Origin: a virus | Strand: one strand, 5' to 3' | UHGV virus genome: UHGV-0293664 | DNA length: 64,000 nucleotides | In this document: one piece after another, positions 1-64,000 of the stretch | Position numbering within the stretch: position 1 is the stretch's first letter | Layout of the letters: each line of letters opens with the position of its first letter | Made by a program: the position numbers and the translations under genes | Notes under the pieces: generated by a model | Database searches by the model: none | What the model saw: only the letters and a program-made list of their open reading frames with translations | What the model was told of the DNA's origin: nothing

Positions 1-396
1 GTGTATAAAGATGGGAACATATTTCTTATTAAAACTTACGGTCACTCAGTAACAGCTAATGAGCCAATCGCCCTCGGGCCTACTGGTAACGACGATTTTT
101 TGAAGACGGTTGGGTGGGAGCCAAACAGAGACATAGCCAGAGCCGGGGATAAAATATCTGTCAATGATGAATTGAAAGTGGTAACAGCTCCAGTGCGTAG
201 CGATGGTGTTGGGTCTGCTGTTATAGGTATATCTCCAAGACTTAGAAAACCTATTGCCGCAGGGGACACCATGAAGATAATAACTCAATCTCCGAAGGGT
301 AGGTTTCATATCAGAGATATTTATAAAATTAAGCAAAAAGTCGATGCTATGCAAAAAGGTGATAATATAGTTATCAACTTCTTTGAGGATTTTTAA
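1..396 (+). CDS. Tail-module protein, probably truncated at window edge
   Basis: ORF in frame from position 1; stop TAA 394-396 two nt before next tail gene; no motif recognised. Confidence 0.45.
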   Translation: MYKDGNIFLIKTYGHSVTANEPIALGPTGNDDFLKTVGWEPNRDIARAGDKISVNDELKVVTAPVRSDGVGSAVIGISPRLRKPIAAGDTMKIITQSPKGRFHIRDIYKIKQKVDAMQKGDNIVINFFEDF

Positions 397-397
397 G

Positions 398-949
398 ATG
401 ATCAGAGCGCCATTAGATAATTTATTTCTTGAAAAGCTGGAGCTTGATGGTGTTGAGATCTTAATTGCTGCAAAGCTGGAGCTACCGACAGGAACTGTCA
501 GGGTGTGCTCAGGCACTGGTGTTGTAGTAATTGAGGGGCAACATTTTATAGGGATAGGGGGATCAGCAACATTAACTGCTGTGTCTGAGAAAGATGCCAC
601 CAACTTCGGATCTGTGGTAGCAACATTAAACGGGTTTGATCCTAAGTATGTGGGTGATCTGCTGAAGACAGAGTATTCTGGTTGTCGTGCCACGTTGTAC
701 ATTACCGCTATGGAGAATGGTCTGCCTGTCACAACCAATGGCTTGTTTGACGGTCTTATAACAGATATGGCTATTCAGACAGGAGAGAATAGTGCTTTGT
801 CCATATCCATCTCTTCCATCTTCAACAGCTGGTTAAGAGGTTTTCCTTATCGGTACACTGAGGAAAGCCACAGCTCAAGAAACGATAACGACAGATTTTT
901 TAAATATGTGGATCAGGTGGCGAGCCGCCCGATCATTTGGGAGGTTTAA
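398..949 (+). CDS. Minor tail protein (tail-tip assembly module)
   Basis: ATG 398 just after upstream stop; stop overlaps next start (TAATG 947-951); sits upstream of gpJ-like gene. Confidence 0.55.
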   Translation: MIRAPLDNLFLEKLELDGVEILIAAKLELPTGTVRVCSGTGVVVIEGQHFIGIGGSATLTAVSEKDATNFGSVVATLNGFDPKYVGDLLKTEYSGCRATLYITAMENGLPVTTNGLFDGLITDMAIQTGENSALSISISSIFNSWLRGFPYRYTEESHSSRNDNDRFFKYVDQVASRPIIWEV

Positions 950-1374
950 TGAGCACACATCCTCGTTTAGTGGACTGGCAAGAAAGATTGTGGAAAGTGT
1001 TTGACGAAGAGGCCACCATACCTTTTGAATGGGGATTCCACGATTGTTGCACCTTTGCGGCTAAGTGTGTTGATGCCCAATACGGAACAGATTTTCTTTC
1101 TAACTTCGAAGGAACGTATAAAACAGAGTTGGAAAGCAAGAGATGGTGCATGCTTCATTTCAAAACCACACACCTGCCCACTATTTTTGATTTCTTTATG
1201 ACTCGGCTGGACACTCCTAAACAGGTTCAGCGTGGCGATATTGTTATCTTCAAAGGTCTGAACGGCCTCACAGCTGGTGTGTTCTGGAACAACCAGATTT
1301 GGGCGAAAGGTGATAAAGGGGTCTTTATGTTCGACATGAAAGATTCTATCGTTGTTGATGTCTGGAGGTATTAA
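949..1374 (+). CDS. Tail assembly protein, possibly NlpC/P60-like peptidase (gpK/gpI position)
   Basis: ATG 949; FEWGFHDCCTF Cys motif; stop overlaps start of gpJ-like gene. Confidence 0.45.
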   Translation: MSTHPRLVDWQERLWKVFDEEATIPFEWGFHDCCTFAAKCVDAQYGTDFLSNFEGTYKTELESKRWCMLHFKTTHLPTIFDFFMTRLDTPKQVQRGDIVIFKGLNGLTAGVFWNNQIWAKGDKGVFMFDMKDSIVVDVWRY

Positions 1375-4300
1375 TGCCAATTGCAATGATTGATAACATC
1401 GTTGCTTCTGCAAGATCTTCAAGTTATGACTGGAACGCATCCAAGGCAGCTCTGGCTGACAGCCTGAACACTGTTACCACCAGAACTCTGGATAAGATTT
1501 TTGAGGGCAACAAATCTTACAGAAGTCAGCAAGATAGACAAAAGCTTCTCAGATCTTCTGCTGCACCCTGCTCTGTAGTGTATGGGAAGACACGCACATC
1601 CGGATTGCTTGCGTTTTTGGAGCAGGACAGAGACAGAACCCTCCATTGTGCTATTGTTCTTGCCAATCATCCTCTAGAAGGTATAGAAGACATACTCATC
1701 GACGGTAATCCTATTTCCTCGTATGGAGATCTGGTATCGTGGGAGCTACATAACGACAGAAAAACATCTGATCCTTTCATGGGTACACACTGCCCATCAT
1801 GGTCACCTGACATGATAGGTAGAGGGATCAGTTGGCTACGTGCCAGCTTCAGGTTTGACCCTAACAAGTTTCCTTTTGGGTTGCCAAACGTTACACTCGT
1901 TAAGGTTGGTAAAAAATGCTATGATCCTCGCATCAGTAAAGAGGTGTATACCAATAACGCGGCCTTGGTGATTCTAGACTATTTAAGAACGTACCTTAAA
2001 TGTCCTGACGAAACCATCAACTGGGAGTCCTTCAAGGAGGCTGCTAACATATGCGACGAGGCGGTAAAAAACGCAGACGGAACCAGTGAGCGCCGATACA
2101 CCATTAATGGCGAGTTTGACATGGACGAGGCTCCGGCAAGCATTATGGCAGAAATGCTGAAAGCTTGTGGCGCAGATCTCAGCTATGTAGCTGGTAAGTA
2201 TGGTTTGCTGGTTGGTGCATACTATGGCCCGGCAACAATGACGCTGAGTGAGGATTGTGTCTGTGGTGAGGTTAAGATCTATCCGGAAGCCTCGTTTGAC
2301 AAAAGATCCAACACAATAACTGGCAGATTCACCAGTCCGACCAAAGGGTATTCTGAAACAGATTTTCCATCAGTGTTTGTCCCAGAGTGGATAGAGAAGG
2401 ATGGAGAAAGAAAGATAATCGATATAGACTACCGCTTTGTTACCAGCCCTTATCAAGCTCAGCGTGTTTCTGCAATATTTTTAAGACGTGCTAGAGCTGG
2501 CAGGATTATTGAAGTCACCTGCAATATGCGAGGTTTTAAATTTAAACCTGGCCGTTACGTTACAATGAATCTCCCAAGTATTGGTATAGTGGGCCAAGAA
2601 ATGAGGGTTCTTGAGTGGGAGTTCACCAAAAAGGGCGGTGTCAAGGTAAAACTTCGTCAAGATGCTAAAGAGTGGAATGATGCCACAGGGCAACTTCCGG
2701 ATTCTGGCGATGTAGATATTCCGATATCCCCATCCGGTGTAGCTCAACCGCAAAACTTCAGATACTCCGTCCTCCAAGCTGGGGAAATAACTCACGGTGT
2801 TCTGGCTTGGGACAACGTTGGGACTTACGCTCAAAATATTGTGCAGGTAAGAAAGAACGGAGAGATTGTTTGGACAGCACAGACAGTTGAGCAGTTTGTC
2901 CGAGTAGAAGGCTTGACCAAAGGGTCATACACAGCAACCGTGGTTGCAACATCCTATAAAGGTGGTGTATCTCCAGAAGCGTACTGCGAGTTTAACATTC
3001 AGGCACCTGAAGCTCCGGTTTCTGTAGAGGTTAAGCAGGGATATTTCGCTATCACCTTGATTCCGCATAGTAGGGATTTAGCAAGCGTAAGCACCCAGTA
3101 TGACTTTTGGACATCTGGTATGACAAGGTTGCCAGACACCAGTGATGCTACCGTTACTTCAAAAGCCACCCGTATGGGTGTTGGTTCAACTTGGACGTCT
3201 GAAGGTCTCCAGAACGATAAGGTTTATTATTGGTATATTCGAACCACAAACGCTTTTGGTAGCTCTCAGTTTGTAGAATGCGCTGCACGCTGCTATACCT
3301 CTATTGAGGATTTGATGCCTCAGATAGATGCTGAATTCAAAAAGACAGAAACTTATAAAGAGTTGATGAGCACTTTGGATTCCTCTATTGAAGAGGTTGA
3401 AAATCGTGTCACAGAACTTAACAGGTACATGGATGGTAGGGTAGATGAAGCGTTCCAACAACTTGGGGACAGAATAGGTGCGGTAGTTACAGAAACAACT
3501 CAGAAGTTTGAAGATGTCAATGGTAACATTACAGCGCTGGATAGGAAACTTGTTGCTGCACAGAACAAATTCACCAACGATCTGAACACTGAAAGTGGCA
3601 GACTGGCATCTCTGATCGAGACAACCAATAAAGCAACTACTGATCTTCTGAACAAAAAGACAGAGGCTTTAGATGAGAAATTGGTTGCCGCCAAAGGTGA
3701 GCTGGTAGAGCAGATAGAGGGAGTTGAGAGCGGGTATTTAGCCGGAGATAAAACTCTGGATGGTAAGATCAATACTCAGAGAACAGAACTTGACGCAAGC
3801 ATCTTGAGCACTAACCAGGCAACTGTGGATCTTTTGAACAGGACATCTGAAACTCTGGATCAAAAGATCAGTCAGACAAACGCGACGGTATCTAAAAACT
3901 ATACCACCCTGGATGGCAAGATAACCACCGCAAAAACTGACCTCAACACCTTGATTGCCAATACCAACAAGGCCACCACTGACTTGTTGAATCAGAAAAC
4001 ATCTGCACTGTCAGAGCAGATAACTTCTGCACGTGGGGAGATTTCTACCAACAAGCAGGCGATTGATGCTTTGGATGGAAAACTGACTTCCACAAAAACA
4101 GCGCTGGATGCTACAATTTCCGATACCAACAAAGCCACTGTGGACCTTATCAACGGCACAGCGTCAGCTATTCGTCAAGAACTTGCTGTTGCTAAGCAGG
4201 AGATCATTGATGATGTTGGGGATGTGTCCGAGATCAGGGCTGCAGTAGCTACAACATCTAAGGCTGTAACCGACTTGGAGGGTAAAGTAAATGCTCAGTG

Positions 4301-5213
4301 GGGTACAAAAATACAGGTGGACTCCGCAGGGAATAAATATGTTGCAGGTATCCAGTTGGGGATGGAAGGGTCTGGGGGCCAAGTTCAATCCTACTTCATG
4401 GTTAGCGCAAACAATTTTGCGGTATACAACCCCGGCAATGGAACAGCAACCCTTGCTTTCGCAATCAAGAACAACCAAGCGTTCTTGAAAGACGCTTTTA
4501 TAGAGAATGGCACGATCTCTTCTGCCAAGATCGCACAAGAAATTTCGTCAAACAACTACGATGGCAACGGGTACCATAAATACGGTTGGTATATTAACAA
4601 GAACGGGCACGCCCAATTTATGGATGTGTGGGTGAAAGGCAACATCAACGCCAGTTCTGGTAACTTCACAGGGGCAGTTAACGCCACTAGTGGTACCTTC
4701 CGTGGGGATGTTTATGCCAACAATGGTAGCTTTAGGGGCACCATAGATGCAACCGGAGGTACCTTCCGTGGGCGTGTAGAAGCTTCTGTTATCCGCGCTA
4801 ACCAGTTCGAAGGTGCAATTGTTGCACACAGGACTTACGGAGATTGTGCTCCAGTATATAACTCCCGGCAAAGGGTTTGCCGTTGGAGGTGGAGATATGT
4901 GGACAACGTGCAAGGCCAAGGTAAAAACGTAACATTCTTCTTTAAACTGAACGGTACTCGTGCCAACTCTCAACTAAATGCGTGGATAGCTGGTCACCAA
5001 CTACTTGCTGGCAAGAAGTACGGAAACGATAACGATGGCATGTGTGCAGTTGGGATAACAGGTCTAGGTGAACAAACTATAGACATTATTATCGAGATTT
5101 ACACACCATGGTCAACAGGGAACGTGACAGGCATTACAATATCTTGTCCTACAGTCGTTGTAAGTCGTTCTAACTCAAGTTTCCAAGGTCCTTGGAATGA
5201 GTCTCACGACTAA
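1374..5213 (+). CDS. Central tail fibre / host-specificity protein (lambda gpJ-like) with inserted coiled-coil repeat segment
   Basis: 1279 aa; GYFAITLIPH, YYWYIRTTNAFGSSQFVE and YVAGIQLGMEG segments align to lambda J from memory; periodic TTDLLN/ATVDLLN repeats. Confidence 0.85.
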   Translation: MPIAMIDNIVASARSSSYDWNASKAALADSLNTVTTRTLDKIFEGNKSYRSQQDRQKLLRSSAAPCSVVYGKTRTSGLLAFLEQDRDRTLHCAIVLANHPLEGIEDILIDGNPISSYGDLVSWELHNDRKTSDPFMGTHCPSWSPDMIGRGISWLRASFRFDPNKFPFGLPNVTLVKVGKKCYDPRISKEVYTNNAALVILDYLRTYLKCPDETINWESFKEAANICDEAVKNADGTSERRYTINGEFDMDEAPASIMAEMLKACGADLSYVAGKYGLLVGAYYGPATMTLSEDCVCGEVKIYPEASFDKRSNTITGRFTSPTKGYSETDFPSVFVPEWIEKDGERKIIDIDYRFVTSPYQAQRVSAIFLRRARAGRIIEVTCNMRGFKFKPGRYVTMNLPSIGIVGQEMRVLEWEFTKKGGVKVKLRQDAKEWNDATGQLPDSGDVDIPISPSGVAQPQNFRYSVLQAGEITHGVLAWDNVGTYAQNIVQVRKNGEIVWTAQTVEQFVRVEGLTKGSYTATVVATSYKGGVSPEAYCEFNIQAPEAPVSVEVKQGYFAITLIPHSRDLASVSTQYDFWTSGMTRLPDTSDATVTSKATRMGVGSTWTSEGLQNDKVYYWYIRTTNAFGSSQFVECAARCYTSIEDLMPQIDAEFKKTETYKELMSTLDSSIEEVENRVTELNRYMDGRVDEAFQQLGDRIGAVVTETTQKFEDVNGNITALDRKLVAAQNKFTNDLNTESGRLASLIETTNKATTDLLNKKTEALDEKLVAAKGELVEQIEGVESGYLAGDKTLDGKINTQRTELDASILSTNQATVDLLNRTSETLDQKISQTNATVSKNYTTLDGKITTAKTDLNTLIANTNKATTDLLNQKTSALSEQITSARGEISTNKQAIDALDGKLTSTKTALDATISDTNKATVDLINGTASAIRQELAVAKQEIIDDVGDVSEIRAAVATTSKAVTDLEGKVNAQWGTKIQVDSAGNKYVAGIQLGMEGSGGQVQSYFMVSANNFAVYNPGNGTATLAFAIKNNQAFLKDAFIENGTISSAKIAQEISSNNYDGNGYHKYGWYINKNGHAQFMDVWVKGNINASSGNFTGAVNATSGTFRGDVYANNGSFRGTIDATGGTFRGRVEASVIRANQFEGAIVAHRTYGDCAPVYNSRQRVCRWRWRYVDNVQGQGKNVTFFFKLNGTRANSQLNAWIAGHQLLAGKKYGNDNDGMCAVGITGLGEQTIDIIIEIYTPWSTGNVTGITISCPTVVVSRSNSSFQGPWNESHD

Positions 5214-5217
5214 CAGT

Positions 5218-5246
5218 AAAGCCCCGCTTCGGCGGGGTTTATTTTT
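5218..5246 (+). terminator. Rho-independent terminator
   Basis: CCCCGC-TTCG-GCGGGG hairpin followed by T-run. Confidence 0.8.
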
Positions 5247-5255
5247 ATGCTCAGA

Positions 5256-5284
5256 TTGACTATTGTTACAAAATTTGGTAAAAT
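5256..5284 (+). promoter_or_regulatory. sigma70-like promoter
   Basis: TTGACT, 17-nt spacer, TAAAAT. Confidence 0.55.
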
Positions 5285-5317
5285 ACCTTGTAGAGATTTT
5301 CATACCGGAGGAGTGAC

Positions 5318-6808
5318 GTGGCTAAGTATGGATTGACAGAGGCTGGTTTCGTTATACCAACCCTAAATGACCTAATCGTTGAAACTAAGCAAAGCCTGAT
5401 CCGTGCTTTTGGCGAAAACTTCAACGTACAGAGTAACTCCGTTGCAGATAAGCTGACCACTATCTTCAACGAGCGAGAGTATCAACTTATTCTTATGGCA
5501 GCATCTGTATACGCATCACAGACGCTGTATGGGGCAGAAGGTATTTACCTGGATGAGCTTCTTGGAAGACAAGGTATTTACCGAAGAGGCCGTTCTAAAT
5601 CATCAGGTACCTGCCAGTTGACAATCAACACAACTGTGCCGTACAATATGATTTACGATTCCAAAACTTACACACTGGACAGTGGGAACTTTGTTCTTAG
5701 CAATGACGTGCAGGTAGCGGGAAATCTTATTGCTCATAGGATAAACGCTCCAGATCTAAGAATTGGGAAATACAACTTTCAAATTACCAACCAGACAGAT
5801 GGAAGTATCAAAACAAAAAGTCTGGTTTTAACAGATAAGGCTCTGGACTCTTCTGATCTGCCAAGCTTTTACGGAGAGATTAAGCAGTTCATTGTCGATA
5901 ATACAACCCTGTTGAACGACGATTTGATTCAGATCGATATGTTGACAGGAACGTTGTGGATAGGGTACAATTCGAATCTTGATCAAGTTGGACTTAATAG
6001 TAGAGTAGATTTCAGGGTATCCCCGATTGTAGGGGAAAGAACTATTACCCTGGATGTTATCGCTAACGAGGCTGGTGAGCTGTCAAGAGAGGCAGAAACC
6101 GTGACAACAATGTCGCCTACTCCCAGCGGATTTATCAAACTCACCAACCGAGAAAGATTCAATGAGGGTAGGGATGTTGAGAAAGACTCAGAGTATCGCT
6201 TAAGAGCTTCCAGCACAAAACAGTTAACATCTAAGGCTACCCGTCCTGCAATCCTTAGCGCTGTAAGCGAGGTGAAAGGTGTTGAGAAAGTGAGAGTGTT
6301 CTCCAACAACACCGATAAAACTGATGCTAAAGGTATACCTCCTTACAAGTTCCAAGTGGTTGTGTTTGGTGGTGCAACGGAAGACATTTGCCAAGCACTT
6401 TACCAAACTATAGCCTGCACGAACAGGACTTATGGTAATATTTTCTACGATGTCACTACATCTGACGGTCAAACTGAAAGAATTTATTACTCCAAGGCAA
6501 ATACCTACCGCCTAGATGTAAGAATTACCTACTCCGGTGCTGCGCTTTCCACAACCGAAAAAGATGCCATTACAGAGGCCCTTTTGCATGTTGTTAACGG
6601 ACTAGATGTTGCAGATACGTTGTACAATATCCAATTGGTCGGTGCTGCATCTGCTGCTGTGTCGATAGGCAGATTTAATAGACTGGTAATTCAAGTTAAA
6701 CCAGTAGGAGCTTCTGATGAAGCTTACACTACAAACGATATTGTTGCGAACATGACCGAGGTGTTTGACCTCGACGAAAGTAATATAACTTTCCAACAAA
6801 CTATTTAA
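5318..6808 (+). CDS. Tail/baseplate structural protein
   Basis: 496 aa; GTG start with GGAGGAG RBS; located in tail module. Confidence 0.5.
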   Translation: MAKYGLTEAGFVIPTLNDLIVETKQSLIRAFGENFNVQSNSVADKLTTIFNEREYQLILMAASVYASQTLYGAEGIYLDELLGRQGIYRRGRSKSSGTCQLTINTTVPYNMIYDSKTYTLDSGNFVLSNDVQVAGNLIAHRINAPDLRIGKYNFQITNQTDGSIKTKSLVLTDKALDSSDLPSFYGEIKQFIVDNTTLLNDDLIQIDMLTGTLWIGYNSNLDQVGLNSRVDFRVSPIVGERTITLDVIANEAGELSREAETVTTMSPTPSGFIKLTNRERFNEGRDVEKDSEYRLRASSTKQLTSKATRPAILSAVSEVKGVEKVRVFSNNTDKTDAKGIPPYKFQVVVFGGATEDICQALYQTIACTNRTYGNIFYDVTTSDGQTERIYYSKANTYRLDVRITYSGAALSTTEKDAITEALLHVVNGLDVADTLYNIQLVGAASAAVSIGRFNRLVIQVKPVGASDEAYTTNDIVANMTEVFDLDESNITFQQTI

Positions 6809-6819
6809 GGCGGCGAGAT

Positions 6820-7506
6820 ATGGCAGAGATTAAGTCGGATGTTAACCACATCCACACTCTGCCAGATTTTGTTCAGGGAGGTCTTGACTACCTGCCTGGA
6901 GATTTTCTGGCTGAGAAGGTTAATTTAGTCACATTCTTAACCGTGTACCTTAAAAGGTTGGAGGATGTTGATAAGATGCTGGTAGGTTTGGCTGAAGGAA
7001 GATTGCTTAACAATGCCAGCGGAAGATACCTTGACGAGGTTGGTAATCAACTTGGTATTCTTAGGAATGGACTTTCAGATGCTGATTTTCGTGCCACACT
7101 AATTATTCAGCAGGCCGCAGCATCAAGGGGCGGGACTCGCGAAGATGTCATCTCCACCTTGCGACAATTGTTCGGAAGAGACAATTTCGATACGTGGAAA
7201 GGAGACAACTTCCGGTTTGACATAAATATTAGAAAAACTTGCTTTGACATATTGCAGTCTATCGATCAGATCTTAGATATGCTACCATTGCCTTGTCATT
7301 TGCGTCTTACAGAATCGCAAGGGCAAGCTTTTGGTTTTGAAGGGGACTCTACAGCTCTTGGCTTCGGATCAGTGTGGGAAGAAAACCAATTCGGAGTTGG
7401 TGGGCTGGCTACTTTGCTGTATGTTCCTGACGTAAGACCTGATTGGGACACCACAACCATTTATTGTGAAAGTATTACAGTAAACGCAACTAGACAGGAG
7501 GGTTAA
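6820..7506 (+). CDS. Tail/baseplate structural protein
   Basis: 228 aa; RBS present; stop/start coupled to next gene. Confidence 0.5.
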   Translation: MAEIKSDVNHIHTLPDFVQGGLDYLPGDFLAEKVNLVTFLTVYLKRLEDVDKMLVGLAEGRLLNNASGRYLDEVGNQLGILRNGLSDADFRATLIIQQAAASRGGTREDVISTLRQLFGRDNFDTWKGDNFRFDINIRKTCFDILQSIDQILDMLPLPCHLRLTESQGQAFGFEGDSTALGFGSVWEENQFGVGGLATLLYVPDVRPDWDTTTIYCESITVNATRQEG

Positions 7507-9578
7507 TGGCAACAGCTGTTTTTAAACCTTACCGTGATTACTCTACAATGGCTGCACAGTTTCATTACCGCACAGTTCAGGATACTGCCGTTCCTGGTAG
7601 GGATTATGATCATGTTGAGGGCGATGTAACTATCCCAGTCGGGGCAACCAGTATTGAGATTCCGGTGGAAATTGTTGACAAATTGCCCAACAGATTGCCA
7701 AGAAGCTTCTTTATGGAGTTTTCATCAAAATCTCAAGGGGTGATGATTGGGACACAAAGGGCGAAATGTACAATAGTTTCAGATGAGAATCTTGACAGGA
7801 TATCTTGGGATACTGTCGAGGAGAGAATGTTCCACCCAAGATATTGGGTTACAAATACTCAGCAGACTGAAAGTACCTGTATTGTTGCAGATAACAACTG
7901 TTGTATTAACCGTTTAGTGTCAAGAACATATGGAGGTGTGGCTGGGTGCATTTGGGAAACAGTTGACAAGTATGACCATTTCGGTATTGGGTTTGATGAT
8001 CACTATGAGATGAGAAACACCAAGCTTTGGTTCAGAATGTCAATAACCAACGCCAGCAACTTCTCCACTCCTGAAAAGATGATTATGACTGTAGACCTTG
8101 TTGATGGCACAATCATCTATGTTCCTTTAGCTCAATATGCTGTCAGCATCTCAGAGGATAAGAATGTTGCAGAAATTCATATTGATTTTGAGGACTGCGT
8201 CGGGATGGACCAGAACAACAACATGATGGGTGTTGATCCTCGGCAGGTGAGAAGGATTTTAATACCGCTCATGCCTAAAGACTGGGTAAGTAATAGCACA
8301 GACCCGAGAACGGAAAATGTAGAGTGTGAGTTGCGCCTAGATTTGCTTCAGCCAGACACAGGCTGGAAAATGATGCAACTTAACAATATTCAGGTGAGAG
8401 AGCACGACGTTGGGATCTGCACCGCATATGACGATATGTGGAACGTATCTCCTTTAAGGGTGTTGAACAATATCAAGCGTCTGGGCTATACCGGAACCAT
8501 AAACCATTATGTTGGTATGAGTCATTATTATGACTACACATGGTCAGGAACCCAATGGTCTATAAACAGAACAGGAGCGCTAAACGCTGCAGCTTATAAA
8601 TGGCATGATGATTTTATGTACAATGCCAAACGACATAACTTCGACGTTATGCAATCTGTAAGTTTTGAGCTTTTCAGCGATGCCTGCCCGTTGGAATGGA
8701 CCCAAAGAGACTGGAACGATAACTATGCTAAAACAGGCTATACGCCTTGTAGTTACCTCCTATCTCCAACCATTGAAGAGGGTATGAATTTCCTTACTGC
8801 AGTATTTAAGAATTTTGCATCAGCCGCTATGAGAAACAATCTGCCAGTGATTATGCAGATTGGTGAACCGTGGTGGTGGTTCAATACCGATACTCGTAAG
8901 CCTTGTATTTATGACTACCCTACAAAACAGGCGTTTTATGATGAGACTGGTGAATATGCACTAGACATTGGGACTATTGACGATCCTAAAACTGGCGGTG
9001 TTTATGACAAGTATGTAGCATTTTGTCGTGGTAAGCTTGGCGCTCGTATTGCGGCTATTTCAAAGGCAATAAAGGCACACGCTGCATCAGCTCAGATGAC
9101 AGCTCTGCTGTTTTTCCCAACCATTATGGAAACCGAGCTTACGCAAAAGCTGAACCTTGCTGACCAATATAAAAAAGAAGCAGGTGCTCTTGATTTCTTC
9201 TGCACTGAGTGCTACGATTGGGTGATGCAGGGAGGTATTGAAAAGGCAAAAGAGTCTGTAAACATACCTATCGTTAAGTTAGGTTGGCAACCGTCTGAAA
9301 TACAATACCTTGCAGGGTTCGTTCCTAGCAAAGAGCTTGCTCCGGTATATGGCTACGACCCAACCAGGAATTACCAAGAATTTTTATGGAGATGTATCTG
9401 CGGAAACATGGCAACCATAGAGTATAGATACCCTGAGGTAAAACAGTATGTGTGGGCATACCCGCAAGTAATGTCTGACAGCATCACTGTTACCGCTAGG
9501 GATTCTACCGTGCTTCATATAGGGCAGGTTGCTCTGAAAGGGTATGTAGAAGATGTTGTCCCGCCAGACTTCTCATAA
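7506..9578 (+). CDS. Tail/baseplate structural protein
   Basis: 690 aa; ATGA-type coupling with upstream gene. Confidence 0.5.
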   Translation: MATAVFKPYRDYSTMAAQFHYRTVQDTAVPGRDYDHVEGDVTIPVGATSIEIPVEIVDKLPNRLPRSFFMEFSSKSQGVMIGTQRAKCTIVSDENLDRISWDTVEERMFHPRYWVTNTQQTESTCIVADNNCCINRLVSRTYGGVAGCIWETVDKYDHFGIGFDDHYEMRNTKLWFRMSITNASNFSTPEKMIMTVDLVDGTIIYVPLAQYAVSISEDKNVAEIHIDFEDCVGMDQNNNMMGVDPRQVRRILIPLMPKDWVSNSTDPRTENVECELRLDLLQPDTGWKMMQLNNIQVREHDVGICTAYDDMWNVSPLRVLNNIKRLGYTGTINHYVGMSHYYDYTWSGTQWSINRTGALNAAAYKWHDDFMYNAKRHNFDVMQSVSFELFSDACPLEWTQRDWNDNYAKTGYTPCSYLLSPTIEEGMNFLTAVFKNFASAAMRNNLPVIMQIGEPWWWFNTDTRKPCIYDYPTKQAFYDETGEYALDIGTIDDPKTGGVYDKYVAFCRGKLGARIAAISKAIKAHAASAQMTALLFFPTIMETELTQKLNLADQYKKEAGALDFFCTECYDWVMQGGIEKAKESVNIPIVKLGWQPSEIQYLAGFVPSKELAPVYGYDPTRNYQEFLWRCICGNMATIEYRYPEVKQYVWAYPQVMSDSITVTARDSTVLHIGQVALKGYVEDVVPPDFS

Positions 9579-9590
9579 TCAGGAGATAAA

Positions 9591-10631
9591 ATGTCAAAAC
9601 CTAGTTTTCCATTAGAGATTTGGGCAGAGGAGGATCAGGTTCTGCCTAACACCCACAGACAGAACAGGCTACGCCCGATTGATGATTTGTGGAGAAAAGG
9701 TTGGGATCTTGGTCAAAAGCCATCCTGTGAAGAACTTAACTATATTTTCAATATGCTCGGGACTTGGGCAAAATACATTGCTGACGAGCAGATCCCCGCT
9801 CAAGAAGGCCGCTATCTGGTACGTGATAATAACTTGAGTGATCTTTTAAACATCCCTGTTGCCCGTAGAAACCTTGGAATTATTACTAAGGAAGAGGCAG
9901 ACGCCAGGTATGTAAAAGTTACAGGTGATACAATGACAGGCCCATTGGGTTTGCAACGTATCAACTTTAAAGCTGCCGAGACAGATAAGGCTTGGATAGA
10001 GACAACTATTGGCCCAGATAAGACAACTCTTGACTTTGGGTTAAGTGATAATATTGGGGCGTTCGATGATGGTGGCACATCTACAGTGGATGCGTTCCGT
10101 TGGAGATTCCAGCCAACTCAGCCGGACATTAATCCAGAGTTCACTTTAATGTACCTGAACGCAATCACGGCTAATCGTGCGTTGTTGAAAGTGGTGGGCA
10201 ATGTTGAAGTTGTTGATAACATGCGGTGTAATAACCTCACCATTAGTAGCACAGCAACATTCACTAACTGCAATGTAGCCAGTCAGTTGACAGCTGGGTC
10301 AGTATATGTCAATGGCGGTGCAAGTTGTGATAGTATGGTTGTAAGAAGCCAGCATTGTGTTGTCGGTAACAGAAATGTGGTGCGCTCTGTGAATGGAGTG
10401 ACGGCTAACGGCAACGGCGATGTAACGATCACCATCCCACAGACAGGTGTACAGGATATCAGAATCGGTGCAAGACTTGTTGATGGCGTTTCTGAATCTC
10501 CAATCCGCAACGGATACGTTGTCACAGGTTGGCATTTTGGTGACAAAAAAGAGATGCGTGGTTCAACTTACTGGGCAGGACCTTTACAAAAACTTGTAAA
10601 TGGTCAATGGATCACTGTTAATTATGCATAG
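9591..10631 (+). CDS. Tail fibre / receptor-binding protein, paralog A
   Basis: 346 aa; N-term MSKPSFPLEIWA and C-term KLVNGQWITVNYA shared with 11646..12689. Confidence 0.65.
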   Translation: MSKPSFPLEIWAEEDQVLPNTHRQNRLRPIDDLWRKGWDLGQKPSCEELNYIFNMLGTWAKYIADEQIPAQEGRYLVRDNNLSDLLNIPVARRNLGIITKEEADARYVKVTGDTMTGPLGLQRINFKAAETDKAWIETTIGPDKTTLDFGLSDNIGAFDDGGTSTVDAFRWRFQPTQPDINPEFTLMYLNAITANRALLKVVGNVEVVDNMRCNNLTISSTATFTNCNVASQLTAGSVYVNGGASCDSMVVRSQHCVVGNRNVVRSVNGVTANGNGDVTITIPQTGVQDIRIGARLVDGVSESPIRNGYVVTGWHFGDKKEMRGSTYWAGPLQKLVNGQWITVNYA

Positions 10632-10645
10632 ATCGGAGGACTAGC

Positions 10646-11230
10646 ATGAAAATACTTCAAGAGTTTAAACTTTACCAACCGGGATCTGGCGAATACCACG
10701 CCAACAAGGAAACCAAGGAGCTGACCCCTCAAGAGGTTGAGGACTACACCGCATACACTGGGTATTTTTTACGTAATGATGATGGCGATTGGTATGTGCA
10801 GTCACGAACATTACGACAAGAAAATCCGGGTTGTATCTTCCTACTTGTTGACGAGAAAGGAATTCTTAAGACATCTACAGAAGAACCTGATGCCTTATGG
10901 CCTGCTCCAGGTCTTCGTGTGGTTATCGCCAAAAAAGAAGAGGTACCAGAAAACATTATGCTTCACCACGACGCTTTGCGTTTAGTTGGTGATGAATTTG
11001 TCACAGATAATGAATTCTTTGTTCAACAGGCAGAGGGTGTCATAGAGACAGAACTTGCTTGGGCTACTGCTAGACTTGGTGCCTATCAAGACATGATTGA
11101 CCTTGAATATGATCTTACTGATGACCAGAAACGTAACATCAGAGATTTGAAAATGTACAGGGTAAAACTTCTTGAAATAGATACATCTAAAGCCCCTGAC
11201 ATTTTCTTCCCGGAGCGACCTACCCTCTAA
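10646..11230 (+). CDS. Hypothetical protein, possible fibre accessory/chaperone
   Basis: 194 aa; RBS GGAGGA; between the two fibre paralogs. Confidence 0.45.
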   Translation: MKILQEFKLYQPGSGEYHANKETKELTPQEVEDYTAYTGYFLRNDDGDWYVQSRTLRQENPGCIFLLVDEKGILKTSTEEPDALWPAPGLRVVIAKKEEVPENIMLHHDALRLVGDEFVTDNEFFVQQAEGVIETELAWATARLGAYQDMIDLEYDLTDDQKRNIRDLKMYRVKLLEIDTSKAPDIFFPERPTL

Positions 11231-11241
11231 GAGGAGGTGTT

Positions 11242-11556
11242 GTGGAGTTGGATTTGGCGGCATTGTACGGTATCTGTATGGGTACCGTTGTCCCGATCTG
11301 TGTATGGGCTTTCAACCAGTGGCACACCAAATGGAAAGGCATTTCCCAGAGGTTGGATGAACTGGAGAAAGACCTCATCTTAGTGAAAAATAGTATGGTT
11401 ACAAAAGATAGACTTGATTCCGTTATCGAGACCCGGTTAAGCAAGCTAGAGGCCGATATTAACGACCTTAAGCAGGATGTCAGGACAGATGTCTCCGGCA
11501 TCCGAGCTGATGTACAAAAGATTTTGCACATGCTCGTAGAGCATAGTAAAAGGTAA
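11242..11556 (+). CDS. Small membrane-anchored coiled-coil protein
   Basis: 104 aa; GTG start; N-terminal hydrophobic helix then heptad-like region. Confidence 0.45.
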   Translation: MELDLAALYGICMGTVVPICVWAFNQWHTKWKGISQRLDELEKDLILVKNSMVTKDRLDSVIETRLSKLEADINDLKQDVRTDVSGIRADVQKILHMLVEHSKR

Positions 11557-11564
11557 ACAAAGGT

Positions 11565-11600
11565 CAGAACGGAAAGGACTCCGTTCTTGCATTTTGTTCT
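11565..11600 (+). terminator. Rho-independent terminator
   Basis: CAGAACGG...CCGTTCTT stem followed by T-rich tract. Confidence 0.6.
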
Positions 11601-11645
11601 CTAAAGTGTTAAAATAGTCCTAAGGAATTTTCTCAGGAGAACGCG

Positions 11646-12689
11646 ATGACTAAACCAGTTATCCCTCTTGATATTTGGGCCAATCAGGATGTTGTGCTTG
11701 AAAATACGGGAGAGTTGAATAAATCTCAACCAAAAAAAGAAGAGAGATTGAAAGGTTGGGATATGACACAAAGAATGGCATGTGAAGTTGTTAACTTTGA
11801 ACTTCACATGCTTTCTGCGTGGTTGAAGCATTTAACAGAAGATGTTGTCCCAGGATGGGATAATAGATTCTTAAGGGTCACTAATAACCTAGCAGACGTT
11901 CCAGACAAAGCTGCTGCACGTCAAGTTCTCAATGTATACTCACCTGAAGAAATGGACGATCTATATGTTGACAAGTCTGGAGACATAATGACTCAGACTC
12001 AAACTTTAGGTCTTCAAAGAATCGAGTTTGCATCTGCGTCAACAGACAGTGCGGCAATATACACCACCATAACTCCAGACAAGACGACGATGGATTTCTG
12101 GATTATGGACAACATCGGTGGTGCTGACGGCACAGACCTTGATGATCCTTCTCACCAAATAGACGGGTTCCGTTGGAGATTTCAACCTTCTGGTGGGCAG
12201 CCTGTGTTTTCGGCTATGAAGCTCAATGCTATAACTGCCAACCGTGCAAGACTGGCTATCCAAGGAAATCTTGAATGTAACGATGCAAAAAGTTCCTCTG
12301 CAAATGCCAATGCGGTCACGATACCAAGAGCCACTGTTAACGGACAACAATCCTGCGGAAGCGCTCAAATAGGTGGAAGAGTTGATTGTAACGATGAAAC
12401 CGTTAGGGGCCAATATGCAACCGTTGGTGGAAGAAACGTGGTCCGCAGGGTAAATGGTAACAGCGCAGACGGTAGTGGTAACCTTACTATCCCTATGCCT
12501 AGCAGAGGGGTTGATGATGTAAGGATAGCGAACCGTTTCAAAACCACCTACAGAGAGTCAAGAGTCTACCCTGGACATGTGATGTGCTCTGGTAACTACG
12601 CCTATAAACACCCTTATCAAGGTGATTACTGGACAGGTGCTATCCAAAAACTTGTAAATGGTCAATGGATCACTATATCTTATGCTTAA
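11646..12689 (+). CDS. Tail fibre / receptor-binding protein, paralog B
   Basis: 347 aa; N-term MTKPVIPLDIWA and C-term KLVNGQWITISYA shared with 9591..10631. Confidence 0.65.
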   Translation: MTKPVIPLDIWANQDVVLENTGELNKSQPKKEERLKGWDMTQRMACEVVNFELHMLSAWLKHLTEDVVPGWDNRFLRVTNNLADVPDKAAARQVLNVYSPEEMDDLYVDKSGDIMTQTQTLGLQRIEFASASTDSAAIYTTITPDKTTMDFWIMDNIGGADGTDLDDPSHQIDGFRWRFQPSGGQPVFSAMKLNAITANRARLAIQGNLECNDAKSSSANANAVTIPRATVNGQQSCGSAQIGGRVDCNDETVRGQYATVGGRNVVRRVNGNSADGSGNLTIPMPSRGVDDVRIANRFKTTYRESRVYPGHVMCSGNYAYKHPYQGDYWTGAIQKLVNGQWITISYA

Positions 12690-12700
12690 AAAGAGGGTAA

Positions 12701-12967
12701 ATGAAACTAACTCAGTTTTTATGGGGACTGGTTGCGGCATCTGATGACCCTACGAAAGTGTCCCAATCTAAGCTATGGTCGAACATAGGTATGGCGGTGA
12801 TGACTGGGGTGTTTATTCATATGGGGTATAATGATACGCTTCCTGAATGGTATGCGTGGATATACGCGCCTTCAGTAGCTTGCCCCCAGCTTATTAGCAA
12901 ATTCATCTCGCTCCGGTGGGGTTGCCAGCACCCTGACCACGTTAAAAACGAAGAGCAAAAAGCTTAA
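12701..12967 (+). CDS. Small membrane protein
   Basis: 88 aa; two or three hydrophobic segments; RBS AAGAGGG. Confidence 0.45.
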   Translation: MKLTQFLWGLVAASDDPTKVSQSKLWSNIGMAVMTGVFIHMGYNDTLPEWYAWIYAPSVACPQLISKFISLRWGCQHPDHVKNEEQKA

Positions 12968-12976
12968 GGAGAAATC

Positions 12977-14722
12977 ATGGCGCAAGACATGACAAGCTTT
13001 GAGCAGGCGGTAGATCAAGTAATTGTTGATTCTGAACGTTTGCACCTGATTGTCAACGGTAACGCTGTGGATGAAGTTGTCGTAGAGGATGGGACCACCA
13101 TCCCTACGGTACGAAAAGCCATGCTTGACACCCTTTATTTTAAAACGCCACCGATCCCTTGGGCGTATGGTGCATCCACAACAGTTTTTAACCAGCTGTA
13201 CGAGTTTAAGGGGGACACAGGCCCTCAGTGGTGGTACGCTCCCGCAGCATCAAAATCTAACCCGGTTAGAATGCCAGCAGATCCTTCACAATCTCCAAAC
13301 TGGAGATTATATACAGATTCTGCAGTAATGGCAAAATACTACGCAAAACTTAACAGTCCGAGGTTCGAAGGTGACCCGCGAGTACCGACACCTCCAATGG
13401 ACGACAAATCCGAGTCTATAGCAAACACAGAGTTTGTTGTTGACTACGTGGATAGCATATTTGAAGCCATGGAGGGGATGAAAGTTACTGTAGGGTCTTT
13501 GGTGGTAAAAGGTCTTACAGAACTTGCTAACACCATAGTTGGTGGCACACTCACCCTACATGGGCCTGTTAATGGAGCAGATTCTACTGCACGCTTCAGG
13601 AACCTAATCCTCACGGCAAACACTTCTACACTTACTTTTGCGTGGAGCGATCCTAAGCATGCAGACTGGAGAAGTACAGAGCTGCAGCCTCATGAAGTGT
13701 CCACCCACAGGATTATAGCTGACACTATAACTTCTGGGAAACCAGTGGCTAATAATAACGATGTGCATTTTGATGGTCTAGGTAATAACTTTTTTGACTA
13801 CGTGTACATTCGTGGTAATGCCATGAAGGCAGCAACCGAACCGACATTGCAGGTAGATGGAACCACCAGGGTTAAGAACCTTGAGGTGACAGGTACTGTT
13901 ACAGGAATAACCTACTCTGTCGATGGCACCATGATCTACCCTAGCTATATTGAAAGCACGGGGGACGCATTAATAAATGGTGATTTAGAAGTTGGCGGAT
14001 CTGTAGTTATTCGAGGTACAGCCTCTATCCAAAACATAGCTCTGAATACCTTAAGAGTCAATGAGCGTGCAACTTTTGAAGGAGAAGGGCTTGCAGCCAA
14101 TAAAGGTACAATTACCGAGCTGACCACCACCACTCTAACTGCAACAACTGCAAACTCTGAAAACTGCAACGTTACCAGAAACTTGCAGGTAAATGGGGAT
14201 GTTAGTTTAAACGCAGCAGGTACTGGCACCACCTACCTGCACAACCTTGAAATATCCGGCACAGTGACTGGGTGGCTGCCAGACTTCTCTAATGTCAACT
14301 TTGTTTGTAATGGCATTAACTCTAGCGGTAAGATAACCACCTCTCAAGGAATTGAAGCTGGTAAAACCATTACTGCCCCTACTTTCCACGCAGGGAAGGT
14401 AGATTTTGATTTAGAGGAGGTTGACGCGTCCAGTGGGACATGGACACCTAACGGGCAGGCCAGTATGTATGTTGTCCACGCGAAAGGGGATTTTACAATA
14501 GGACAGTGGCCTGGGACATCAGCGGAAGATAAACCTTATCCATTCACTGCAGTTATCTATGTAATTCAGGATGCTGTAGGTCACAACGTGACTTTGCACG
14601 ATAAGTATGCCATCCTGTCGGCAACACCTGTTATTAACAACAAGGCTAACAGTGTTACCTTGCTGCAATTAACGTATTGTGGTGTTGGTGATATTGTAGA
14701 CGTAGTAATTGCACAACGTTAA
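12977..14722 (+). CDS. Tail fibre or tailspike protein
   Basis: 581 aa; Thr/Gly/Asn-rich repetitive beta-type sequence. Confidence 0.55.
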   Translation: MAQDMTSFEQAVDQVIVDSERLHLIVNGNAVDEVVVEDGTTIPTVRKAMLDTLYFKTPPIPWAYGASTTVFNQLYEFKGDTGPQWWYAPAASKSNPVRMPADPSQSPNWRLYTDSAVMAKYYAKLNSPRFEGDPRVPTPPMDDKSESIANTEFVVDYVDSIFEAMEGMKVTVGSLVVKGLTELANTIVGGTLTLHGPVNGADSTARFRNLILTANTSTLTFAWSDPKHADWRSTELQPHEVSTHRIIADTITSGKPVANNNDVHFDGLGNNFFDYVYIRGNAMKAATEPTLQVDGTTRVKNLEVTGTVTGITYSVDGTMIYPSYIESTGDALINGDLEVGGSVVIRGTASIQNIALNTLRVNERATFEGEGLAANKGTITELTTTTLTATTANSENCNVTRNLQVNGDVSLNAAGTGTTYLHNLEISGTVTGWLPDFSNVNFVCNGINSSGKITTSQGIEAGKTITAPTFHAGKVDFDLEEVDASSGTWTPNGQASMYVVHAKGDFTIGQWPGTSAEDKPYPFTAVIYVIQDAVGHNVTLHDKYAILSATPVINNKANSVTLLQLTYCGVGDIVDVVIAQR

Positions 14723-14729
14723 TATATCT

Positions 14730-14757
14730 AACCGCTCCTGACGGGGCGGTTTTCTTA
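14730..14757 (+). terminator. Rho-independent terminator
   Basis: ACCGCTCC-TGAC-GGGGCGGT hairpin followed by TTTTCTT. Confidence 0.75.
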
Positions 14758-14770
14758 TCTGGAGAACACA

Positions 14771-17700
14771 ATGCTTCCAATCCCTTTGCTAAAACTTGGT
14801 CGTCATTTCCTCGATAAGAGGGGTGGAATTAAGGAACTTGCTGTTCTGTCATACCCAATAGACAACAGTGATGGCACAAGCACTACAGTATCCTATGTAA
14901 ATAGTTTAGCTATACTTTTTGATGATGGTCAACTCAATATCACGGGCTATAACAGGTTCGGAGAGTGCCGCACTGGGGGTCTTGACACGATAAACTACCC
15001 CAACGAGGCTGCCTGGAACGTTGATCATGTGTGGAGAGCAGACCGTGCGTTTGTGATCCGAACTTTTGATAACCAGTTTTTCTACATCGGCTGCACTGCA
15101 GGGCTTATTGGGTCTGATGCTGCAGGCGGTAATGATGTTTGTGTAAGAGAGTGGACACCTCTTCCTGAACAGATCGTTAAAGGGTTGCACCTTGACACCC
15201 ACCCAGAGCGCCTTATTGAAGTAATGGGCGGTATTAACAACACTATCTGGGTTATTGCAGAGGCAGAAGGCACTGGCATACTTAACCTGTATGGATCTGG
15301 TAACAACACCTACGGATCTTTGCATGTAGATAAAAATCAGCATGCAACCCCTGTAAAGATCGGTGAGACATCGGAAAATCCTGAAACAGGCCCTTGGAAA
15401 AACCCAAGCATCAACTGCGAGGTGCATGACAACTCTGTTATTTTCGGTGGTCCTAGAGGTTTCTGGATTGCTGGATACGACTTTCTGAGAAATAACAGTA
15501 GAAACGATCTTGTTTGGCCTCCTGTGCAGATTACTCGTAACGATTTGAGGGGCATTCCTGCAGATGAGGAGTGGAAAGGGTTTATGTGTGGTCCTAACGG
15601 GGCAATAATTGCCACACAGAGGATGCATAGACCCGATGACCAGCAGCTTGTTAACGTATTCTACGGGCAAGACGTTTGGGGAGATGACACATGGCGTTCC
15701 TTAAATATCACCTACACCCATGAGGTAATAATGGCTCGTGGGTACGGCACAAGTGGCATTTTCTTCAATAATGGCACTAAGCAGTATCGTGGATTCTCTC
15801 GCAACTTGTGTAATGATATTGGCGCACAATCTGCAAACAATAGCCCTAGGGCCAATTTTATCCACTATCAAGCTCTTGCTACAGCTAAATATGTTGAGCA
15901 ACGCCTGCCAGTTAGCTGGACAGAGAGTGTTTATTTCCAAGGCATCCACAGGGAAGGTTTCTTAGGAACCTTTACTGTTGTTAATGGTAAACTTTGGTGG
16001 TCAGGCATCCCAAGGGGGAGTTTTGCAGGCTCTAACAACCTGTTTGGCGGCAGACTTAATAGTCAGGGGTTCACAGAGGTTCCTGAGAATTGGTATAAAA
16101 ATGTCCCAGTAGACAGTTGGGATGTTGATGATATTTTCGACGTTAACGGTGTTAGCAGCGTTAGCAATATTTACATTGGTGACACGGTCAAGATGAAATT
16201 GAAGCCTCAGCCAGAAGGGGCTACGTTCATTATTGACAAGATTGAACTGGTAAATGCTGCAGGCACGGTTGTTACAGATGCAAATTACCAATTCTCCACC
16301 AACTGGAACCACGGCGGGGCCAATGAAGTTGTTGTTACCCAGTATAACAGAAATGTTAACAGACGTGGCCTGTACTCTGTAAAAATAACTTATCATGACA
16401 AGCATGGCACAGGCAGAACCCATACGACAAGGACTTTGAACTGGAACACCATAGTTCCTGCGTATCCGTCTAACGGCAAGTGGCATACCGTTGGTAGAAA
16501 CAAGCAGTTCCATGTTAACGATACTGTATACTTTGGGCTGAATGGTACTCAGCCTGCAGTAGAAGGTGATACATCATATATGGTCCGACTCCACAGAATG
16601 GATGCTGGATCAGTCACTTACGATGTTACCCAAGAGATTTATGATCAGAGAAGAAATACCTACAACAACTTGGTGCAGACACAGGCCGTATGGGAGTTCA
16701 ACCCTAACGGCAGAGGTGGTAAAATGTTGCAGGTTAACGAGCAAAACGGAACGTCGTTAACTGTCCACAAACACCCAGACCCTTGGCCTGATCCTGGAAA
16801 ACCTCACCCAGGCGCTCGTACGCTGAAAATTGTCAGCCATGATGTAGGATATTTCGGAATACGCTGGGAAGCTACAGTAAGGTATGCCGACGGGACAACA
16901 AACAACATAGGGATTACACTTGGTGGCACCAGTGAAGATAACTCGCTGAAAATTGCCTACACTCCTAGAGGTATATCTATTGACAATATGGATGTTGTTC
17001 GCAATGGTTACGGCGATGTGAATGTCAAAGTTACTCTTGGCGAACATCTTGGTGGGGAAAGGATCATCATGTATGCTTTTGATCATGACCCGCGTACCAA
17101 CGGAACTTATGCAAATCAGGCATGGAGTTACCTGATAAATGCACCTGGGCCGAATACTAAAGAGTTCTACTACGGCATGAAGCGAGATGTGTGCAAGAAA
17201 ACAGGAACACATGACTGGATTGCTATCTGCGTTAAAGATGAGCGCACAGCTTGGGATGAGCCTGTTAACAGATGGTTCATAGGTATTCCTACCAGAAGTG
17301 ATAAGTATGTCGCAGAATATATTGTATGCATGGGCGGTACCAACCTGAACATGTGTTGGAACGAGGATGCAAACAAATACTCTGATTATGACTATATGAG
17401 GGACTACTCTTGTAATCAGTGGTTTAACCAATCAACAGGATACCCTCCACGTCAGGCGAGAGTAAACCCTGCAATCTTCACAGATACGCAGGTTTTCTTG
17501 ACAAAACAGGCCAACAAGGTTCAGACCTTCAAGAATAAATACGATCCTAACAAGTGGTTCTACAACTGTTACGGCGCATTTTTCTGGGGACCTGGTGAGT
17601 TACCTGGTGGAGGATCTTGCTTGAATGAGGCAACTTACGCCAGTGACTACATCATGGGGCAGGTCAAGAAGTATAAGATAATCCCCGGTCCTGAGACTCT

Positions 17701-20398
17701 GGGCAATGCCGTTGACCCTTATATCATCATGACTGCACTGAGATCAAACATGGACGGGACATCCATGTCTATGCAAATTCCGGTAACAAACGGGTACAAA
17801 CGTGTTGTGATGATCATTAAGTGCGACTTAATAGGTAAACAAGTTCTTGCAGAAAACGGGACATCCACACATCCTTTTGAGATTGCTCTGCACTATCAGT
17901 TTGCTGACTCGCCTTTTGCAGGTGATAAGAGAATATCTGATACAGATGCACAGCGTTGTAAGAAAGTATTGTTGGGTGCAGGTTGGTGGTGGTATGAGTT
18001 TGATTTAACAGACAAATTCACCGACACGTCTAAAGTTGTAACAGGACTTCGTCTAGACCTTGGCGAGAACATGCACAAAGCTGTTTGTGATGGCACCTAT
18101 GGTGACCCTACAATATACCTAAAATATATTTCTTTTGAGCATCCGGAAGATGTTGTCTACGGTCCAAAACTGAGATTGTTTGGCAGTTGGATTGCAAAAG
18201 ATAGGGTAGGCATGGGTAAGAAGGTGAGAGGGTTCTTGGTTGATGCAGGAACAGAAGACATGCTGGTTAATGCAGTATGGCCTGAATTACCTGGGACTCA
18301 GTGGAACAACTCAGCCAAATCTATAAACTGGTTTAACATCCACAGGGCTATGTGGACCACTAACTGCTACTTGTGGAGAGAGCTTAACGATCAGGCTTTT
18401 GGCTTCAGTGATGGCAGGAGGATGGCGATCATTTGCTGGACAACGCTGCAAAGATGCTATGACCATGACTACGAGATTGGTGGTAGGGCATGGAAAAATA
18501 TCAGGGACAGAATCATAACCAATTTTGCAGACGACAACGGTGGTGGAGCACATAACTTTGGCACAAGCCGACTTATCCATTTGAATGGATCCTCGGCCTA
18601 CAAGAAAGAAGGTTACTCAGGGTCCATGATCGAGTGGGGTCTGGTGAAAGATGCTCGCGTATTGATGGGCCAGCAACTTGCTGCCGCAATAGGCCCAAGC
18701 GCAGTGCAGTCGGTTAAACCAGCGTGGTTCGATATCCCATTGTGGTCACCAGGAACACCGGGAACTGCTGCAATCAACCCTACCACTGGGGATCTAGAAA
18801 TATCCTGGGAGGACTTGAAGCAGGTCGGTGGTTGGGATAAAACGGGGTATCAGGTCCAGTGGTGGAGGGCTGATGGATCTTTAGCCTCTGATGAGTTTGT
18901 TAAGGACAATTTCTACACCATGTCCTCTGCAAAAGCACAGCAATTATTTGGTCAGGCCACTCCGTCAACGATCACCATGTCTATGTGCTGTAAAGACAAC
19001 AGGACTGGAGCTTTGGGGCCAAGGGTTGCTAAGGTTTTCTCAGGTATTAAATGGAATCTCCCTGTTCAAAGTGTTTCATGGAAGCAAATAGGTGATAACA
19101 AGCTGCTGGTTACCCCTGCCTGTCAGTTCAACGCAACTCTTAACGTTGATCCTGCTGTTGCGGCAAACTCAGCTAAAGCTTCTGACTTCTCTGTGTCTAA
19201 CACTGCTATGGCAGATGTGAGGAAGATTGACACACTGAACGCCAGAATTACCTGTAAAAACACTTATGGCACATTCCAAATCATCAACAACTTCACAGAT
19301 GCTGATTCTAAGGTAGTAAGGACAGCAAGCCAGACTCTGAGTTTAGGGACTCTGGCCTATGCGGCCCTGATCACCGAACAGTCGGCAACACTCCAAGGAG
19401 GCGGTGTAGGCAAGTCCATTGCAACACCTGTGTGGAAGCCGAATGAGTGGGTTGTGTTTGATTTGACTGTGGACTTCTCCAGTGATAATAACTGGACATG
19501 GGTAAGGAATTGTTTGTCACAGTTGATGGGCGGTCCAAGCTCCATTAGCGATAGTCACGACTCTACTGACCCGAGCGTGTTCCAGGTGGGTAAAACTCAC
19601 CCAGAGACTGGAGAAACGTTGCCTGACAGGAAGTATGCTTTGGTTTGCATCTCTTACGGGAAGGCAGATGTCACCTTCTCAGGGACACACACTTATAACG
19701 GAACCTACAACTTCTCAAGGAAGTATAGTCTCAAAGCAGGGAACATTGTAGACGAGGTTGGTGTGCTGTATAATCCAGGTAACGGCATAGGGATTGTGGG
19801 TGGTCAACTGCAGATGCAGGAACCTTCTATTACACCTTCCAACGTATCCGGGATTAGAAAGACTTGGGAAAGTAGTAATACCAACATTGCAACAGTGGAT
19901 GCCACCACAGGACTGGTAACATTTAAAGCCACTGGGAATGTCACCATAAAGTTTGTAGTTACAGATGATGCAGGCCGCAAAACGTCTTCAACATCATTCA
20001 CTGTCAAACAGATGGCACCTCAGTGGTTTATTTGGGAAGGAAATCCTCTTGACGGGGCTTACCCTAGACCTGCAGGAACGTCTAATATGAGGGTCTTTAC
20101 CGGTCCGGTCATGAACAATCCGACCACAACCACCAACCCTACATTTTTTGGTGCTTACATACCTGAAATCATTGGCCTACCAAGGAACCAGATACAACTG
20201 CTTTTCGGAGCAGGTGTTGATGGTCTAGCCACCTTTGGGTACAGTGACAACATTGATGCAGCCAGAAGCTCGGGTTGGATTGGATTTAAGTTCCAGTGGA
20301 ACCCTGGTGGTAGAACATTAGGTCTTGCAAGCATAGGTGTTATGCTACCTGGTAACCAGCAATACCATCTCGAAGCTTATACAAACTTCCCTAGTTAA
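14771..20398 (+). CDS. Giant tail fibre / adhesin-like structural protein with Ig-like domain
   Basis: 1875 aa; Trp/Asn/Gly-rich; Big_2-like segment near residue 1700 (TGLVTFKATGNVTIKFVVTDDAGRK). Confidence 0.6.
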   Translation: MLPIPLLKLGRHFLDKRGGIKELAVLSYPIDNSDGTSTTVSYVNSLAILFDDGQLNITGYNRFGECRTGGLDTINYPNEAAWNVDHVWRADRAFVIRTFDNQFFYIGCTAGLIGSDAAGGNDVCVREWTPLPEQIVKGLHLDTHPERLIEVMGGINNTIWVIAEAEGTGILNLYGSGNNTYGSLHVDKNQHATPVKIGETSENPETGPWKNPSINCEVHDNSVIFGGPRGFWIAGYDFLRNNSRNDLVWPPVQITRNDLRGIPADEEWKGFMCGPNGAIIATQRMHRPDDQQLVNVFYGQDVWGDDTWRSLNITYTHEVIMARGYGTSGIFFNNGTKQYRGFSRNLCNDIGAQSANNSPRANFIHYQALATAKYVEQRLPVSWTESVYFQGIHREGFLGTFTVVNGKLWWSGIPRGSFAGSNNLFGGRLNSQGFTEVPENWYKNVPVDSWDVDDIFDVNGVSSVSNIYIGDTVKMKLKPQPEGATFIIDKIELVNAAGTVVTDANYQFSTNWNHGGANEVVVTQYNRNVNRRGLYSVKITYHDKHGTGRTHTTRTLNWNTIVPAYPSNGKWHTVGRNKQFHVNDTVYFGLNGTQPAVEGDTSYMVRLHRMDAGSVTYDVTQEIYDQRRNTYNNLVQTQAVWEFNPNGRGGKMLQVNEQNGTSLTVHKHPDPWPDPGKPHPGARTLKIVSHDVGYFGIRWEATVRYADGTTNNIGITLGGTSEDNSLKIAYTPRGISIDNMDVVRNGYGDVNVKVTLGEHLGGERIIMYAFDHDPRTNGTYANQAWSYLINAPGPNTKEFYYGMKRDVCKKTGTHDWIAICVKDERTAWDEPVNRWFIGIPTRSDKYVAEYIVCMGGTNLNMCWNEDANKYSDYDYMRDYSCNQWFNQSTGYPPRQARVNPAIFTDTQVFLTKQANKVQTFKNKYDPNKWFYNCYGAFFWGPGELPGGGSCLNEATYASDYIMGQVKKYKIIPGPETLGNAVDPYIIMTALRSNMDGTSMSMQIPVTNGYKRVVMIIKCDLIGKQVLAENGTSTHPFEIALHYQFADSPFAGDKRISDTDAQRCKKVLLGAGWWWYEFDLTDKFTDTSKVVTGLRLDLGENMHKAVCDGTYGDPTIYLKYISFEHPEDVVYGPKLRLFGSWIAKDRVGMGKKVRGFLVDAGTEDMLVNAVWPELPGTQWNNSAKSINWFNIHRAMWTTNCYLWRELNDQAFGFSDGRRMAIICWTTLQRCYDHDYEIGGRAWKNIRDRIITNFADDNGGGAHNFGTSRLIHLNGSSAYKKEGYSGSMIEWGLVKDARVLMGQQLAAAIGPSAVQSVKPAWFDIPLWSPGTPGTAAINPTTGDLEISWEDLKQVGGWDKTGYQVQWWRADGSLASDEFVKDNFYTMSSAKAQQLFGQATPSTITMSMCCKDNRTGALGPRVAKVFSGIKWNLPVQSVSWKQIGDNKLLVTPACQFNATLNVDPAVAANSAKASDFSVSNTAMADVRKIDTLNARITCKNTYGTFQIINNFTDADSKVVRTASQTLSLGTLAYAALITEQSATLQGGGVGKSIATPVWKPNEWVVFDLTVDFSSDNNWTWVRNCLSQLMGGPSSISDSHDSTDPSVFQVGKTHPETGETLPDRKYALVCISYGKADVTFSGTHTYNGTYNFSRKYSLKAGNIVDEVGVLYNPGNGIGIVGGQLQMQEPSITPSNVSGIRKTWESSNTNIATVDATTGLVTFKATGNVTIKFVVTDDAGRKTSSTSFTVKQMAPQWFIWEGNPLDGAYPRPAGTSNMRVFTGPVMNNPTTTTNPTFFGAYIPEIIGLPRNQIQLLFGAGVDGLATFGYSDNIDAARSSGWIGFKFQWNPGGRTLGLASIGVMLPGNQQYHLEAYTNFPS

Positions 20399-20410
20399 CA
20401 AGAGGAAAAT

Positions 20411-20440
20411 AAAAAGGGGCCGTTTGGCCCCTTTCTTTTT
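20411..20440. terminator. Bidirectional rho-independent terminator between convergent operons
   Basis: A-run, GGGGCC-GTTT-GGCCCC hairpin, T-run. Confidence 0.8.
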
Positions 20441-20444
20441 ATAA

Positions 20445-20645
20445 TTAGTAATATTCCCAACACGACCCATCTTCAGACGGCTGGACACGCTTACCTTCAT
20501 GATCGACATAGGTGTAACCACAGCCTTCACAGATAACAGGTGCCGCATAACCTTCCTTCCACTGCTTCTCCGTGATCAATCCTTTCAGATCTCCGCAGTC
20601 ACGACCAAACAACTCTTCAGAACAGTCTTTACAAAAATCAGCCAT
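20445..20645 (-). CDS. Small zinc-ribbon-like protein
   Basis: 66 aa; CxxC...C...CxxC pattern. Confidence 0.45.
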   Translation of the reverse strand: MADFCKDCSEELFGRDCGDLKGLITEKQWKEGYAAPVICEGCGYTYVDHEGKRVQPSEDGSCWEYY

Positions 20646-20714
20646 CTCTATCAGTCTCCATATTTAACCAATCTGTATTACATATTGCCGAAGAAACAGT
20701 ATTTCATTTCATCA

Positions 20715-20933
20715 TTACAGATCTCCAACAACTTCCCAAATACCCCAGTGAGCATCCATATCCTTGATAAAGTATCTTTCTCCACGGTTTGTCCACACAC
20801 CTATCCCAACTTTACCATCTATCCCATTGTATACATCTGCCTCATACTCTTTGCCCGGTGTAAAGTGTACACCCATCATAAGGGCTGTTATTCCGTTAGG
20901 ATTTTTAAATTTAACAAATTTTACTTTGCTCAT
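20715..20933 (-). CDS. Small hypothetical protein
   Basis: 72 aa; shares IKDxDxxWG-type motif with small proteins near the polymerase gene. Confidence 0.45.
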   Translation of the reverse strand: MSKVKFVKFKNPNGITALMMGVHFTPGKEYEADVYNGIDGKVGIGVWTNRGERYFIKDMDAHWGIWEVVGDL

Positions 20934-20934
20934 A

Positions 20935-21264
20935 TTACTTAATCCTTGCAGTTACAGTAGCGCTATACCCCATGTAGTTATGAGACATAAAGAATGTAAG
21001 CCCTTTAAGTTCAGGATTCTTTCTAAGAAATCGTTTCAATTTTCGAATGCAATTAACACCATGATCATAGTTTGAGAAATTAAATTTAATACCCTGCTCT
21101 ATCATAGTGCACACTTCTTCATGGGTATGCCATTGTCTATCGTGGTCACAAAACCAGTAACCAATACTTTCTTTTTCTTGGATATGCAACCCCCAAAATA
21201 CTTTATGCATTGGATATTTTGGTTTTCTACCATGATAATGTAGTTTAATATTCACATGTGCCAT
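20935..21264 (-). CDS. Hypothetical protein
   Basis: 109 aa; His/Cys-rich; 1-nt gap to downstream gene. Confidence 0.45.
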   Translation of the reverse strand: MAHVNIKLHYHGRKPKYPMHKVFWGLHIQEKESIGYWFCDHDRQWHTHEEVCTMIEQGIKFNFSNYDHGVNCIRKLKRFLRKNPELKGLTFFMSHNYMGYSATVTARIK

Positions 21265-21434
21265 TTTTTTGTTACTCCGTTCTGTATCTGTGATAATGAG
21301 AATAGCAAACTGGAGTGTGTGCTGTCAACAACATTTTTTAAGCGTTTTGGGGAAGTTTTTTGAAAGGTGGGTGTAATCACAAGAGGGGGTAGAGTTATTG
21401 AAGGCACAGGCCTCGTTTGAGGCCTTAAAACAGA

Positions 21435-21815
21435 TTATGATGCTTTGACGTAGCGCTCTGACAAAGCTGGGAAGCCAAAAGCAGCACCTACACTGCCGTA
21501 CGCTATCCACCATTGAAGTTCATCGTGACACCATTTTCCGATCAGAAAGGTGCTGGGGTAGCGGGTCAATATTTTGGCATAAGCTTTAGGGTCTGCATCC
21601 TCTGGGATAATGATGCTTGGAACATCTTTGTTATGACCACAGCAGCAGTTTAGAGTTTTCAATCCTGCCGCCCATAGACTCATGATAGGCTTAGCCATGC
21701 ACTTATCAAGGCACACACGTTTTTTGCCGTCTCGAAGTTTTTTAGGCACATCAACGATAACATTTGGATGCTTGGCACCTTTCACTTTCCAATTATAGGA
21801 TTTACACTTGCACAT
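21435..21815 (-). CDS. Cys-rich hypothetical protein
   Basis: 126 aa; CxC...C...CCCGH cluster; GGAG RBS 9 nt upstream. Confidence 0.45.
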   Translation of the reverse strand: MCKCKSYNWKVKGAKHPNVIVDVPKKLRDGKKRVCLDKCMAKPIMSLWAAGLKTLNCCCGHNKDVPSIIIPEDADPKAYAKILTRYPSTFLIGKWCHDELQWWIAYGSVGAAFGFPALSERYVKAS

Positions 21816-21941
21816 TTAATCAGTCTCCGTCTAGAAAGCTCTGTAACTAAAATGATGCACAAAACTACCTAGCAATGCAATCTTATGCCTGCGGTGAGTT
21901 AAGTGCGCTACAGGGACTCCTGTTGCGTTTTAAGGCATATT

Positions 21942-22112
21942 TTACTTAAAGTCTTTATCACCTGCCACGATTGCATGAATCCACTCATTGTGATGCTTAA
22001 TAGCGGTGAGATGTAACATGATGTAGTGATCGTCATTGCCAAACATGGTATGATAGGCTTTGGCAGCATTTTGATATAACTTCCACATCAGGTAATAATA
22101 TCTTCGCCTCAT
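21942..22112 (-). CDS. Small hypothetical protein
   Basis: 56 aa ORF below track cutoff; ATG with GGAG about 10 nt upstream. Confidence 0.3.
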   Translation of the reverse strand: MRRRYYYLMWKLYQNAAKAYHTMFGNDDHYIMLHLTAIKHHNEWIHAIVAGDKDFK

Positions 22113-22117
22113 GGCTC

Positions 22118-22582
22118 TTACTCCGGTTCAGGATCTGGGTAATCTTCAATAATAAAGGGCCATCCGTTCCGCTTAGCCTCAGACTTATACTCGATCTCCT
22201 TCATTGCAAACTCTAACTGATTCTTAGCCGGAATACATGCCGGAGAATCATCAATCCAGATATCTGGGTAGATATCAAACTGCGCCAGATAGGCTGCCTT
22301 CTGAACACCCCCAGTATAAAACACACCAACATCAAGCTCCTTGCGCCAATACTCAATGTCTACATTGTCTTGAGTAATGAATCGGGAAGTCACAAGGTAG
22401 ACTGTCCACCCCTCCTTCTTCAGATCCCTGATCAGGCGGGAGAAGATGAAAGGGCTCGCATTAAACGTTCCATCAAAGTCAATGGCAATGATGTGCGTGC
22501 CGTGGCGAGTCTCATATGGATTGCTCGTGGTAAGATTGCTGTAGTTAAAAGGAACTTCTTCCCCGCAGTAGCTGTAGTCCAT
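22118..22582 (-). CDS. HAD-family phosphatase (5'-nucleotidase-like)
   Basis: IIAIDFDGTF motif I (DxDxT); start ATG 22582 preferred over in-frame GTG 22588. Confidence 0.6.
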   Translation of the reverse strand: MDYSYCGEEVPFNYSNLTTSNPYETRHGTHIIAIDFDGTFNASPFIFSRLIRDLKKEGWTVYLVTSRFITQDNVDIEYWRKELDVGVFYTGGVQKAAYLAQFDIYPDIWIDDSPACIPAKNQLEFAMKEIEYKSEAKRNGWPFIIEDYPDPEPE

Positions 22583-22584
22583 AT

Positions 22585-22860
22585 TCACACCTTCTCGTTG
22601 ATAAATTTACGGGCGGTTTGGTGAGTTGTTTCTGCTGTCTTCAGAATGATGTTAATTTTATTGTCAAGATCATTCATCTCTGCAGTTAATTCAGGAATCT
22701 CTCCGGCGTGCATAGTGAAATCATACATAGACATGCCCAGAATCTCATTGATGCGGCGGTTGCATTCTGCAGCACGCTGGTTCATTTTCCAAGCTAACAC
22801 CAAAGCCTCCTGCGTAGCCTCTAGTGCAAAATCTAATACGTCGGCCTCTTCTTTCGTCAT
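22585..22860 (-). CDS. Hypothetical helical protein
   Basis: 91 aa; ATG start. Confidence 0.45.
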   Translation of the reverse strand: MTKEEADVLDFALEATQEALVLAWKMNQRAAECNRRINEILGMSMYDFTMHAGEIPELTAEMNDLDNKINIILKTAETTHQTARKFINEKV

Positions 22861-22917
22861 GTCAGTCTCTCCTGTTGTATTGTTGGTAGGTGTATGAATA
22901 CCTTATAACTCACCTTT

Positions 22918-23484
22918 TTATTCAAACTGCAATAGTAAATCCACCACCGCGCTAGGTCTGTCAACAAATTCCCCTGGTCCACATGCCCATAAAGGGTATC
23001 CGTCTACATACCGCCAAATCCAACCTGCAGTGTGGAGTTCGAGCAGGGCAGTACCGTCCTTACTGTCAACCACTCTTTCCCACAGTGTCGGGCAGCGAAG
23101 CTTGAGGATCGGATCCCCTCCCTTATACCCGTCCATGTAGATACCCATTGCAAAGTTCAGCATCATCTTTTTGTGCACCGATCTCTTACTGAGAGTGCTC
23201 ATCACTTCCTCTTTGTGAATGTTTGTAAGCTTCTCCTTGGCTATCCGCAGATCGTTGCAACCATTGTTCAGCAAATCTTCTAGACACCTGATCCGAAGGT
23301 CGTGAATGTCTTTGTCGTGTACCGTTGGCACAGGGTCGTAGCGGTATAGCACTGTTGATACAAGGTTGCTCGGGTGTGGGTCTGACAGCAACCCATAACC
23401 CCAATACTCTTCTGTATCTGAAAGGACAAGACACCCAATGTCTCTGTCAAGCTTTCCTGTGTTGTAAGCCACATTGACCGCCAT
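22918..23484 (-). CDS. Hypothetical protein
   Basis: 188 aa; ATG start. Confidence 0.45.
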   Translation of the reverse strand: MAVNVAYNTGKLDRDIGCLVLSDTEEYWGYGLLSDPHPSNLVSTVLYRYDPVPTVHDKDIHDLRIRCLEDLLNNGCNDLRIAKEKLTNIHKEEVMSTLSKRSVHKKMMLNFAMGIYMDGYKGGDPILKLRCPTLWERVVDSKDGTALLELHTAGWIWRYVDGYPLWACGPGEFVDRPSAVVDLLLQFE

Positions 23485-23486
23485 GA

Positions 23487-23732
23487 CTATAGCTCCACTA
23501 GCAAAGTGCTTTCAAAGTGCCGTTCATGCAGACCGTTGTAAGGGACCACCTCCACAACGCCATCACGAACATATGGGGTCATCATAGTGGTATAATCTCC
23601 AAACGGGTTGGTATTGTCACTAACCACAACCACCTTCTGCCCTTCCTTGGCAGAGTGCCAAATAGATCTGCACTTCATCAGGTGTTCGAGAGCTCCAGGT
23701 AAAATTTTGTTACGTTCTTTACGGGTCTTCAT
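23487..23732 (-). CDS. Hypothetical protein
   Basis: 81 aa; 2-nt gap to downstream gene. Confidence 0.45.
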   Translation of the reverse strand: MKTRKERNKILPGALEHLMKCRSIWHSAKEGQKVVVVSDNTNPFGDYTTMMTPYVRDGVVEVVPYNGLHERHFESTLLVEL

Positions 23733-24178
23733 AACAGGTATAGCTCCTTATGAAAGTGATCTTTTAATTTCTCACTGAGAAACTTCTTGATACCTTCCTC
23801 TAAAGTGTTTTCGATGTAGTCCAGCTTAACTGCTTCGATAGACATATCATAGATCGCCAGCTCTAAGCTGTCAAGTCCCATCATAGCATGAACCATAAGA
23901 TTTTCATCTTCAGATACATTCAGGGGACTTCCTATAACATCTGGAGGCAGAATAGTTTCCCAATTATTCTGGGTGGTAGTTCTCCCCCCCTCTGCTTTAC
24001 GGCGCAGTTCGAATGTGTTCTTAGTATAGAACACTTCATAAGAAACGATACGACTGTCGCTCTCATAATAAACGAAGTTCAGGTAGGAGCCTAGCCGCAG
24101 TCGGCAAACTTCCACCCCAAACCATTGTTTCTTATAAGAATTCAGGCTAATGCTGTCGCATTCACGTTTGCTCAACAC
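23729..24178 (-). CDS. Hypothetical protein
   Basis: 149 aa; GTG start with AGGAGA RBS. Confidence 0.45.
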   Translation of the reverse strand: MLSKRECDSISLNSYKKQWFGVEVCRLRLGSYLNFVYYESDSRIVSYEVFYTKNTFELRRKAEGGRTTTQNNWETILPPDVIGSPLNVSEDENLMVHAMMGLDSLELAIYDMSIEAVKLDYIENTLEEGIKKFLSEKLKDHFHKELYLL

Positions 24179-24194
24179 GGCTCTCTCCTTTTTG

Positions 24195-24428
24195 TTAATC
24201 TTCGTAAATCAGGATTTCTGCTTTAGGTTTTCGTGCTTTCAGATCCAGCTCTATCCAATGCACCATGGCTGTTTCAAGAAAAACAGCCTGGATGCATCCG
24301 TCCTCAGCGTGCCCTACCAACATAACAAGATCTTCACCTTCGTCATCTGCATCACGAACATACAGAATCTCTCCAGATTCAAAGTCTTTCACAACCTGAT
24401 TGCTGGATAATTTACGAATTTTTGCCAT
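24195..24428 (-). CDS. Small protein, tandem paralog 4 (most divergent)
   Basis: 77 aa; last of four head-to-tail small genes. Confidence 0.5.
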   Translation of the reverse strand: MAKIRKLSSNQVVKDFESGEILYVRDADDEGEDLVMLVGHAEDGCIQAVFLETAMVHWIELDLKARKPKAEILIYED

Positions 24429-24429
24429 A

Positions 24430-24693
24430 TCAGAAACCCTCTAAAAAGCTCTTGTAGAAAACAATCTCAGTGTCCACACCAGTCACAATCTTGTCGTTCC
24501 TGATTTCATCGGTAAGATAGGTGTCAAAACGCAGAACCTGTGTGGTGTTGTCACACATCCACTCAGCTGTGACCATTGCGAAAATCTTAGCATCTTCATT
24601 ATCCGGTGTAAATGTTACCACCTCACCGCATTTAAACTTTTCGATAGGTTGAGTGTTAGCTTTCGGCTCTGCGATAGTGATTTTTGTGGTCAT
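24430..24693 (-). CDS. Small protein, tandem paralog 3
   Basis: 87 aa; CGEVV and FD motifs shared with neighbours; start overlaps upstream stop. Confidence 0.5.
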   Translation of the reverse strand: MTTKITIAEPKANTQPIEKFKCGEVVTFTPDNEDAKIFAMVTAEWMCDNTTQVLRFDTYLTDEIRNDKIVTGVDTEIVFYKSFLEGF

Positions 24694-24956
24694 TATTCTC
24701 CTCCTTGTTTTGAATAGCTTGTCTCTCCAAGGATGGTAATTTTGGTATCAAGCTCTGTAACTTTCATGTTTGGTGGCAGATCGTACAACTCCTTATTTTC
24801 TAAATCGAACCCCCACACACAATGTTCTCCTGTTTTGACAATCATAACTATGTTTTGAATGCCGTCTCCGTCGCAACTTACCACGGTCCCACACGGAAAA
24901 CTATCTGCACGCTTTTTGTTCTTCACCTTAGAATTGAATACAATGCTAGTAGCCAT
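24693..24956 (-). CDS. Small protein, tandem paralog 2
   Basis: 87 aa; MAT...K.KK...GTVV...WGFDL...VTELD...ILGE shared with paralog 1. Confidence 0.55.
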   Translation of the reverse strand: MATSIVFNSKVKNKKRADSFPCGTVVSCDGDGIQNIVMIVKTGEHCVWGFDLENKELYDLPPNMKVTELDTKITILGETSYSKQGGE

Positions 24957-25219
24957 TATTGTTCCTCCACCATAACTTCGCCAAGAATTTCTATGCAGGC
25001 ATCCATTTCTGTAACAACCAAGGTGTGAGGTAGTTCTGCAAACACCTTTCTGAACAGGTCAAATACCCCAACATATATGTTTGCAGGATGTGATTTTACA
25101 ACAAGTGCTGTATTCACATCCCCAAGTTCATCAACAAACATCACCACAGTGCCTGGAGCTACTGAAGACAGATACTTCTTAGTTTTACGGTTTGATGCAA
25201 ATTTTAACTCTGTTGCCAT
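24956..25219 (-). CDS. Small protein, tandem paralog 1
   Basis: 87 aa; AAGGAGG RBS; same length and motifs as paralog 2. Confidence 0.55.
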   Translation of the reverse strand: MATELKFASNRKTKKYLSSVAPGTVVMFVDELGDVNTALVVKSHPANIYVGVFDLFRKVFAELPHTLVVTEMDACIEILGEVMVEEQ

Positions 25220-25234
25220 AAATAATCTCCTCCT

Positions 25235-26716
25235 TTATTTAGCGTACTCGATTAATTCCACAGTTTTCCCAAAGCTCGGGATATAATTTTTATTATACCC
25301 CTCGGTGAGAACCCATAAAGTATCGTACTTTTTCCACTTGTTGTCAACAGCCTTTTGTTCAAAGTTATGCTCAAAGTATAGGTCGGTCAGGACGATGACA
25401 TCTTTTGCATTCGGTATATTGGCATCCAGATACTCGAACACGCAAGCAGCTGTTGTGCCCCATGTTGAGTGGACCTCATAGTTGATCATCTCATCTATGT
25501 TACCGCGAGTGTATACTTTAACCTCTCCAACCTCAGTTGACCAACAGAACATTGTAACCTTAAACTCTTTATACAGATTGCACAATCCGGTGATTTCATT
25601 GAACATTTTCTTTAAAGTTCTTTGAGAGATCGAGCCAGAAACGTCTAAAGCCACCACAATATCTATGGTGTTTTCCGGATTACGACCAGGAACAATAACG
25701 TGCTGGTTCTTGTTTATAGCCCCAACTTTTCGCATTGTGCTGGTCAAAGACCCAGATCGGCGACCAGGTTTTCTGTAGGTCAGTTCAGCCTTTCGTTTAG
25801 ACAACATGCGTTGCTTAATGATATCTATATAGTTGATTACAGGCTTGCCTCTGTTCTTGACAAACTCACGCACCGCCTCAGGGCAACGACCTCCGGAAGC
25901 TTGCATTGCTGCCTCCAGCATGTCACCAGAATCCTGCATGGCCTGATCTTTATCAGATTGGCTGATTACAGGTTGTGGCCGATCATACCCCATAGCCTTC
26001 CCAAGATCATCGCTGGTGCCACCGTTCCCGCTCATGTGATCATCGGTTTGTCGCTTATCTCCTTGGGAGTTATCACCTTTACCGCTCTTACTTTTACCGT
26101 TATTTTGATCTCTTTGCCTATCAAGAACTGCATAGACGTTCTCAGCAATCCATCCATGAAACTTCATGTCGCAGTAGCAGCTGGCTAAGAAACCAAAAGG
26201 CTTACCTTTTACGAACGTAGTGCTTTTCCCCTTCGGGAAGAAAACACAAGGGGGCTTGCTAAAGTCAACCACAAGACCTGTGTTGATAACGTGATCACAA
26301 GCAATATTGAACAGTTCCGGCTCAAAGCTTTTGCCACGGACCAGGTGATCACAGATAATATGCCCCACCTCATGTGACAGAAGGAAAGCCACCTCTTTCA
26401 CAGATTTGGGGGAATAGAAAACTTCAGCCATCTCAAACTGCTCTCCAGTTAGAGAGGCCTTGAGAATAGCCTTGCGTTCATCAGCCAACCCCATAATGAA
26501 CTCAGGACTGTAATAGATGCGTTTATGGTCGGTTGCCATGGTGGAGCACCATGTGTGGTTTTCTACGAACTGTAACCCTGACAGCAGTGTGCCATAAAAC
26601 GGCAGCTTTTCAAGGAGATACATACGTGCAGCCTGTAACATTCTCAGGGCATCATCTTTCTGTGAGGCAATGATTTCTGAACTTCTGCTATCCATTAAAA
26701 CTCCAGAAGGGGCCAT
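25235..26716 (-). CDS. vWA-domain protein with N-terminal zinc-metallopeptidase motif
   Basis: 493 aa; HEVGH (HExxH) and VVALDVSGSIS (MIDAS DxSxS). Confidence 0.7.
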   Translation of the reverse strand: MAPSGVLMDSRSSEIIASQKDDALRMLQAARMYLLEKLPFYGTLLSGLQFVENHTWCSTMATDHKRIYYSPEFIMGLADERKAILKASLTGEQFEMAEVFYSPKSVKEVAFLLSHEVGHIICDHLVRGKSFEPELFNIACDHVINTGLVVDFSKPPCVFFPKGKSTTFVKGKPFGFLASCYCDMKFHGWIAENVYAVLDRQRDQNNGKSKSGKGDNSQGDKRQTDDHMSGNGGTSDDLGKAMGYDRPQPVISQSDKDQAMQDSGDMLEAAMQASGGRCPEAVREFVKNRGKPVINYIDIIKQRMLSKRKAELTYRKPGRRSGSLTSTMRKVGAINKNQHVIVPGRNPENTIDIVVALDVSGSISQRTLKKMFNEITGLCNLYKEFKVTMFCWSTEVGEVKVYTRGNIDEMINYEVHSTWGTTAACVFEYLDANIPNAKDVIVLTDLYFEHNFEQKAVDNKWKKYDTLWVLTEGYNKNYIPSFGKTVELIEYAK

Positions 26717-26728
26717 TGGCCCCTGTTA

Positions 26729-27718
26729 TTATTTAACGTGTTTGAAAATACCTGCCAACTCGGTCATTGTCATGCGGGTGGTCTTCATAAGATCTGTCAT
26801 AGCTTTCTCCATAATTGGGGATACTACCATAAAGTTTCCTTTAGTGAAACCTTTATTCCAGTCGGTCACCAACAGTGGTTTAAGTCCAGCTCCGAGACGT
26901 TCACCAGTTAAAGCACAACATTTTCGAATGTATGTGCTCTTAAACTGGCTGAATGACAGATCCACTTTCATACCTGCATCGTAGAACGTCTGGCAATAGA
27001 AAGTGTAAGCTTTGGCAATCTCAACATCGTCAGGCAGTGCAGGAACCTCTTCTGTAAGCTCTTCTTCGACCCCTTGAGGCTCTTTTTCCTCTTCGTAAGC
27101 CTGTTGCGTCATCTCTTCAATCTCCTCTACTACAGGCTCGTTTACAATGTCAGAAATGTGCTTGTTGGCTCCACGATTAGCCATGAAGTTTTTAAAATCC
27201 TGCATTGGTGACATATCTTCCTCCCATTCTTCGTCAAAGAGTGCCAGTTTATCCTCTTCCGTTCCATATTGCAAGATGAAATCTTCAAAAGTGTAATCAC
27301 CTTTCAATTTCTCCATACGCTCTTCGCTCAGGTGGAGCATCATCTGCTGGACAATTTTTCGATCAGTTTTGTCTTTAATCAAGACTGCGGTCTTTTTATC
27401 TACCAGACAGTCCTTTAGAGAGTTGCATCTCAACCCTACCACACAACAGTTATCAACCGCATAAGGGCCTTCATCATCTATCCGCTCTAGAGATGGGTAG
27501 AAAGGATTTCCCAGTCCGTTTTCATCCGTGTGCATGTCGAAAGGTATAAGGGTATAGTCGCATACTCCATCTCCTAAAAGTTTTTTACCAAATAGGAGAT
27601 ATTCTTCCCATGACAGGTTGAACTCTATATCTCGTTTCCGTGCATTATTCTGTTTGCGTCTGTATTTTTTGAGCAAGCGCTCTAACTCTTCTGGTGTATA
27701 ATATTTTTCAAGATTCAT
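26729..27718 (-). CDS. Putative HNH-like (endonuclease VII-type) nuclease with acidic linker
   Basis: FNLSWEEYLLF...C...ERIDDEGPYAVDNCCVV module, weaker second copy; ATG 27718 preferred over in-frame TTG 27784. Confidence 0.4.
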   Translation of the reverse strand: MNLEKYYTPEELERLLKKYRRKQNNARKRDIEFNLSWEEYLLFGKKLLGDGVCDYTLIPFDMHTDENGLGNPFYPSLERIDDEGPYAVDNCCVVGLRCNSLKDCLVDKKTAVLIKDKTDRKIVQQMMLHLSEERMEKLKGDYTFEDFILQYGTEEDKLALFDEEWEEDMSPMQDFKNFMANRGANKHISDIVNEPVVEEIEEMTQQAYEEEKEPQGVEEELTEEVPALPDDVEIAKAYTFYCQTFYDAGMKVDLSFSQFKSTYIRKCCALTGERLGAGLKPLLVTDWNKGFTKGNFMVVSPIMEKAMTDLMKTTRMTMTELAGIFKHVK

Positions 27719-27749
27719 GAGTTGTCTCTTGTGCTCTGTGGGTGGAGAA

Positions 27750-27778
27750 ATCTTACCAAGGGCCTGGGAAGATGTCAA
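27750..27778 (-). promoter_or_regulatory. sigma70-like promoter for leftward operon
   Basis: On minus strand TTGACA, 17-nt spacer, TAAGAT. Confidence 0.5.
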
Positions 27779-27791
27779 CCTCAAAAACGTG

Positions 27792-27820
27792 TTGACTTTA
27801 CTCTAAATCCTCGATATAGT
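27792..27820 (+). promoter_or_regulatory. sigma70-like promoter for rightward operon
   Basis: TTGACT, 17-nt spacer, TATAGT. Confidence 0.6.
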
Positions 27821-27860
27821 GCACCCATTCGAAAGAAAACTAGCATAGGAGTACTTATTC

Positions 27861-28760
27861 ATGGCAAATCTTAACAGTTTTAGCACCAGGTGGCAACAGG
27901 ATATAACAACCAATCTTTCAGCTGGAGATATCCTTTCTGCAATTTACGAGGCTTTGGATGATAAAGCTACTTCAAGATCGGTTTGTACTAATCCGCTAAT
28001 TCCTATAGTGATGAAGGTAATTGAGCGGAGGTTGGTATCCGGGTCTGATAAGTGGACATACCTTGATAATGGAGGGCATACTTACTCCAACGGATATGTT
28101 GATATAAAAGTGGAATACGCAGTATCATACCGCCGGAGCGGTTCTGTAACTTTCAACTTCTCTGGAGGTTTTCGATCTCTGGCTACTTCACCTTTTGTTT
28201 CCTCAGAGGAGAAGTATGAGCTGCCATTTCTTTGGATGATGGCTAACGCGACAGGAAAAACCCCCGTTAGCATCCGAGTAAAATACAACTACAACGGATC
28301 TAGTAAGATCTATGCCGAAAGTGCCTCAGCAAGTTTTTATTTTGTGATGGGGGATGGAATCCTCAAACATATAAAGATGTGCGATATGCATGATGTTATA
28401 AATGAAGTGACTGATAAGAATGTTCTAGTGAAAGACCTCAATAATTTTTATACACCTGGAGACTATTACGTCAACCGCCCACTGTGCATCTTTAATGCCG
28501 CACACCCTTTAGGTGAGTATTTGATCGCCAATAGCGATATTGCCAATAACCGCTTCGAGGTAGCAAGAGTACAGAATGAGGTATTGACATCTTGCAAGAG
28601 CGGTGATAAGTTTACCGAAGAAGAGATGGGTGTTTTAGAAATGATGGGATATAAGTGTAGCCTTTGGGTAGATGAGGTGTTTAATGACTGCATCTATGGA
28701 CAGGATATTTACCCGTTAAAGAAGTATACTGATTCCAGTTTAATTTACGCGGAGATTTGA
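27861..28760 (+). CDS. Hypothetical protein
   Basis: 299 aa; AGGAG RBS. Confidence 0.55.
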   Translation: MANLNSFSTRWQQDITTNLSAGDILSAIYEALDDKATSRSVCTNPLIPIVMKVIERRLVSGSDKWTYLDNGGHTYSNGYVDIKVEYAVSYRRSGSVTFNFSGGFRSLATSPFVSSEEKYELPFLWMMANATGKTPVSIRVKYNYNGSSKIYAESASASFYFVMGDGILKHIKMCDMHDVINEVTDKNVLVKDLNNFYTPGDYYVNRPLCIFNAAHPLGEYLIANSDIANNRFEVARVQNEVLTSCKSGDKFTEEEMGVLEMMGYKCSLWVDEVFNDCIYGQDIYPLKKYTDSSLIYAEI

Positions 28761-28762
28761 CT

Positions 28763-29035
28763 ATGATGAAGTCATGTGGTAGTGTATATTATGTTGGTGA
28801 GAATGTTCAGGCAGACAGCGTGTGGAAATCCATTAAGTCTACCACCGACGATGCCTTCTTGAGCGGGTTATGTTTTCCCAGCCCTGGGGACACTCTCCCT
28901 TACCCTGGAGATTTTGTTGTCAACAAGATGGACGGTTATACCGTGTGCCTGATGGTTGAAAAAATCTTTTTAGACACTAGACACAATCACCGTCTTGTGT
29001 TAAAATTTCAAGAATGTAAAATGACAATTGCCTAA
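28763..29035 (+). CDS. Small hypothetical protein
   Basis: 90 aa; ATG 28763 preferred over track TTG 28757. Confidence 0.45.
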   Translation: MMKSCGSVYYVGENVQADSVWKSIKSTTDDAFLSGLCFPSPGDTLPYPGDFVVNKMDGYTVCLMVEKIFLDTRHNHRLVLKFQECKMTIA

Positions 29036-29048
29036 GGAGGCCTTGCCT

Positions 29049-29405
29049 ATGTCTAAAGTTACGTATCGTGCAGCTATTTACTGCAATGAACACCCAATCA
29101 ATAATGATGGTCACTGCCTTTTTAAAGAAAATCAGTTGGGCTGTATTGTCCTCCCTGATGAAGGGAAAGGTTATCTGATTGCATTGACAGGGTTTGAGCC
29201 TGAAGCTTTGGAAGCCAATCTGGACTACCTGGTAGAAGAGGGTGCTGCAGACCTGGTTGCCAATGGCCTCTCCATAAACCTTGACGAAGTGGAGCGCTTC
29301 ATGGGCAATTACCGTGTAGTGCGTGAGTTTACTATCGAGGTGGAAACTCCAGAGTGGGGTAGCCCTGAAACTAATACCGAAGAAAAAGAAGAGGAGGTAG
29401 AATAA
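29049..29405 (+). CDS. Small acidic protein
   Basis: 118 aa; ATG 29049 with AAGGAGG RBS; Glu-rich C-terminus. Confidence 0.5.
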   Translation: MSKVTYRAAIYCNEHPINNDGHCLFKENQLGCIVLPDEGKGYLIALTGFEPEALEANLDYLVEEGAADLVANGLSINLDEVERFMGNYRVVREFTIEVETPEWGSPETNTEEKEEEVE

Positions 29406-29662
29406 TGAAAGTGCAGATTTTGACTAATGCCGAGAAGATGTTTATTGAAGATACACCTTTTGAAGCTGGTGAGCTACAGTTCGTTTATTTTGTTGACTTA
29501 GATAAGGTGTTCCCTGCACTGAATCTGGGTCTGGATGAAGTTCCTCATAAGGTTTTGTGCCAAGTTGTTCGTGCTTTAGCGGCAGATGGGGAGTTCCACA
29601 CTCTTGAAGATATCCAGACCTACGGGTATCTTGAACTACAACGAGAAGAAGAGGTGGATTGA
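29405..29662 (+). CDS. Small acidic protein
   Basis: 85 aa; TAATG overlap with upstream gene. Confidence 0.5.
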   Translation: MKVQILTNAEKMFIEDTPFEAGELQFVYFVDLDKVFPALNLGLDEVPHKVLCQVVRALAADGEFHTLEDIQTYGYLELQREEEVD

Positions 29663-29664
29663 TA

Positions 29665-30045
29665 ATGGCCCGATGGAAGACAACGGTTGACCTGCATGAT
29701 CAGTGGTTAGGACGCATCACTGAAGACGGGAAACTAGTAGAGTGGGACAATAAACATGTCAGCGAGTTGGCAAGTATTGTGGCTGGCAAGTTACGCTCCA
29801 AGTTCCCTGAACAACTGGATCCTGATAATTCAAAGTTCGATCCTGAGTTGGAGGATGTTGTATACTACTTCGATACCGTGGATGACTACGATGCGTGGTT
29901 TGCAGCACGGGAGCTTTACCCACAAGGCTCCGCTATGCGTCAGATGGAAGAAGATTATCCTCCGTGCGAGCAATTCAATAGCGCAATGACTTGCCTCTAT
30001 GATTGGGCAGATAAGAACCTTGTCTGGATCCGGACTGCATTCTAG
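29665..30045 (+). CDS. Small acidic protein
   Basis: 127 aa; ATG 29665 with GAGGTGG RBS. Confidence 0.5.
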   Translation: MARWKTTVDLHDQWLGRITEDGKLVEWDNKHVSELASIVAGKLRSKFPEQLDPDNSKFDPELEDVVYYFDTVDDYDAWFAARELYPQGSAMRQMEEDYPPCEQFNSAMTCLYDWADKNLVWIRTAF

Positions 30046-30051
30046 CAGGCT

Positions 30052-30354
30052 GTGGCAAGGATGCCACTTAAAAGAGTAATAAGCATGTTATACCAGAAAC
30101 ACAAACTTTGTGCAGAAAAAGAGTTAAATTTTGACAAAGTTATCCACAGATATTGTTATGGGAAAACCGGAAGACAACTAAGAAGGTGTACCCCAACATT
30201 CTTTCACCCCAGTAGACGGCTAAGTCCTGAAGAAGCAACAGCAGAAAGGGTTGCATACAACTGGGAAGTTGTGTACGATATTGACAGATCCGATGTGGCA
30301 TCTGTTTTGGAAAACTTTGAAAACACTTACACACAAGTAGAGGACTTTTACTAA
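30052..30354 (+). CDS. Hypothetical protein
   Basis: 100 aa; start uncertain (GTG 30052 or ATG 30061); stop overlaps AAA gene start. Confidence 0.4.
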   Translation: MARMPLKRVISMLYQKHKLCAEKELNFDKVIHRYCYGKTGRQLRRCTPTFFHPSRRLSPEEATAERVAYNWEVVYDIDRSDVASVLENFENTYTQVEDFY

Positions 30355-31538
30355 TGTCAAGAAACGTATTTGAAAGTGGTCAAATCACTGTCCGTGAGTT
30401 GCCAGCTATCATTCAGTTTGCCCAGCGTCATAACCGATCTGTCCTGATTTTAGGACCAATGGGCGTGGGGAAGAGCCAGGTGATGAAGCAGATTGCCGAT
30501 AATATGTTCGGTGAGCGAGATGACAACCTGGTTGACGTGCGACTGTCAGATAAAGATCCTGCCGACTTATCTGGGCTACCTATCCCTGTAGAAGCGGATG
30601 GAACTACACGTACAGTGTTTGCAATTCCAGAATTCTGGCCTGCAGATCCAGACTGGAGCGGGATTATCTTTCTGGATGAGCTTACTCATGCAGATAACTA
30701 TCTACAAAAGGTTGCAATGCAGATTATGCTCGACCACAAGTGCGGCACCTATGCATTCCCTAAAGGCTCTGTTTTTGTGGCTGCGGGTAACCGTTCTACA
30801 GATGGTGCGGTTCTTTCGGCGCTCGAAGCCCCTCTGGCTAACCGTTTTATCATTGTAGAAGTTACAAGCAATGCAGAGGTGTTTATTGAGGACTACGCAT
30901 TCCTTAATGGGGTGCATTCCTCTGTAATTGGGTATCTGAAAAGAGTTCCATCAGCTATCGATAATTATGAGGCTATGGCTGAGATTAATTGTCCATCTTT
31001 TGCCACACCGCGATCTTGGGTTGCTGCATCTGACATCTTGCACGATTTTGACAGCGGTATTATTTCTGACGCTATGGCCCGTGTTCTTCTGCAAGGTGCT
31101 ATTGGTCACACTGCAGCGGTAGAGATCTGGACCTACCACACCAAGAAACGCAACTTACCGGAAATCGGTCGGATTATGGCAGGGGGTTGCAAAGAATACG
31201 TAGGTCCTAAACAGCCAGACATTTTGTGGATTCTTGGATCTGAAGGTTGTATCGCTATTCGTAATATGATGGAAAATGCAAGTATCTCCGACGAAGATCT
31301 TGTCAGCTGCGTGGCAAACTTCCTCGATTTCCTTTGGGAAAACTTCAAAGACGAGAACCGAGATTTTGTATTCTCAGTCTTTATGGCGATGATGAAACCT
31401 AATGCCTTAGGAAATGCCTTGCTTATCGGTAAAGGGCGTGACAAGATTGTTGCTCAGCTGATCAAAGCATACCCAAACCTGATGAAGATTGTAAAAGAGT
31501 TTGGTGAAGAGTTTAGCGCCATTTTGGCTAAAGCTTAA
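30354..31538 (+). CDS. AAA+ ATPase, MoxR/CobS-like
   Basis: Walker A LILGPMGVGKSQ, Walker B IIFLDELTHA. Confidence 0.7.
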   Translation: MSRNVFESGQITVRELPAIIQFAQRHNRSVLILGPMGVGKSQVMKQIADNMFGERDDNLVDVRLSDKDPADLSGLPIPVEADGTTRTVFAIPEFWPADPDWSGIIFLDELTHADNYLQKVAMQIMLDHKCGTYAFPKGSVFVAAGNRSTDGAVLSALEAPLANRFIIVEVTSNAEVFIEDYAFLNGVHSSVIGYLKRVPSAIDNYEAMAEINCPSFATPRSWVAASDILHDFDSGIISDAMARVLLQGAIGHTAAVEIWTYHTKKRNLPEIGRIMAGGCKEYVGPKQPDILWILGSEGCIAIRNMMENASISDEDLVSCVANFLDFLWENFKDENRDFVFSVFMAMMKPNALGNALLIGKGRDKIVAQLIKAYPNLMKIVKEFGEEFSAILAKA

Positions 31539-31547
31539 GGGGGTTGT

Positions 31548-31928
31548 ATGGCTAAAGTAGGTAAGCGGGGAAACTACCTGGTGGTATTGACCGAGGAGCC
31601 AGAGAAGGAGTACGAATGCAGCTCCACTTGCGTGATCGATATCCGAGAAAAAGATGTAGATGAAATCTGGTTTGAAATATTAGACGCTTGCGACAGCAGT
31701 GATTATTTCTTCATCTATGTCAACGATAAGGCTGGGTTCTTCCATGACGACGGAGAGTTGCCGTATGAAATCTATGAACTTGTAGAGGCTTGCCATCGCG
31801 GAGATGCGGAGTTGTTTGGCCTACGGCTGAAAAGCGGTAAATTCTTCTATCAAGATGAGTGCATGAATCTTCATAACTTTGTAGAGGGAACTTGCAACGA
31901 TGGAGAGATTTTGGCACACTACGATTAA
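31548..31928 (+). CDS. Small acidic protein
   Basis: 126 aa; Asp/Glu-rich. Confidence 0.5.
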   Translation: MAKVGKRGNYLVVLTEEPEKEYECSSTCVIDIREKDVDEIWFEILDACDSSDYFFIYVNDKAGFFHDDGELPYEIYELVEACHRGDAELFGLRLKSGKFFYQDECMNLHNFVEGTCNDGEILAHYD

Positions 31929-31937
31929 TTTCTAAGA

Positions 31938-31965
31938 CACCCCGCTTCGGCGGGGATTTTCTATT
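31938..31965 (+). terminator. Rho-independent terminator
   Basis: CCCCGC-TTCG-GCGGGG hairpin then T-rich tract; same hairpin as at 5218. Confidence 0.7.
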
Positions 31966-31975
31966 TGGAGTTATT

Positions 31976-32476
31976 GTGAAAATTAAGATCTTTGCTATTA
32001 TTTTGAGCGCATTTTTATCGCTGCCTGTTGTTGCAGCACCAAAACAAAAAGTATATCATACTTGCAAGCCCTCAGATACTAAGGAAAACATTCTGGCATG
32101 CAATATCTACAGGGAAGCTAGAGGGGATGGCACGATGGGTATGCTGGCATCTGGGTTTGCCACACTAAACAGGAAATCTCACCCCAAATACCCAGACACT
32201 ATAAGAAAGATCGTCTACCAACCTAACCAGTTTTCGTGGACAAACCACGGCAAAACTTTTAAGGTGACAGAAAAAGATTCATGGGATCACGCTAAAAGTC
32301 TTGCAAAGATGCTTCTAAAGGTCTATAATAACAACCATGTTGCATACATGGCTATGGATATAACAGGTGGAGCAACACACTACCATACAACCAAAGTACG
32401 ACCGAAATGGGCAAAAAAGATGCAGAGGACAGCTCAATTCGGGAACCATATCTACTACAAGGAGCGCAATAAATGA
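31976..32476 (+). CDS. Secreted cell-wall hydrolase, SleB-like
   Basis: GTG start after GGAG; signal-peptide-like N-terminus; YREARGDG...NR...YQPNQFSW motif. Confidence 0.55.
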   Translation: MKIKIFAIILSAFLSLPVVAAPKQKVYHTCKPSDTKENILACNIYREARGDGTMGMLASGFATLNRKSHPKYPDTIRKIVYQPNQFSWTNHGKTFKVTEKDSWDHAKSLAKMLLKVYNNNHVAYMAMDITGGATHYHTTKVRPKWAKKMQRTAQFGNHIYYKERNK

Positions 32477-34455
32477 TCGTAAACAGTAATGAAACTAAAG
32501 CGGTACTGACCGGGAATATGGAGGTCACCAGGGGCTCAATTTCTCTGAACAAAGAGACTTTTGGGCTAATCATTAAAGGGATTTACGAAGATAAGGTGCT
32601 GGCAAGCTGCCGTGAACCAATCTTCAATGCTGTGGACTCCCATGTTGAGTCTGGACGGGGTGATGTACCGATCATCATTCACTCTCCTACAGACCTTGAA
32701 CCATACTTCTTTGTGCAGGACGTTGGATTGGGCATGTCAGAAGAGATGGTCCGTAACACTTTCATGAACCTCGGGGAGTCAACCAAGCGCAACAGCAACG
32801 CCCTGGTTGGCAATAAAGGTGTTGGTTCAAAGGCCCCGTTCAGCATGGTGGACACTTTCGATGTGATCAGTGTGCACAATGGGGTTGAAAGCACATATCT
32901 ATTGTTCTTGGATCAGGGTATCCCAAACGTTACCAAGATCCGCGAGCGGAAGACCGAAGAGCACAATGGGGTAAAAGTTCAGTTCCATGTTAAGAAAGAG
33001 CATGTTCTGAAATATCGCACTGCTATTGCGTCATGCCTACGCTATGCAAAGTTTCCGTTTACCGTTACCGACCCTATGACCAGTAAGATGCTGGAAGGTG
33101 ACAAGGTTGAGGCGCAGTATCACTACGAGAAGGATGGTTGGAAAATGACCATCCTGAAAGGTTATACCAGCTCTGATGAGAGCCGTGTGGTGATGGGACA
33201 CCAACCTTACCGCTCTAAGTTCCTGGAAACATTGACAGACTACCCTGCAATCTGTGTGGAGATCCCTATCGGGGATTGCAATATTAACCCTGGGCGCGAA
33301 TGGACCATAGAGGGTCACGACGATGGTGGATTCCAAGAGCGTCTGGAGGCTTTTGTCAAAGAGGGTATCCGTCTTCGTGGGGCAGAAGTTGTTGCGGAAT
33401 TGGAAACAGCAAAAACATCCTCAGAAGCACGCGAAATGATGAAGAACAGCGGAGTGTTCGGGCACATCTTCGGTAAGAATTTTATGTGGGAACGATGGGA
33501 AGAGACAGGCCTAGGAAATTTGGGGGACTGTGAGATCTTCGCTGGCGGCTTAAATAAAGGCCGCATAGGTTACGCTTGTTACGGAAAGGTAGAATTCTTA
33601 CGGGGAGTCTATTTAGTATTTAACGACGGAGACGGCAAATATAACCGAAATAAGTGTAACTACTTAAGCGAGATCACCGGACGCAACGTTTTCTATTGCC
33701 GGAACACGGATCTGGTGAAAGAGTTTAAAGAGGCGGCACACCATCCGTTCTTTGCAGATACGATCAAATTGTTATCAGAGCTCCCTCGCCGACCTGCGAA
33801 GAAAGGTGAAACAAAAACTCATTATGAGCCAGGCTATTGGGTTAAAAAACTTGAGGATGATGGTTACTTCCGTCGTGAGCGTATTACTAAGGCAGAGTTC
33901 AAGAAGATTAAGCACTGCATTCCTTATGAGGGCGATATCCAACGTGGAAGTTGTTGGCTGGGACAGCTGAGTAACATCTACCAGCAAAATTATGACCGTG
34001 TGCGTGCGGCACTCCAAATTCCTGAAGGTGAAGATCTGTACTTGGTATCAGAATCTCGTCTGCTTTGGACTGATCCTGATTGCCAGTATGTTACAGAGAA
34101 GAGTGTGGAACATTTGTTGAAAGAGGATGCTTGGAAATTCTTACTGACTCGCGCAGCAAATGAAACCTCATATGACAGCCTGTATAGACAATTAGGGAAA
34201 ATTATCCCCATGCAAGATTTTGGAAATTATCGGCCACATTTCCACAAGTGGGAAGGTAACACCGCGTGGAAGCACAGTGAGCTAAATCATCGTGCCAAAA
34301 TCTTAATCGCCAACCGAGTTAAGTGCGGGAAGGCCTATATTGCAAGATTGGAAAAGAAATATCCACTTTTGAAGCATGTGGGCTTGAAATATTGGGACAC
34401 TCCTGCTATGATTGAATACCGTGAACTGATTGATACAAAGAATAACACCAACTAA
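32473..34455 (+). CDS. rIIA: rIIA-like protein with GHKL ATPase domain
   Basis: REPIFNAVDSH resembles T4 rIIA RELITNMIDAH; DVGLGM and GNKGVGSKA G-boxes. Confidence 0.6.
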   Translation: MIVNSNETKAVLTGNMEVTRGSISLNKETFGLIIKGIYEDKVLASCREPIFNAVDSHVESGRGDVPIIIHSPTDLEPYFFVQDVGLGMSEEMVRNTFMNLGESTKRNSNALVGNKGVGSKAPFSMVDTFDVISVHNGVESTYLLFLDQGIPNVTKIRERKTEEHNGVKVQFHVKKEHVLKYRTAIASCLRYAKFPFTVTDPMTSKMLEGDKVEAQYHYEKDGWKMTILKGYTSSDESRVVMGHQPYRSKFLETLTDYPAICVEIPIGDCNINPGREWTIEGHDDGGFQERLEAFVKEGIRLRGAEVVAELETAKTSSEAREMMKNSGVFGHIFGKNFMWERWEETGLGNLGDCEIFAGGLNKGRIGYACYGKVEFLRGVYLVFNDGDGKYNRNKCNYLSEITGRNVFYCRNTDLVKEFKEAAHHPFFADTIKLLSELPRRPAKKGETKTHYEPGYWVKKLEDDGYFRRERITKAEFKKIKHCIPYEGDIQRGSCWLGQLSNIYQQNYDRVRAALQIPEGEDLYLVSESRLLWTDPDCQYVTEKSVEHLLKEDAWKFLLTRAANETSYDSLYRQLGKIIPMQDFGNYRPHFHKWEGNTAWKHSELNHRAKILIANRVKCGKAYIARLEKKYPLLKHVGLKYWDTPAMIEYRELIDTKNNTN

Positions 34456-34465
34456 GGAGACCAAG

Positions 34466-35671
34466 ATGATTTTCATCTACGAACATTTCAAAACTCGTAA
34501 AGAAGCACGTGACCGCCGTGCAGAACTTGAGAAGAAGGGTTTCACATGTGCCATTGAGAAAGGTGATACAACCTGGACACTAGCAGTTGGTGCCCCAGAG
34601 CTGTTCGATCCTGACCGTGACAGCGTCTGCTACACCCGTGAGGATTTTGAAACCCGTGAAGAGGCCCGTTTATTTCGATATGGGCTGGAAGATAACGGTA
34701 AGTACGCCATGATCTTAGACTTAGGCGAAGGTTCCGTTAAACGTTGGGGCGTGGTATACCCACTGTGTGTTGTTCACGGTGTGGGGTTCACTGGTGTAGC
34801 AATCAAGTCAGAAGAACCTTTAGTAGAAGTCAAAGATCCGGTGCTGGAGGTGGTGAGCAGTGTGTCTCAGCAACAGACTCGAAGCATCGAGCCTTTGGTA
34901 GTTATTTGCGGAGAACTCCTCCAGATCACCTGCAACGAAGGCATTTTTGAAATTCGCCGCAGTGAAAGTGAGGAAGTTTACCAGAAAGTCTTTGACCATA
35001 TCTCTGTTCAGGAATATGACGAGGCAATTGGTGAAATCCTTGTCTGGCTGGAACGCAAGAATGAGTTCACCACACTTGCAGACAACTTGATCATGAAAGA
35101 TGGCAAGCTCTACTACTACGGCGTAGAGATGCGATCCACTATTGCAAAGAAAATTGAGAAAGACTATGCAGACGGAACATTGGATGACCGCTATGTGAAA
35201 TTCCTCGTTCGACTGCTACGCAATCCATCTGCAAAATCTGTAAACATGCTCTACGATTTTATGCAGGCCAATGATATTCAGATTGCAGAAGATGGTCGAA
35301 TCATTTGCTACAAAGGCGTTCAGTTTAACGGCAGCAAGTGGGTGGATTGGCACAGTGGTAAAGTCCCACAATACCAAGGTGCTTTTGTATCCATGCCTCG
35401 TAACTTTGTAGAGGATGATCCTGAAGCTGCGTGCTCCTATGGCTTACACTGCGCCAGCAAAGAGTATGCAAAGAGCTACGGCACTGTAATGACTGTTATG
35501 GTTGACCCTGCAGATGTGGTTAGTGTGCCATACCAACACAATAGCGCTAAGTGCCGTGCATGCCGCTATGAGATTGTGGTAGCTCCGGAAGCACGCAAGG
35601 ACGGCGACCCGATTGAATACGTGGTTGACCGAGACGGTAACACTATCGACATTCTTTACGAGGAGGCGTAA
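34466..35671 (+). CDS. Putative rIIB-like protein
   Basis: 401 aa directly downstream of rIIA-like gene; call is positional only. Confidence 0.35.
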   Translation: MIFIYEHFKTRKEARDRRAELEKKGFTCAIEKGDTTWTLAVGAPELFDPDRDSVCYTREDFETREEARLFRYGLEDNGKYAMILDLGEGSVKRWGVVYPLCVVHGVGFTGVAIKSEEPLVEVKDPVLEVVSSVSQQQTRSIEPLVVICGELLQITCNEGIFEIRRSESEEVYQKVFDHISVQEYDEAIGEILVWLERKNEFTTLADNLIMKDGKLYYYGVEMRSTIAKKIEKDYADGTLDDRYVKFLVRLLRNPSAKSVNMLYDFMQANDIQIAEDGRIICYKGVQFNGSKWVDWHSGKVPQYQGAFVSMPRNFVEDDPEAACSYGLHCASKEYAKSYGTVMTVMVDPADVVSVPYQHNSAKCRACRYEIVVAPEARKDGDPIEYVVDRDGNTIDILYEEA

Positions 35672-37041
35672 TGGAAAAAGGGCAGTATGATGTAGGCACA
35701 GATGCTGCCCTTGTTGCAATCATGAGCGGTGAGAATGTCTTCGTTTCAGGACCCGCAGGTTGTGGGAAGACGTACCTCATCAACATGATCCAGTCAATGT
35801 ATGGAGACTCTTGCATAACGGTTGCCCCGACAGGGGTAGCCGCTTTAAACGTTAATGGAGCAACAGCACACCGAACCTTCGATCTTGCAGCAGGTGTGAG
35901 CATGGAGTCAGACTGGACCGCAATAAGGGCAAAAACAGCAAAGCCTTTGAAAAGCAAGGCATTTACCATCCTAATTATCGATGAAATCTCTATGATCCGT
36001 GCTGATAAGTTTATAGAGATGGATAGGAAACTCCGCTTCCTTCGAAAAAATGACAAACCTTTCGGAGGCATACAGGTCATATTGTTTGGCGATTTTTACC
36101 AGGCACCTCCTGTTGTCTCTTCTATGGAGAAGGAGGCCTACTTCAACTTCTACCACACAGACCTATGTTGCTATACCGAATCTTGGAAAGAGCTTGACCT
36201 TCACAACATAGCCCTAATAGACCAGTTCCGACAGGAGTCTATTCGATTTGCCACAATGCTCAACTGTGTTCGTGAGGGTCGTCGCATAAAAGAGGTTGTA
36301 GCAGAACTTAATGCTCGCTGTTACAAAGGCGGTGTACCAACAGACGCTCTCACAATTTGCGCCACCAACAAACAAGCAGAGGAAGTGAACAGAAGGTTCT
36401 ATGATGCCATCAACGCCCCAGAGAAGGTATACACTGGTGAAATGAAGGGTAAGTTTCCCTCCACCCTGCCAGTGGAGCAGGAGATGAAGTTGAAAATTGG
36501 CATGAAAGTTATGATAACCGCCAACGATGTTGACCCGACGCACAAAGTACCTTATTATGTTAACGGAACACGTGCCACAATTGTTAAATTTAAGAACAAG
36601 GCGGTGGTGGTAGAGCTTGAAGATGGAACACAGGTTGACATAGAGCAGAGGTTGTGGGAGAATAACGAGTATAAGCCATCTCAGAGATACAACATTGCAG
36701 AAAGGAAGATGGAGAAGTTTATAGAGAGGGTAGTGATTGGGTCATACAAGCAACTTCCTCTGAAATCTGGGTACGCCGTAACATCTCATAAAAGTCAAGG
36801 ACTTACGTTAGATTGTTACAACCTAGACCTTGGAAAGAACGGAGCTTTCTCTCCTGGTATGACGTATGTTGCTTTGAGTAGAGTTAAGACAATACAAGGA
36901 ATAAACTTGTTGCGTCCACTAAGAGAGGTTGACATTATTGTTGACCCGCGAGTCGTAGAGTTTTACAATACAACATTCCCTGACTTAGACAAAATTGTCA
37001 GGAAAGATTTTGAAACCAGAGCAGAAGAGGGGGACGTATGA
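35671..37041 (+). CDS. Pif1/RecD/Dda-like SF1 DNA helicase
   Basis: Walker A GPAGCGKTY; ILIIDEISM; TSHKSQGLT; ALSRV motifs. Confidence 0.75.
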   Translation: MEKGQYDVGTDAALVAIMSGENVFVSGPAGCGKTYLINMIQSMYGDSCITVAPTGVAALNVNGATAHRTFDLAAGVSMESDWTAIRAKTAKPLKSKAFTILIIDEISMIRADKFIEMDRKLRFLRKNDKPFGGIQVILFGDFYQAPPVVSSMEKEAYFNFYHTDLCCYTESWKELDLHNIALIDQFRQESIRFATMLNCVREGRRIKEVVAELNARCYKGGVPTDALTICATNKQAEEVNRRFYDAINAPEKVYTGEMKGKFPSTLPVEQEMKLKIGMKVMITANDVDPTHKVPYYVNGTRATIVKFKNKAVVVELEDGTQVDIEQRLWENNEYKPSQRYNIAERKMEKFIERVVIGSYKQLPLKSGYAVTSHKSQGLTLDCYNLDLGKNGAFSPGMTYVALSRVKTIQGINLLRPLREVDIIVDPRVVEFYNTTFPDLDKIVRKDFETRAEEGDV

Positions 37042-37379
37042 GTTTGTGGAGAAATATCGTTAACTACGTGTGTGGCAATCCAACCCCTGAAGAGAAGGAT
37101 GTTGTGATTCACGATTTTACTAAAAGATCTCGTGAAAAAGATCTACTGCTAACAAAGGTGACTGATAAAGATCCCGCAGTAGGGGACTGGGCAGGTTTTG
37201 CATTTACATCGGACAAATACACCTTTAACAAAGGTGACTACCTTGTTGTGGATTTTAACGAAGACATTGAGGGTGCTGAACCTTACTATCAGACCCTTAT
37301 TGTTGCAGGGTGTGTTGATCTCTCTGCAGGTATGCACAGTTTGATTCTTTTTGAGCTTGACTCTGAAGACCTTGAGTAG
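37038..37379 (+). CDS. Hypothetical protein
   Basis: 113 aa; ATGA-type overlap with helicase stop. Confidence 0.5.
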   Translation: MSLWRNIVNYVCGNPTPEEKDVVIHDFTKRSREKDLLLTKVTDKDPAVGDWAGFAFTSDKYTFNKGDYLVVDFNEDIEGAEPYYQTLIVAGCVDLSAGMHSLILFELDSEDLE

Positions 37380-37395
37380 TAAGATGTGAGTCTAA

Positions 37396-37413
37396 AGGGG
37401 AGGCACTCCTCCC
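37396..37413 (+). promoter_or_regulatory. Leader or attenuator hairpin
   Basis: GGGGAGG-CACT-CCTCCCC followed by ACAAAAA, no T-run. Confidence 0.35.
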
Positions 37414-37439
37414 CACAAAAACTAAGGAAGCACTAAACG

Positions 37440-37742
37440 ATGAAACGTTATAAACCATACACTTTTGAAATCGATTTCGAACTTGACGATATGTTTACTG
37501 TGGAGGCTCAGGCAGTTGTCCAGTTGCCAGACCCGGAGTGCCGTGATTCTGATGTTGACTATTACGGATTTAGACAAATTACCGATGTGCATGTTTACCA
37601 CAACGGTGAAGAGGTGGACTTCTACAAATTGCCAAACGATATGCGCCACTCAATTTACAAACGTGCAGCCCGTGAACTAGATTCCTATCTGGATGCAGCG
37701 ACGACAGCAGCTGCATTTGCCGAAGAAGTGGGAGGTTTCTGA
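37440..37742 (+). CDS. Small acidic protein
   Basis: 100 aa; Asp/Glu-rich. Confidence 0.5.
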   Translation: MKRYKPYTFEIDFELDDMFTVEAQAVVQLPDPECRDSDVDYYGFRQITDVHVYHNGEEVDFYKLPNDMRHSIYKRAARELDSYLDAATTAAAFAEEVGGF

Positions 37743-38137
37743 TGATTACAGGTGTGAAGATTATCCAATACCACTTAACTAAATTGGAAGATGCTGAAAA
37801 AGAGCTTGCAGAAGTTCTGAACAGTGGATATACTTTGCTATCATGCGCCTGCTCAGACACCTACGCTGTGTGGACACTTACCCGGAAGGAAGAGCCTGCA
37901 TGGATCTTGGTGCCAAACCCTAAGATTATTAGTGAGGTGGATGACTACCCCCAGGACGGCCTGCCAGAAGGCTGGGAAGTATGGGAAGGTGGTGAAAACC
38001 CTGCACCAGGTAAGTGGGTAAAATACAAACTACGTAGTGGTGCACAGTACGCTGACTACTCTGATGACCTAGACTGGAGTCATTCTTCACCAGGATCATC
38101 TGCAAGTTCATATGATATCGTTGCTTTTCAGGAATAA
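37742..38137 (+). CDS. Hypothetical protein
   Basis: 131 aa; ATGA overlap with upstream gene. Confidence 0.5.
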   Translation: MITGVKIIQYHLTKLEDAEKELAEVLNSGYTLLSCACSDTYAVWTLTRKEEPAWILVPNPKIISEVDDYPQDGLPEGWEVWEGGENPAPGKWVKYKLRSGAQYADYSDDLDWSHSSPGSSASSYDIVAFQE

Positions 38138-38149
38138 GGAGAGAGCGCT

Positions 38150-38632
38150 ATGTCAGATTTTATGTGGAAAGTAGGCTATGCCACTCCTGAAATGTGTGAG
38201 GCTTGCTTTGTGAAAATAGGCCGCGAGGATATCGACAAAGTGATCCTTAAGTTTCGTGATGTAGCTGTGATCGGCAACCGAGTGCTTAAGCACTTAAAGA
38301 ATCTGAAGCTAACCAAAAAGAAGTTCTTCGGACTTTTCGAAGAGAAAGTTGATGCTTGGACCCATTGCATTCAGGAAGCGAAATCTCACTACAGTGCTAT
38401 CGTTACTCCAGAACGGGTAGCTAAGATGGAAGGATTCATCAACAGCACAGAATTTGAGTGTCTGAAAGCTGCACTCGATAGTTATCCGAAATGCCTCAAG
38501 CACTTGGACAAGTATGTAGAAAAGGATGGGGAAATGTATCTCACCCTAGACGCATATTATGAGATGCAAGAAATTTTAAATTTAGATTTGACATTGGTAT
38601 CCACCGAGTATACAATAGGTATCCGGGTTTAA
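38150..38632 (+). CDS. Hypothetical protein
   Basis: 160 aa; AAGGAGAGAG RBS. Confidence 0.5.
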   Translation: MSDFMWKVGYATPEMCEACFVKIGREDIDKVILKFRDVAVIGNRVLKHLKNLKLTKKKFFGLFEEKVDAWTHCIQEAKSHYSAIVTPERVAKMEGFINSTEFECLKAALDSYPKCLKHLDKYVEKDGEMYLTLDAYYEMQEILNLDLTLVSTEYTIGIRV

Positions 38633-38637
38633 CACTA

Positions 38638-38666
38638 GGCCCTGCCCGAAAGGGTGGGGCTTTTTG
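38638..38666 (+). terminator. Rho-independent terminator
   Basis: CCCTGCCC-GAAA-GGGTGGGG hairpin then TTTTT; duplicated at 49350. Confidence 0.75.
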
Positions 38667-38683
38667 CATTAGGAGACAGCAAA

Positions 38684-39295
38684 TTGAAATTTATATACAA
38701 AGAACACTACCACAAAGGTGTTGTGTGGAGTCTATTTGACGGGTCTGGTGGTGCAGTCATTGACTGGGCAAAAGCTGGGTACCTGTGCCTGTGCTTTAAT
38801 GCAGAAGGTGCTGATCACGGCAGTTATGCAGAGGTGATCACCGATCATCCCAACATTCACTATGTTGATTATTGGATTGACCCATGGTTCCCTCAGGAAA
38901 CTTTTTGCATGTACCCAGCTCCAGACTTTATTCTTGCATTTCCTCCGTGCACGCATTTAGCGGTGTCAGGTGCTGCACATTTTAAGAAAAAGCTGGCTAA
39001 GGACCCCCTGATCCAAATTAATGCTGTAAAGGATGCTCGGGTTGCGGAAGAGCTGGGAGAGATTTACGATTGCCCGTGGCATGTAGAGAATCCTGTGGGT
39101 GTTATGTCCACACTGTGGCGCAAACCTGTCCCGCAAATAGTTGACGTGGTTAGCGGGTATTCCATGCAACACGCCAAGCTGGGTGGAAAGAGTGCAAGAA
39201 CGAAGATGATTCGAAGCCTCACACCACGTGGCTGGGCAAAAGCCGTATTCTTAGCAAACGAGCCTGTAGTAAGGAGCAGAATTAATGGGAAGTAA
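38684..39295 (+). CDS. Small C5-cytosine methyltransferase-like protein
   Basis: TTG start after AGGAGA; motif I LFDGSGG, motif IV-like FPPCT, motif VI-like HVENP; about 203 aa, no obvious target-recognition domain. Confidence 0.5.
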   Translation: MKFIYKEHYHKGVVWSLFDGSGGAVIDWAKAGYLCLCFNAEGADHGSYAEVITDHPNIHYVDYWIDPWFPQETFCMYPAPDFILAFPPCTHLAVSGAAHFKKKLAKDPLIQINAVKDARVAEELGEIYDCPWHVENPVGVMSTLWRKPVPQIVDVVSGYSMQHAKLGGKSARTKMIRSLTPRGWAKAVFLANEPVVRSRINGK

Positions 39296-41363
39296 ATTTA
39301 TGGCATCTGCATACAACCGTTTCGGCGAGCCAAACCCGAAAGCAACTAAGTATAAAAGTGGGGGAAGTGTGAAACGAGACTATCGTGATGAAAAAGAAGT
39401 TGAAACTGTAGAGACTGTTTTAGAAAATACTAAAATTGTCCCTGTCCCACAACAGAATATCGGTCTGATGGCTGCACAATATTTTGGTGTGCGATCAGCA
39501 TTGTCCCAAGAAGACGGTGTGACAGTCACTGCAACATATTTCCCATATTACGACCGCTACGGAAATCTGTCCGGTTTCAAAAAGCGTGACTGGACTATTC
39601 CTAAAGAGCAAAGGGGCCATTTCTCCGTTGTTGGCATCGTAAAGGCCAACTCCCAGATGTTTGGTCAAAAGCTGTGTGCATCTTCCAACAACCGTAAGCA
39701 GATCAACGTTTGTGAGGGAGAAGGTGATGTTATTGCAGCATGGCAGGCTGCATATCAGATACAAGTAAAAGGGATTCTCACCAATGCTAAAGCCCCGGCA
39801 AAGGTGAAGCAGTGGGCTAAAGAGGTCCAGGACGGGATCGATGCAGTTATCAACGGCGGTGATCTGGCAGGAAAACCCTGCCTGCCTTTTGTTGGAATTA
39901 ACTGTGGATGTGCAAACGCAGTAGATACTTTTGCAAACAATGAGAAGTTTATCCGTAGCTATGGAACAGTTGTGCTGGCAATGGATAACGATGCAGCTAA
40001 CGAGGTAGAGAAGCAAAAACACGTCATTAAAGGTGTTGAGGCCACGCACAATATCGCAGCATTTTTAATGGCTGATAACGTTTACCACGTAGAATACCCT
40101 GGTGAAGTAAACGACCCTGACGGTGTAAAAGATATCCGAGACATGCTGAAGGCTAAAAAGCTGGAAGATATTGTCAACATGTTCCGGCATCCTGTTAAAT
40201 ATGTGCCTGATGCTGTGTCGGATTTAGAAGACTTCTCTATCGAGTCTTTGCGGAAAAAGACTTCCAACGGGGTAGATATCAGTGCAGAGTTCCCAAAACT
40301 GCAAAAAATGCTAAAAGGCTTGCACAAAGGGACACTTGTAATGCTTACAGGTCCATCAGGCGGCGGTAAAACAACCGTGGCTAAAAAACTGGAACACTGT
40401 ATTGCAAGATACCTAATGGACCCGACATGCCAGAAGGCTGATGACTATGAAGAGGATGATCGTCTATGTATGATCCATCTTGAGGAGGACCCAGAGGAAG
40501 CAATTAACTCCTTGTATGCAAACCAGTTAGGGTTTGATGTTAAAGAGTTTGTTGAAGATCCTAGCCAGTTTTTAACTGATCAAGAACACGCAGAGATTCA
40601 CCAATCATGGGCAAAAGCTGGAAAAATCAAAGTGTTCAAACATTTCGGATCTATTCCGGTGGACGAGTTGATTACCAAGCTTAAGCAAATGGTTTGCCTG
40701 TACCATTGCCGTTATATTGTGCTGGATCACCTGTCCATGGTAATTTCAGGGCTTAATGTTAAGGATGAGCGAAAAGAACTGGACATGGCTATGACTCAGC
40801 TGGCTGCGTTTTGTAAGCAGTTTAACGTGTTTATCTTGGTGATCGCTCACCTCAAACGTACAGAGATTGTGCCTCCTAAGGACAAGGATGGTAACCCGTT
40901 ACCTTTCTGGTATCCTGTGCGAAAAGAGAATTTGCGAGGATCGGCGGGGCTTGAACAGTTGAGTTGGGTAGTCATAGGTGTCGAGGCCGAAGAAATGGTG
41001 GATCGTTCTCGTGGACGTGTCCGTCTGGTAGGTCTTAAAAACCGTCCAGCAAAAACTCTAGGTATTGCTGACACTTTGGTTATGGACCCGCACACAGGTA
41101 AGTTCCATGATGCCAGTAATTGGTACTGGGACAAAGAAATGCAAATGTTTACAGACGGAGAAGGTGGGGAGGTTGTTTGGAGACCTCAGGCTATGTTTGA
41201 GGATCAGGAGCATGCAGTTGTAGAAACACCTATGGGCAAGGTTGTGGCTGATAAGGTTGTAACTCCTACTGTTAAGTCTGTTGACACGCAGGAAGACCTC
41301 CAGTACGATGATCCATCCTCTGACCCGGTCCCCGGTTTTGAGGATGATGAAACGCCTTTTTAA
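39285..41363 (+). CDS. Primase-helicase (TOPRIM plus DnaB-like)
   Basis: CEGEGD and AMDNDAANE TOPRIM-like; Walker A GPSGGGKTT; acidic C-terminus EDDETPF. Confidence 0.75.
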   Translation: MGSKFMASAYNRFGEPNPKATKYKSGGSVKRDYRDEKEVETVETVLENTKIVPVPQQNIGLMAAQYFGVRSALSQEDGVTVTATYFPYYDRYGNLSGFKKRDWTIPKEQRGHFSVVGIVKANSQMFGQKLCASSNNRKQINVCEGEGDVIAAWQAAYQIQVKGILTNAKAPAKVKQWAKEVQDGIDAVINGGDLAGKPCLPFVGINCGCANAVDTFANNEKFIRSYGTVVLAMDNDAANEVEKQKHVIKGVEATHNIAAFLMADNVYHVEYPGEVNDPDGVKDIRDMLKAKKLEDIVNMFRHPVKYVPDAVSDLEDFSIESLRKKTSNGVDISAEFPKLQKMLKGLHKGTLVMLTGPSGGGKTTVAKKLEHCIARYLMDPTCQKADDYEEDDRLCMIHLEEDPEEAINSLYANQLGFDVKEFVEDPSQFLTDQEHAEIHQSWAKAGKIKVFKHFGSIPVDELITKLKQMVCLYHCRYIVLDHLSMVISGLNVKDERKELDMAMTQLAAFCKQFNVFILVIAHLKRTEIVPPKDKDGNPLPFWYPVRKENLRGSAGLEQLSWVVIGVEAEEMVDRSRGRVRLVGLKNRPAKTLGIADTLVMDPHTGKFHDASNWYWDKEMQMFTDGEGGEVVWRPQAMFEDQEHAVVETPMGKVVADKVVTPTVKSVDTQEDLQYDDPSSDPVPGFEDDETPF

Positions 41364-41378
41364 TGTTTAACAAAGAGT

Positions 41379-41403
41379 GGGAGGGGTAGTACAACCGCCT
41401 CCC
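41379..41403 (+). promoter_or_regulatory. Hairpin, possible weak terminator or leader structure
   Basis: GGGAGG...CCTCCC stem followed by CTTT. Confidence 0.3.
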
Positions 41404-41421
41404 CTTTAAGGAGAACACTTC

Positions 41422-42156
41422 ATGAACGAGTTCAGAGATCACTGTGTAGCCAATCACTTGTGGTCAGAGATATTGGAGTATGACGGTCAAAATCTTTTTT
41501 GGAAGATAGACATTCTGGCAGGTAGCGGTGTAGGATATGTTAAAACTTCAGCAGGCTCTAGAGCTGACAAGGGGCAAGATGCTGATGGCAGGCCTGTGGT
41601 CAGTCTAGGAAAGCATTGCACTAAAGGTGCCCACGTCATAATTTGGGAAATGTTTAACGGTCCTGTACCGGAAGGGTATGAGGTTGACCACATCAAGGAG
41701 ATAAGAGAAACAGGTGGTGTGGCTGATAACAGTATTCAAAATTTGCAACTGCTCGAGCCTACAGATAACAAAAAGAAAAGTTGCAAGATACCTCGTAGTA
41801 ACAACAAGTCTGGTAGGGTCGGGGTGCACTATTCTGAAGAAAGAGAGGCATGGATAGCTCAAGGCACAGATTCTGCAGGTGAAAGAGTCTGGCTAGGCCA
41901 GTACAGAACTTTTGAAGAGGCAGAGTGGGCAAGAAAGTTCTTCGAAGATAATGGTTTTTCGCACAAGAGTGGAAGAGCCGTGCAGTATAATAACACCAGC
42001 GGTTGCTCAGGGGTGAATTGGGATAAAACCCATGAAAGATGGGTAGCCAGAATTTATGTAGATGGTAAAAGGAAATGCCTTGGGTATTTCAAGAACAGAG
42101 AAGATGCAATAGCTGCAAGAAAGAGTGCTGAGAAGAAACAGGAGGAGACAGTATGA
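41422..42156 (+). CDS. HNH homing endonuclease with AP2 DNA-binding domains
   Basis: EVDHIKEIRETGGVADNSIQNLQLL HNH motif; two AP2-like repeats; inserted between primase-helicase and polymerase. Confidence 0.7.
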   Translation: MNEFRDHCVANHLWSEILEYDGQNLFWKIDILAGSGVGYVKTSAGSRADKGQDADGRPVVSLGKHCTKGAHVIIWEMFNGPVPEGYEVDHIKEIRETGGVADNSIQNLQLLEPTDNKKKSCKIPRSNNKSGRVGVHYSEEREAWIAQGTDSAGERVWLGQYRTFEEAEWARKFFEDNGFSHKSGRAVQYNNTSGCSGVNWDKTHERWVARIYVDGKRKCLGYFKNREDAIAARKSAEKKQEETV

Positions 42157-44930
42157 GTAATTGGTGCTTCGACTTGGAGGCCTCCGGGCTTTTGGAAGAC
42201 CCAGATCTTTATTATCACTGCGGTCTGTTTAAAGAGCTGAATAAGAACCGTTTTATGCTGTTCCTTCCTCTAAATGACCGCACACACTACTCCGAGGAGG
42301 ATATAGAGAAGGCTAAGAACTTTATTCTGGCAAAGAAAACTCTTTATAAAGATTTTGAAGTTCGCATAGCAGATTTTTCGGAGTTGGAAGGTTGGCTTAC
42401 AGGCAATTCCGACTGGTCACCAACAGCTTTGAACTGCCATAACTGCTACAGTTATGACTTTATGCTAATGGAAAGATTGTCCGGTATTCATTTTGATATG
42501 TTCCGTGATCCTAAATGCATGGGGACTATCAACGACCACCAGGTTAACCTGTTTGATACGTTGGCGATGAGCCGAATCTTGTGGCCTGATCGCCCTTTAC
42601 CAAAAGGTTGTCCGGACTCTGTATTCAACCCGGTTACTAAGAAAATGCAGCCTGTTGGTCCTCACGGCCTTATGGCATGGGGCTACGCCCTTGGTAACCA
42701 GAAAGTTCAAATTGATGACTGGCGTGATCTTCCGTTGTGGAAGTATGTGGATCGTGTATTCGAGGACGTTATCATCCAAGAGCTGCTCTGGAAAGAGCTG
42801 GTAGCGGAATCAAAAGGTGTATTCTACGGCAAATCTGACATGCAGAACTTTATGTACGATCCTGCCAAAGAGAAGCCGAAAGGGTTCAAGAAGATCACCT
42901 GGAAGAACGCATTACGCCGAGGCATGCTGCAGCACTTCCTGATGGAGCTGCAGGCCCGTCAGGGTGTGTATTTCGACATAGATGGAGCTATTGCTTTACG
43001 TGACCGTTGCGATGCGTGGATGAAAGAGATCGCTGATCGTGTTGAACCTCAACTTCCTTTAAAAGAGTTGTCAATGTCTCAGCGGCCCAAGTTCCCTGAA
43101 AAGCCGTTTAACCAAGATGGGACAATCTCCAATAATGGTTGGAAATGGTTAAAAGATAAGCTTGGCTATCCTGTGGACATGAGCGCTTTAGAGTTCAAAG
43201 CCCCGCCTAAGCGAGCATTTACCTCCACAGGGGATGTCAGTAAGATGGGGATAAAGTGGTGTGAAGAGATGGGCTGCAAAGACCCAGATAAGATGGCTGA
43301 TTTCTTGAGAGGCTATATTAAGGGCACCTCCACACCACAACCTTTACCTAAAGAGCTAATGGATCAGGCAATAAGTGATCTACAGCAGAAGCGAATGCCG
43401 GACTGCAAGATACCTATGAAAATCAGCAATCAGGACGACATTAAGAGATACCTGATCAGTGCTGGTTGGCTTCCGACAATGTGGAGAACTAAGGATGTAA
43501 CTAAAGACAGCAAGAAGAAAGCTCTACCTGATGCAGATGTTGATGCACGAGTGTATGCATATATGGACGAGCTTTTAGAGTCAGAGTATTGTGACCTAAT
43601 TATCAACTTCTGGAACAAAACTGATGCTAAGTTCCAGACAACCGTGCACAAGTTCCGAAGCTTTCCTAACTCTGAAAGGATTAAAAAGGAAGTATTCGGG
43701 AAAATACGTAGAAAAGCTAGGACACTTATTACTTCTCCGCAGCTGAAAGATACGTTTGGACACCTATGCCCGAATCTTGAAAAATTGAACGGGGAGATGG
43801 CTAAAGATATCGTCTTGTGGTTATCATTGCGAAACCGCAGATCGGTCCTTGATCCAATCAAGGAGGATAAGGTTGATACTGGTCTTCTTAATCACCCACG
43901 TTTGAAGATTGACCATAAGCTTCCGGCTAAAAGCTCTGGATTAACAAACACTTCCAGACAGAAACACAGTATTTGTGCAAACATGCCTAAACCATCTCCT
44001 AAAGTGGTTATGGGTAAAGAGATGCGCAGTCTGTGGGGTGTTCCTCCAGGATACTTTGAGATCGGTATTGACGGGTCCAACTTAGAGCAGCTTATCGGGG
44101 CTTGGGGTGCCTTTGAGTTCGACAACGGCTTGTATTATGATGTTGTAAGTAACGGGGACGCACACCAAAACAATGCTGAGGCATATACAAAAGTAGCAGG
44201 CAGAGAGGTGTCTCGTAACGACGGTAAACCTATCACGTATGGGGTTATGTATGGGGCACAAAAAGACAAAGTTGCAGACATGCTGGATATCTCCCCAGAG
44301 TTGGGACAAAGGGTAATCGATGCACTTTGGGATGCCAACCCCGGTCTTAAGGGGCGTAAAGAAGATCTGGAGAAATTCTGGGAAGCAACGGGTAAGAAGT
44401 TTATCTACTCTTTTGATGGTCATGCTATCTGGACCCGATCTAAACACTCTTTACTTAATGCATACCAACAGAATGGTGGTGCATCGTTGTGTGACTTAGT
44501 TGGGATACTCATGCACCACCAAATGGTGAAGCGCGGGTGGTACGATGAAGGTGTTCGTCGTATTATTTATTACCATGACGAATATCAGCTTCAAGTCCCT
44601 GACACACCTAAGTATAAGACTGTGTACACCTTCGACACAATTGAAGAACTGGAAGCATTTAAGGCAGAGCAGGAGGCCAAACTTCATGTGTTCGACGGTC
44701 ATAAGTACAAAAAGGCACGCAAGGATGAGGACGGAAACGAAGTGGTTGACAGAGACGGAAACACGGTGTACGATCCTATCCTGAACGATGACGGAAAGCT
44801 TGAACTTATCTGGAGCCCTGTGGGTGAAATGGTGGTGCATTGCTTCTGGCAAGCTTCTAAAATGATGGGAGTCCCGTTCCAGATCACAGGTGAATACTTG
44901 TGCGGTCGTAATTGGGGTGATTGTCACTAA
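42153..44930 (+). CDS. Family A DNA polymerase with 3'-5' exonuclease domain
   Basis: Exo I FDLEASG; K...YGVMYG motif B-like; YYHDE motif C-like. Confidence 0.8.
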   Translation: MSNWCFDLEASGLLEDPDLYYHCGLFKELNKNRFMLFLPLNDRTHYSEEDIEKAKNFILAKKTLYKDFEVRIADFSELEGWLTGNSDWSPTALNCHNCYSYDFMLMERLSGIHFDMFRDPKCMGTINDHQVNLFDTLAMSRILWPDRPLPKGCPDSVFNPVTKKMQPVGPHGLMAWGYALGNQKVQIDDWRDLPLWKYVDRVFEDVIIQELLWKELVAESKGVFYGKSDMQNFMYDPAKEKPKGFKKITWKNALRRGMLQHFLMELQARQGVYFDIDGAIALRDRCDAWMKEIADRVEPQLPLKELSMSQRPKFPEKPFNQDGTISNNGWKWLKDKLGYPVDMSALEFKAPPKRAFTSTGDVSKMGIKWCEEMGCKDPDKMADFLRGYIKGTSTPQPLPKELMDQAISDLQQKRMPDCKIPMKISNQDDIKRYLISAGWLPTMWRTKDVTKDSKKKALPDADVDARVYAYMDELLESEYCDLIINFWNKTDAKFQTTVHKFRSFPNSERIKKEVFGKIRRKARTLITSPQLKDTFGHLCPNLEKLNGEMAKDIVLWLSLRNRRSVLDPIKEDKVDTGLLNHPRLKIDHKLPAKSSGLTNTSRQKHSICANMPKPSPKVVMGKEMRSLWGVPPGYFEIGIDGSNLEQLIGAWGAFEFDNGLYYDVVSNGDAHQNNAEAYTKVAGREVSRNDGKPITYGVMYGAQKDKVADMLDISPELGQRVIDALWDANPGLKGRKEDLEKFWEATGKKFIYSFDGHAIWTRSKHSLLNAYQQNGGASLCDLVGILMHHQMVKRGWYDEGVRRIIYYHDEYQLQVPDTPKYKTVYTFDTIEELEAFKAEQEAKLHVFDGHKYKKARKDEDGNEVVDRDGNTVYDPILNDDGKLELIWSPVGEMVVHCFWQASKMMGVPFQITGEYLCGRNWGDCH

Positions 44931-44946
44931 TGTAAACTATCAACAC

Positions 44947-45264
44947 ATGGAAGTGTTGTTGAGCAAAGAGGAGACTTTTATGGTAGTAGAACCAACAAAA
45001 ACATTTACATCCATGACTATTCCTGTTATTATGCAGGTGGAGTGTGTTCAGGTATCTCAAGTGTGGCCTGGCACCAAAATCCCGACAGGGCCTGATTTCT
45101 TTCAGGTTGGCAAAGTGTACAATGTCTGGAAGGCACCAGATTGTTACCCTTTCATCAAAGATGACCGTGGGATGCTGTGGTATCTTGGAAATGATTTGAC
45201 ACTGCACCTTGGGAATGCTATTATTGCAGTATTCAGACTTAACAAGAAGGAGACTGATCAATGA
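44947..45264 (+). CDS. Small protein, dispersed paralog family
   Basis: 105 aa from ATG 44947; IKDDRGMLWYL motif. Confidence 0.5.
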   Translation: MEVLLSKEETFMVVEPTKTFTSMTIPVIMQVECVQVSQVWPGTKIPTGPDFFQVGKVYNVWKAPDCYPFIKDDRGMLWYLGNDLTLHLGNAIIAVFRLNKKETDQ

Positions 45265-45488
45265 CGACTTTGGTTAAAGCTACCTTTGTAGAAGAAAAGA
45301 TGACAGACCTGTCATTCTTTAAAGAAGGAAAGACCTACGAGGTTTATTACGATAAAGCTCGTGCAAATAAAATGATTAAAGACGAGGAAGGGGTTGCCTG
45401 GCTTATCTCCCATCTGGCAAACGGTGAGTATCATATCTACGGAACCACCCTGCTTGCCAAGTTTGTAGCTGTTGAAGAGGACCTATGA
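45261..45488 (+). CDS. Small protein, dispersed paralog family
   Basis: 75 aa; ATGA overlap; IKDEEGVAWLI motif. Confidence 0.5.
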   Translation: MTTLVKATFVEEKMTDLSFFKEGKTYEVYYDKARANKMIKDEEGVAWLISHLANGEYHIYGTTLLAKFVAVEEDL

Positions 45489-45679
45489 AAGTAAAGTATC
45501 TGGCTGAGGGTATGAGTAGGTATTTCACCCTTGGTGAAGAATATTGGCCATTTACAAGCAACGGCGATGTCTACGTGAAAGATAATTTCGGCACGCCATG
45601 GTTTTTGCACTCTAACGGGTTAGGGTATTCTATTTATCGCAGTGCAATGAGCGACACAACCCTTGCAGAGTTTGTATAG
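45485..45679 (+). CDS. Small protein, dispersed paralog family
   Basis: 64 aa; ATGA overlap; VKDNFGTPWFL motif. Confidence 0.5.
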   Translation: MKVKYLAEGMSRYFTLGEEYWPFTSNGDVYVKDNFGTPWFLHSNGLGYSIYRSAMSDTTLAEFV

Positions 45680-45689
45680 AGGAGGTAGA

Positions 45690-46061
45690 ATGTTAGTAAA
45701 AGGTACTCACACAGTCAAACAGCGTATTGAAGTTGAGATTGATGATTGTGAGCTGAAGCATATTCTACGGTCATGCTCCAACGTTTTGCTCCTTGGTATT
45801 CTCCAGGAGCGAGCGGAGAACGAGTTCTTAAATGCATTGGCAGGCCGCCCTGGTGACTTCTGTGTGCGTAAGCGTGGTGACAACAAGTCATGGCTGTGGG
45901 AGATAGACGCAGAATGGGATTACCACAAAAATGAGGGTATAGATGAGCCTATTCGTGAATTGACAGACAAAGAGATTCAGATGTACAATGAAGTTTGTCA
46001 TTGGGCAAGACGTCAACAAATTTACCTCGACCCTGTGTGGATGATTGAAAATAGCCATTGA
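45690..46061 (+). CDS. Hypothetical protein
   Basis: 123 aa from ATG 45690 with GAGGAGG RBS. Confidence 0.5.
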   Translation: MLVKGTHTVKQRIEVEIDDCELKHILRSCSNVLLLGILQERAENEFLNALAGRPGDFCVRKRGDNKSWLWEIDAEWDYHKNEGIDEPIRELTDKEIQMYNEVCHWARRQQIYLDPVWMIENSH

Positions 46062-46086
46062 CAAGAAGTAAGATTAGATATAAGAT
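46058..46086 (+). promoter_or_regulatory. sigma70-like promoter
   Basis: TTGACA, 17-nt spacer, TAAGAT. Confidence 0.5.
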
Positions 46087-46137
46087 GCTTCACACAAACA
46101 GAGCGTTGATTTTTAAATAACTAAGGAGACTGCCAAG

Positions 46138-46392
46138 ATGAAAATTACTTTGAAGCCAGAATGCGTTGCAAATGACCGAGCTTTTAAAGATTGCACAGTC
46201 GGTGCAATTTATGAAGCGGAGTTTTGTGAGAACCCTCTGGTAAAAGCCCTTCTGGAAGAAGGGGCCCCTTTATCACAAGAAGAGATTGATGAGCTGGAAA
46301 ACTCAGCACAGTGCCTTACCTTTAAAGATGACGAAGGAGATTCTGTCTGGTGCACTGTTAATGAAGTAGTTTTTGTAAAACCTGAACATTAA
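46138..46392 (+). CDS. Small acidic protein
   Basis: 84 aa; AAGGAGA RBS; FKDDEGDSVWC motif. Confidence 0.5.
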   Translation: MKITLKPECVANDRAFKDCTVGAIYEAEFCENPLVKALLEEGAPLSQEEIDELENSAQCLTFKDDEGDSVWCTVNEVVFVKPEH

Positions 46393-46395
46393 TAC

Positions 46396-46424
46396 TTGAC
46401 AACAGTGATGGGGCCTAATATAAT
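46396..46424 (+). promoter_or_regulatory. Consensus sigma70 promoter
   Basis: TTGACA, 17-nt spacer, TATAAT; -10 flanked by GGGCC/GGCCC inverted repeat. Confidence 0.6.
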
Positions 46425-46455
46425 GGCCCTATCGAAACGAAAGGGGACCACAGCA

Positions 46456-46716
46456 ATGACCAAACAATATCAACGAATTAAAGCCAAGGTTAAGCCAGAC
46501 TATCTGGAAAAGGACTCTGCTTTTCGGGACTGCACAGCCGACAAAGTTTACACAGGGGCTGTCCTGTTGAACGATAAACTTGAAGTAGATGTGCTGGGTA
46601 AAGAGGCCGTTATCGAGGATGACAACGGTGACTGTGTTTTCTGCACCACACGGGAGCTAGAAGTCTTAGAATACTTCGGTGAAATCTTCAACTCCTTAGA
46701 CGACGAGGAAGCGTGA
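46456..46716 (+). CDS. Small acidic protein
   Basis: 86 aa from ATG 46456; track ORF start lies inside the promoter; IEDDNGDCVFC motif. Confidence 0.5.
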   Translation: MTKQYQRIKAKVKPDYLEKDSAFRDCTADKVYTGAVLLNDKLEVDVLGKEAVIEDDNGDCVFCTTRELEVLEYFGEIFNSLDDEEA

Positions 46717-47105
46717 TGAAAAATATTTGGGATATTGATATCTTTGAAGCCTCTAAGCTTGACGGTGCTGATGGAGTGATTATGGTGTCTGACGGCAAGG
46801 CAACACTAACTTCCGGAGATATCATCTATGCCTTGGACGAGCTGGCGCTTCTGAAATCTACCGGTAACACTTTGGAGGAGCGTCTTCAAGGCTTCGCTTT
46901 CAAAGAAGGTACAAATACCGCCATGATGTGCACCACACGGACAGTTCAGGTTGGTAACGGTGTCTATATGATCATTGCGGTGTGTCCTAAATTCAGCAAC
47001 GTCAACAAAGATGATGCTGACGCTGTCAACGATGTGGTTGTTCTCTTCGTGGGTGACGCTATGGCAGATCTGATGAATGCAGGAGAAGCAGCAAATGAAG
47101 ACTGA
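46713..47105 (+). CDS. Hypothetical protein
   Basis: 130 aa; ATGA overlap. Confidence 0.5.
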   Translation: MMKNIWDIDIFEASKLDGADGVIMVSDGKATLTSGDIIYALDELALLKSTGNTLEERLQGFAFKEGTNTAMMCTTRTVQVGNGVYMIIAVCPKFSNVNKDDADAVNDVVVLFVGDAMADLMNAGEAANED

Positions 47106-47397
47106 AAACATCACCCCCGCAGGGTTCTTAAAAGTATACCGTGAACTGCTATATACTACAGAGGACAGCGTTCTAGAGTATCCAGAATATCTTTTGCTGT
47201 ATAAGTATCTGCAGGAGGCTGGTGAAAATCTGCCAGTTAGTGCAGAAGGTGGTCCGAACTGGATATACAGCGCATGGAGAAAGGTTGACATTCTCCCAGA
47301 CCCAGGTAAAGATATGGTAGTTTGGCAGCTTATCAACAACATCGGGATTCCAATCTTTGATGAAGCTGTTAAAATCTATTTTGAACTTGACGATTAA
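47095..47397 (+). CDS. Hypothetical protein
   Basis: 100 aa from ATG 47095 with GGAGAAG RBS. Confidence 0.45.
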   Translation: MKTENITPAGFLKVYRELLYTTEDSVLEYPEYLLLYKYLQEAGENLPVSAEGGPNWIYSAWRKVDILPDPGKDMVVWQLINNIGIPIFDEAVKIYFELDD

Positions 47398-47414
47398 TAT
47401 CAGGAGACCTTAAG

Positions 47415-47660
47415 ATGACTGAAGTAGTTGCTCGCGCAGGACAGAAAGTACGTTGTGTTGAAGTAGGTTTTGGTGGCAAAGGGTGTCAAAACTTGACTCA
47501 AGGTAAGGAATACGCTGTTATTTCTGGTGGTGGCGACGAAAGTATTGTGTTCGAGGGCCACATCCTGGATGCTGAAAACTTTGAAATCTTTGACGACGAT
47601 GGGGATCCGATCACCTGCCTGCTGGACGGGAATTGGGGAACTTTTGAAGTGATTGGCTAA
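47415..47660 (+). CDS. Small protein, dispersed paralog family
   Basis: 81 aa; AGGAGA RBS; FDDDGDPITCL motif. Confidence 0.5.
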   Translation: MTEVVARAGQKVRCVEVGFGGKGCQNLTQGKEYAVISGGGDESIVFEGHILDAENFEIFDDDGDPITCLLDGNWGTFEVIG

Positions 47661-47743
47661 CAAATACCTATTGTAATTTGCAGAAGGGGATGCTAAAATA
47701 GTGTCTCCTTTTATGTTGTTCAAATAAAATCGGAGATTCCATA

Positions 47744-48109
47744 ATGGAACAAATGAACGATCAAACGTCGGTTGCGATGAACGAGCAAGAACAACCTCAA
47801 GAATTTTTCTTAGGGTTAAGTAAAGATCAAGTGTCTCTTCTGCTAGTGCTTTCTTCTTTCATGGGAAGACTTCAGGAGCTTACACAACAGCCAGAGGCTG
47901 AACAATTATTCCAGGCTCTGCGTGAAGAAGAAAAATATCGTCGTTTGGACTATGCCTTAGGTTGGGTAGCTCAACAACGAGATATGCTGATGGCCCTCTC
48001 TGGGACCACAAGTTTTGCAATGGGCCTGTTGGCTCAAGTTCAGGACAAATTAATTCAAGCAGGGTTTGCACACACGGCAAACACTAACGAAGAACAAGGA
48101 GACAAATAA
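47744..48109 (+). CDS. Hypothetical protein
   Basis: 121 aa; stop overlaps SSB-like start. Confidence 0.5.
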   Translation: MEQMNDQTSVAMNEQEQPQEFFLGLSKDQVSLLLVLSSFMGRLQELTQQPEAEQLFQALREEEKYRRLDYALGWVAQQRDMLMALSGTTSFAMGLLAQVQDKLIQAGFAHTANTNEEQGDK

Positions 48110-49335
48110 TGAGCGTTATTCAACAATTCGCTAACCCGATGAATCCGCGTGAAACTGTTTTACTGGCTCACGGCATGATTAAACGTGTCAGCATCAAGCC
48201 TATCAAGGGTGCTGATCCTACAACAGGTATTAAAACCACTGTGTGGCAAGGTAAGAAAATTGAATCCAGCCACACCATCTCTTTACTGATTTCTGAACTG
48301 GATTCCTCTGATAACCTGCTTCAAGGTGGTGAAGAAGTTTGGATCAGTATGGGTGATAAGCTGCTTAAACCTGGTCATCAAGACTCTGTCTCTGTTAAAA
48401 TTGATGACAAGTGGGAAACCGTAACGCCGGGATGGATCGTAAATATCCCTTTGAAGGCAAACGAGCATAAAGGTAAGACCTATTACAAAGGCTCACTGGC
48501 TAAGATGGTCAAGCTGGGTGCAGGAGAGGCTCCAGCAGCGACTCAGCAGCAAAAACAGCAACAAGGTGCACAATCACAAGGCCAGAAGCAGAAACCTCAG
48601 CAGAATGCCAATCAGGACGTTTTACGCATCTATGGTGATGTGACTCAGATTGTTGGCAACGTGGTTACTGTTAATGACCACAAGATTGGCGAAGGTGCTA
48701 TGGTTGTCACTGATGAGCAGCTTAAAGACCTGGTGGTAGGTGGTCGTGTTGCAGCCATTGTTGACAAAGACACCGGAAACATTATCAGTGGTTTCAAAGC
48801 CTACCCACCTAAGGAAGAGAACGGCACTCAAGGCTCTGGTGGCAAGCGTAAATCCTCTTACGACCCTATCGGTGTGGAAACGGGGCATAGCATCAATGCG
48901 TTGCAGATCATCCTGGATCGCGGGTTTAAGGTAGACGACCCACTGGGCGTGGCTAAAACACTGCACGTAGTCACCATTGAGCTTAAGAAAGAGTATGCTC
49001 AAGCCACCAACCGAACTGAAGATGAAGTAGGTGCCAGTGTCGGTAATGCGGTGTTGAACGCTTGTCGCCGTATTGACAAGAAAACGAAAGTTGATGATTT
49101 TGCAGCGGCAATTACTGCAGAAGCAAAAGATGTCTTGACTAATCTGGCTGAGCCGTTGTACGATTGGATCAAGAACGGTGCTGGGTCAACTGACCATCAA
49201 GAACCTCAGGCTGCCAAACAGGAAGCAGCTCCACAGCAAAACACTGTAGACGCTCCTCCTGTAAATGATGAGGAAGATGACCCAATGGATCAGAATCCAG
49301 CACAGTACGCCTTTGATGATGACATCCCTTTTTAA
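48109..49335 (+). CDS. Single-stranded DNA-binding protein-like
   Basis: 408 aa; Gln-rich linker; C-terminal DDDIPF matches the E. coli SSB tail tip. Confidence 0.55.
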   Translation: MSVIQQFANPMNPRETVLLAHGMIKRVSIKPIKGADPTTGIKTTVWQGKKIESSHTISLLISELDSSDNLLQGGEEVWISMGDKLLKPGHQDSVSVKIDDKWETVTPGWIVNIPLKANEHKGKTYYKGSLAKMVKLGAGEAPAATQQQKQQQGAQSQGQKQKPQQNANQDVLRIYGDVTQIVGNVVTVNDHKIGEGAMVVTDEQLKDLVVGGRVAAIVDKDTGNIISGFKAYPPKEENGTQGSGGKRKSSYDPIGVETGHSINALQIILDRGFKVDDPLGVAKTLHVVTIELKKEYAQATNRTEDEVGASVGNAVLNACRRIDKKTKVDDFAAAITAEAKDVLTNLAEPLYDWIKNGAGSTDHQEPQAAKQEAAPQQNTVDAPPVNDEEDDPMDQNPAQYAFDDDIPF

Positions 49336-49349
49336 CAATTAGTTAACAT

Positions 49350-49378
49350 AGCCCTGCCCGAAAGGGTGGGGCATTTTT
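49350..49378 (+). terminator. Rho-independent terminator
   Basis: CCCTGCCC-GAAA-GGGTGGGG hairpin then T-run; same as 38638. Confidence 0.75.
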
Positions 49379-49397
49379 GTACAAGGAGATCTGAAAA

Positions 49398-49814
49398 ATG
49401 ACATTAGAAGATATCATTGTTAAACCTGAGAACTATGACCAATACAACCTGTCAACTCAATCTGTAGACCTCGGATGCGCCACAGTCAGTGCATGGCTGG
49501 TTAACGGAAAAGAGCTTGACGAGTGCCTGGAAGCACACATGTCGGTGAATAAATTTCTTGATGAAAATACCCACTGGCTAGAGGGTGCAGGAGTATATGC
49601 TTCATGGTTGGAGAGTATGGGATTCGACTACCAATCTGAAGAGGGGTGGTGGAGCTATTTAGCTATCTGCCCAGAGACGCTGCAATGCTTCATGAAATAC
49701 TCTGAAGATTTGGAGTACCGGGCGGTGGTTGATAGTGCTATTGCCCGTTATAGCCGTAAACCTTTTTCCCACGACATTAAAACTGTGGAAGAATTTGTTG
49801 AAGTTTTCTGTTGA
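49398..49814 (+). CDS. Hypothetical protein
   Basis: 138 aa; AAGGAGA RBS. Confidence 0.5.
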   Translation: MTLEDIIVKPENYDQYNLSTQSVDLGCATVSAWLVNGKELDECLEAHMSVNKFLDENTHWLEGAGVYASWLESMGFDYQSEEGWWSYLAICPETLQCFMKYSEDLEYRAVVDSAIARYSRKPFSHDIKTVEEFVEVFC

Positions 49815-49910
49815 CACAGGTTGAAAGGCGTGCAATTATAACTTCATATAACGGGAGGACGCGATGAACGAAGAAAACTGGGATGTATAACTAACAGGAG
49901 GCCACTGCCC

Positions 49911-50108
49911 ATGATTTATCGAATCCGTGTAAGAGAAGATGCACCAGGCTGTTACTTTGACTGGCGTGGGTGGTGGTTTCTCCACCCGATGGATGGACTC
50001 ACAGATAGAATGCTGGATGCTGCCCTTTATACAGATACCGACATAGAATATAATCTCTATCTGAAGGACGGTATAGATAACGGTCTATTTGAAGCAATTC
50101 CTGTGTAA
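49911..50108 (+). CDS. Small hypothetical protein
   Basis: 65 aa; AGGAGG RBS. Confidence 0.45.
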   Translation: MIYRIRVREDAPGCYFDWRGWWFLHPMDGLTDRMLDAALYTDTDIEYNLYLKDGIDNGLFEAIPV

Positions 50109-50176
50109 GAGACTGTGATAGCCATGTTTTATGATCTTCCTGTAGCACCACCACCTGTTGAACCCGGAGAACTAAG

Positions 50177-50602
50177 ATGACCTATGAAATGCCAAAACTG
50201 ATTCGTGACGATGCCCAAAACGCCCACACCTTTATCATGGGCAAACGCATGGATATTATTTGTCATAAAGATTTCTGGGAAGGAAGTTACTTCACAGAGT
50301 ATTTTGGTAAACTGGACAATGGTCTGCTGATCCAGTTCTACACCGATGCGGAAAACAACATTCACTGGGAGTTCGAAACTGAAGATATCCATAAACTTTT
50401 CACCTTCCTCGGTATTAAGGTTGAGGCCAAGTTTGAAGAAGGTGAGTGCGACGATTGTGGATTCTATGAGGTAACAGATTTCTATCTCCCGAGTGGTGAG
50501 AACCTTTACTATGAAAGCCACTTCGGTAACTCCAATATGCCACAGTGCTGGACTGAGTTTTTTGAAATTGCGGAAGAGGAGCTGGCATACCGTGATTATT
50601 GA
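50177..50602 (+). CDS. Hypothetical protein
   Basis: 141 aa; GGAG RBS. Confidence 0.5.
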   Translation: MTYEMPKLIRDDAQNAHTFIMGKRMDIICHKDFWEGSYFTEYFGKLDNGLLIQFYTDAENNIHWEFETEDIHKLFTFLGIKVEAKFEEGECDDCGFYEVTDFYLPSGENLYYESHFGNSNMPQCWTEFFEIAEEELAYRDY

Positions 50603-51050
50603 TACTGTAGAGGGGGATTTAATCTCCCTTTTTAAGAGCGGTGCTGGTCACCTGATCCACGGTTGCAACTGCTTCCACACAATGGGCAAGGGGATAGCAA
50701 AACAGATCGCCCGTGAGTTCCCTCAAGCACTGGCAGCTGACAAAGAGACCAGACATGGTTGCCTAAGTAAACTGGGCGCGTTCTCAAGATGGGAGCACTT
50801 ATCTCCGATAGGTATTGTCTACGGAATAAATCTGTATACTCAGTTCTACCCAGGGCCTAATGCTGAATATTTCTCAATCCTGAAAGGCTTTGAGCGAGTC
50901 AATGAGGTATTCGAGGGATCGACTTTACCATTCTACATCCCTAAGATCGGGTGCGGCATAGGCGGTTTGAAGTGGGAACACGTAGAGGACGTTATTAACC
51001 TTGCCACTTTCGACATAGATATTGTCGTGGTGGAGTACAAAAAGTGTTGA
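50592..51050 (+). CDS. Macro-domain (ADP-ribose binding/processing) protein
   Basis: GTG start after GAGGAG; GAGHLIHGCNCFHTMGKGIAKQI and IGCGIGG resemble macro-domain glycine-rich motifs. Confidence 0.5.
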   Translation: MIIDTVEGDLISLFKSGAGHLIHGCNCFHTMGKGIAKQIAREFPQALAADKETRHGCLSKLGAFSRWEHLSPIGIVYGINLYTQFYPGPNAEYFSILKGFERVNEVFEGSTLPFYIPKIGCGIGGLKWEHVEDVINLATFDIDIVVVEYKKC

Positions 51051-51075
51051 CGACAATCTTCTGAGGTGATATAGT
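51047..51075 (+). promoter_or_regulatory. sigma70-like promoter
   Basis: TTGACG, 17-nt spacer, TATAGT. Confidence 0.55.
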
Positions 51076-51104
51076 TTCCACAACAACTAAGAGAGGAGAG
51101 CACT

Positions 51105-51275
51105 GTGGAGACTAAAATCTTAATTCTTGCTGTGGTAGATACAACCGAAGGAGCTATATTCGAATCTGCAGGAGGGTATTTCTACCTACCATACGGAAAA
51201 AGAACTTCCGAGCCAAGTAAAGATTCAATCCTCAAAGTGTTCCCGTGTGCTTTCTGGCTGGAGATTTTGGTATAA
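51105..51275 (+). CDS. Small hypothetical protein
   Basis: 56 aa ORF below track cutoff; GTG start after AAGAGAGGAGAG. Confidence 0.3.
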   Translation: METKILILAVVDTTEGAIFESAGGYFYLPYGKRTSEPSKDSILKVFPCAFWLEILV

Positions 51276-51301
51276 GATTGCAGAGGATTTGGGAGAGAAT
51301 T

Positions 51302-51496
51302 ATGAGAAACAAGAAAGAACTTTACTCTGGTGAGTGGATCAACGATCAACAGGTGGGAGAGGTAACCTGCTTCCGATGTTTTACCAGGTACAATCTTAAA
51401 ACTGCACCAAAAAGTGTTCCAAAGACTGACGGTTATTACATAAAAGAACCTCATTGCCCAAAATGTAAATGCCGATTGTACTGGAGCAATCTGTAA
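51302..51496 (+). CDS. Small zinc-ribbon protein
   Basis: 64 aa; CFRC...CPKCKC pattern; GGAG RBS. Confidence 0.45.
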   Translation: MRNKKELYSGEWINDQQVGEVTCFRCFTRYNLKTAPKSVPKTDGYYIKEPHCPKCKCRLYWSNL

Positions 51497-51500
51497 GAGG

Positions 51501-51529
51501 TTGACATCTGAAAACTGCAGTGTATAATA
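51501..51529 (+). promoter_or_regulatory. Consensus sigma70 promoter
   Basis: TTGACA, 17-nt spacer, TATAAT. Confidence 0.6.
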
Positions 51530-51762
51530 TACGCATAAACTAACAGAGAGCGATGTATTATGGTAATTTTTAACCGGGATGGTATCATAGTTAGACAGCA
51601 CCCGTTCCTTGAATACTATCAAATTGAGCAATGGTGCTACGGGGATTGCAGTCACTCCTATGGACAAAGTTGGGGGGTATCGCACAGTTTTTGAATCAAC
51701 AGATCTTGACAAAGTAAGACAGAAAGTTTTAGAACTTCTTAACAACAAGTGAGTATCGTGCC

Positions 51763-52095
51763 ATGGTAACATTGGAAAGACGTAAAGCTATCGCCGCCAC
51801 ACTGGCAGACATCTTTTGGGATTGCAACTTAAAAGATACCCGAAATTGTGGCGCATCTGTAGATGTATTATTCCCACGGCCCACCATTGTTGCAATGGGC
51901 AACCTGCTCGATGTGGTATATGGAGCATGGGACAAGGAAGGTGGATTCTATATCTGGCAACCTGACTACGGGACCTGGAAAGAGGTTAGTGGTTCTGCGG
52001 ACTTCACTCCTGCAGAGGCTAAAATGGATGGCTGGAAAATCTATGTCGGTAACGACATGGAACTGAAAGGCGAAATTGTTTACTGGTTACCTTAA
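51763..52095 (+). CDS. Hypothetical protein
   Basis: 110 aa; weak RBS. Confidence 0.45.
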   Translation: MVTLERRKAIAATLADIFWDCNLKDTRNCGASVDVLFPRPTIVAMGNLLDVVYGAWDKEGGFYIWQPDYGTWKEVSGSADFTPAEAKMDGWKIYVGNDMELKGEIVYWLP

Positions 52096-52115
52096 GAAAG
52101 TGCAGGAGATAAAGT

Positions 52116-52361
52116 ATGAACAAAGGGTGGACATTTGTAGACGGCGTTAAAAACATGCCTCTAGGAAAGTATATTGTAGCCATGGCAGATGAGAATGGCA
52201 AGGTGGATTTCGGAGTTTGCGAGGTTGTTCTTGCAGGATCTGGTGACTATGCTCACAAAACTGGGATAATTAACGGTCATTTCTACTTTGATTACAACCC
52301 TGTTGTGGCGTATATGGCTATGCCAGAGTTAGAGCTCCCAAAGGAGGGTGCAGATGTTTAA
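52116..52361 (+). CDS. Small protein, dispersed paralog family
   Basis: 81 aa; CAGGAGA RBS; ADENGKVDFGVC motif. Confidence 0.5.
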   Translation: MNKGWTFVDGVKNMPLGKYIVAMADENGKVDFGVCEVVLAGSGDYAHKTGIINGHFYFDYNPVVAYMAMPELELPKEGADV

Positions 52362-52551
52362 GCTTAAATCTGCATGGAACATCGCTGTGGGGGACGAGAT
52401 CCGTATCCCAGGTGGAAAGACCATTATGAAGATATCTCGTATCGAGTACGAAGGTGATCGTGTATTTCATATCTTTGCAGAAGATGGTCGAGAAATTTAT
52501 ATACAGGCAGGCTCTCACATCTATATCTGTAAGAAAGGGGACGACAAATGA
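52354..52551 (+). CDS. Small hypothetical protein
   Basis: 65 aa from ATG 52354 with AAGGAGGG RBS. Confidence 0.45.
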   Translation: MFKLKSAWNIAVGDEIRIPGGKTIMKISRIEYEGDRVFHIFAEDGREIYIQAGSHIYICKKGDDK

Positions 52552-52880
52552 CAGAGATCATCGTTTCAACTGCAGGGTATGTATTCCTGACAATCATTGC
52601 GTTGGCTATTCTGGTGGCGGTGTATGGATTTGTTATCCTGCCTATTCTTGAGACATTTAGTTTGTGTCGGTGTTGGAGAAAAGCTTACGGACCACAACCG
52701 TGGAAAGACTGGTTCCATTTGGTGCGTATAGCGTTCTCTTATGCCTATGACCACTCTAGCAGTGCATGCGTAACTGGGTACCATGCCTACAACTGGAACT
52801 GGGAAGGGCTGGGGAGATGGACTGTTACAAAAACTATACCCTTACGGTTGTACAAAGGAAAGAACACACTGGGAGCCTGA
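52548..52880 (+). CDS. Small membrane protein
   Basis: 110 aa; two N-terminal hydrophobic helices; ATGA overlap. Confidence 0.5.
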   Translation: MTEIIVSTAGYVFLTIIALAILVAVYGFVILPILETFSLCRCWRKAYGPQPWKDWFHLVRIAFSYAYDHSSSACVTGYHAYNWNWEGLGRWTVTKTIPLRLYKGKNTLGA

Positions 52881-52909
52881 TATTTTAAGTTATCAGGTTG
52901 CCAGAGATC

Positions 52910-52945
52910 AGGAGGATTTCTAAAATGGATTTCCTCCTTTTGATA
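52910..52945 (+). terminator. Possible terminator at operon end
   Basis: AGGAGGA...TCCTCCT stem with 15-nt loop then TTTTG. Confidence 0.35.
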
Positions 52946-53191
52946 TTTTACCTGCCAGGATATTTTAAAATCCTTAGAAAATCAGAAAATGGATCGAAAA
53001 CTAAAATGGATTTTTCAGGGCAGGCACGACGAGATGAACCACTCATCCTGTCGTTTGCACCATATTCCAGACCACCATTACAGATTTCCCGCACATGCTT
53101 ACATCCTTCTACTGGAACTTCCTCCGCTTGCCCTTGACCTTTTATGGTAATAATCCAACCACTATCTTGAAGTTGCGATGCAGCTTTTCAG

Positions 53192-53354
53192 GTACTCGAT
53201 CTGTTTTTCGTTTCAAAGATTGAATTTTCTGAAAATTTTTCTCGATAAATTTCTCAGTACTCGATCTGTTTTTCGTTTTCTGAATCGGATTTTCTGGAAA
53301 TCGTTCCGGCTCTCGACCTGAAATTTTTGGGGACGAAATCGATTTTTCGTTTTC
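53192..53354. repeat. Iteron-like direct repeats, three copies
   Basis: Repeat unit TCGATYTKTTTTTCGTTTTC at 53192-53214, 53257-53280 and 53334-53354 in AT-rich non-coding DNA. Confidence 0.7.
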
Positions 53355-53481
53355 AGAAATGGATTTTTAAAATTTCTATATGGGAATATTTTATGGGATA
53401 CTGTTTTATAGGAAATTGTTACGGAGGGTAATTAGCGTGCTAATTAAATTTATGAAATGCGAGGAGTTCTCATTTAGAATT

Positions 53482-53500
53482 TTGAATGATAATCATTCTC
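53482..53500. promoter_or_regulatory. Fur-box-like palindrome A
   Basis: TTGAATGATAATCATTCTC matches 15 of 19 positions of the E. coli Fur consensus; contains perfect palindrome GAATGAT-A-ATCATTC. Confidence 0.4.
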
Positions 53501-53514
53501 GTTTGCAGAATAAC

Positions 53515-53538
53515 GGGCACCCCCGGTGATTGTCTCCC
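53515..53538. repeat. GC-rich conserved element, copy 1
   Basis: GGGCACCCCCGGTGATTGTCTCCC; related copies at 53655 and, inverted, 62331. Confidence 0.6.
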
Positions 53539-53617
53539 GGCCCCTGTTGCCCCGGCTTGTTATTATAGTATCACACAGGACAAAGAAAGCAAGGACTTTT
53601 TGCATAAATTTTTAGAC

Positions 53618-53636
53618 GATAATGATAATCGTTCTC
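53618..53636. promoter_or_regulatory. Fur-box-like palindrome B
   Basis: GATAATGATAATCGTTCTC matches 17 of 19 positions of the Fur consensus. Confidence 0.5.
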
Positions 53637-53654
53637 ATTTCATGCAGCGCCCAT

Positions 53655-53692
53655 CCCCGGTGGTTGTCTCCCCCGTCACCGGTGCCTGCCGT
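53655..53692. repeat. GC-rich conserved element, copy 2
   Basis: CCCCGGTGGTTGTCTCCCCCGTCACCGGTGCCTGCCGT; reverse complement of 62331-62378 is near-identical. Confidence 0.6.
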
Positions 53693-53844
53693 CCTTTCGA
53701 TATGTATATTGTGCCACCTGGCGGGGCCGCTGTCAACACTTTTCAAAAAATTTTTCTAACCTGATGCGCTAACCGTTGCAACCTGGCGGGGCCAGCCTGG
53801 CAGGTCCGCGTTATAAAGTAAACAGCTACGGAAGAGGTACAAAA

Positions 53845-53994
53845 ATGAAAGGTAATGCTACTCGCCTGGAAAATGTAGTAATTGATGATACGGAAGCTAT
53901 CGCCCTGGTCGAGAAGGTTGAAACGGAAGCGCGGGAACATAAAGAAGAGTACGAAAAAATGGTAGTTAACCTGGCGGGGGCGATTCTATCATAA
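53845..53994 (+). CDS. Small hypothetical protein
   Basis: 49 aa from ATG 53845 with GAAGAGG RBS; first gene after the non-coding island. Confidence 0.4.
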   Translation: MKGNATRLENVVIDDTEAIALVEKVETEAREHKEEYEKMVVNLAGAILS

Positions 53995-54013
53995 AAATAA
54001 TTTAAAATAATCG

Positions 54014-54042
54014 TTGACAGCTCGGACAGCTATTGTTATTCT
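54014..54042 (+). promoter_or_regulatory. sigma70-like promoter
   Basis: TTGACA, 17-nt spacer, TATTCT. Confidence 0.5.
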
Positions 54043-54094
54043 TATCCTCGCAAGGTGAACAACACCACACCAATTAACAGAGAGGATAAAAATC

Positions 54095-54292
54095 ATGAAC
54101 GCCTACGGAATTAAAGTACGTCGCAACACCCGCCAGGTGGTCACCGATCAAATGGTTTGCCGGGTGGATGTAACCATCAACAACGGGCAAGGCCTTTATA
54201 AATTTCGTCGCGGTCATAGCTATACCCTGCAGCAGCTTAATCGTTGCGCCCTGACAAAAGGTCAGATCAACCACTGGTTTAATAAAAAATAA
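54095..54292 (+). CDS. Small basic protein
   Basis: 65 aa; GAGAGGA RBS. Confidence 0.5.
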   Translation: MNAYGIKVRRNTRQVVTDQMVCRVDVTINNGQGLYKFRRGHSYTLQQLNRCALTKGQINHWFNKK

Positions 54293-54295
54293 ATA

Positions 54296-54324
54296 TTGAC
54301 ATGTAGTCTGAAACAAAATATACT
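54296..54324 (+). promoter_or_regulatory. sigma70-like promoter
   Basis: TTGACA, 17-nt spacer, TATACT. Confidence 0.6.
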
Positions 54325-54356
54325 GAAAGCACAAAAGACACTAAGAGGATAAAATC

Positions 54357-54755
54357 ATGAAAACCACAACCTTTAATTTTGACAATGCTAACTTCTCTTT
54401 TTCTGATGTTAAAAGCTGCCGCCGTGATCGCGGATTCTACAAGGCCTATAATCTGGTTGTCTTGGACGATGATAATAATTTGCACGAAGTAGCGGAGATC
54501 CGGTACTATGCCGCCGCCAGCGGTAACACTCACTACTGTGTATTTTGGATTCACGACAACAAGAACAATAAGTACGGTTATACTGGCGGCAAGGCGAGCG
54601 GTCACGGTTATGATAAAGCCAACGCTGCACTTGAAAGCGCATTAAGTGCCATGGGAATCACTGCCGACGGCTGGATCTATGAAGAAGAGTTTTTGGCGGC
54701 ACTTGCTAACCGCTTGGGCTATAAAAAGCACATTGTAACGTGCGCCCACGAATAA
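54357..54755 (+). CDS. Hypothetical protein
   Basis: 132 aa; AAGAGGA RBS. Confidence 0.55.
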   Translation: MKTTTFNFDNANFSFSDVKSCRRDRGFYKAYNLVVLDDDNNLHEVAEIRYYAAASGNTHYCVFWIHDNKNNKYGYTGGKASGHGYDKANAALESALSAMGITADGWIYEEEFLAALANRLGYKKHIVTCAHE

Positions 54756-54768
54756 AAAAAAAAAATTA

Positions 54769-54796
54769 TTGACACGCTGCAAAATTAAAGTAAACT
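54769..54796 (+). promoter_or_regulatory. sigma70-like promoter
   Basis: TTGACA, 16-nt spacer, TAAACT; followed by GGCGGGAATATTTCCCGCC leader palindrome. Confidence 0.5.
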
Positions 54797-54844
54797 AGAC
54801 ACAAAAGGCGGGAATATTTCCCGCCAACACAAAGGAAAAAGATC

Positions 54845-55249
54845 ATGAATAAGAACGTACGCCGCATCATGAACGAGTTGGCAAACGATGAAAAAATTAT
54901 TGACATGCATTTGATCAACATTTGCCGCCGTTGTGTAACATATAACAACCGCGCCGCAAAAGCGCGTGAGATGAACGCAAAAGGTACCTTAAAGCCATTC
55001 CAGGTGGTGGTAAAGGCCATTAAAGATGTAACTAATACGGCAAACCAGGTACAGGGGAACACCAACGAGAGTACCAATATTGATCCGTCTTACGTAATGA
55101 AACGGATCCGGACTTGCAAGAATAAAGAGCAGGTGTATAACGTCATAGATTGGCTGGACTCCCTGGGTGATGTGGTTTACAATAGGTTTTCTGCAGCTAT
55201 CGAGATCCAGCTTGACAGATTAGACGGGAAAGTACTAAAAACTTATTGA
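54845..55249 (+). CDS. Hypothetical protein
   Basis: 134 aa; AAGGAAAAAG RBS. Confidence 0.55.
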   Translation: MNKNVRRIMNELANDEKIIDMHLINICRRCVTYNNRAAKAREMNAKGTLKPFQVVVKAIKDVTNTANQVQGNTNESTNIDPSYVMKRIRTCKNKEQVYNVIDWLDSLGDVVYNRFSAAIEIQLDRLDGKVLKTY

Positions 55250-55252
55250 GTT

Positions 55253-55297
55253 TATTTTTAGATGGCCTTGACTTCAGGGCCATCAATAAAGTAAACT
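55253..55297 (+). promoter_or_regulatory. Promoter with -35 inside palindromic operator, copy 1
   Basis: GATGGCC-TTGACT-N-GGCCATC then TAAACT; near-identical copies at 55875 and 59620. Confidence 0.6.
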
Positions 55298-55329
55298 AAC
55301 CACAATTGAGCGGAAAAGGAGGCTTAAAG

Positions 55330-55449
55330 ATGAGCACTACACGCCAGCACACAAAGGTAACTATTATCGTTTGCATCATTGGTTACATCCTGGCGCAAAT
55401 GTTGATGAGTAGCGCCAACAGTTTTGCAAAATTTTTCTTAAATTTTTAA
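55330..55449 (+). CDS. Small hydrophobic peptide
   Basis: 39 aa ORF below track cutoff; AAAGGAGG RBS; one predicted transmembrane helix. Confidence 0.4.
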   Translation: MSTTRQHTKVTIIVCIIGYILAQMLMSSANSFAKFFLNF

Positions 55450-55478
55450 TTGACAAGCTAACCCAAATCGGTATACTT
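55450..55478 (+). promoter_or_regulatory. sigma70-like promoter
   Basis: TTGACA, 16-17-nt spacer, TATACT; followed by GGGAAAACTTCCC leader palindrome. Confidence 0.55.
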
Positions 55479-55528
55479 AAACACGTAAACGGGAAAACTT
55501 CCCAAAACACACAAAAGGAGAAAACACC

Positions 55529-55870
55529 ATGACTACTATGACCGCCGAAGAAAAAGCCCTGCAGATCGCCGCTCTGAAAAAACAGATCGCAGACCTTGAG
55601 AATAAGATCGATAACTTTGAAATCGACGAGGACAAGTACGACGAAAACTATGATGAATGGCTAGACGAGGTTTATGGCGAAATTATGATCGGAAACATTT
55701 CTTTTCTTCCGTCGCGTATCCTCAAGGAGTTAGATCCTATCGCTTACCGCTGCGGATTTAGCGACTACATCGACAGCCTGGATATTGAGGACGATGAAGA
55801 GTACCAAGAATTGCAGACAGAGATTGAAGAAGTGAAAGAAGAGCTTTCAAAGCTGGAAGAAAACGAGTAA
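55529..55870 (+). CDS. Strongly acidic coiled-coil protein, candidate DNA mimic
   Basis: 113 aa; runs of Asp/Glu (IDEDKYDENYDEWLDE, DIEDDEEYQELQTEIEE). Confidence 0.55.
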   Translation: MTTMTAEEKALQIAALKKQIADLENKIDNFEIDEDKYDENYDEWLDEVYGEIMIGNISFLPSRILKELDPIAYRCGFSDYIDSLDIEDDEEYQELQTEIEEVKEELSKLEENE

Positions 55871-55874
55871 AATT

Positions 55875-55919
55875 TATTTTTAGATGGCCTTGACTCCAGG
55901 GCCATCAATAAAGTAAACT
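55875..55919 (+). promoter_or_regulatory. Promoter with -35 inside palindromic operator, copy 2
   Basis: Near-identical to 55253-55297. Confidence 0.6.
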
Positions 55920-55960
55920 TTATACTGTTAACACTGAACTACTGCAAAGGAGTTAAAACC

Positions 55961-56206
55961 ATGGCAGCACTAATCACCAAGTATTATGCCCCTACTAACA
56001 CCAAAAGCGCCCGTATCATGGTAAAAGGCTTCGGACGTAAAAAGGTTTACACCTGGGATTATGCCTTAGATACGGAAGACAACTACACCAACGCGATGAC
56101 CGATTTTATTAATGAGCTGAACACGCGGATCTTGACAAATTATAAAATTACCGATATTGCCTATATAGGGGAAGGCGGGATCTGTTTTGTCGGTATCGTC
56201 AAATAA
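55961..56206 (+). CDS. Small hypothetical protein
   Basis: 81 aa; AAGGAG RBS. Confidence 0.5.
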   Translation: MAALITKYYAPTNTKSARIMVKGFGRKKVYTWDYALDTEDNYTNAMTDFINELNTRILTNYKITDIAYIGEGGICFVGIVK

Positions 56207-56281
56207 ACTATTTTTTCGGTGGTCCTGGCTGCAGGGCCATCTATAAAGATAATTTATTAACACCGTGAAAGGAGAAAGTAC

Positions 56282-56635
56282 ATGATCAGCGGGGCTAGTT
56301 TTATTATTGGCGCTATTGCTACGGCTTTAATTGTAAACAAGATCCAATCTAAAAACGAAAAAGATAGCAACGCGCTCACAGAATACCCATTTTGGGTATT
56401 CAACGACAACGAAGACTACATAATCAAGTACAAGAATGAGAAGGGCGACCAGGTAACACCGCGACCGATCCCGGCTTACAAAATGCAAGAAACACTATAC
56501 CGCCTAAAGGCTGGAGGCGCAAAAATCGTAGACTTTTGGGGATATGATTGCAAGGATCAGGAGGTTATAAAACGGCGTATCCGGGCGATTCAGGCAAATA
56601 TCGAGATCAGTAAGGGGGGAAGTTATGAAAATTAA
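56282..56635 (+). CDS. Small membrane-anchored protein
   Basis: 117 aa; N-terminal hydrophobic helix; AAAGGAGAAAG RBS. Confidence 0.5.
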   Translation: MISGASFIIGAIATALIVNKIQSKNEKDSNALTEYPFWVFNDNEDYIIKYKNEKGDQVTPRPIPAYKMQETLYRLKAGGAKIVDFWGYDCKDQEVIKRRIRAIQANIEISKGGSYEN

Positions 56636-56822
56636 TTTCGAAAAAATTGTAAAGCGCCCCCACGATTCCGAAGAGCTGCCGGAACGCCGCCAGCGCAACA
56701 ATAAACTGAATAAACCGAAAAGATTTGGGAAGATCTGGCGGAATCATTATGATCGTAAACTGCCTGGCCTACTCTTGGAACGTGAACGACAGGCGGAACG
56801 ATACCGCCACAAAGGCAAATAA
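56625..56822 (+). CDS. Small basic protein
   Basis: 65 aa; Arg/Lys-rich; overlaps upstream gene by 11 nt. Confidence 0.45.
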   Translation: MKINFEKIVKRPHDSEELPERRQRNNKLNKPKRFGKIWRNHYDRKLPGLLLERERQAERYRHKGK

Positions 56823-56828
56823 CAACCA

Positions 56829-56858
56829 ACGCCCCGCCATTGTGCGGGGCTTTTTATT
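56829..56858 (+). terminator. Rho-independent terminator
   Basis: CCCCGC...GCGGGG hairpin then TTTTTATTT. Confidence 0.75.
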
Positions 56859-57002
56859 TCTATCCTACGAATAGCGCCCCTGGTTGGTCCCACAAACGCC
56901 ACAAAAGCCCCTACCTATGCAATCCCCTTTCTTAGTCTGAAAACATCGCCCAGGGCCGTTTTATGGTGTTAAAAATAGCATTGACAGTGATTTTATTTAA
57001 AG

Positions 57003-57031
57003 CTTGACACCTTGGAATAGCCCAGATATAC
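57003..57031 (+). promoter_or_regulatory. sigma70-like promoter
   Basis: TTGACA, 17-nt spacer, TATACT. Confidence 0.6.
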
Positions 57032-57067
57032 TAACCACATCAAAGCAAGAAGGAAGGAGTAAACGCC

Positions 57068-57328
57068 ATGCGTAAATTAAAAAATTTTGATAAAGTCGAT
57101 ATTGTCCTGAATAATTTTTACTACTGCAATAATAAAGCCGTTTGGTGGCGTGATAGTTCCACCGATAAAGTTAAAGCGCGCTTTCTCCAGGGGCACTGGC
57201 AAGGCCGCCCAGTGATTAAGATCCTGGGGCAATCGGTAGCGTTTAAAAATTGCCGCCGTGTTGATGACGTTGAAGAGATTCTAAACATTTTACGCCACAA
57301 TAATTTAAAAAATAGTGTTGACAAGTAA
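57068..57328 (+). CDS. Small hypothetical protein
   Basis: 86 aa; AGGAAGGAG RBS. Confidence 0.5.
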   Translation: MRKLKNFDKVDIVLNNFYYCNNKAVWWRDSSTDKVKARFLQGHWQGRPVIKILGQSVAFKNCRRVDDVEEILNILRHNNLKNSVDK

Positions 57329-57346
57329 ATCTTGATAAGTATACTT
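57318..57346 (+). promoter_or_regulatory. sigma70-like promoter
   Basis: TTGACA, 17-nt spacer, ATACTT; followed by GGCGGGAAAACTTCCCGCC leader palindrome. Confidence 0.55.
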
Positions 57347-57402
57347 AAACACACAGGCGGGAAAACTTCCCGCCACTAACAAAGAAAATAGGAGAAAATA
57401 TC

Positions 57403-58026
57403 ATGACCACCGTTAACATTACCGCAGGTTACAATTTATCTTTCGACGTGCTGACCGACGAACAAAAAGAAAAAGCTATTGAAATGGTCCGCGAAAGAGA
57501 AGAACACAGCGGAGAGGATTTTTTCGCAGAAAGTGTAATTGAATATTATAAAGAACAAGTTTTTCCAGAGTACGGCCTTGAAGATACCGAAGTACATTGG
57601 TCCGGATTTTGGTGTCAAGGCGATGGCGCGTCAATTAGTGCTGAAAATGTAGACTTAGAAAAATTCTTGCGTAAAGTAAAGGCCCTGACCAAGTTCCGAT
57701 CAATTCGTCACTTGTTCGGCACAATGCACGATGGCGAGTTATCAGCCAGTATTGAACGCGACAAGTACAGCCATTACAGCCATGAAAACACTGTAAACGG
57801 ATACATTGATACCACCTGGATAAATCTGACCGCCAAACAAGAAAACAAAGTGGAAGACCTGGAAGAGCTGATCACCGAGACGGCACGGGAGCTATCCCGT
57901 AAGGTTTACGTAGACCTGGAGGAGGCCTATCTAGAACAGTTCACTACCGAAAACCTGATCGATCTTATTAAGGCTAATGATTGGCGGTTTGATGTAGATG
58001 AACATGGCGAGATGACTTTTTCATAA
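57403..58026 (+). CDS. Acidic protein, candidate anti-restriction or DNA-mimic protein
   Basis: 207 aa; Asp/Glu-rich throughout; no confident family assignment. Confidence 0.55.
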   Translation: MTTVNITAGYNLSFDVLTDEQKEKAIEMVREREEHSGEDFFAESVIEYYKEQVFPEYGLEDTEVHWSGFWCQGDGASISAENVDLEKFLRKVKALTKFRSIRHLFGTMHDGELSASIERDKYSHYSHENTVNGYIDTTWINLTAKQENKVEDLEELITETARELSRKVYVDLEEAYLEQFTTENLIDLIKANDWRFDVDEHGEMTFS

Positions 58027-58034
58027 ATAAAGTG

Positions 58035-58062
58035 TTGCAATAACCTAAAAACCTGCTATATT
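58035..58062 (+). promoter_or_regulatory. sigma70-like promoter
   Basis: TTGCAA, 16-nt spacer, TATATT; followed by GGGGCAAGACGTTTGCCCC hairpin. Confidence 0.45.
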
Positions 58063-58115
58063 AAAACTCAAGGGGCAAGACGTTTGCCCCCACACAAAAC
58101 AAAGAGGAAAACATC

Positions 58116-58496
58116 ATGAAAAACACTACTAAAGCTATTGACACCGTTATGTTTAACCTGGTTACCTTTCGCGAGGATATGAAAGATCTTCCGCGTGAAA
58201 CAGTGTGCGACCATATCGAAAACTATCGCAAACTAATCAAAAAGTTGCCTTTAAAACGTGATCAGTATGCGGCTAACGCCATGCTTAATGCCATGATCAA
58301 AAAGATGATCCAGTGTGATTTAACTCTGGCCTATGATTATGCAGGTGGTCGTTTTGCAGTATACAATCAGCCCGTGCCTGGTATGAGCACCACAGAAGAA
58401 TTGCACGCGTTAAATCTAAAACAAGACGTGTGGGATAGCATGCCTCGCGTGGTGGTATGGGTAGAAAGCGGGAAGATTTACGGCGATAATTTTTAA
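58116..58496 (+). CDS. Hypothetical protein
   Basis: 126 aa; AAGAGGAAAAC RBS. Confidence 0.55.
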   Translation: MKNTTKAIDTVMFNLVTFREDMKDLPRETVCDHIENYRKLIKKLPLKRDQYAANAMLNAMIKKMIQCDLTLAYDYAGGRFAVYNQPVPGMSTTEELHALNLKQDVWDSMPRVVVWVESGKIYGDNF

Positions 58497-58504
58497 TCAG
58501 ATAA

Positions 58505-58538
58505 CAGGCGGCGGCATATTTGCCGCCGCCTTATTGTT
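58505..58538 (+). terminator. Rho-independent terminator
   Basis: GGCGGCGGCA-TATT-TGCCGCCGCC hairpin then T-rich tract. Confidence 0.75.
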
Positions 58539-58566
58539 AAACAGAACTGCAAAAGAGGTACATAGA

Positions 58567-58938
58567 ATGGAATTTATTATTTTGGCTGTATTGGTTGCCT
58601 TGTTTAACGCCTGGATTGCTGGCAAGATGGGCAGATCCGCCTTTTTATGGTTTATTATATCTATTTTCCTGGGGGTGGTTGCAACTATTGTATTGGTTAT
58701 CCTTGCAATTGTTGACAAGGGGAATAATAGAAAGGGTAAAGTATTTTCAGACCTGTACGACGCTCAAACGTTTGTCAACGCATATTATAGTGATCTTCCA
58801 GTCTCCCTACGCTGCAGCCTGGCACAACAAGTTTTCGATGAGGCTAAAACCAGAGATCAAGCCCATGAGATATGTTTAACTGAGGCGGATCGCCTATTTG
58901 AGAGGAATAGAAAATATGTGGGCCAACCGTTTAAATAA
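58567..58938 (+). CDS. Membrane protein with two transmembrane helices
   Basis: 123 aa from ATG 58567 with AGAGG RBS; two long hydrophobic segments. Confidence 0.5.
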   Translation: MEFIILAVLVALFNAWIAGKMGRSAFLWFIISIFLGVVATIVLVILAIVDKGNNRKGKVFSDLYDAQTFVNAYYSDLPVSLRCSLAQQVFDEAKTRDQAHEICLTEADRLFERNRKYVGQPFK

Positions 58939-59161
58939 TGCCACGTTAATTAATCCCTTTAGTGAAGATTTGAAGCCAGCCGCCTGGCGTGATGGATTCA
59001 ATACCGAACGCTTTATTTTCAGGCCTGATCTTGAGGAATTTTATAACAATGGATCGAACAACGACAGAGATAATTTTTCTTGTGATGTGCGTGGTGATGG
59101 TACTCCTGGGGGCCATTGTAAACCACGTCACTACTACCAGGGGGAAAGGGGGAGACGATGA
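58916..59161 (+). CDS. Small hypothetical protein
   Basis: 81 aa from ATG 58916; overlaps upstream gene end. Confidence 0.4.
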   Translation: MWANRLNNATLINPFSEDLKPAAWRDGFNTERFIFRPDLEEFYNNGSNNDRDNFSCDVRGDGTPGGHCKPRHYYQGERGRR

Positions 59162-59277
59162 CACCCAAGGATAAGCCACGCACCAATAAGGCGCGCCGTG
59201 TTATGGTGTGGCTGGAGATCATCGCCCTTGAAATATTGCTAGGCGTAGGGATGTACTTTATCGCTGTAAGTAACTAA
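59158..59277 (+). CDS. Small hydrophobic peptide
   Basis: 39 aa ORF below track cutoff; GGGGGAGA RBS; ATGA overlap; one hydrophobic helix. Confidence 0.35.
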   Translation: MTPKDKPRTNKARRVMVWLEIIALEILLGVGMYFIAVSN

Positions 59278-59279
59278 GA

Positions 59280-59315
59280 ACGGCCCCCCGATCATGGGGG
59301 CCTATCTTTAAAAAA
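59280..59315 (+). terminator. Rho-independent terminator
   Basis: GGCCCCC...GGGGGCC hairpin, then A-run and T-run. Confidence 0.65.
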
Positions 59316-59332
59316 ATTTTTCTTCCGGGGTG

Positions 59333-59361
59333 TTGCAATCCGGTCCGGAATGTGGATAATA
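59333..59361 (+). promoter_or_regulatory. sigma70-like promoter
   Basis: TTGCAA, 17-nt spacer, ATAATA; TGTGGATAA overlaps the -10. Confidence 0.45.
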
Positions 59362-59415
59362 ACAATCAACGGGGAGCTAATCCCACCACCACAAAAACCA
59401 GAAAGGAGAAACAAA

Positions 59416-59616
59416 ATGAGCAACAATATCCGCGTTATTAACTTCAAAAAAGAAGAAAAAATTGCCGTGCTGATTGACGGTCAAGAAATCTTCAAGGGCG
59501 ACTATGAAGATCATCAAACGGCGATTAGTATCACCCGCGTGATTGGTTACCATAATTTCTACCCCCAAGGTGCTGAGGCAGCAGTTAAACGAATCAAAGA
59601 GATTGTAGGCCTGTAA
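59416..59616 (+). CDS. Small hypothetical protein
   Basis: 66 aa from ATG 59416 with AAAGGAGA RBS. Confidence 0.5.
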   Translation: MSNNIRVINFKKEEKIAVLIDGQEIFKGDYEDHQTAISITRVIGYHNFYPQGAEAAVKRIKEIVGL

Positions 59617-59619
59617 AAT

Positions 59620-59666
59620 TTATTTTTAGATGGCCTTGACTCCGGGGGCCATCAATAAAGTAAATT
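59620..59666 (+). promoter_or_regulatory. Promoter with -35 inside palindromic operator, copy 3
   Basis: GATGGCC-TTGACT-N-GGCCATC then TAAATT. Confidence 0.55.
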
Positions 59667-59708
59667 TAAACCCTGTTAAAATAATCAGTGCAAAAAGGAG
59701 TAATGATC

Positions 59709-60008
59709 ATGTTTATACCCGCCAATAATCTTTATTTCTTTGATGGTCAAATCGTAGACGGCGTGGAAGTTGAGATCACCGGGTGCCCTGGTGGTCAGGC
59801 TATGACTTTTCGGAATAATGCTTTTGATGATTCTCATATCGTTATGAGAATGGAAGTTACGAAGCTGGACGACAAGAAAACACTTATTGACTATTCTGTG
59901 AAAGATCATCCAGACTACCGCATGATCCATGGCGATTTGTGCAGTGTTGACCGTGACAAGGTGGGCGGCATTGTGATCGCTATTGTGAACGATGTTTTCT
60001 CAAACTAA
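59709..60008 (+). CDS. Small hypothetical protein
   Basis: 99 aa from ATG 59709, 8 nt after AAAGGAG; ATG 59703 also possible. Confidence 0.5.
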   Translation: MFIPANNLYFFDGQIVDGVEVEITGCPGGQAMTFRNNAFDDSHIVMRMEVTKLDDKKTLIDYSVKDHPDYRMIHGDLCSVDRDKVGGIVIAIVNDVFSN

Positions 60009-60025
60009 TTTCAGCAGGTGATTTT

Positions 60026-60376
60026 ATGAAAGTCAAACTATATTACCTTAATGAGCTTAACCCCCTTGCCCAGGTCCGCGCCCTGGCTAATACCTTGATT
60101 TGTGAGAAATCTGCATATTGTGTTGAGCTTAACGCCATGCGTGAACGTCTCAAAGGGGGTTACTTCGACATCCATGCTGCAATCAACGGCCTGAATATGG
60201 AATTTATACGCTTACGTAACAGCCGCCGGAATCTGGCAAGAATGGAACAAGATCCGGCCCACCTTCGTAAGCTGGTTATTGAAAATCATCTGATGTTTAA
60301 TGCCGAGGGTGATTATTACCATTTTCACCGCAAACGCTGGTACCGTGGCGGCAATACAGGCAAGAATGCAAAATAA
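60026..60376 (+). CDS. Hypothetical protein
   Basis: 116 aa; weak RBS. Confidence 0.45.
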   Translation: MKVKLYYLNELNPLAQVRALANTLICEKSAYCVELNAMRERLKGGYFDIHAAINGLNMEFIRLRNSRRNLARMEQDPAHLRKLVIENHLMFNAEGDYYHFHRKRWYRGGNTGKNAK

Positions 60377-60411
60377 GGCCCCAGGCAGGGCCTGCAGCGA
60401 TATAATCACAT

Positions 60412-60445
60412 AAAGGCTATGCGGTTGCATGGCCTTTATTATTTT
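60412..60445 (+). terminator. Rho-independent terminator
   Basis: AAAGGCTATGC...GCATGGCCTTT stem then ATTATTTT. Confidence 0.6.
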
Positions 60446-60493
60446 AGCGTTACAGCGACCCCCAAGGCGCTTAAAAAAATTTTAAAGAAGTAC

Positions 60494-60522
60494 TTGCATC
60501 AAGCCCTACAATATGGATAATA
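60494..60522 (+). promoter_or_regulatory. sigma70-like promoter
   Basis: TTGCAT, 17-nt spacer, ATAATA. Confidence 0.45.
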
Positions 60523-60577
60523 GGACGTGTCGGGGGGCGGCCCCCAATCATTAACCGGATAGATAGGAGTTAAAACC

Positions 60578-60862
60578 ATGGCTATTGTTACCGCTGGCGA
60601 TGTAGTAGAAATGGAAGCAAAATACTTAAAAGCGGGTATGCATATCCTACGCAACGATCTTGAACTGGTCCTGACAATGGTTGACTATAACCCAGGGCAA
60701 GATTATCCAAGTGTTGACTACTTTTTTAGGTATGTTGATGAAGAATTAAAAGAGGATGAGGCTTATCAGGGCGAATTCTGTAATTTCTTTTGCTCTGATG
60801 AGGTTGTAAAAGTTATCTATCAACCTGGCGTACCTTTCCCGTTGCACGCTATCAATAAATAA
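60578..60862 (+). CDS. Small acidic protein
   Basis: 94 aa; TAGGAG RBS. Confidence 0.5.
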   Translation: MAIVTAGDVVEMEAKYLKAGMHILRNDLELVLTMVDYNPGQDYPSVDYFFRYVDEELKEDEAYQGEFCNFFCSDEVVKVIYQPGVPFPLHAINK

Positions 60863-60917
60863 ACCTGGCGGGGCCGAAAAGGCCCCCAATTATGAAAATA
60901 AAGAGAGGTAAATCATC

Positions 60918-61151
60918 ATGATGGAACAAATTAAACGCGCTGAGGCTATTAATGGCAATGTGATCTACTTTGTCAGCAAAAACGAAAAAGGCGTACCATA
61001 TGCGGCGGTAATAGTACAGCCTGACGGTGATTATTGGTTTACTGTGTACGGCGCTTATTCTTTCGGGCGTCCGGTGCATGATAGAATTTTGAAAGTAGCG
61101 AACCCCACCGGGAAGAATATCACGGCAGAAAAATTTTTTGAAAATAATTGA
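60918..61151 (+). CDS. Small hypothetical protein
   Basis: 77 aa; AGAGAGG RBS. Confidence 0.5.
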   Translation: MMEQIKRAEAINGNVIYFVSKNEKGVPYAAVIVQPDGDYWFTVYGAYSFGRPVHDRILKVANPTGKNITAEKFFENN

Positions 61152-61176
61152 CAACGTTTTAAATTAGTTTAAGATG
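61148..61176 (+). promoter_or_regulatory. sigma70-like promoter
   Basis: TTGACA then TAAGAT; shares TAAGATGTATCACGTAGGG with promoter at 61997. Confidence 0.5.
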
Positions 61177-61232
61177 TATCACGTAGGGGAGACAAGCGCC
61201 CTATTAAACGCAACAGGAAGAGGATAAACACC

Positions 61233-61472
61233 ATGAAAAGCAATAAAGGTTATAACGGTTACAAAAACAAAACTCATTGGAATGTAAGCCTTTGGATTAA
61301 TAACGATGAGTCATTGTACCGGTTGGCCCAAGGCTTTATCAACGCTAATGCTAATCGTAATGATGCGGCGCGGGATATGATGCTTTTTCTGGAGCTAACC
61401 GGACAAGATAAGACCCCGGACGGCTTCAAGTACAGCACTACGGCGATCCGTGCCGCGATGGTTGGAATGTGA
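61233..61472 (+). CDS. Small hypothetical protein
   Basis: 79 aa; GGAAGAGGA RBS. Confidence 0.5.
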   Translation: MKSNKGYNGYKNKTHWNVSLWINNDESLYRLAQGFINANANRNDAARDMMLFLELTGQDKTPDGFKYSTTAIRAAMVGM

Positions 61473-61481
61473 TAAAATAGC

Positions 61482-61509
61482 TTGACACTGTTTTTTATTC
61501 TGGTATAGT
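61482..61509 (+). promoter_or_regulatory. sigma70-like promoter
   Basis: TTGACA, 16-nt spacer, TATAGT. Confidence 0.55.
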
Positions 61510-61651
61510 TTATCACATAGGACGGCACGACAGAGTACTACGGATTCGAGGGTGTCCGGTGCGGTGAACTTGCTCGCGACCTTAAGGAAGATCCAGACCT
61601 GGAAGATCTGCCCATCACCGTAAACGGGAAAACTTACGTAAACCGTTAACC

Positions 61652-61786
61652 ATGAGAAAGATAATCATCACCTTGGGGATTGTGGCGGGATCGCTGGCGC
61701 TCTTTCCCCTTATGGTTAGATATGTGCTGATCAGTATTGTCCTGATAGTTAGTGATTTATTGGAAACGGTTGGCACCTTGTTTTAA
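61652..61786 (+). CDS. Small hydrophobic peptide
   Basis: 44 aa ORF below track cutoff; almost entirely hydrophobic; weak RBS. Confidence 0.3.
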   Translation: MRKIIITLGIVAGSLALFPLMVRYVLISIVLIVSDLLETVGTLF

Positions 61787-61798
61787 AGAGCGGTAAAA

Positions 61799-61990
61799 AT
61801 GAATATCGAACAAGTTAGAAAGGTATTGGCGGTACTGCGTTATCATAATCATAGAAAGGTCATAGACGATCCTGATTATGTCGATTCAAGCCTGGAAGGG
61901 GATACACTACAAGCCATAAGCAACATGCAAGAATTGCTAAAGCGCATGACAGAGAAAAACAGATCTGATTATATAGGTGACGAGATCTAA
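61799..61990 (+). CDS. Small hypothetical protein
   Basis: 63 aa; weak RBS. Confidence 0.4.
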   Translation: MNIEQVRKVLAVLRYHNHRKVIDDPDYVDSSLEGDTLQAISNMQELLKRMTEKNRSDYIGDEI

Positions 61991-61996
61991 AATAGC

Positions 61997-62024
61997 TTGC
62001 ACAATGTATCTGATAGTGTAAGAT
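61997..62024 (+). promoter_or_regulatory. sigma70-like promoter
   Basis: TTGCAC then TAAGAT; paralogous to promoter at 61148. Confidence 0.45.
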
Positions 62025-62074
62025 GTATCACGTAGGGCGGCAATAGTGCCGCTCACAACTGGAAGGAAAACACC

Positions 62075-62278
62075 ATGACTACAGCTAACCGCCTGATCGC
62101 CGTCCTGAACAAAGCAAAGGCTAACCGCCTGGATGTTCAAATCAAAGAGCAAGCAAATGGCGAGATCCTTGCTACGGTGTCCGATGGCGGTTATGTATCG
62201 GAATCATTTTTATCAGGGAGCTTAGATCATCTTGTTTGGAAATTAGAAATTATCGTGGAGGATATGCAGATCATCTAA
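62075..62278 (+). CDS. Small hypothetical protein
   Basis: 67 aa; GGAAGGA RBS. Confidence 0.5.
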   Translation: MTTANRLIAVLNKAKANRLDVQIKEQANGEILATVSDGGYVSESFLSGSLDHLVWKLEIIVEDMQII

Positions 62279-62283
62279 TCTTT

Positions 62284-62318
62284 ACAAAACAGGGCTTGTT
62301 TTTATCCTGTTTTTTGTT
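62284..62318 (+). terminator. Possible rho-independent terminator
   Basis: AAAACAGG...CCTGTTTT stem with long loop then TTTTTGTT. Confidence 0.4.
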
Positions 62319-62330
62319 ATACTTGTTTCA

Positions 62331-62378
62331 CGGCAGGCACCTGGCGACGGGGGGAGACAATCACCGTGGGTGCCTGTC
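62331..62378. repeat. GC-rich conserved element, copy 3 (inverted)
   Basis: Reverse complement aligns closely with 53655-53692; GGCAGGCACC...GGTGCCTGTC can form about a 10-bp stem. Confidence 0.6.
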
Positions 62379-62399
62379 ATGTAAGAACTATAAAAACCG

Positions 62400-62428
62400 T
62401 TGACATCTGCCAGGGGGTGGGGTAACAT
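62400..62428 (+). promoter_or_regulatory. sigma70-like promoter
   Basis: TTGACA, 17-nt spacer, TAACAT. Confidence 0.5.
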
Positions 62429-62482
62429 TTATCTTGAAGGGGCAAAAGTGCCCACACAACAACCAGAAGAGAGGAAAACATT

Positions 62483-62755
62483 ATGTCAAGCTGGATTAAT
62501 CAAGAAGTCGAATCACGTTTTAATGCTATTTGGGATCTCATCGAAAAAGAGGACGGAACATCAAGCCCCTACCTCAACAATTTGGAATTCCATTTTGTGG
62601 AAGCGATGAACGCAGAACATGATCACGAAGGTGGTGCGGATGAATTCGCTAAAGGATATGGCTTCAACAATGCCAACGAAATGATCGAGGCGGTTGTACT
62701 CCAGGCTGAGGAAGATTATCAATTAAAAACGCTTGAATTCTGCCGCCGTAAGTAA
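62483..62755 (+). CDS. Small acidic protein
   Basis: 90 aa; AGAGAGGAAAAC RBS. Confidence 0.5.
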   Translation: MSSWINQEVESRFNAIWDLIEKEDGTSSPYLNNLEFHFVEAMNAEHDHEGGADEFAKGYGFNNANEMIEAVVLQAEEDYQLKTLEFCRRK

Positions 62756-62817
62756 TAAGATAATGACACGGGCCAAAAGGCCCACTAAACAAAAACCACA
62801 TAAAGAGGAAAAACATC

Positions 62818-63081
62818 ATGAAACGCCTTGATCAGCTCAAATTAGTTCAATATATGGCTTATCGTGTTCTTGAAGTCCAGAAAGGTAGCAAAAAAGAGGT
62901 TTGCGAGAAAGCTTATAAGATCTTCACTCGCAAAAAAGATGACTGGATGCTACGCCAGACCAAAAAGGCTGACATCTTGGGGTACCTGGAAGAAGAGATC
63001 CGACTTGAAGAGCAAGAAGAGATCCGCCGTAGTGAGGCAGATTATCAGGCCGCTTGGGAAAACTGGATGAGCAACAAATAA
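62818..63081 (+). CDS. Small hypothetical protein
   Basis: 87 aa; AAGAGGAAAAAC RBS. Confidence 0.5.
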   Translation: MKRLDQLKLVQYMAYRVLEVQKGSKKEVCEKAYKIFTRKKDDWMLRQTKKADILGYLEEEIRLEEQEEIRRSEADYQAAWENWMSNK

Positions 63082-63100
63082 TACAACAAGGTGCACGGTC

Positions 63101-63117
63101 AGGGGCTTAAAGCCCCT
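63101..63117 (+). terminator. Hairpin, possible weak terminator
   Basis: AGGGGCT-TAA-AGCCCCT; no clear T-run; same core as 63663 hairpin. Confidence 0.35.
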
Positions 63118-63146
63118 TGATCACATAAAAATTATGCTATCCCTGG

Positions 63147-63175
63147 TTGACAGGGATCGGCAGTTTTGCTATATT
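63147..63175 (+). promoter_or_regulatory. sigma70-like promoter
   Basis: TTGACA, 17-nt spacer, TATATT. Confidence 0.6.
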
Positions 63176-63224
63176 CTTTTTTGAAGGGAAGTTGTAAGAA
63201 AATTAACTAAGAGGTAAAAACACC

Positions 63225-63644
63225 ATGAACATTAAATCTAATAATCCGGCATATAGCTTTGATAACGCTTTTTGTCACGGTCCGGCGGCGAAAGGATTCG
63301 AAATCGATGGTAAACTAATTATTGTCAATGTTGACGGGGAAGAGGTTGCAGTATATCCGGTGGCAGACGTAAAAAGCCGTTTACAATGCCGCATGGATGT
63401 TACCGCCTATCAGCTTGATCCGGTCCGCATAGTTGCCCTGGTCCTGGAGGAAGAAATTAAAGCCATGCACCATAGCAACAGGTTTATTGGTGACGCTCAG
63501 GATAATATGAAGGTGTGCCGCCATAAAGTTAATGAAGTGCTTAAAGAGTACGGCTATAAGGATTTAATGATCAAGCGTGATGAAAAATTCCGCTACCGTA
63601 ACGACCTGGCAAATCGGATTTTTGAAATATACGAATCATTATAA
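63225..63644 (+). CDS. Hypothetical protein
   Basis: 139 aa; AAGAGGTAAAAAC RBS. Confidence 0.55.
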   Translation: MNIKSNNPAYSFDNAFCHGPAAKGFEIDGKLIIVNVDGEEVAVYPVADVKSRLQCRMDVTAYQLDPVRIVALVLEEEIKAMHHSNRFIGDAQDNMKVCRHKVNEVLKEYGYKDLMIKRDEKFRYRNDLANRIFEIYESL

Positions 63645-63662
63645 TTTCTTAACTGAATTATC

Positions 63663-63690
63663 AAGGGGCTTAAAGGCCCCTTTCTTTTTG
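63663..63690 (+). terminator. Rho-independent terminator
   Basis: AAGGGGC-TTAAAG-GCCCCTT hairpin then TTTCTTTTT. Confidence 0.7.
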
Positions 63691-64000
63691 TCTGCTCTTC
63701 TCCTACCATAAACGGCCCTACCTGGCAAGTGGAATAATTGACTAGCCATCAATCCCACACACTGTACAAATATACATGGAAAATAACTATTGCATAATTT
63801 TTCATTGTGTGGTAGCAAGTCCATTTTTACCCGTTTTCTCTCCCAAAATTGCACGTAATGCCGCTATTGCACAAATTTTAACCTGATGCACATCTCCAAT
63901 ATCTTGTCAACAACTAAAAATCTTTATAAGTCATACACTTACACAGCATCGAAAGCGTGTTCTACGCGAAAAATCGAGTATAACTATAGCCGCCAGATCT

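Follow-up and report, generated by a model that had tools for sequence, protein, structure and literature searches.

The locus studied here raises the question of whether a phage gene that joins a vWA domain to a zinc metallopeptidase forms a functional unit with the four small genes that directly follow it. It lies in the virus genome UHGV-0293664, of which a stretch of 64,000 nt (the window) was analyzed. The genome belongs to an rV5-like (Vequintavirus) phage of E. coli, and all five genes are on the minus strand. In the original prediction, the tandem amplification and diversification of a small protein next to a protease/vWA scaffold was taken to suggest a unit such as a family of processed effectors or inhibitors, which could not be placed in any known system.

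Organization of the locus

The large ORF, the equivalent of rV5 gp012/013, spans positions 25235–26716 (−) and encodes 493 aa from its first ATG, which sits in a GC hairpin. The true start is likely the second ATG at 26695, giving a protein of 486 aa, because this codon is preceded by GGAG 6 nt upstream and agrees with the GenBank annotations and with the homolog in the divergent relative L007. The vWA stop codon is separated from the ATG of the first small gene, s1 (24956–25219, −; 87 aa, phrog_10698), by 15 nt that contain AGGAGG. As originally described, the remaining small genes follow head to tail on the same strand, namely s2 (24693–24956, −; 87 aa, phrog_10698), s3 (24430–24693, −; 87 aa, phrog_12861, equivalent to rV5 gp015) and s4 (24195–24428, −; 77 aa, phrog_12046, equivalent to rV5 gp016). 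The s1/s2 and s2/s3 junctions read TAATG and thus overlap by 1 nt, and the s3/s4 junction reads TGAtATG, leaving a gap of 1 nt. Beyond s4 lies g149 (23729–24178, −; phrog_6790, rV5 gp017), the ancestral downstream neighbor of the vWA gene across the Vequintavirinae.

The first gene of this minus-strand block is an Srd-like 'anti-sigma' gene (26729–27718, −; start taken as in the EmilHeitz annotation), which was assigned from phrog_3118, from Srd and sigma70-decoy PHROGs and from the rV5 paper. Adjoining it, on the upstream side, is a divergent intergenic region (27719–27860) with sigma70-like promoters for both arms; promoter-like sites were located at 27778–27750 (−) and 27792–27820 (+), and the rV5 annotation has promoter P11. 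From these promoter-like motifs and the rV5 annotation we infer that the block is expressed early. A bidirectional terminator separates it, together with the small genes, from the structural genes. Across the whole early block 10 of 15 junctions measure 16 nt or less, demonstrating that tight coupling is normal here and that the small genes are no exception.

The large protein is related to N4 gp25

The two motifs on which the prediction was built, the zinc-binding/catalytic HEVGH (26360–26374, −; residues 115–119) and DVSGSIS, the DxSxS part of the MIDAS (25625–25645, −), are both present in the translation. The profile search that had been proposed for this protein identified two Pfam domains above their gathering thresholds, in N-to-C order DUF2201_N (PF13203; residues 95–321, E 4.3e-28, 99.1 bits, cut-off 23.2) and DUF2201 (PF09967; residues 353–488, E 3.5e-11, 43.7 bits, cut-off 26.4). 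Among six homologs from Vequintavirinae, with identities as low as 45%, residues H115, E116, H119, D123 and H124 (HExxHxxxDH) are invariant, and the same holds for D358, S360, S362, T418/T421 and D445, so that the MIDAS is complete.

The protein matched phrog_1314 (E 2.6e-122), and homologs were detected by tblastn in 695 phage records, for example in N4 gp25-like proteins, RaK2, 121Q, PA5oct and phage G. Judged by these similarities, it is an N4 gp25-like vWA/metallopeptidase and hence of a known, though uncharacterized, kind, and the earlier view that it has no place in a known system is superseded. A CobT-like module, which had been named as an example of a competing identification, was not recovered, as the Pfam CobT models were unmatched by the large protein and VWA_CoxE, the model for a CoxE-like identity, remained at 13.7 bits under its cut-off of 26.4. 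No vWA/zincin homolog of solved structure was returned by a PDB sequence search, and nothing informative came from PADLOC, NCBIfam and PDB sequence searches with the large and the small proteins.

In jumbo phages, the vWA/metallopeptidase has been assigned the cochaperone role in a MoxR AAA+–vWA chaperone pair, and a role of such pairs in virion assembly or the maturation of virion proteins was proposed (Iyer et al. 2021, PMC7824862). The corresponding gp24 and gp25 are core genes of N4-like phages with unknown function (PMC4193335). A literature search returned no experimentally determined function for the ATPase–vWA pair or for rV5 gp12–17, and no biochemistry on peptidase activity or metal-dependent binding of a ligand by the vWA protein.

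The vWA gene is regularly accompanied by an AAA+ ATPase gene

Of 90 loci with the vWA gene, 85 also encode a homolog of one AAA+ ATPase. In four of the five loci that lack it, the contig ends within ~350 nt of the vWA gene, which is not the case for the fifth (L068). Because of this co-occurrence, the conserved partner of the vWA protein is the AAA+ ATPase and not the small genes. In the window, the ATPase gene (30354–31538, +; N4 gp24-like, rV5 gp004; phrog_1297, E 1.4e-110) is located 3.6 kb from the vWA gene on the opposite strand, in the divergent arm. Outside the Vequintavirinae it was found upstream of the vWA gene and on the same strand in all 69 ATPase-bearing loci, mostly within 600 nt.

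The ATPase carries a Walker A (GPMGVGKS) and a Walker B motif (IIFLDE), and 15 homologs share residues G37, G39, K40, S41, D108 and E109 without exception. The AAA domains of Midasin were the best match of the family profile (E 2.3e-26), followed by Clp ATPases (1e-6). In GenBank and in the literature the protein is labeled MoxR; in our searches this label is below the Pfam thresholds, with AAA_5 at 16.7 bits and a cut-off of 22. The ATPase–vWA/zincin pair is among the few core genes common to N4-like, rV5-like and many jumbo phages.

The small genes are diversified tandem paralogs

The proteins s1 and s2 are 39% identical over their full length (hhalign probability 98%, P 1e-13). A profile of the s1/s2 type aligned with s3 over 74–81 columns (hhalign P 2.5e-7 to 3.8e-7), and a profile of the s1/s2/s3 type aligned with s4 (P 4e-6 to 1.5e-5). 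The similarity of s4, the most divergent copy, is weak in simple pairwise comparison. In an empirical null of 189 ORFs of 60–130 aa from the window (mean 9.4, sd 1.9), s4 was the best non-member with a score of 31.4, and the runner-up reached 17.7. The predicted tandem paralogy is thereby borne out, and full-length collinear profile similarity in all four identifies s1–s4 as true tandem paralogs that have diversified. The motifs said to be shared by them, GTVV, WGFDL, VTELD and ILGE, occur literally in s1 and s2 only and are degenerate in s3 and s4. Neither Pfam nor NCBIfam contained a match to the small proteins.

The small genes are real genes, since dN/dS values of 0.02–0.2 against the divergent relative L007 indicate purifying selection across them. 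They are, moreover, kept intact in 118 genomes and have strong ribosome-binding sites. At the two ends of the dN/dS range are s1, which shares 57% amino acid identity with its L007 ortholog (dN/dS about 0.2), and s3, which is 98–99% identical in L007 and rV5 (dN/dS 0.02). Positive selection on s1 and s2 was considered and rejected, as synonymous sites are saturated against L007 and the crude dN/dS is about 0.2. For s3 and s4, the low divergence from L007 is coupled to a lower dS, which points to mosaic recombination.

The small family is confined to rV5-like phages and varies in copy number

Searches for the small family returned 24 clusters among 5.8e9 proteins and seven matches among 1.8e9 representatives, all of them rV5-like. 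In sister genera, N4-like phages and jumbo phages that have the ATPase–vWA pair, the family was absent according to sequence and profile searches. It is thus confined to the rV5 lineage, where it is inserted between the vWA gene and g149. In Av-05, 4MG and Iguana, homologs of g149 (phmmer E 2e-11 to 5e-8) either come straight after the vWA stop or overlap it, and in Hena1 an equivalent is present by position, without a phmmer match. An exhaustive search also gave ten weak, repeated matches to a protein of 1095 aa (P0028), which were taken as a likely repeat artefact.

The copy number is one in the lineage of L091 and L097–L100, three in rV5-type genomes and four in the window. The first slot, which begins with s1 here, holds two copies in 44 of 118 genomes and one in 74. 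In rV5-type genomes a single 85-aa gene, gp014, takes the place of s1 and s2, and its product is 39–40% identical to both. The breakpoints from pairwise blastn delimit a swappable cassette of the s1 and s2 bodies (24704–25205, −), the flanks of which remain 94–96% identical despite the swap. As the flank on the vWA side stays 94% identical, the first slot was swapped independently of the vWA gene.

In every lineage that combines the vWA–g149 arrangement with the family, its members directly follow the vWA stop, at a distance of 11–16 nt. This position holds in three lineages with vWA proteins that are just 62–82% identical, a positional conservation that exceeds what random accessory insertion needs. 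In one lineage, on the other hand, represented by L101, L102 and L094, no vWA gene is present within 5 kb of the family member.

Several candidates for relatives of the small family were rejected. In sister genera, the vWA gene is preceded by a gene of phrog_10489 (~87 aa), the products of which aligned with the s family over 37 columns only (hhalign P 0.0015–0.008). In the empirical null the four members of phrog_10489 took ranks 2, 22, 25 and 59 of 195, and HMM iteration gave no link between the two families. By eye, their motifs look alike (GxxV…IVLF…W[GA]F). N4 gp21, which was picked up by a Foldseek match, gave an hhalign P of 0.12 and shares a generic fold only. We also looked for a conserved small partner that follows the vWA gene in other phages and found none. 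Small genes are common at this position, including two conserved families in 16 and 13 loci, yet these have no relation to one another or to the s family.

The small proteins are predicted to be acidic SH3-like barrels

The structure model of s2 is confident and shows an SH3-like beta-barrel with an N-terminal hairpin. The AF2 model of s4, which was built from its own orthologs only, has moderate confidence (pLDDT 69.7) and the same strand order as s2; in Foldseek it matched family members weakly (rank 5, E 0.11). The members of the family are acidic proteins (pI 4.5–5.3; s1, 5.0) that may share the SH3-like barrel predicted for s2. Conserved barrel positions are G23, D51 and D70 in s2 numbering (the aspartates being D54 and D73 in s1), with an invariant Ile right after.

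The C-termini are the least conserved part of the family. Acidic tails of low model confidence (…VEEQ, …MEEE, …EGEE, …YED) were present in six of about ten sequence types, and such a tail could serve as a ligand of the MIDAS. It is not general: the last residues are AHR in P0029 and EGF in s3, and P0026 is basic. A conserved cleavage-like motif or any other sign of processing was not observed in the small proteins, and the proposal that they are processed effectors thus found no footing.

A model for the locus

Taken together, these results make it probable that the locus combines a two-protein ATPase–vWA/zincin machine with lineage-specific, accessory early small proteins that are independent of the peptidase. 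The MIDAS- and zincin-containing subunit and the MoxR/Midasin-like ATPase would correspond to the N4 gp24/gp25 pair. If they act like MoxR–vWA systems and Midasin, mechanical work may come from the ATPase, the MIDAS site may hold a client protein by an acidic residue, and the client may then be cleaved by the fused HExxH domain. The small family would have arrived between the vWA gene and g149 as a single gene; tandem duplication would then have raised it to three or four copies in rV5-like phages, with the first slot turning into an exchangeable cassette. The small genes would share the sigma70 early promoter with the other genes of the block, and their products may bind host or phage proteins, in the manner of host takeover or counter-defense factors, and would not need the peptidase for this.

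The functional unit that was originally predicted appears rather unlikely. In such a unit, the ATPase–vWA–peptidase machine would have the small SH3-like proteins as its clients, adaptors or inhibitors; they might, for example, be exchangeable ligands of the MIDAS that send the machine to different targets, or pro-proteins that the zincin domain trims. The Midasin MIDAS domain holds small folded domains via an acidic residue, which is a precedent for such a role, and the acidic, disordered tails in part of the family would fit it. The position of the family straight after the vWA stop in three diverged lineages also speaks for a unit, as do the short spacing and strong Shine–Dalgarno sequences, which permit co-translation, and a diversifying first slot would suit changing targets. 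However, the case for a unit comes down to adjacency and coupling, equally tight spacing is the norm in the block, and the tail is missing from some members. All other phages with the ATPase–vWA pair, the sister genera included, lack the family, the cassette was exchanged without co-exchange of the vWA gene, the members in one lineage lie far from any vWA gene, and no conserved cleavage-like motif was observed.

A more specific version is improbable. In this version the s proteins would be interchangeable MIDAS adaptors or ligands of a split Midasin-like machine, with the acidic tail docking on the MIDAS ion, the barrel surface picking a host or phage target for ATP-driven extraction and cleavage, and duplication and swaps of the first slot retargeting the machine in an arms race. 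If the small barrels were ligands, this machine would become tractable in rV5-like phages, which have four natural variants, one of them swappable. It is more likely that the small genes encode unrelated accessory proteins and that the locus represents an ordinary ORFan expansion of the early region. In that case phrog_10698, phrog_12861 and phrog_12046 should merge into one family, the first slot would be a polymorphic marker among Vequintavirus genomes and the labels 'HNH endonuclease' and 'tail protein' on genes of this locus would need correcting.

We regard it as highly improbable that the small proteins are morphogenetic factors, i.e. scaffolds, chaperones or minor virion proteins acting with the ATPase–vWA pair in assembly. 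The assembly role proposed for MoxR–vWA pairs (PMC7824862) and the 'tail protein' labels on phrog_6790 (g149) and phrog_10489 would agree with this, but these labels have no traceable support, the genes are in a block with a sigma70 promoter that a bidirectional terminator sets apart from the structural genes, and the rV5 gene table carries no virion mass-spectrometry flag for gp12–17. Occurrence in a single lineage with variable copy number is also unlike morphogenetic genes. That the small ORFs are non-functional, resembling each other by chance or through decaying duplication, could be argued from the missing Pfam and NCBIfam matches and the weak pairwise similarity of s4, but is effectively refuted by the low dN/dS, their integrity in 118 genomes, the strong ribosome-binding sites, profile similarity far over the empirical null and a confidently predicted fold.

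Comparison with known systems

N4 gp24 (AAA+ ATPase) and gp25 (vWFA), as well as the MoxR–vWA pair of jumbo phages, belong to the same two protein families as the ATPase and the vWA protein described here, and N4 gp25-like proteins have the same DUF2201_N plus DUF2201 architecture. The arrangement of the genes differs: in Vequintavirinae they are in divergent transcription units 3.6–5.2 kb apart, whereas elsewhere the ATPase gene is just upstream of the vWA gene. Following the vWA gene, the rV5 lineage has the array of small paralogs, whereas N4 has a dCTP deaminase gene. N4 gp21 (BFVD) and many phage proteins of 70–90 aa resemble the s family in size and predicted fold (Foldseek TM 0.6–0.7); since this SH3-like/Tudor-like fold is generic, no function can be transferred from them.

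Beyond phages, AAA+ proteins of the MoxR/Midasin clade, to which the phage ATPase may belong, are combined with a MIDAS vWA domain in Midasin/Rea1, RavA–ViaA, CbbQ–CbbO, NorQ–NorD and CoxD–CoxE. The N-terminal HExxH peptidase domain of the phage vWA protein is absent in the latter four pairs. MoxR–vWA systems would be expected to hold a client at the MIDAS and to remodel it with ATP (PMC7159879). In FxSxx-COOH peptide-processing systems, described in the same work, rapidly diverging small proteins are likewise encoded beside a zincin, within a MoxR–vWA setting. A corresponding precursor reading of s1–s4 was rejected, as their C-termini are the least conserved part and the body is predicted to be folded. 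In contrast to the FxSxx-COOH systems, the small proteins of the rV5 lineage are predicted folded barrels without a conserved C-terminal peptide, their genes are putative early genes of a single phage lineage, and peptidase and vWA domain are parts of one protein.

Organization of the vWA/zincin locus

The original prediction of a 493-aa protein followed by four same-strand genes of 77–87 aa was confirmed by translation. The large open reading frame (25235–26716, minus strand) carries the HEVGH motif at 26360–26374 and the DVSGSIS motif at 25625–25645, and is followed by s1 (24956–25219, 87 aa), s2 (24693–24956, 87 aa), s3 (24430–24693, 87 aa) and s4 (24195–24428, 77 aa). Overlapping or 1-nt-spaced stops and starts were likewise detected among the small genes (s1/s2 and s2/s3, TAATG; s3/s4, TGAtATG), and 15 nt harboring AGGAGG separate the vWA stop from s1. 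Since the first ATG of the large frame lies inside a hairpin, AGGGGCCAATGGCCCCT, and lacks a Shine–Dalgarno sequence, while the second (26695) is preceded by GGAG and is used as start in GenBank relatives and one divergent homolog, the vWA/zincin protein probably comprises 486 aa.

The hairpin (26708–26724) is perfect and GC-rich, lies just past the stop of the Srd-like gene (26729–27718, minus strand) and is annotated as a terminator in phage Murica; it could function as an attenuator or RNA-stability element between the Srd-like and vWA genes. In the rV5 reference locus (L090, NC_011041, 5257–6718) the vWA gene is split into the overlapping genes gp012 and gp013, reflecting either an isolate frameshift or a sequencing error; it is a single intact gene in all relatives.

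Paralogy among the four small genes

In a full-length comparison s1 and s2 share 39% identity; both belong to phrog_10698, and s3 and s4 are assigned to separate PHROGs. After related phages and metagenomes had contributed orthologs and variants to the profiles, the s1/s2-type profile matched s3 over 74–81 columns (P 2.5e-7 to 3.8e-7) and a combined profile matched s4 over 67–74 columns (P 4e-6 to 1.5e-5). As empirical null, every window ORF of 60–130 aa (189 in total) was compared with the same profile: the three members ranked at the top, followed by s4 at 31.4, with the next ORF at 17.7 (null mean 9.4, sd 1.9). A structural model of s4, built from its own near-identical orthologs only, displayed the same strand order with moderate confidence (pLDDT 69.7); its Foldseek link to family members was weak (rank 5, E 0.11). 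Based on the profile comparison and the null, the proposed tandem paralogy is certain for s1–s3 and very probable for s4. Values of dN/dS of 0.02–0.2 against a divergent relative, together with an array that is intact in 118 genomes, indicate that s1–s4 are real genes.

In an exhaustive search, the central part of the s-family profile was matched weakly and repeatedly, 10 times in all (E 1.2e-5), by a 1095-aa protein (P0028); this may be a beta-repeat artefact, or P0028 may consist of repeated hairpins of a similar kind.

The small family is restricted and its copy number varies

In total 119 records matched the 3.9 kb around the locus, and rV5-like E. coli myophages (Vequintavirus), among them EmilHeitz, APECc02 and Murica, showed 95–96% nucleotide identity. 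Sixteen GenBank records (MG0656xx) named 'Campylobacter phage' (host C. jejuni) are 93–98% identical here to E. coli rV5-like phages, and these names are probably due to contamination or mislabelling.

The s family was represented by 24 clusters among 5.8 billion proteins and 7 matches among 1.84 billion representatives, and every match with examined context originated from an rV5-like phage. It was absent from the sister genera (Av-05, 4MG, Iguana and Hena1 types), in which a homolog of g149 (23729–24178, minus strand), the neighbor downstream of s4, directly follows the vWA gene with overlapping stop and start; the array was therefore inserted into a vWA–g149 junction that predates it. One small gene follows the vWA gene in a divergent metagenomic lineage (vWA 62% identical), three in rV5 and 73 other records (gp014, gp015 corresponding to s3, and gp016 corresponding to s4) and four in the window and 43 other records. 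Compared with rV5, a clean cassette is exchanged (window 24704–25205 versus ~230 nt), with breakpoints at the first and last few codons and flanks of 94–96% identity, whereas gp014 is only 39–40% identical to s1 or s2. In a further lineage (L094, L101, L102; contigs of ~139 kb), an s-family member neighbors a homolog of g126, with DHFR and phosphatase genes in the same region, and no vWA, Srd or g149 homolog was found within 5 kb of it. Small-gene expansions of this kind are commonplace in phage early regions. The s family is an ORFan family. No description of its unity, its expansion or its cassette polymorphism was found in the literature, and a single family spanning three PHROGs with these features does not seem to have been described.

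The vWA gene and s1–s4 belong to a minus-strand block bounded by a divergent promoter region (~27.72–27.86 kb) and a bidirectional terminator (20411–20436), and the sign of the GC skew reverses over exactly this block. Both early arms (27861–30045, plus strand; 20445–24178, minus strand) are packed with small ORFan genes whose products are mostly acidic (pI 4.0–5.3 according to the rV5 table). Their stops and starts overlap or nearly abut, and each gene corresponds to one separate PHROG of unknown function. A second non-homologous replacement (window 20672–21373 versus 10235–10723 of L090) makes the g109/g72 region (rV5 gp025 region) another variable slot within the same early block. Divergence of 20445–31538 from the related locus L007 is mosaic: most genes have saturated synonymous sites, but s3, s4 and g126–g66 do not (dS 0.07–0.6, amino acid identity 92–99%), which indicates recent recombination of sub-blocks. 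In L091/L092, a divergent rV5-like metagenomic phage, the divergent promoter region that lies between the early arms carries an inserted TnpB/OrfB_IS605-like gene (Cas12f1-like_TNB; 4119–5258).

Relation of the small genes to the peptidase

Our default reading, held with moderate confidence, is that the s family comprises lineage-specific accessory early proteins with protein-binding roles. That s1–s4 instead form a functional unit with the vWA/zincin protein, as originally suggested, appears rather unlikely. The position of the array does fit such a unit, as s members directly follow the vWA stop wherever the vWA–g149 arrangement and the family coexist (three lineages), and the C-terminal tails of several members are acidic and of low confidence, and might in principle serve as MIDAS ligands. 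However, such tails are not universal, all other carriers of the ATPase–vWA pair lack the family, exchange of the cassette took place independently of the vWA gene and one lineage (L094, L101, L102) has an unlinked member. The tight spacing is uninformative, because junctions of ≤16 nt occur in 10 of the 15 gene pairs of the block, and a small gene downstream of vWA is common rather than specific, since unrelated conserved families occupy this position in other phage lineages. Moreover, none of gp12–17 is flagged as a virion protein in the rV5 gene table.

Among the distant phages (L016–L089), conserved small genes directly after vWA form three families, none of which is related to another or to s1–s4: a GFE[DE] motif marks one of ~90 aa (16 loci), IYESPDGGKT marks one of ~80 aa (13 loci), and the third measures ~115–140 aa (6 loci).

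The vWA/zincin protein and its AAA+ ATPase partner

The reading of the large protein as zinc metallopeptidase and vWA protein was borne out, as Pfam DUF2201_N (putative metallopeptidase) and DUF2201 (vWA-like) both matched above threshold, and HExxHxxxDH and the complete MIDAS (DxSxS, T, D) are invariant among Vequintavirinae homologs down to 45% identity. No solved structure was sequence-related to it. Homologs were found by tblastn in 695 phage records, among them ones annotated as 'N4 gp25-like' and those from RaK2, 121Q, PA5oct and phage G. In PHROGs and several RefSeq records the protein (phrog_1314) is called 'HNH endonuclease', and g149 (phrog_6790) and the sister-genus 'up' gene (phrog_10489) are called 'tail protein' (seen in L005, L006, NC_041869 and NC_041871). 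These labels look like propagated mis-annotations, because Pfam detected no HNH domain in the vWA/zincin protein and the rV5 table holds no virion mass-spectrometry evidence for gp12–17.

The vWA loci collected numbered 90 and came from GenBank relatives, 80 IMG/VR contigs and contigs from metagenomes. Of these, 85 contain a homolog of the window AAA+ ATPase (30354–31538, plus strand, phrog_1297); in four of the remaining five the vWA gene lies at a contig edge, the exception being L068. Outside Vequintavirinae the ATPase gene is upstream on the same strand in 69 of 69 ATPase-bearing loci, mostly within 600 nt, whereas in Vequintavirinae it is 3.6–5.2 kb away on the divergent arm. Walker A and Walker B are intact in the window ATPase. 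As a single sequence it scored below Pfam thresholds; a 15-sequence family profile matched Midasin AAA domains with E 2.3e-26 versus 1e-6 for Clp ATPases. A 100-aa gene (30052–30354, plus strand; phrog_13164, labeled 'ATPase' without an evident ATPase domain), whose stop is overlapped by 1 nt by the ATPase gene, may encode a further partner; its homologs accompany the ATPase in the divergent L091 lineage.

Given the co-occurrence with the ATPase and the Midasin profile match, the most plausible reading of the pair, by analogy, is that it would act as a split, Midasin-like AAA+/MIDAS machine to which a zincin domain has been added. In N4-like phages, the functionally uncharacterised gp24 (AAA ATPase) and gp25 (vWFA) belong to a set of 14 core genes (PMC4193335; PMC2784036), and in jumbo phages the same architecture was described as a MoxR AAA+–vWA chaperone/cochaperone pair with an N-terminal metallopeptidase, for which a role in virion assembly was proposed (Iyer et al., PMC7824862). 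The vWA/zincin protein and the ATPase are unexceptional representatives of a widespread phage module that is already known, though functionally uncharacterised.

Follow-up and report, generated by a model that had tools for sequence, protein, structure and literature searches.

A Srd-related phage protein with one putative PacI-type nuclease module and a degenerate second copy of its fold

Profile searches and AlphaFold2 models point to a two-module organization of a protein encoded by a virus genome (UHGV-0293664), in which an N-terminal module with a putative PacI-type active site is followed by a degenerate second copy of the same fold. The gene occupies 26729..27718 on the minus strand of the window, i.e., the 64,000-nucleotide stretch of DNA that was analyzed, and it is a complete CDS (329 aa plus stop) and the ortholog of rV5 gp11 and EmilHeitz bas49_0056. 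Based on the sequence comparisons and predicted structures below, we put at about even the chance that it is an early host-takeover protein that combines one PacI-type catalytic domain with one dead copy used for binding. The surrounding region (25200–28800) shows 96% identity to EmilHeitz and ≥90% identity to about 118 other records, and this similarity identifies the source as an rV5-like E. coli phage (Vequintavirus).

[quoted passage not shown] The mean pLDDT of the full-length AlphaFold2 model is 78.7, with values of about 90 or higher in each module, and Foldseek searches with this model returned almost only HNH nucleases, although every match was weak (E ≥0.04). The N-module comprises a core of the PacI/Srd type (aa 10–110; 27389..27691, minus strand; pLDDT 84–96), identified from a PacI profile match and BLASTP to Srd, and a helical extension (aa 111–181; 27176..27388, minus strand) that is partly shared with T4 Srd, to about aa 143; the conserved N-terminal domain spans aa 10–125. 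Homology of the modules to the restriction endonuclease PacI (PDB 3ldy/3m7k; group 20 of the His-Me fingers of Jablonska et al. 2017) is marginal by sequence (E about 5e-4) and clear by structure, where the match comes from AlphaFold2 models; the marginal similarity and the dependence on models weigh against a catalytic, PacI-type interpretation. A broad domain profile matched PacI (E 4.8e-4) with the ER/DR, GY, N, and N..K residues aligned, and an HMM built from 177 N-domains only matched PacI residues 32–124 (23.2 bits, E 4.5e-4 at PDB size). Together with a matching order of secondary-structure elements, this would give the N-module a marginal link to PacI. PDB sequence searches with the single sequence and a narrow profile (A1) returned nothing relevant, PacI being reached only by the broader domain profile, and the C-module profiles did not match PacI by sequence.

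These profile matches place the affinity of the protein with PacI-type His-Me fingers and not with endonuclease VII, to which the sequence-only reading had likened the N-terminal module. No match was found to Pfam Endonuclease_7 (PF02945), with its catalytic D40/H41/N62 and Cys4 zinc site. The protein and T4 endonuclease VII are both members of the His-Me finger superfamily, and one PHROG labelled “endonuclease VII” was matched (1.6e-10), but the catalytic Asp-His, Cys4 zinc site, and domain-swapped dimer of endonuclease VII are all absent here.

PacI itself has no catalytic His; in the passages that describe its active site, an omega-loop Tyr “likely” substitutes for it, with an Asp and an Asn as ligands of the single metal (PMC5714182, PMC4081073, PMC3384342), a wording that tempers any PacI-based model of catalysis. 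Residues were paired between PacI and the N-module from the HMM alignment, and their conservation was counted in 177 family N-domains (relatives ~25% identical). The resulting putative active site is the stretch E78-R79...Y86...N90...N99...K102 (27413..27487, minus strand). E78 corresponds to PacI D92 (E or D in 175/177 N-domains), R79 to R93 (R in 177/177), Y86 to Y100 (Y in 176/177), N90 to the structural Asn N104 before strand beta-2 (N in 177/177), N99 to N113 at the metal-binding position of the core helix (N in 171/177, H in 5/177), and K102 to K116 (K in 165/177). From the alignment and the description “omega-loop”, we infer that PacI Y100 is the omega-loop tyrosine of the literature. 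All six residues are 93–100% conserved, and the PacI-type combination of Asp/Glu-Arg, omega-loop Tyr, and helix Asn is present in the N-module with 97–100% conservation. The position of the canonical catalytic His, at the end of strand beta-1, is an Arg in all 177 family domains (R79 in this protein). The CxxC...CxxC zinc site that flanks HNH motifs is reduced to C53 (kept in 175/177), with T/S, T/G/S, and A/V/C at the other three cysteine positions of the 177 N-domains.

The proposal of an HNH-like nuclease therefore stands in part: the fold class holds for both modules and the catalytic Asn is present, whereas the canonical His is missing along with three of the four zinc cysteines, and the PacI-type substitute site is found in the N-module only. 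Nuclease activity of the N-module remains plausible given the conservation of these residues. Its likeness to PacI includes the replacement of the catalytic His by Arg in a D/E-R dipeptide, the alignment of the omega-loop GY Tyr, structural Asn, helix Asn, and Lys, and a common C-x-Y-x-G motif (CGYCG in PacI, CDYTL here). In contrast, PacI is a 142-aa homodimer with 8-bp specificity and two Cys4 zinc sites, which the relevant passages of PMC4081073 and PMC3384342 assign to each subunit. Compared to PacI C63/C66/C109/C112, our protein keeps only the first Cys (C53) and thus both zinc sites are missing, and it has a Glu in place of the metal-binding Asp, as do 153 of the 177 domains; these losses argue against a PacI-type enzyme. 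The chain also differs from PacI in having two copies of the domain, one of them apparently dead, a long acidic linker, and no restriction-modification context.

The C-module (aa 228–329; 26732..27037, minus strand) is a degenerate second copy of the fold without the Arg, Tyr, and helix Asn. Besides the fold itself, it retains C268 (the first Cys), D286, and N295 (the structural Asn), with V/I at the Arg position (V284 here), V/F/I at the Tyr position, Q/E/A and others at the helix Asn position, and loss of the Lys, so the PacI-type residue combination is absent. D286 and N295 are likely structural, and these substitutions predict that the C-module is catalytically dead. Because the C-module keeps the fold without the E-R/Y/N/K residues and the N-module retains them, selection on the latter appears to act on function, not structure.

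The sequence-only reading had described the C-terminal half as a weaker internal duplicate of the N-terminal module, and profiles and structure bear this out, although pairwise comparison is blind to it. Direct Smith-Waterman comparison of the two modules gave no signal above chance (z = -0.7). The hhalign comparison of N and C sub-alignments was marginal (P = 0.0025), in the register that had been proposed, and a domain HMM from which all C-modules and the target lineage had been left out matched aa 232–303 (17.6 bits, E 1.3e-7). The secondary-structure elements have the same order in the AlphaFold2 models of both modules, and three database proteins (P0163, P0171, and P0172) are matched by the N and C HMMs over the same residues (e.g., 2e-24 and 7e-14). 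The C-module also aligns to aa 30–80 of a T4-like Srd (BLASTP E 0.001), and a small, non-circular C-module HMM matches the N-domain of this Srd (E 2.6e-7). The match of another model, “Cmod_big”, to Srd (3e-15) was discarded as circular, as Srd's own domain had entered the model.

The earlier description of a long acidic linker between the modules was accurate in both composition and disorder. The Glu-rich linker (aa 182–227; 27038..27175, minus strand) is disordered (AlphaFold2 pLDDT <50), and the wider acidic stretch (aa 144–228) contains 27 Asp/Glu with a net charge of -22. This is the fastest-evolving, indel-rich, variable-length region of the protein, and the N- and C-modules are equally conserved among homologues (identities of, e.g., 76/76, 70/78, and 50/48%). 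Family-wide, the spacers measure 30–126 aa and are not generally acidic; the long acidic linker is therefore specific to the target lineage. Retention of the site residues at 93–100% in the N-module, their loss from the C-module, and divergence of the linker alone are in favor of a protein with one catalytic and one dead domain.

In the mechanism that we propose, the N-module would be a one-metal, tyrosine-dependent phosphodiesterase of the PacI type. E78 and N99 would serve as the metal ligands, and the omega-loop Y86 would replace the His as base or nucleophile, helped by R79 and K102. The C-module would be a non-catalytic second binding surface for nucleic acid or a partner protein, and the single chain may mimic the PacI homodimer intramolecularly, with only one of the two sites live, which would make it a nicking or single-site enzyme. 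By acting on host nucleic acid (DNA or RNA) in the early phase of infection, the protein would contribute to host takeover, the same role as the speeding of host mRNA decay by T4 Srd.

The SMAD MH1 domain and the nuclease-like domain of ENPP are devolved His-Me fingers that keep the fold and the binding of nucleic acid or ligand without catalysis, as the C-module appears to do, although they have no detectable sequence relationship to the protein and differ in context. An SMAD MH1-like regulator, nuclease-dead, with two DNA-binding modules controlling the switch from early to middle transcription, would agree with the recruitment of His-less His-Me fingers as DNA binders (PMC5714182), and the two-domain architecture suits recognition of a bipartite site; the rV5 authors speculated on a role in a transcriptional switch (PMC3606486). 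We regard this as improbable, given that conservation of the Tyr, Asn, and E/D-R is confined to the N-module and that the protein has no helix-turn-helix domain.

Expression signals are consistent with an early function. The minus-strand ORF spans 26729..27784 from a TTG and 26729..27718 from an ATG, and its translation contains exactly the peptides given in the sequence-only reading, where the choice between the two starts was left ambiguous. A sigma-70-type promoter (TTGACA-17-TAAGAT with a TGn extended -10; 10/12 consensus matches) lies at 27750..27778 on the minus strand. TTG 27784 sits upstream of the -35 box of this promoter (27778..27750), i.e., outside the transcript, and the start is therefore ATG 27718; distant homologues start at the equivalent position, which together with the promoter settles the ambiguity. 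P0001 and other 346-aa database entries start 17–21 codons upstream (MLTSIETIDT...), crossing the mapped promoter. Because they read across a promoter mapped upstream of ATG 27718, many gene calls in the databases probably give this protein too long an N-terminus.

The same promoter exists in EmilHeitz, with differences confined to the spacer, and the Seunavirus homologue is preceded by a TTGACT-17-GATAAT promoter at the equivalent position. A divergent sigma-70-like promoter (TTGACT-17-TATAGT; 27792..27820, plus strand) serves the neighboring gene. In the rV5 genome paper, bidirectional promoters adjoin gp11, which was described as “probably a Srd homolog” (PMC3606486). The gene is the first after the divergent promoter region and is followed by ~15 minus-strand genes in the 96%-identical EmilHeitz; its position at the head of a leftward operon, claimed earlier, is thus confirmed from the EmilHeitz annotation. 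Because a sigma-70 promoter with an extended -10 precedes it, the gene is presumably transcribed early by host RNA polymerase. An early promoter (10/12, extended -10) whose position is conserved in Seunavirus supports the proposed role in host takeover.

T4 Srd is the only characterized homologue. A T4-like Srd was found by BLASTP (E 4e-9, 25% identity, over aa 8–143), and the N-module matches PHROG “Srd” families at ~1e-10 to 1e-12 (PHROG 1400 at 4.2e-10, PHROG 4592 at 2.9e-12), two results that favor the host-takeover function. The N-terminal roughly 90–140 aa are homologous and both are early phage genes. The T4-like Srd keeps the ER, GY, GN, and helix Asn (YN..R) residues in a single domain (aa 7–92), and its aa 93–248 match neither module. 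T4 Srd (248 aa) therefore has one domain copy and an unrelated C-terminal half, whereas our protein has a degenerate second copy and an acidic linker. A hidden C-module in the T4 Srd C-terminus, suggested by eye (“KRGYPLNCSIF”), was not supported by any HMM. Orthology with Srd was rejected, as there is no collinear full-length similarity and the C-module matches the Srd N-domain.

In passages of PMC4980113 and PMC13232886 (citing Qi et al. 2015), Srd is reported to bind the N-terminal half of RNase E and stimulate it, and to accelerate host mRNA decay; what these passages report is an RNase E activity, not a DNase role. That the one characterized homologue is reported to work through RNase E binding argues against intrinsic catalysis. 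The protein could instead be a non-catalytic, Srd-like adaptor that binds the catalytic N-terminal half of RNase E and stimulates host mRNA decay, the conserved residues forming a surface that binds protein or RNA. Homology of the N-module to the Srd N-terminal domain, the function ascribed to Srd in the same passages (PMC4980113, PMC13232886), the early promoter, and loss of the general-base His and the zinc site would all fit such an adaptor. On the other hand, T4-like Srd is single-copy and its C-terminal 160 aa are unrelated to our protein, so the RNase E-binding part may not be common to both. The complete PacI-type constellation is also strictly kept, Srd included, which is unexpected for a pure adaptor. 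We consider the adaptor unlikely, if still deserving of appreciable weight.

Database labels for the gene are contradictory. No match to the protein was found among Pfam, NCBIfam, and PADLOC models, a result that counts against the catalytic interpretation, and Pfam also had no match to the domain in T4-like Srd and nine diverse relatives. PHROG 3118 (“HNH endonuclease”) matches the full length (7e-112), and aa 13–110 additionally match PHROGs labelled endonuclease, endonuclease VII, “decoy of host sigma70”, and “Srd anti-sigma factor”. GenBank labels of the orthologs include anti-sigma factor (EmilHeitz bas49_0056), HNH endonuclease, anti-termination, type II restriction endonuclease, and hypothetical, the first four being mutually contradictory. 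The “anti-sigma factor” annotation results from similarity to T4 Srd and the old label “similarity with rpoD”. An anti-sigma factor or a sigma-70/sigma-S decoy, as in many GenBank records and PHROG 4592/1400, is very improbable: the label was propagated from that old note on T4 Srd and repeated in the rV5 paper (PMC3606486), but no Pfam sigma-70 region or anti-sigma model was matched at E ≤1 and none in NCBIfam, the fold is beta-beta-alpha-metal, and the passages on Srd cited above point to RNase E, not sigma (PMC4980113, PMC13232886). Because the fold is a His-less, PacI-type one, with the alternative tyrosine site kept in the first copy only, the labels “anti-sigma factor” and “endonuclease VII” are both poorly founded.

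The distribution of the gene bears on whether it is mobile. At least 80% of a query comprising the gene and both neighbors was covered in 117 of 119 related records, where the gene keeps its locus and its neighbors, and the sporadic presence/absence among close relatives that is typical of homing genes was not found. In Seunavirus, the homologue (51% identity) likewise follows a divergent promoter and lies upstream of a DUF2201 metallopeptidase/VWA gene (45% identical), from which it is separated by one small gene; a Vibrio phage carries a homologue in a different neighborhood. Because the gene is near-universal at a fixed position in related records and syntenic in another genus, the homing endonuclease entertained in the sequence-only reading is unlikely, and we rate a free-standing homing enzyme as the least probable of the functions considered. 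PacI-like phage HNH genes are a recognized category, and those of lactococcal Skunavirus, variable in presence, are presumed homing enzymes (PMC12724721); the PHROG label “HNH endonuclease” would also fit. Against it stand the occurrence in at least 117 of 119 related records at one place with the same flanking genes, the synteny with the DUF2201 gene in Seunavirus at 45–51% identity, the gene's own conserved early promoter, and the lack of paralogues within the 64-kb window. The gene had also been counted as a second HNH-like nuclease, but no paralogue of the domain was found elsewhere in the 64-kb window, and the other HNH gene is therefore not related to it. Among the nucleotide records, 16 GenBank MG0656xx “Campylobacter phage” entries (host Campylobacter jejuni) are ~95% identical to E. 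coli rV5-like phages in this region, and they look like mislabelled or contaminating coliphage sequence.

Downstream of the gene, a DUF2201_N metallopeptidase (HExxH) and VWA-like protein is encoded at 25235–26716 on the minus strand (Pfam 4e-28 and 3.5e-11). A GC-rich hairpin (AGGGGCCATTGGCCCCT, 26708–26724; 7 pairs, 6 of them G-C) lies between the stop codon and this gene, and encloses the first ATG (26716) of the downstream ORF. ATG 26695, with GGAG in front of it and annotated as the start in EmilHeitz, is the more likely start of the DUF2201 gene. Within the operon, the hairpin could act in attenuation, partial termination, or RNA stability. PHROG 1314 and several GenBank records label the DUF2201 gene “HNH endonuclease” or “anti-sigma factor”, an apparent annotation spill-over from the adjacent gene. 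The EmilHeitz annotation places the usual DUF2201 partner, a MoxR ATPase, on the other strand, about 2.6 kb past the start of the target gene. The divergent neighbor (27861–28760, plus strand) is a “putative alpha-1,3-fucosyltransferase” in many records; its sole match was PHROG 12338, of unknown function, and there was no match to Pfam at E ≤1.

The domain belongs to a very large family. An exhaustive profile search recovered 11,587 cluster representatives at E ≤1e-3, and the best 150 of these are mostly N+C proteins of 230–350 aa; the N-module plus C-module architecture was found in 137 of 172 proteins analyzed. A second homologue search with the domain profile gave 27 unnamed matches with no Pfam domains. 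Single-domain proteins of 170–190 aa also exist: P0163, P0171, and P0172 combine a lead-in of the C-module type (“LP.D..IA.KY ... FTQFKKLL.RK.C”) with an intact ER/GY/N/N..K site of the N-module type, and these mixed features make them resemble either intermediates in the evolution of the family or its ancestral, single-copy state. P0123 (852 aa) and P0153 (827 aa) contain four tandem copies each of the Arg/Tyr/Asn domain, with a Cys-rich, zinc-ribbon-like segment before each copy in the repeats inspected. In style, their sequences point to a eukaryotic or giant-virus source, which agrees with the reported bias of PacI group 20 toward giant viruses. In the 2017 classification, PacI-type His-less fingers are a small group of mostly giant-virus proteins, with Srd unmentioned (PMC5714182).

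Both the gene and its resemblance to Srd have been on record since 2013, and the protein does not represent a new type of system. In the literature searched, neither the connection of the Srd family to PacI nor the zinc loss nor the active-plus-dead tandem architecture appears to have been described. The family brings to notice a very large phage domain without Pfam coverage, and the tandem neatly illustrates pseudo-enzyme duplication in nature. Vequintavirinae, throughout which the gene is conserved, include many therapeutic and biocontrol phages of E. coli, Salmonella, and Klebsiella. We tentatively extend the proposal to the whole Srd-like family (at least 11,000 clusters, including T4 Srd), which may consist of Tyr-dependent PacI-type nucleases, with the common two-module form as an intramolecular pseudo-dimer (active/dead) able to nick or cut host nucleic acid, perhaps through a covalent Tyr intermediate; this is a possibility that we think has a real, though minor, chance of being correct. 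If true, the “stimulation of RNase E” by Srd would at least partly reflect an intrinsic endonuclease making RNase E entry sites. Placement of this protein and T4 Srd with PacI provides a hypothesis for early host shutdown that can be tested with point mutants.

Follow-up and report, generated by a model that had tools for sequence, protein, structure and literature searches.

Three small acidic proteins in the rightward operon of an rV5-like Vequintavirus, and the fast evolution of gp008

Among E. coli phages, those of the rV5 type rank with the most frequently isolated, and phage cocktails make use of them. To our knowledge, the majority of their early genes have yet to be assigned a function. 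In the viral DNA analysed here (64,000 nucleotides of UHGV virus genome UHGV-0293664, termed the window), three consecutive small open reading frames (ORFs) occupy positions 29049-30045 of the + strand, and all three encode proteins rich in glutamate and aspartate. A reading made from the sequence alone had described this trio as translationally coupled, had placed it first behind a promoter region at 27792, and had taken its acidity and position as typical of host-takeover or anti-defence factors. The question raised by the locus is how far these features support such a role, and what else about the three genes might indicate what they do.

The locus and its transcription unit

The window comes from an rV5-like myophage of E. 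coli, genus Vequintavirus; its positions 27000-32000 are 95-98% identical to more than 100 complete rV5-like genomes. Among the database records, sixteen bear the name “Campylobacter phage”, with C. jejuni as host, and are about 95% identical in this region to E. coli rV5-like phages; their host labels seem doubtful. The three ORFs are genuine genes and correspond to rV5 gp008 (YP_002003510), gp007 (YP_002003509), and gp006 (YP_002003508), all of which are annotated as hypothetical proteins in rV5 and likewise in the BASEL phage EmilHeitz. The gp008 homologue (29049-29405, +) encodes 118 amino acids and the gp007 homologue (29405-29662, +) encodes 85, the lengths that had been given. The gp006 homologue (29665-30045, +), which had been given as 127 amino acids, encodes 126 from its ATG, or 128 from an upstream TTG.

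The trio does not supply the first products after the promoter, as had been claimed, but makes up the third to fifth genes of its operon. The first gene is the gp010 homologue (27861-28760, +), which encodes 299 amino acids and has a dN/dS of 0.02-0.04. Its labels conflict across records (“thymidylate kinase”, “fucosyltransferase”, or “alpha 1-3 fucosyltransferase”), with no Pfam support, and its C-terminus is similar to operon gene 1 of phages 4MG and Av-05. The second is the gp009 homologue (28763-29035, +), a near-neutral protein of 90 amino acids that belongs to phrog_12847. Downstream of the trio lie the gp005 homologue (30085-30354, +; 89 amino acids), a small ORF between gp006 and the next gene, and gp004 (30354-31538, +), a MoxR-type AAA+ ATPase with a dN/dS of 0.02. 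Directly after the MoxR gene comes gp003 (31548-31928, +), which encodes 126 amino acids with a pI of 4.34 and a net charge of -18. This protein is extremely conserved (dN/dS 0.01, and 99% identity to the metagenomic relative described below); it has the same length as gp006, yet the two are unrelated. The operon also carries genes for a SleB-like hydrolase and rIIA/B, and the morphogenesis block is distant.

Across the divergent promoter region from the gp004 operon, on the - strand, lies gp012 (25235-26716), a DUF2201 vWA/metallopeptidase gene, which forms with the gp004 MoxR gene a pair split by that region. Further along the - strand, 24693-25219 holds two adjoining ORFs of 87 amino acids that are tandem paralogues (39% identity, E 4e-13), and a third ORF of 87 amino acids adjoins them at 24430-24693.

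The promoter region at 27792 was found again by a consensus scan. The predicted sigma-70-like promoter TTGACT-17-TATAGT (27792-27820, +; 10 of 12 consensus matches) heads the rightward unit and is the same site as promoter P010 in Table S4 of the rV5 paper, whose authors put forward a transcription unit “10-1-238-164” (PMC3606486). The first strong terminator-like hairpin downstream of this promoter is at 31940 and matches terminator t003 of the same paper (PMC3606486), while weaker + strand terminator-like matches of 5 pairs each occur at 28894 and 31796. The trio thus has the arrangement expected of early genes: a promoter of the sigma-70 consensus type precedes it, and no terminator intervenes. 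A candidate internal promoter, TAGACA-17-TAAAAT with the extended -10 element TGTTAAAAT (28978-29006, +), was also picked up by the scan. This candidate is embedded in the 3′-terminal part of gp009, 43 nt ahead of the gp008 ATG, with its extended -10 at 28998. The stretch that holds it (28930-29026) is near-invariant across 8 phages, and this conservation exceeds what is expected from the synonymous rate of gp009. The TGTTAAAAT motif recurs in the window at 5276 and 11607, which are P036 and P030 of rV5, both proposed as late promoters by the rV5 authors (PMC3606486). We infer the early timing of the trio from the consensus promoter only, and the second candidate promoter resembles the proposed late ones. 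A literature search found no Vequintavirus transcriptome.

Within the trio, the genes are tightly joined. The gp008 stop and the gp007 start share one nucleotide (TAATG), gp007 and gp006 are separated by 2 nt, and the Shine-Dalgarno sequence for each junction is embedded in the preceding ORF. Moreover, the junctions are built from a 22-nt cassette of the pattern AAGnAGAGG...TAATG, which occurs in three copies: AAGAAGAGGAGGTAGAATAATG at the gp008/gp007 junction (29386-29407, +), AAGAAGAGGTGGATTGATAATG at the gp007/gp006 junction (29646-29667, +), and a third copy at the gp005/MoxR junction (30335-30356, +). The overlap, the 2-nt gap, and the repeated cassette therefore make the translational coupling proposed for the trio plausible. 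In the first copy the gp007 Shine-Dalgarno encodes the gp008 C-terminus ...EEEVE, and in the second the gp006 Shine-Dalgarno encodes the gp007 C-terminus ...EEEVD. This means that the acidic residues at the C-terminus of one protein are set by the Shine-Dalgarno of the gene that follows. No Rfam RNA families were found across 26500-32500.

Acidity of the trio within the genome

The description of the trio as rich in glutamate and aspartate is correct. The combined content of these residues is 20-22%, and the pI and net charge are 4.22 and -18 for gp008, 4.26 and -12 for gp007, and 4.40 and -12 for gp006. For negative charge per residue, gp008 and gp007 are within the top five of the window. 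As a flag of a notable cluster, however, acidity fails. A pI below 4.5 is found in 19 of the 96 crude gene calls of the window and in 27% of those of at most 150 amino acids, and a run of at least three acidic ORFs arises in 45-58% of gene-order shuffles. In statistical terms, the acidic cluster is nothing out of the ordinary for this genome. Two more series of small acidic ORFs in a row occur at 37038-38137 and within 46138-48109, and three such runs in one genome are unusual in gene-order shuffles (P ~0.005-0.01). The tendency of acidic ORFs to cluster therefore belongs to the non-structural arm of the genome rather than to the trio locus, and acidity is too common here to be diagnostic of function.

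Two further observations concern the acidic ORFs elsewhere in the window. Two of them, at 46138 and 46408, are paralogous to each other (30% identity, E 2e-7), and the most acidic ORF of the window lies at 55529-55870 (31% glutamate plus aspartate, pI 4.05). Paralogy was considered for the trio as well and rejected, since its proteins resemble neither one another nor any further acidic ORF in the window.

Distribution and divergence of the three genes

Sequence searches of Pfam, NCBIfam, PADLOC, and PDB gave no family match for gp008, gp007, or gp006, and these family searches revealed no enzymatic or structural signature in any of them. In PHROGs the three have full-length matches (E 1e-56 to 1e-79) to phrog_12908, phrog_13124, and phrog_6318, respectively, which are bookkeeping families labelled “unknown function”. 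A literature search by locus tags, accessions, and BASEL names returned no functional data on the trio genes. All three are under purifying selection, and a more distant metagenomic relative gives similar dN/dS values.

The gp006 family is the most widely distributed. The dN/dS of gp006 is 0.05-0.07, the value among isolates being 0.07, and the protein has the conserved motifs W-K-T-x-D-L-x-D-x-W and P-x-E-x-F-N-x-x-M-x-x-L-Y-D-W-A-D-x-N-x-V-W. Homologues occur across the Vequintavirinae, in Seunavirus, Mydovirus, and Avunavirus at 25-38% identity, and phrog_6318 takes in all 21 of the gp006 relatives collected. When 1.8 billion representatives were searched exhaustively with HMMER, only 17 proteins were returned (as representatives at 50% identity), among which no fusions to other domains were found; the true homologues are all stand-alone proteins of 95-127 amino acids. 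One candidate domain fusion, P0040 (1426 amino acids, with six gp006 matches), was rejected as a repeat protein with a biased “DPELE...YDAW” stretch. Beyond the subfamily, a clear homologue of gp006 is encoded by Vibrio phage 11895-B1 (hhalign 99.5%, E 4e-23). Its gene comes first after an intergenic region between divergent genes, and those for RNase H, primase-helicase, and polymerase follow downstream. Comparison of the gp006 profile with PDB and Pfam gave chance-level matches to Med29 and designed helical bundles and, in some members outside the window, ZT_dimer at E 2e-4, none of which was accepted. The matches to helical bundles and Med29 suggest a helical protein, and nothing more. In one record, that of Klebsiella phage K54lambda1.1.1 (OY979426.1), the gp006 homologue on the + strand lies beneath - strand features named “head decoration”, “major head protein”, and “portal”. 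These overlapping features are all flagged as pseudogenes, and the annotation is apparently displaced or wrong-stranded.

The order of gp006 homologue, small ORF, and MoxR gene is kept in four genera of the Vequintavirinae (Vequintavirus, Seunavirus, Mydovirus, and Avunavirus), and a MoxR gene lies one or two genes downstream of the gp006 homologue in every Vequintavirinae locus examined. In the three sister genera the operon opens with a gp010-like gene, and the slot that separates this gene from the gp006 homologue is filled by an HD phosphohydrolase gene and, after it, variable small, mostly basic ORFs. Five loci provide this phosphohydrolase (L004, L005, L007, L009, and L015), and one record calls it a ppGpp pyrophosphohydrolase. 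The content of the slot differs in the sister genera, so gp009, gp008, and gp007 are fillers of a variable slot, and gp006 is part of a conserved block. The gp008 and gp007 genes are restricted to the genus Vequintavirus: a tblastn search over 50,697 phage records found neither outside it, and a search of 5.8 billion proteins gave 8 clusters for gp008 and 26 for gp007, none below 63% identity.

The dN/dS of gp007 is 0.04, and that of gp008 among isolates is 0.27. Moreover, gp008 is mosaic. In a 137.6-kb metagenomic Vequintavirus contig (L019) whose gene order is identical to that of the window, a block of about 35% nucleotide divergence covers window positions 29050-29400 (contig positions 3001-3339) and so coincides with gp008, and the flanks diverge by 2-8%. 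Synonymous sites of gp008 are saturated in this comparison. The encoded protein is 67% identical to that of the window and still has a net charge of -18. Judged from this pattern, the contig carries an exchanged, anciently diverged gp008 allele that arrived by mosaic replacement. A second divergence block takes in gp005 and the spacer that precedes it (30050-30300), and the dN/dS of gp005 is 0.36-0.41. Acidity is kept in all members of the trio families, including gp006 homologues that are only about 30% identical (pI 4.1-5.4). That the charge is retained in every family member, and in the 67%-identical gp008 allele, argues that the negative charge of these proteins is selected rather than accidental.

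The gp008 gene is also found altered in several ways. A variant with a frameshift and a basic tail (P0005) is present on 6 contigs, and in phage YP-6 a 1-nt indel splits the gene. In a third case (L022, positions 3001-3561 of Logan ERR14928308), a 53-nt deletion between short direct repeats ACTAATGCCGA (window 29370-29433) results in an in-frame fusion of 186 amino acids (P0002), which joins gp008 residues 1-110 to gp007 residues 11-85; apart from this, the locus is intact. These frameshifted, split, and fused variants suggest that the acidic tail of gp008, perhaps the whole gene, can be dispensed with under laboratory conditions or on certain hosts. The natural fusion suggests in addition that gp008 and gp007 tolerate being a single polypeptide, which hints at a joint function.

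Structure prediction had been proposed as a check by the sequence-only reading. For gp008, AlphaFold2 gave a model of moderate confidence (pLDDT 67, pTM 0.56), with the predicted order beta(2-13)-beta(30-35)-beta(40-45)-alpha(51-72)-alpha(78-85)-beta(88-100) followed by a disordered acidic tail at 102-118, which would contain 8 of the 26 acidic residues. No fold match was found for this moderate-confidence model, and comparison with the N-terminal domain of the HicB antitoxin (e.g. PDB 5yrz_C) gave no significant structural or profile similarity. For gp007, a 24-sequence alignment gave a pLDDT of 38, with no confident structure and thus no usable model.

Possible roles of the trio

The favoured reading, to which about half of our belief is given, is that the trio comprises unrelated, genuine, non-structural accessory proteins that are non-enzymatic and bind other proteins, with gp006 being old and conserved and gp008, perhaps with gp007, being a host-interface protein of fast turnover. 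The three would be translated as a coupled chain, as cistrons 3-5 of a unit driven by the host RNA polymerase (rV5 genes 10-1). They contain no catalytic motifs, and their most likely mode of action would be stoichiometric binding of host, possibly phage, proteins through conserved negative surfaces in the phase before late expression; this mode, like any host target, is something we infer. They would not form one functional class. The gp006 protein, strongly constrained and probably helical, belongs to a family (phrog_6318) whose genes are placed close to the start of early or replication operons in several myovirus lineages, and it probably has a core early function. The gp008 and gp007 proteins are the genus-specific fillers of the variable slot, gp008 having the behaviour of a dispensable, rapidly exchanged host-interface gene, and gp007 may act with gp008, given that the two are found naturally fused in frame.

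The favoured reading keeps part of the host-takeover or anti-defence role that had been assigned to the trio. A coupled operon behind a host-type promoter, the lack of an enzymatic or structural signature, and the absence of the proteins from the rV5 virion proteome agree with it. The sequence-only reading had allowed that the genes might instead be found to encode late structural components in virion proteomics. Mass spectrometry of rV5 virions detected 19 proteins (Table S5; PMC3606486), and no gp006-gp008 peptides are among them, within a limited sensitivity that low-copy components could escape. The variable slot from gp009 to gp007 and the fast, mosaic gp008 also fit accessory proteins of the host interface. 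However, acidity is not diagnostic here, and what is reported of the susceptibility of these phages to restriction-modification (RM) counts against a DNA-mimic role.

An unlikely but still credible alternative is that at least one of the three, most plausibly gp008 with or without gp007, blocks host immunity by binding or by ligand mimicry, in the manner of Ocr (T7 gp0.3), Arn (T4), and ArdA. These acidic DNA-mimic anti-restriction proteins resemble the trio in being small (about 90-170 amino acids), strongly acidic, and free of enzymatic motifs, and in being encoded among early genes behind host-type promoters, although for the trio this timing is predicted from the promoter. Such mimics imitate the phosphate backbone of B-DNA by negative charge set on a rigid surface. 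The composition of the trio is of that kind (20-22% glutamate plus aspartate, pI 4.2-4.4), but it is shared by 27% of the small ORFs and does not discriminate in this genome, and in the moderate-confidence gp008 model part of the acidic residues (8 of 26) would lie in the disordered tail. Location in a variable accessory slot speaks for this alternative, as does the combination of mosaic hyperdivergence, conserved charge, and dispensable-looking variants in gp008, a typical arms-race pattern. Against it, the trio has no sequence or profile similarity to Ocr, Arn, or ArdA, nor any sequence relation to annotated PHROG or Pfam anti-defence families, matching only its own PHROGs of unknown function, and the gp008 model, a predicted alpha/beta core with a disordered tail, has no fold match. 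The genes are not first in their operon, and gp007 and gp006 are under strong purifying rather than diversifying selection. Furthermore, the protection from type I (and other) RM systems that such a role would confer is not what the literature describes: the BASEL Vequintavirinae are described as “exceptionally susceptible” to RM systems, seemingly without effective protection (PMC8594841).

A bolder proposal, which we regard as doubtful, is that gp008 and gp007 jointly inhibit an immune sensor or effector of the host as two parts of one inhibitor, fast-evolving yet constant in charge and with a fold new to the PDB, and that gp006 is, separately, an early modulator of RNA polymerase or of a host factor, common to the Vequintavirinae and some Vibrio myophages. 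An arms race would then account for the hyperdivergent, mosaic gp008 allele, and a physical complex for the natural gp008::gp007 fusion.

It is improbable that the trio, chiefly gp006 and together with gp005, provides subunits or substrate adaptors for the pair formed by the gp004 MoxR ATPase and the gp012 DUF2201 vWA protein. The adjacency that such a role calls for is found in all four genera examined, and the vWA partner lies just beyond the divergent promoter. Strict co-occurrence is not found: Vibrio phage 11895-B1 has the gp006 homologue, but neither a MoxR nor a DUF2201-vWA homologue was detected across its full 126 kb (tblastn E below 0.01), and a dependence of gp006 on MoxR was therefore rejected. 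In addition, the gp006 family is without domain fusions, and the other genera with a MoxR gene lack gp008 and gp007.

A long shot is that gp006 acts as a core early transcription regulator, which would bind RNA polymerase or sigma in the manner of T4 AsiA and aid an early-to-late switch without T4 gp33, gp45, and gp55. The protein is strongly conserved, small, and acidic, and two lineages of myoviruses have its gene at the head of early operons, each time with an Srd-like gene nearby (gp011 here and VPHG_00073 in 11895-B1). It has also been noted that T4-type late factors are absent from rV5 (PMC3606486). The T4-type host-takeover proteins AsiA, Srd, and Alc are likewise encoded by short, tightly packed early ORFs, and the trio lies near the Srd-like gp011 and rIIA/rIIB. 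However, the trio does not match the PHROG families of AsiA, Srd, or Alc, gp006 has no similarity to AsiA, MotA, or annotated PHROGs, and the argument is one from position alone. Finally, that these are virion-associated or assembly proteins of an internal, ejected, or scaffold-like acidic kind is very improbable: small acidic proteins can be internal head or ejection proteins and the rV5 mass spectrometry was shallow, at 19 proteins, but its tables contain no trio peptides, and the genes are distant from the morphogenesis block, among those for MoxR, the SleB-like hydrolase, and rIIA/B.

What is gained for the trio adds little beyond the annotation “hypothetical protein”. The position of the genes in the operon is corrected, acidity alone proves to be a poor flag in this genome, and gp008 and gp005 stand out as locally hypervariable genes. 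The notable feature of the trio is the unusually fast evolution of gp008, with the natural gp007 fusion as a lead. If gp008 and gp007 were a counter-defence pair, or gp006 an early regulator, a new protein family would be added to the host-takeover repertoire, and this might help explain the host range of rV5-like phages.

Follow-up and report, generated by a model that had tools for sequence, protein, structure and literature searches.

A MoxR-class ATPase and its ancestral zincin-vWA partner on either side of a divergent promoter region in rV5-like phages

MoxR-class AAA+ ATPases act together with vWA-domain proteins, and the sequence-only reading of this locus took that rule as its starting point, which holds for the characterised systems NorQ-NorD, CbbQ-CbbO and RavA-ViaA. 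The window, by which the whole analysed stretch of 64,000 nucleotides from the virus genome UHGV-0293664 is meant, encodes such an ATPase, and its only vWA protein lies, as had been claimed and as is seen from the open reading frames, an HMM search and the promoters, on the opposite strand in another transcription unit. The locus thus raises the question whether the ATPase acts alone or is one half of a pair that has been split. The phage is a Vequintavirus of the rV5-like type with 95-96% nucleotide identity, and the ATPase gene was confirmed at the position given in Table 1 as an ORF of 394 amino acids, the ATG of which overlaps the stop codon of the preceding ORF (ATGA). It is the seventh gene of a rightward unit and the orthologue of rV5 gp4 and of bas54_0063 of phage Bas54. 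Both gene and family were known before, as rV5 gp4 has been annotated as "MoxR ATPase" since 2013. It is found in 122 phage records at 90-99% nucleotide identity, the protein is 99-100% identical to the copies of other V5-like phages, and a dN/dS of 0.007-0.026 against two relatives indicates strong purifying selection. No second MoxR-like or vWA/DUF2201 protein was found by HMM search among all six-frame ORFs of the window, and the only DxSxS motif of the MIDAS type in these ORFs is that of the vWA protein.

Table 1. Position and strand of the genes and regulatory signals discussed in the text.
Feature	Position	Strand	Remarks
Bidirectional terminator	20411..20436	.	separates the leftward early unit (rV5 genes 11-26), which ends here, from the late tail-fibre genes
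DUF2201_N zincin metallopeptidase and DUF2201 vWA gene	25235..26695	-	Pfam matches and motifs; orthologue of rV5 gp12 and bas54_0055
GC-rich hairpin, AGGGGCC-AAU-GGCCCCU	26708..26724	-	between the Srd-like gene and the vWA ribosome-binding site
Srd-like anti-sigma factor gene (rV5 gp11)	26729..27718	-	promoter-proximal in the leftward unit, between promoter and vWA gene
Sigma-70-like promoter, TTGACA-17-TAAGAT, extended -10 TG	27750..27778	-	P11 of the rV5 record
Sigma-70-like promoter, TTGACT-17-TATAGT	27792..27820	+	drives the rightward unit including the ATPase gene
MoxR-class AAA+ ATPase gene	30354..31538	+	homologues, Midasin profile match, NorQ/CbbQ fold, motifs
Terminator-like hairpin, CCCCGCTTCGGCGGGG then ATTTTCTATT	31940..31955	+	follows the next gene after the ATPase gene

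The ATPase has a Walker A motif (GPMGVGKS, residues 34-41), a Walker B DE (108-109), N146 as sensor 1, the arginine finger R164 and R220 as sensor 2, all of which are invariant among 36 homologues, and an extra helical region at the C-terminus from about residue 265 to 394. It matches phrog_1297 ("ATPase") at 1e-110. Searches of Pfam, NCBIfam and, with the single sequence, the PDB gave only sub-threshold matches at the level of the P-loop; AAA_5 of Pfam scored 16.7 bits, below the gathering cut-off of 22, and AAA_3 gave no match. As the direct family searches were uninformative, the class was drawn from homologues, a profile and the predicted structure. Homologues of about 35% identity carry PF07726 (AAA_3), PF07728 (AAA_5) and PF20030 (bpMoxR), and a profile built from the ATPase alignment finds the AAA modules of Midasin as the top matches in the PDB (9e-10). 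The AlphaFold model (pLDDT 84) has a beta-hairpin at the place of the helix-2 insert (residues 75-90; its strands, 75-81 and 84-90, follow beta2 and precede beta3) and, ahead of beta4, a short pre-sensor-1 hairpin at about 129-134. In a Foldseek search of the PDB, ranks 1 to 14 are all held by NorQ and CbbQ2, with target-normalised TM values of 0.60-0.65 and E between 4e-8 and 1e-6. By homologues, PDB profile and predicted fold, the ATPase belongs to the MoxR class (AAA_3/AAA_5, helix-2-insert clade). The label "MoxR/CobS-like" of the sequence-only reading therefore stands in its first part only: no CobS domains were found, neither CobS_N nor CbbQ_C giving a match, and in place of a CobT the partner is of the zincin-vWA type. 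The HMM classification that had been proposed as a check is decided by the homologues with their AAA_3, AAA_5 and bpMoxR domains, the window protein itself being below the Pfam thresholds. Defence-system models of PADLOC matched the ATPase only at the P-loop level (E >= 5e-4) and the vWA protein not at all. A scan of genome contigs with the ATPase alignment gave no more than 10 loci, every one of them on a MAG contig, and the subfamily thus appears to be essentially phage-borne.

The vWA protein is assigned directly by Pfam, with PF13203 at 99.1 bits (cut-off 23.2; 4e-28) and PF09967 at 43.7 bits (cut-off 26.4; 4e-11). It combines a zincin metal site (HEVGH...H) with a complete MIDAS (DVSGS...GT...TD) on a vWA fold, and HExxH with the further histidine as well as the MIDAS elements D-x-S-G-S, G-T and T-D show no variation among 34 sequences of this protein. 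An R-x-x-R-R motif immediately ahead of the beta1 strand of the vWA domain is almost invariant. The longest ORF spans 25235..26716 on the minus strand (493 amino acids), and the true start is most likely the ATG at 26695, giving 486 amino acids: this codon has a GGAG Shine-Dalgarno sequence and agrees with GenBank annotations, and the upstream ATG is located inside a hairpin loop and is absent in phage WalterGehring. In the original rV5 record the vWA gene carries HGVGH, an E-to-G exchange in the zincin motif, and a frameshift next to an intact ATPase gene; the window copy is intact.

In relatives, the two genes are neighbours almost everywhere. Of the 70 IMG/VR loci that yielded both, 68 have the vWA gene immediately behind the ATPase gene and in the same orientation, and it lies directly 3' of it in all nine usable genome loci. 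The same adjacency is present in the relatives L002-L005 and in a Sulfurivermis chromosome, in the N4-like phage Philippe with a spacer of only 10 nt, and in the jumbo phage pEa_SNUABM_47. Both proteins have near-identical genus distributions (ATPase in 813 and vWA protein in 695 of 50,697 phage records), and about 118 V5-like records have kept both genes together. Judged by this gene order and co-occurrence, comparative genomics shows the DUF2201 vWA protein to be the ancestral partner of the ATPase, with the ATPase gene first and the vWA gene second. The earlier suggestion that the vWA protein is the likely partner in a split pair is thereby borne out for the ancestral state; that the partner is of the vWA type was known before and is not new.

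In the window, the ATPase and vWA genes flank a divergent intergenic region of 142 bp (27719..27860). The same split arrangement is present in L006, L007, 4MG and Av-05, and it is confined to Vequintavirus, Seunavirus, Avunavirus and one further relative, with the pair still adjacent in A5-4 and L005. The split is a derived feature of this lineage, in which the ATPase gene has moved across an early bidirectional promoter, probably, as the gene orders suggest, through one inversion. In A5-4 and L005, genes of a SleB hydrolase and a helicase are encoded on the strand opposite to the ATPase-vWA pair, which fits such a single inversion. The Srd-like anti-sigma factor gene now precedes the vWA gene; in the Vequintavirinae relatives with an adjacent pair, none was detected at the corresponding place. 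After the split, both genes have kept all catalytic motifs and are under purifying selection, with a dN/dS of 0.04-0.07 for the vWA gene in the split clade.

Both transcription units start at back-to-back sigma-70-like promoters (Table 1), the -35 hexamers of which are 13 bp apart, and for this reason both units look early. The leftward unit consists of the Srd-like gene, the vWA gene and small ORFs, in this order, and the first rightward sub-operon likely ends at the terminator-like hairpin behind the gene that follows the ATPase gene. No convincing copy of the rV5 late-promoter motif TGGTAAAATA was found upstream of either gene. In the rV5 record, the ATPase gene has a promoter of its own, P4, annotated immediately in front of it; in the window its -35 element is kept and its -10 element is not conserved, and the promoter scan makes no call there. 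A transcriptome of a V5-like phage was not found in the literature, and the regulatory signals make early expression of both genes probable. Like in the window, the N4-like and environmental relatives have the pair among early, replication and nucleotide-metabolism genes.

The hairpin in front of the vWA gene adds a further layer to this picture. Av-05 and L007 have terminator-like hairpins with a clear U-tract at this position, whereas in Vequintavirus the hairpin is without a canonical U-tract. Where the pair is adjacent, 43 of the 70 distinct spacers between ATPase and vWA gene contain a terminator-like hairpin, compared to 5.8% of other spacers. The short spacer of Philippe has none, and the hairpin is thus a trait of the Vequintavirinae and of a large uncultured clade and not of all carriers of the pair. 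The hairpin could lower or delay expression of the vWA gene, and its occurrence in the split and in many adjacent arrangements suggests that expression of the two genes is unequal by design.

What the pair does in V5-like phages can be judged from published genetics of Bas54, in which bas54_0063 and bas54_0055 are identified as the ATPase and vWA orthologues by the gene table, with the same gene order, strands and lengths (1185, 1461, 978 and 900 nt). Bas49, Bas51 and Bas57 have ATPase orthologues in the same gene order, the Bas49 copy being 99.7% identical. By Tn-seq, both genes are non-essential on E. coli K-12, where insertions are tolerated at 94% of the TA sites in both (preprint, bioRxiv 10.1101/2025.11.20.689424). 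On E. coli CFE311, insertions are depleted in bas54_0063 with a log2 fold change of -7.23 (q=0) and in bas54_0055 with -2.20 (q=0.009), figures taken from a supplement sheet (HIDEN-SEQ) that is headed "CFE303" and has a command line naming CFE311 data, while the flanking genes are unaffected (bioRxiv 10.1101/2025.11.20.689424). About 27 genes are depleted on CFE311, several of them with a log2 fold change near -2, and the depletion of the vWA gene is therefore not a specific proof of a shared pathway. A knock-out of bas54_0063 is sensitive to the defence system DS-28 of CFE311, and the second gene that was validated against DS-28 is bas54_0140 and not the vWA gene (bioRxiv 10.1101/2025.11.20.689424). 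On the make-up of DS-28, the literature yielded nothing beyond its two genes, DS-28A and DS-28B. As the ATPase is dispensable on K-12 and needed against DS-28, the published Tn-seq and knock-outs of this preprint make it likely that the module serves counter-defence in V5-like phages rather than virion assembly.

Taken together, the ATPase would be the MoxR motor half of a two-gene module with the DUF2201 zincin-vWA protein, split in this lineage and with a role in counter-defence, a reading to which a probability of about 60% is given. If the pair works like NorQ-NorD, CbbQ-CbbO and Midasin, six ATPase subunits would form a ring whose pore grips an extension of the vWA domain, a target protein would be bound at the MIDAS and remodelled at the expense of ATP, and the zincin domain might cleave the target so held. 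The hairpin or attenuator in front of the vWA gene would keep the vWA protein sub-stoichiometric to the ATPase hexamer. A more far-reaching version is tentative and rather doubtful at present: the two proteins would form a joint ATP-driven, protease-armed counter-defence machine, the MIDAS of which recognises the host immune complex, DS-28 in this case, and which remodels or cleaves it, as a general anti-immunity device of N4-like, jumbo and uncultured phages, with the hairpin setting a ratio of about six ATPase subunits to one adaptor.

The genetics also allow for an ATPase that in V5-like phages works independently of the vWA-peptidase, alone or with another small phage protein, the bas54_0140 homologue, against DS-28, the vWA-peptidase having another role or being on its way out. 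That the genes are apart in different operons fits this idea, and so do the far stronger depletion of the ATPase gene on CFE311, the validation of bas54_0063 and bas54_0140 instead of bas54_0055, and the damaged vWA gene beside an intact ATPase gene in the rV5 reference. It is nevertheless unlikely, as the strict co-conservation in the V5-like records disfavours it, the vWA gene of the split clade is under purifying selection with invariant HExxH and MIDAS, its insertions are significantly depleted on CFE311 while those of its neighbours are not, and in the characterised systems NorQD, CbbQO and RavA-ViaA a MoxR ATPase working without a vWA partner is not known.

Another function has been proposed by Iyer et al. 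2021 (PMC7824862) for the pair of the group 2.2 jumbo phages, namely that of a chaperone for virion assembly which also processes structural proteins by proteolysis. The MoxR-vWA pair of Acidianus two-tailed virus (p618/p892) is the analogue, and in pEa_SNUABM_47 genes annotated as putative structural proteins indeed lie immediately upstream of the pair. For V5-like phages this is very improbable and largely refuted by the non-essentiality on K-12, as genes that tolerate insertions to this extent are not needed for infectious virions; the early, replicative gene neighbourhood speaks against it as well, and there is no mass-spectrometric evidence for either protein in rV5 virions. The split could also place the partners in different temporal classes, so that a complex forms only at a defined stage. 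A hairpin directly upstream of the vWA gene, with a U-tract in Av-05 and L007, would suit this, as would the P4 annotation, and the enrichment of hairpins in the spacers suggests that vWA expression depends on read-through. With sigma-70-like promoters back to back in front of both units, no late-promoter-like motif upstream of either gene, a Vequintavirus hairpin without the canonical U-tract, a P4 that is not conserved in its -10 element and an N4-like spacer of 10 nt without a hairpin, a temporal separation is nonetheless improbable. The module split in its gene order and active in counter-defence thus remains the preferred reading.

Overall, this is a known module in a modestly interesting arrangement. 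What comparative genomics adds is the link of the anti-DS-28 ATPase to the zincin-vWA gene across the promoter, a connection that is absent from the preprint, although the preprint's own table has the zincin-vWA gene depleted on CFE311, too. The two-gene module is present in about 1.5% of sequenced phages (some 700-800 of 50,697 genomes), and if the joint machine were true, it would be the first anti-defence mechanism described that is based on an AAA+ remodeller.

Among the known systems, the cobaltochelatase CobS-CobT likewise combines an AAA+ subunit with a vWA subunit, and the window pair differs from it in having no CobS-specific domains, no CobT-like partner and no cobalamin context. Midasin/Rea1, the best PDB match at the level of sequence profiles through its AAA_5-type modules, shares the logic of an AAA ring with a MIDAS, but unlike the window pair it is a eukaryotic protein in which six AAA modules are fused into one giant chain, and it has no peptidase. 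NorQ-NorD and CbbQ-CbbO are the best structural matches to the ATPase, the window vWA domain matches the VWA domain of NorD, and the model of a hexameric ring with a vWA "finger" in its pore comes from them; in contrast to the window pair, NorD and CbbO have no zincin peptidase and serve metal insertion or Rubisco activation, and the window ATPase has about 130 extra C-terminal residues at an identity of 15-21% to NorQ and CbbQ. The pair of N4, gp24 (AAA ATPase) and gp25 (vWFA), and that of the jumbo phages (Iyer et al. 2021) belong to the same two families, are phage-borne and have the ATPase gene before the vWA gene; these pairs are adjacent and co-oriented, whereas the window pair is split across the bidirectional promoter, and identity is 21-30%. 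The closest systems are rV5 gp4/gp12 and Bas54 bas54_0063/bas54_0055, which are orthologues of the window pair with the same order, strands and lengths, and apart from the damaged vWA gene of the original rV5 record they differ from it in nothing substantive.

By its sequence the phage of the window is a V5-like coliphage: its bases 25000-32000 align to 122 phage records with 90-99% identity, the closest (~96%) being the Escherichia phages rV5_ev147 and EmilHeitz (Vequintavirus). Sixteen records named as Campylobacter phages (host written as C. jejuni) share 90-99% nucleotide identity with the E. coli V5-like phages in this region, which looks like mislabelling or contamination. The ATPase gene is gene 4 of rV5, listed in 2013 as "MoxR - ATPase, 394 aa" (PMC3606486) and named accordingly in many GenBank records; the element is already known and annotated. 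What is added here is that its separation from a vWA partner can be traced, on the simplest reading, to a single inversion, that a conserved hairpin lies ahead of the vWA gene, and that the ATPase published as acting against the defence system DS-28 can be connected with an overlooked zincin-vWA partner.

Features of the window and of related loci
Feature	Sequence	Position	Strand	Remark
ATPase gene	window	30354..31538	+	394 aa; start ATG shares bases with the stop of the ORF before it
vWA gene, longest ORF	window	25235..26716	-	493 aa; rV5 gene 12
Srd-like 'anti-sigma factor' gene	window	26729..27784	-	
Three consecutive 87-aa ORFs	window	24430..24693, 24693..24956, 24956..25219	-	directly 3' of the vWA gene
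126-aa ORF	window	31548..31928	+	next after the ATPase gene
Sigma-70-like promoter	window	27778 to 27750	-	TTGACA-17-TAAGAT, extended -10
Sigma-70-like promoter	window	27792 to 27820	+	TTGACT-17-TATAGT
GC-rich hairpin	window	26708-26724	-	between Srd-like gene and vWA ribosome-binding site
Terminator-like hairpin, strong	window	31940-31955		one gene past the ATPase, 3' of the 126-aa ORF
Terminator-like hairpin	L087 (relative's locus)	~9960-10000		precedes the vWA gene
Terminator-like hairpin	L007 (53%-identical locus)	~6075-6100		precedes the vWA gene
HNH homing endonuclease gene	L086 (phage A5-4)	11285-11779		exactly between ATPase and vWA genes
Damaged vWA gene	L101 (original rV5, DQ832317)	5257-6720		

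On its own, the ATPase is poorly classified: all Pfam AAA matches are sub-threshold (AAA_5 16.7 bits, cut-off 22), NCBIfam and a single-sequence PDB search reach no further than the P-loop region, and PHROGs returns phrog_1297 "ATPase" (1e-110). Homologues that are ~35% identical over 85% of the length (E ~1e-45) carry PF07726 (AAA_3) and PF07728 (AAA_5), some also PF20030 (bpMoxR); a profile from 36 homologues has the AAA modules of Midasin/Rea1 as its top match (9e-10); and with the AlphaFold model (pLDDT 84, pTM 0.76) the top 14 Foldseek matches in the PDB are NorQ and CbbQ2 (E 4e-8 to 1e-6, target-normalised TM 0.60-0.65). By these three independent lines, homologue domains, profile and predicted fold, the ATPase is of the MoxR class, as the sequence-only reading had assigned it; the alternative CobS identity is rejected, as CobS-specific domains are absent. 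Invariant are Walker A (GPMGVGKS), Walker B (DE108-109), sensor-1 N146, the Arg finger R164 and sensor-2 R220, and the model predicts that residues 75-90, where the helix-2 insert is expected, form a beta-hairpin, and puts a short hairpin at the pre-sensor-1 position.

In the vWA protein, Pfam finds PF13203 (DUF2201_N, a putative zincin, 4e-28) and PF09967 (DUF2201, vWA-like, 4e-11). In a set of 34 homologues reaching down to 20% identity, the HExxH motif with a further His five residues on, the D of "ACDHVIN" and the full MIDAS set (D-x-S-G-S, G-T, T-D) are invariant, and R-x-x-R-R just ahead of the vWA beta1 strand is nearly so. Both proteins of the window retain all catalytic residues. The vWA protein almost certainly starts at ATG 26695 (486 aa), because a GGAG Shine-Dalgarno sequence is present there, GenBank and the 536-member protein cluster P0121 use the same start, and the upstream ATG lies in the hairpin loop and is missing in phage WalterGehring. 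PHROGs labels this family (phrog_1314) 'HNH endonuclease', a label that has spread to dozens of records of N4-like, jumbo and V5-like phages, and single records call the protein 'DNA repair ATPase' or 'metallo-phosphohydrolase'; Pfam detects no HNH domain in it.

Among the best 80 IMG/VR loci encoding an ATPase relative, a DUF2201 gene was detected in 70, and in 68 of them it stands immediately 3' of the ATPase gene on the same strand; nine of the ten others stop within ~310 nt of the ATPase gene. The two exceptions, L006 (V5-like) and L007 (53%-identical), have the vWA gene on the other strand, 3.6-3.9 kb upstream, like the window. The genes are also adjacent in 9/9 usable loci of the genome collection, on the relatives' contigs L002-L005, on the Sulfurivermis fontis chromosome, in the N4-like phage Philippe (10-nt spacer; the pair is N4 gp24/gp25) and in the jumbo phage pEa_SNUABM_47; a jumbo-phage pair of "MoxR with vWA fused to an N-terminal metallopeptidase" was already described (Iyer et al. 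2021, PMC7824862). Of 50,697 phage records, 813 have the ATPase and 695 the vWA protein, and the two sets divide among the genera almost identically. By this adjacency and shared distribution, comparative genomics shows the two to be partners from an ancestral gene pair. HMMs of both families find no second copy in any six-frame ORF of the window, which has one MIDAS-like motif only, and therefore the earlier observation, a MoxR ATPase separated from its vWA partner, the only one present and on the opposite strand, is confirmed as written.

Both arrangements exist inside Vequintavirinae: adjacent in phage A5-4 and the 146-kb contig L005, split in Vequintavirus, Seunavirus 4MG, Avunavirus Av-05 and L007. 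Where the pair is adjacent, both of its genes run against the SleB hydrolase and helicase genes; where it is split, the ATPase runs in the same direction as SleB, rIIA/B and helicase, and the vWA gene still runs against them. The simplest reading would be a single inversion, one breakpoint of which fell between the two genes of the pair, and by which the ATPase was moved along with the bidirectional promoter region; the small flanking ORFs have diverged too far for mapping the breakpoints.

The two promoters stand back-to-back in a 142-bp divergent spacer, with 13 bp between the -35 hexamers, and A5-4 has a comparable pair; the vWA gene comes second in the leftward unit and the ATPase seventh in the rightward one. 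With these promoters, and with no late-type motif found 5' of either gene, both look early; no transcriptome settling their relative timing was found in the literature. The 126-aa ORF is, by the rV5 gene table, a homologue of the hypothetical protein T5.083 of phage T5. In the leftward unit, the N-terminal ~100-130 residues of the Srd-like protein match endonuclease VII and HNH-type PHROGs (1e-10 to 1e-13), and this gene was not found within ~10 kb of the pair in the adjacent-type relatives L005 and A5-4. The three 87-aa ORFs, with abutting stop and start codons and similar N-termini (e.g. MATSIVFNSKVKNKK... and MATELKFASNRKTKK...), look like three tandem copies of one small early gene. Where the window has its GC-rich hairpin, Av-05 and L007 carry intrinsic terminators of canonical form, with clear U-tracts, the sequences differing between genera. 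A strict terminator-like hairpin is found in 43/70 distinct ATPase-to-vWA spacers of the adjacent arrangement (L002-L098), compared with 5.8% (14/241) of other same-strand spacers of the same loci and 0.7% of random windows; it is absent in N4-like phages (Philippe). Because a hairpin stands ahead of the vWA gene both in the split clade and in these spacers, the gene probably lies behind an attenuator in this branch of the family, whether adjacent or split.

As for the function, a 2025 preprint reports transposon sequencing of the V5-like phage Bas54, the gene table of which agrees with the window in order, strands and lengths: bas54_0055 metallopeptidase, 0056 anti-sigma, 0057 to 0062, 0063 MoxR ATPase (bioRxiv 10.1101/2025.11.20.689424). 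In K-12, bas54_0055 and bas54_0063 are non-essential (81/86 and 60/64 TA sites hit), and on the clinical isolate CFE311 both are depleted (log2FC -2.20, q 0.009, and -7.23, q 0), the neighbours bas54_0054, 0056, 0057, 0062 and 0064 being unaffected (not significant). The sheet 'resampling_K-12_vs_CFE303' of supplementary file 9 names CFE311 in its command line and data files, and its numbers recur later in that file, so that no CFE303 control could be read from it. Knock-outs of bas54_0063 and the small gene bas54_0140 (homologue expected past the end of the window) were specifically sensitive to DS-28, a predicted two-gene defence system of CFE311, according to the authors (same preprint). 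These data speak for a role in counter-defence and against one in virion assembly; they tie the vWA gene to the same host-specific phenotype only weakly, because ~27 genes are depleted on CFE311, several with log2FC near -2.

The main rival to a joint action of the two proteins is that the ATPase now acts without the vWA protein in V5-like phages. This is supported by the unequal depletion of the two genes, by bas54_0140 rather than the vWA gene being the second one validated, and by the original rV5 record, where the vWA gene has HGVGH in place of HEVGH and is frameshifted after STWGTTA (annotated as ORFs 12 and 13) and the ATPase is intact, although this damage could be a sequencing error or decay of a laboratory stock. 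Against it, the two genes are strictly co-retained, and both have stayed under purifying selection since the split (dN/dS of the ATPase 0.007-0.026, of the vWA gene 0.04-0.07).

On the mechanism proposed, in which the two still act together, a hexameric ATPase ring may hold in its pore a finger extending from the vWA domain, and ATP hydrolysis would exert force on a target that is bound at the MIDAS site or close to it, as in NorQD, CbbQO and Midasin; the target may be a component or product of the host defence system, which the zincin domain would cut. The phage ATPase differs from NorQ in ~130 extra helical residues after the AAA+ lid that have no counterpart there. An attenuator would leave the vWA protein either reliant on read-through or scarcer than the ATPase, and the latter would fit the NorQ hexamer, which binds one NorD (PMC13036017).
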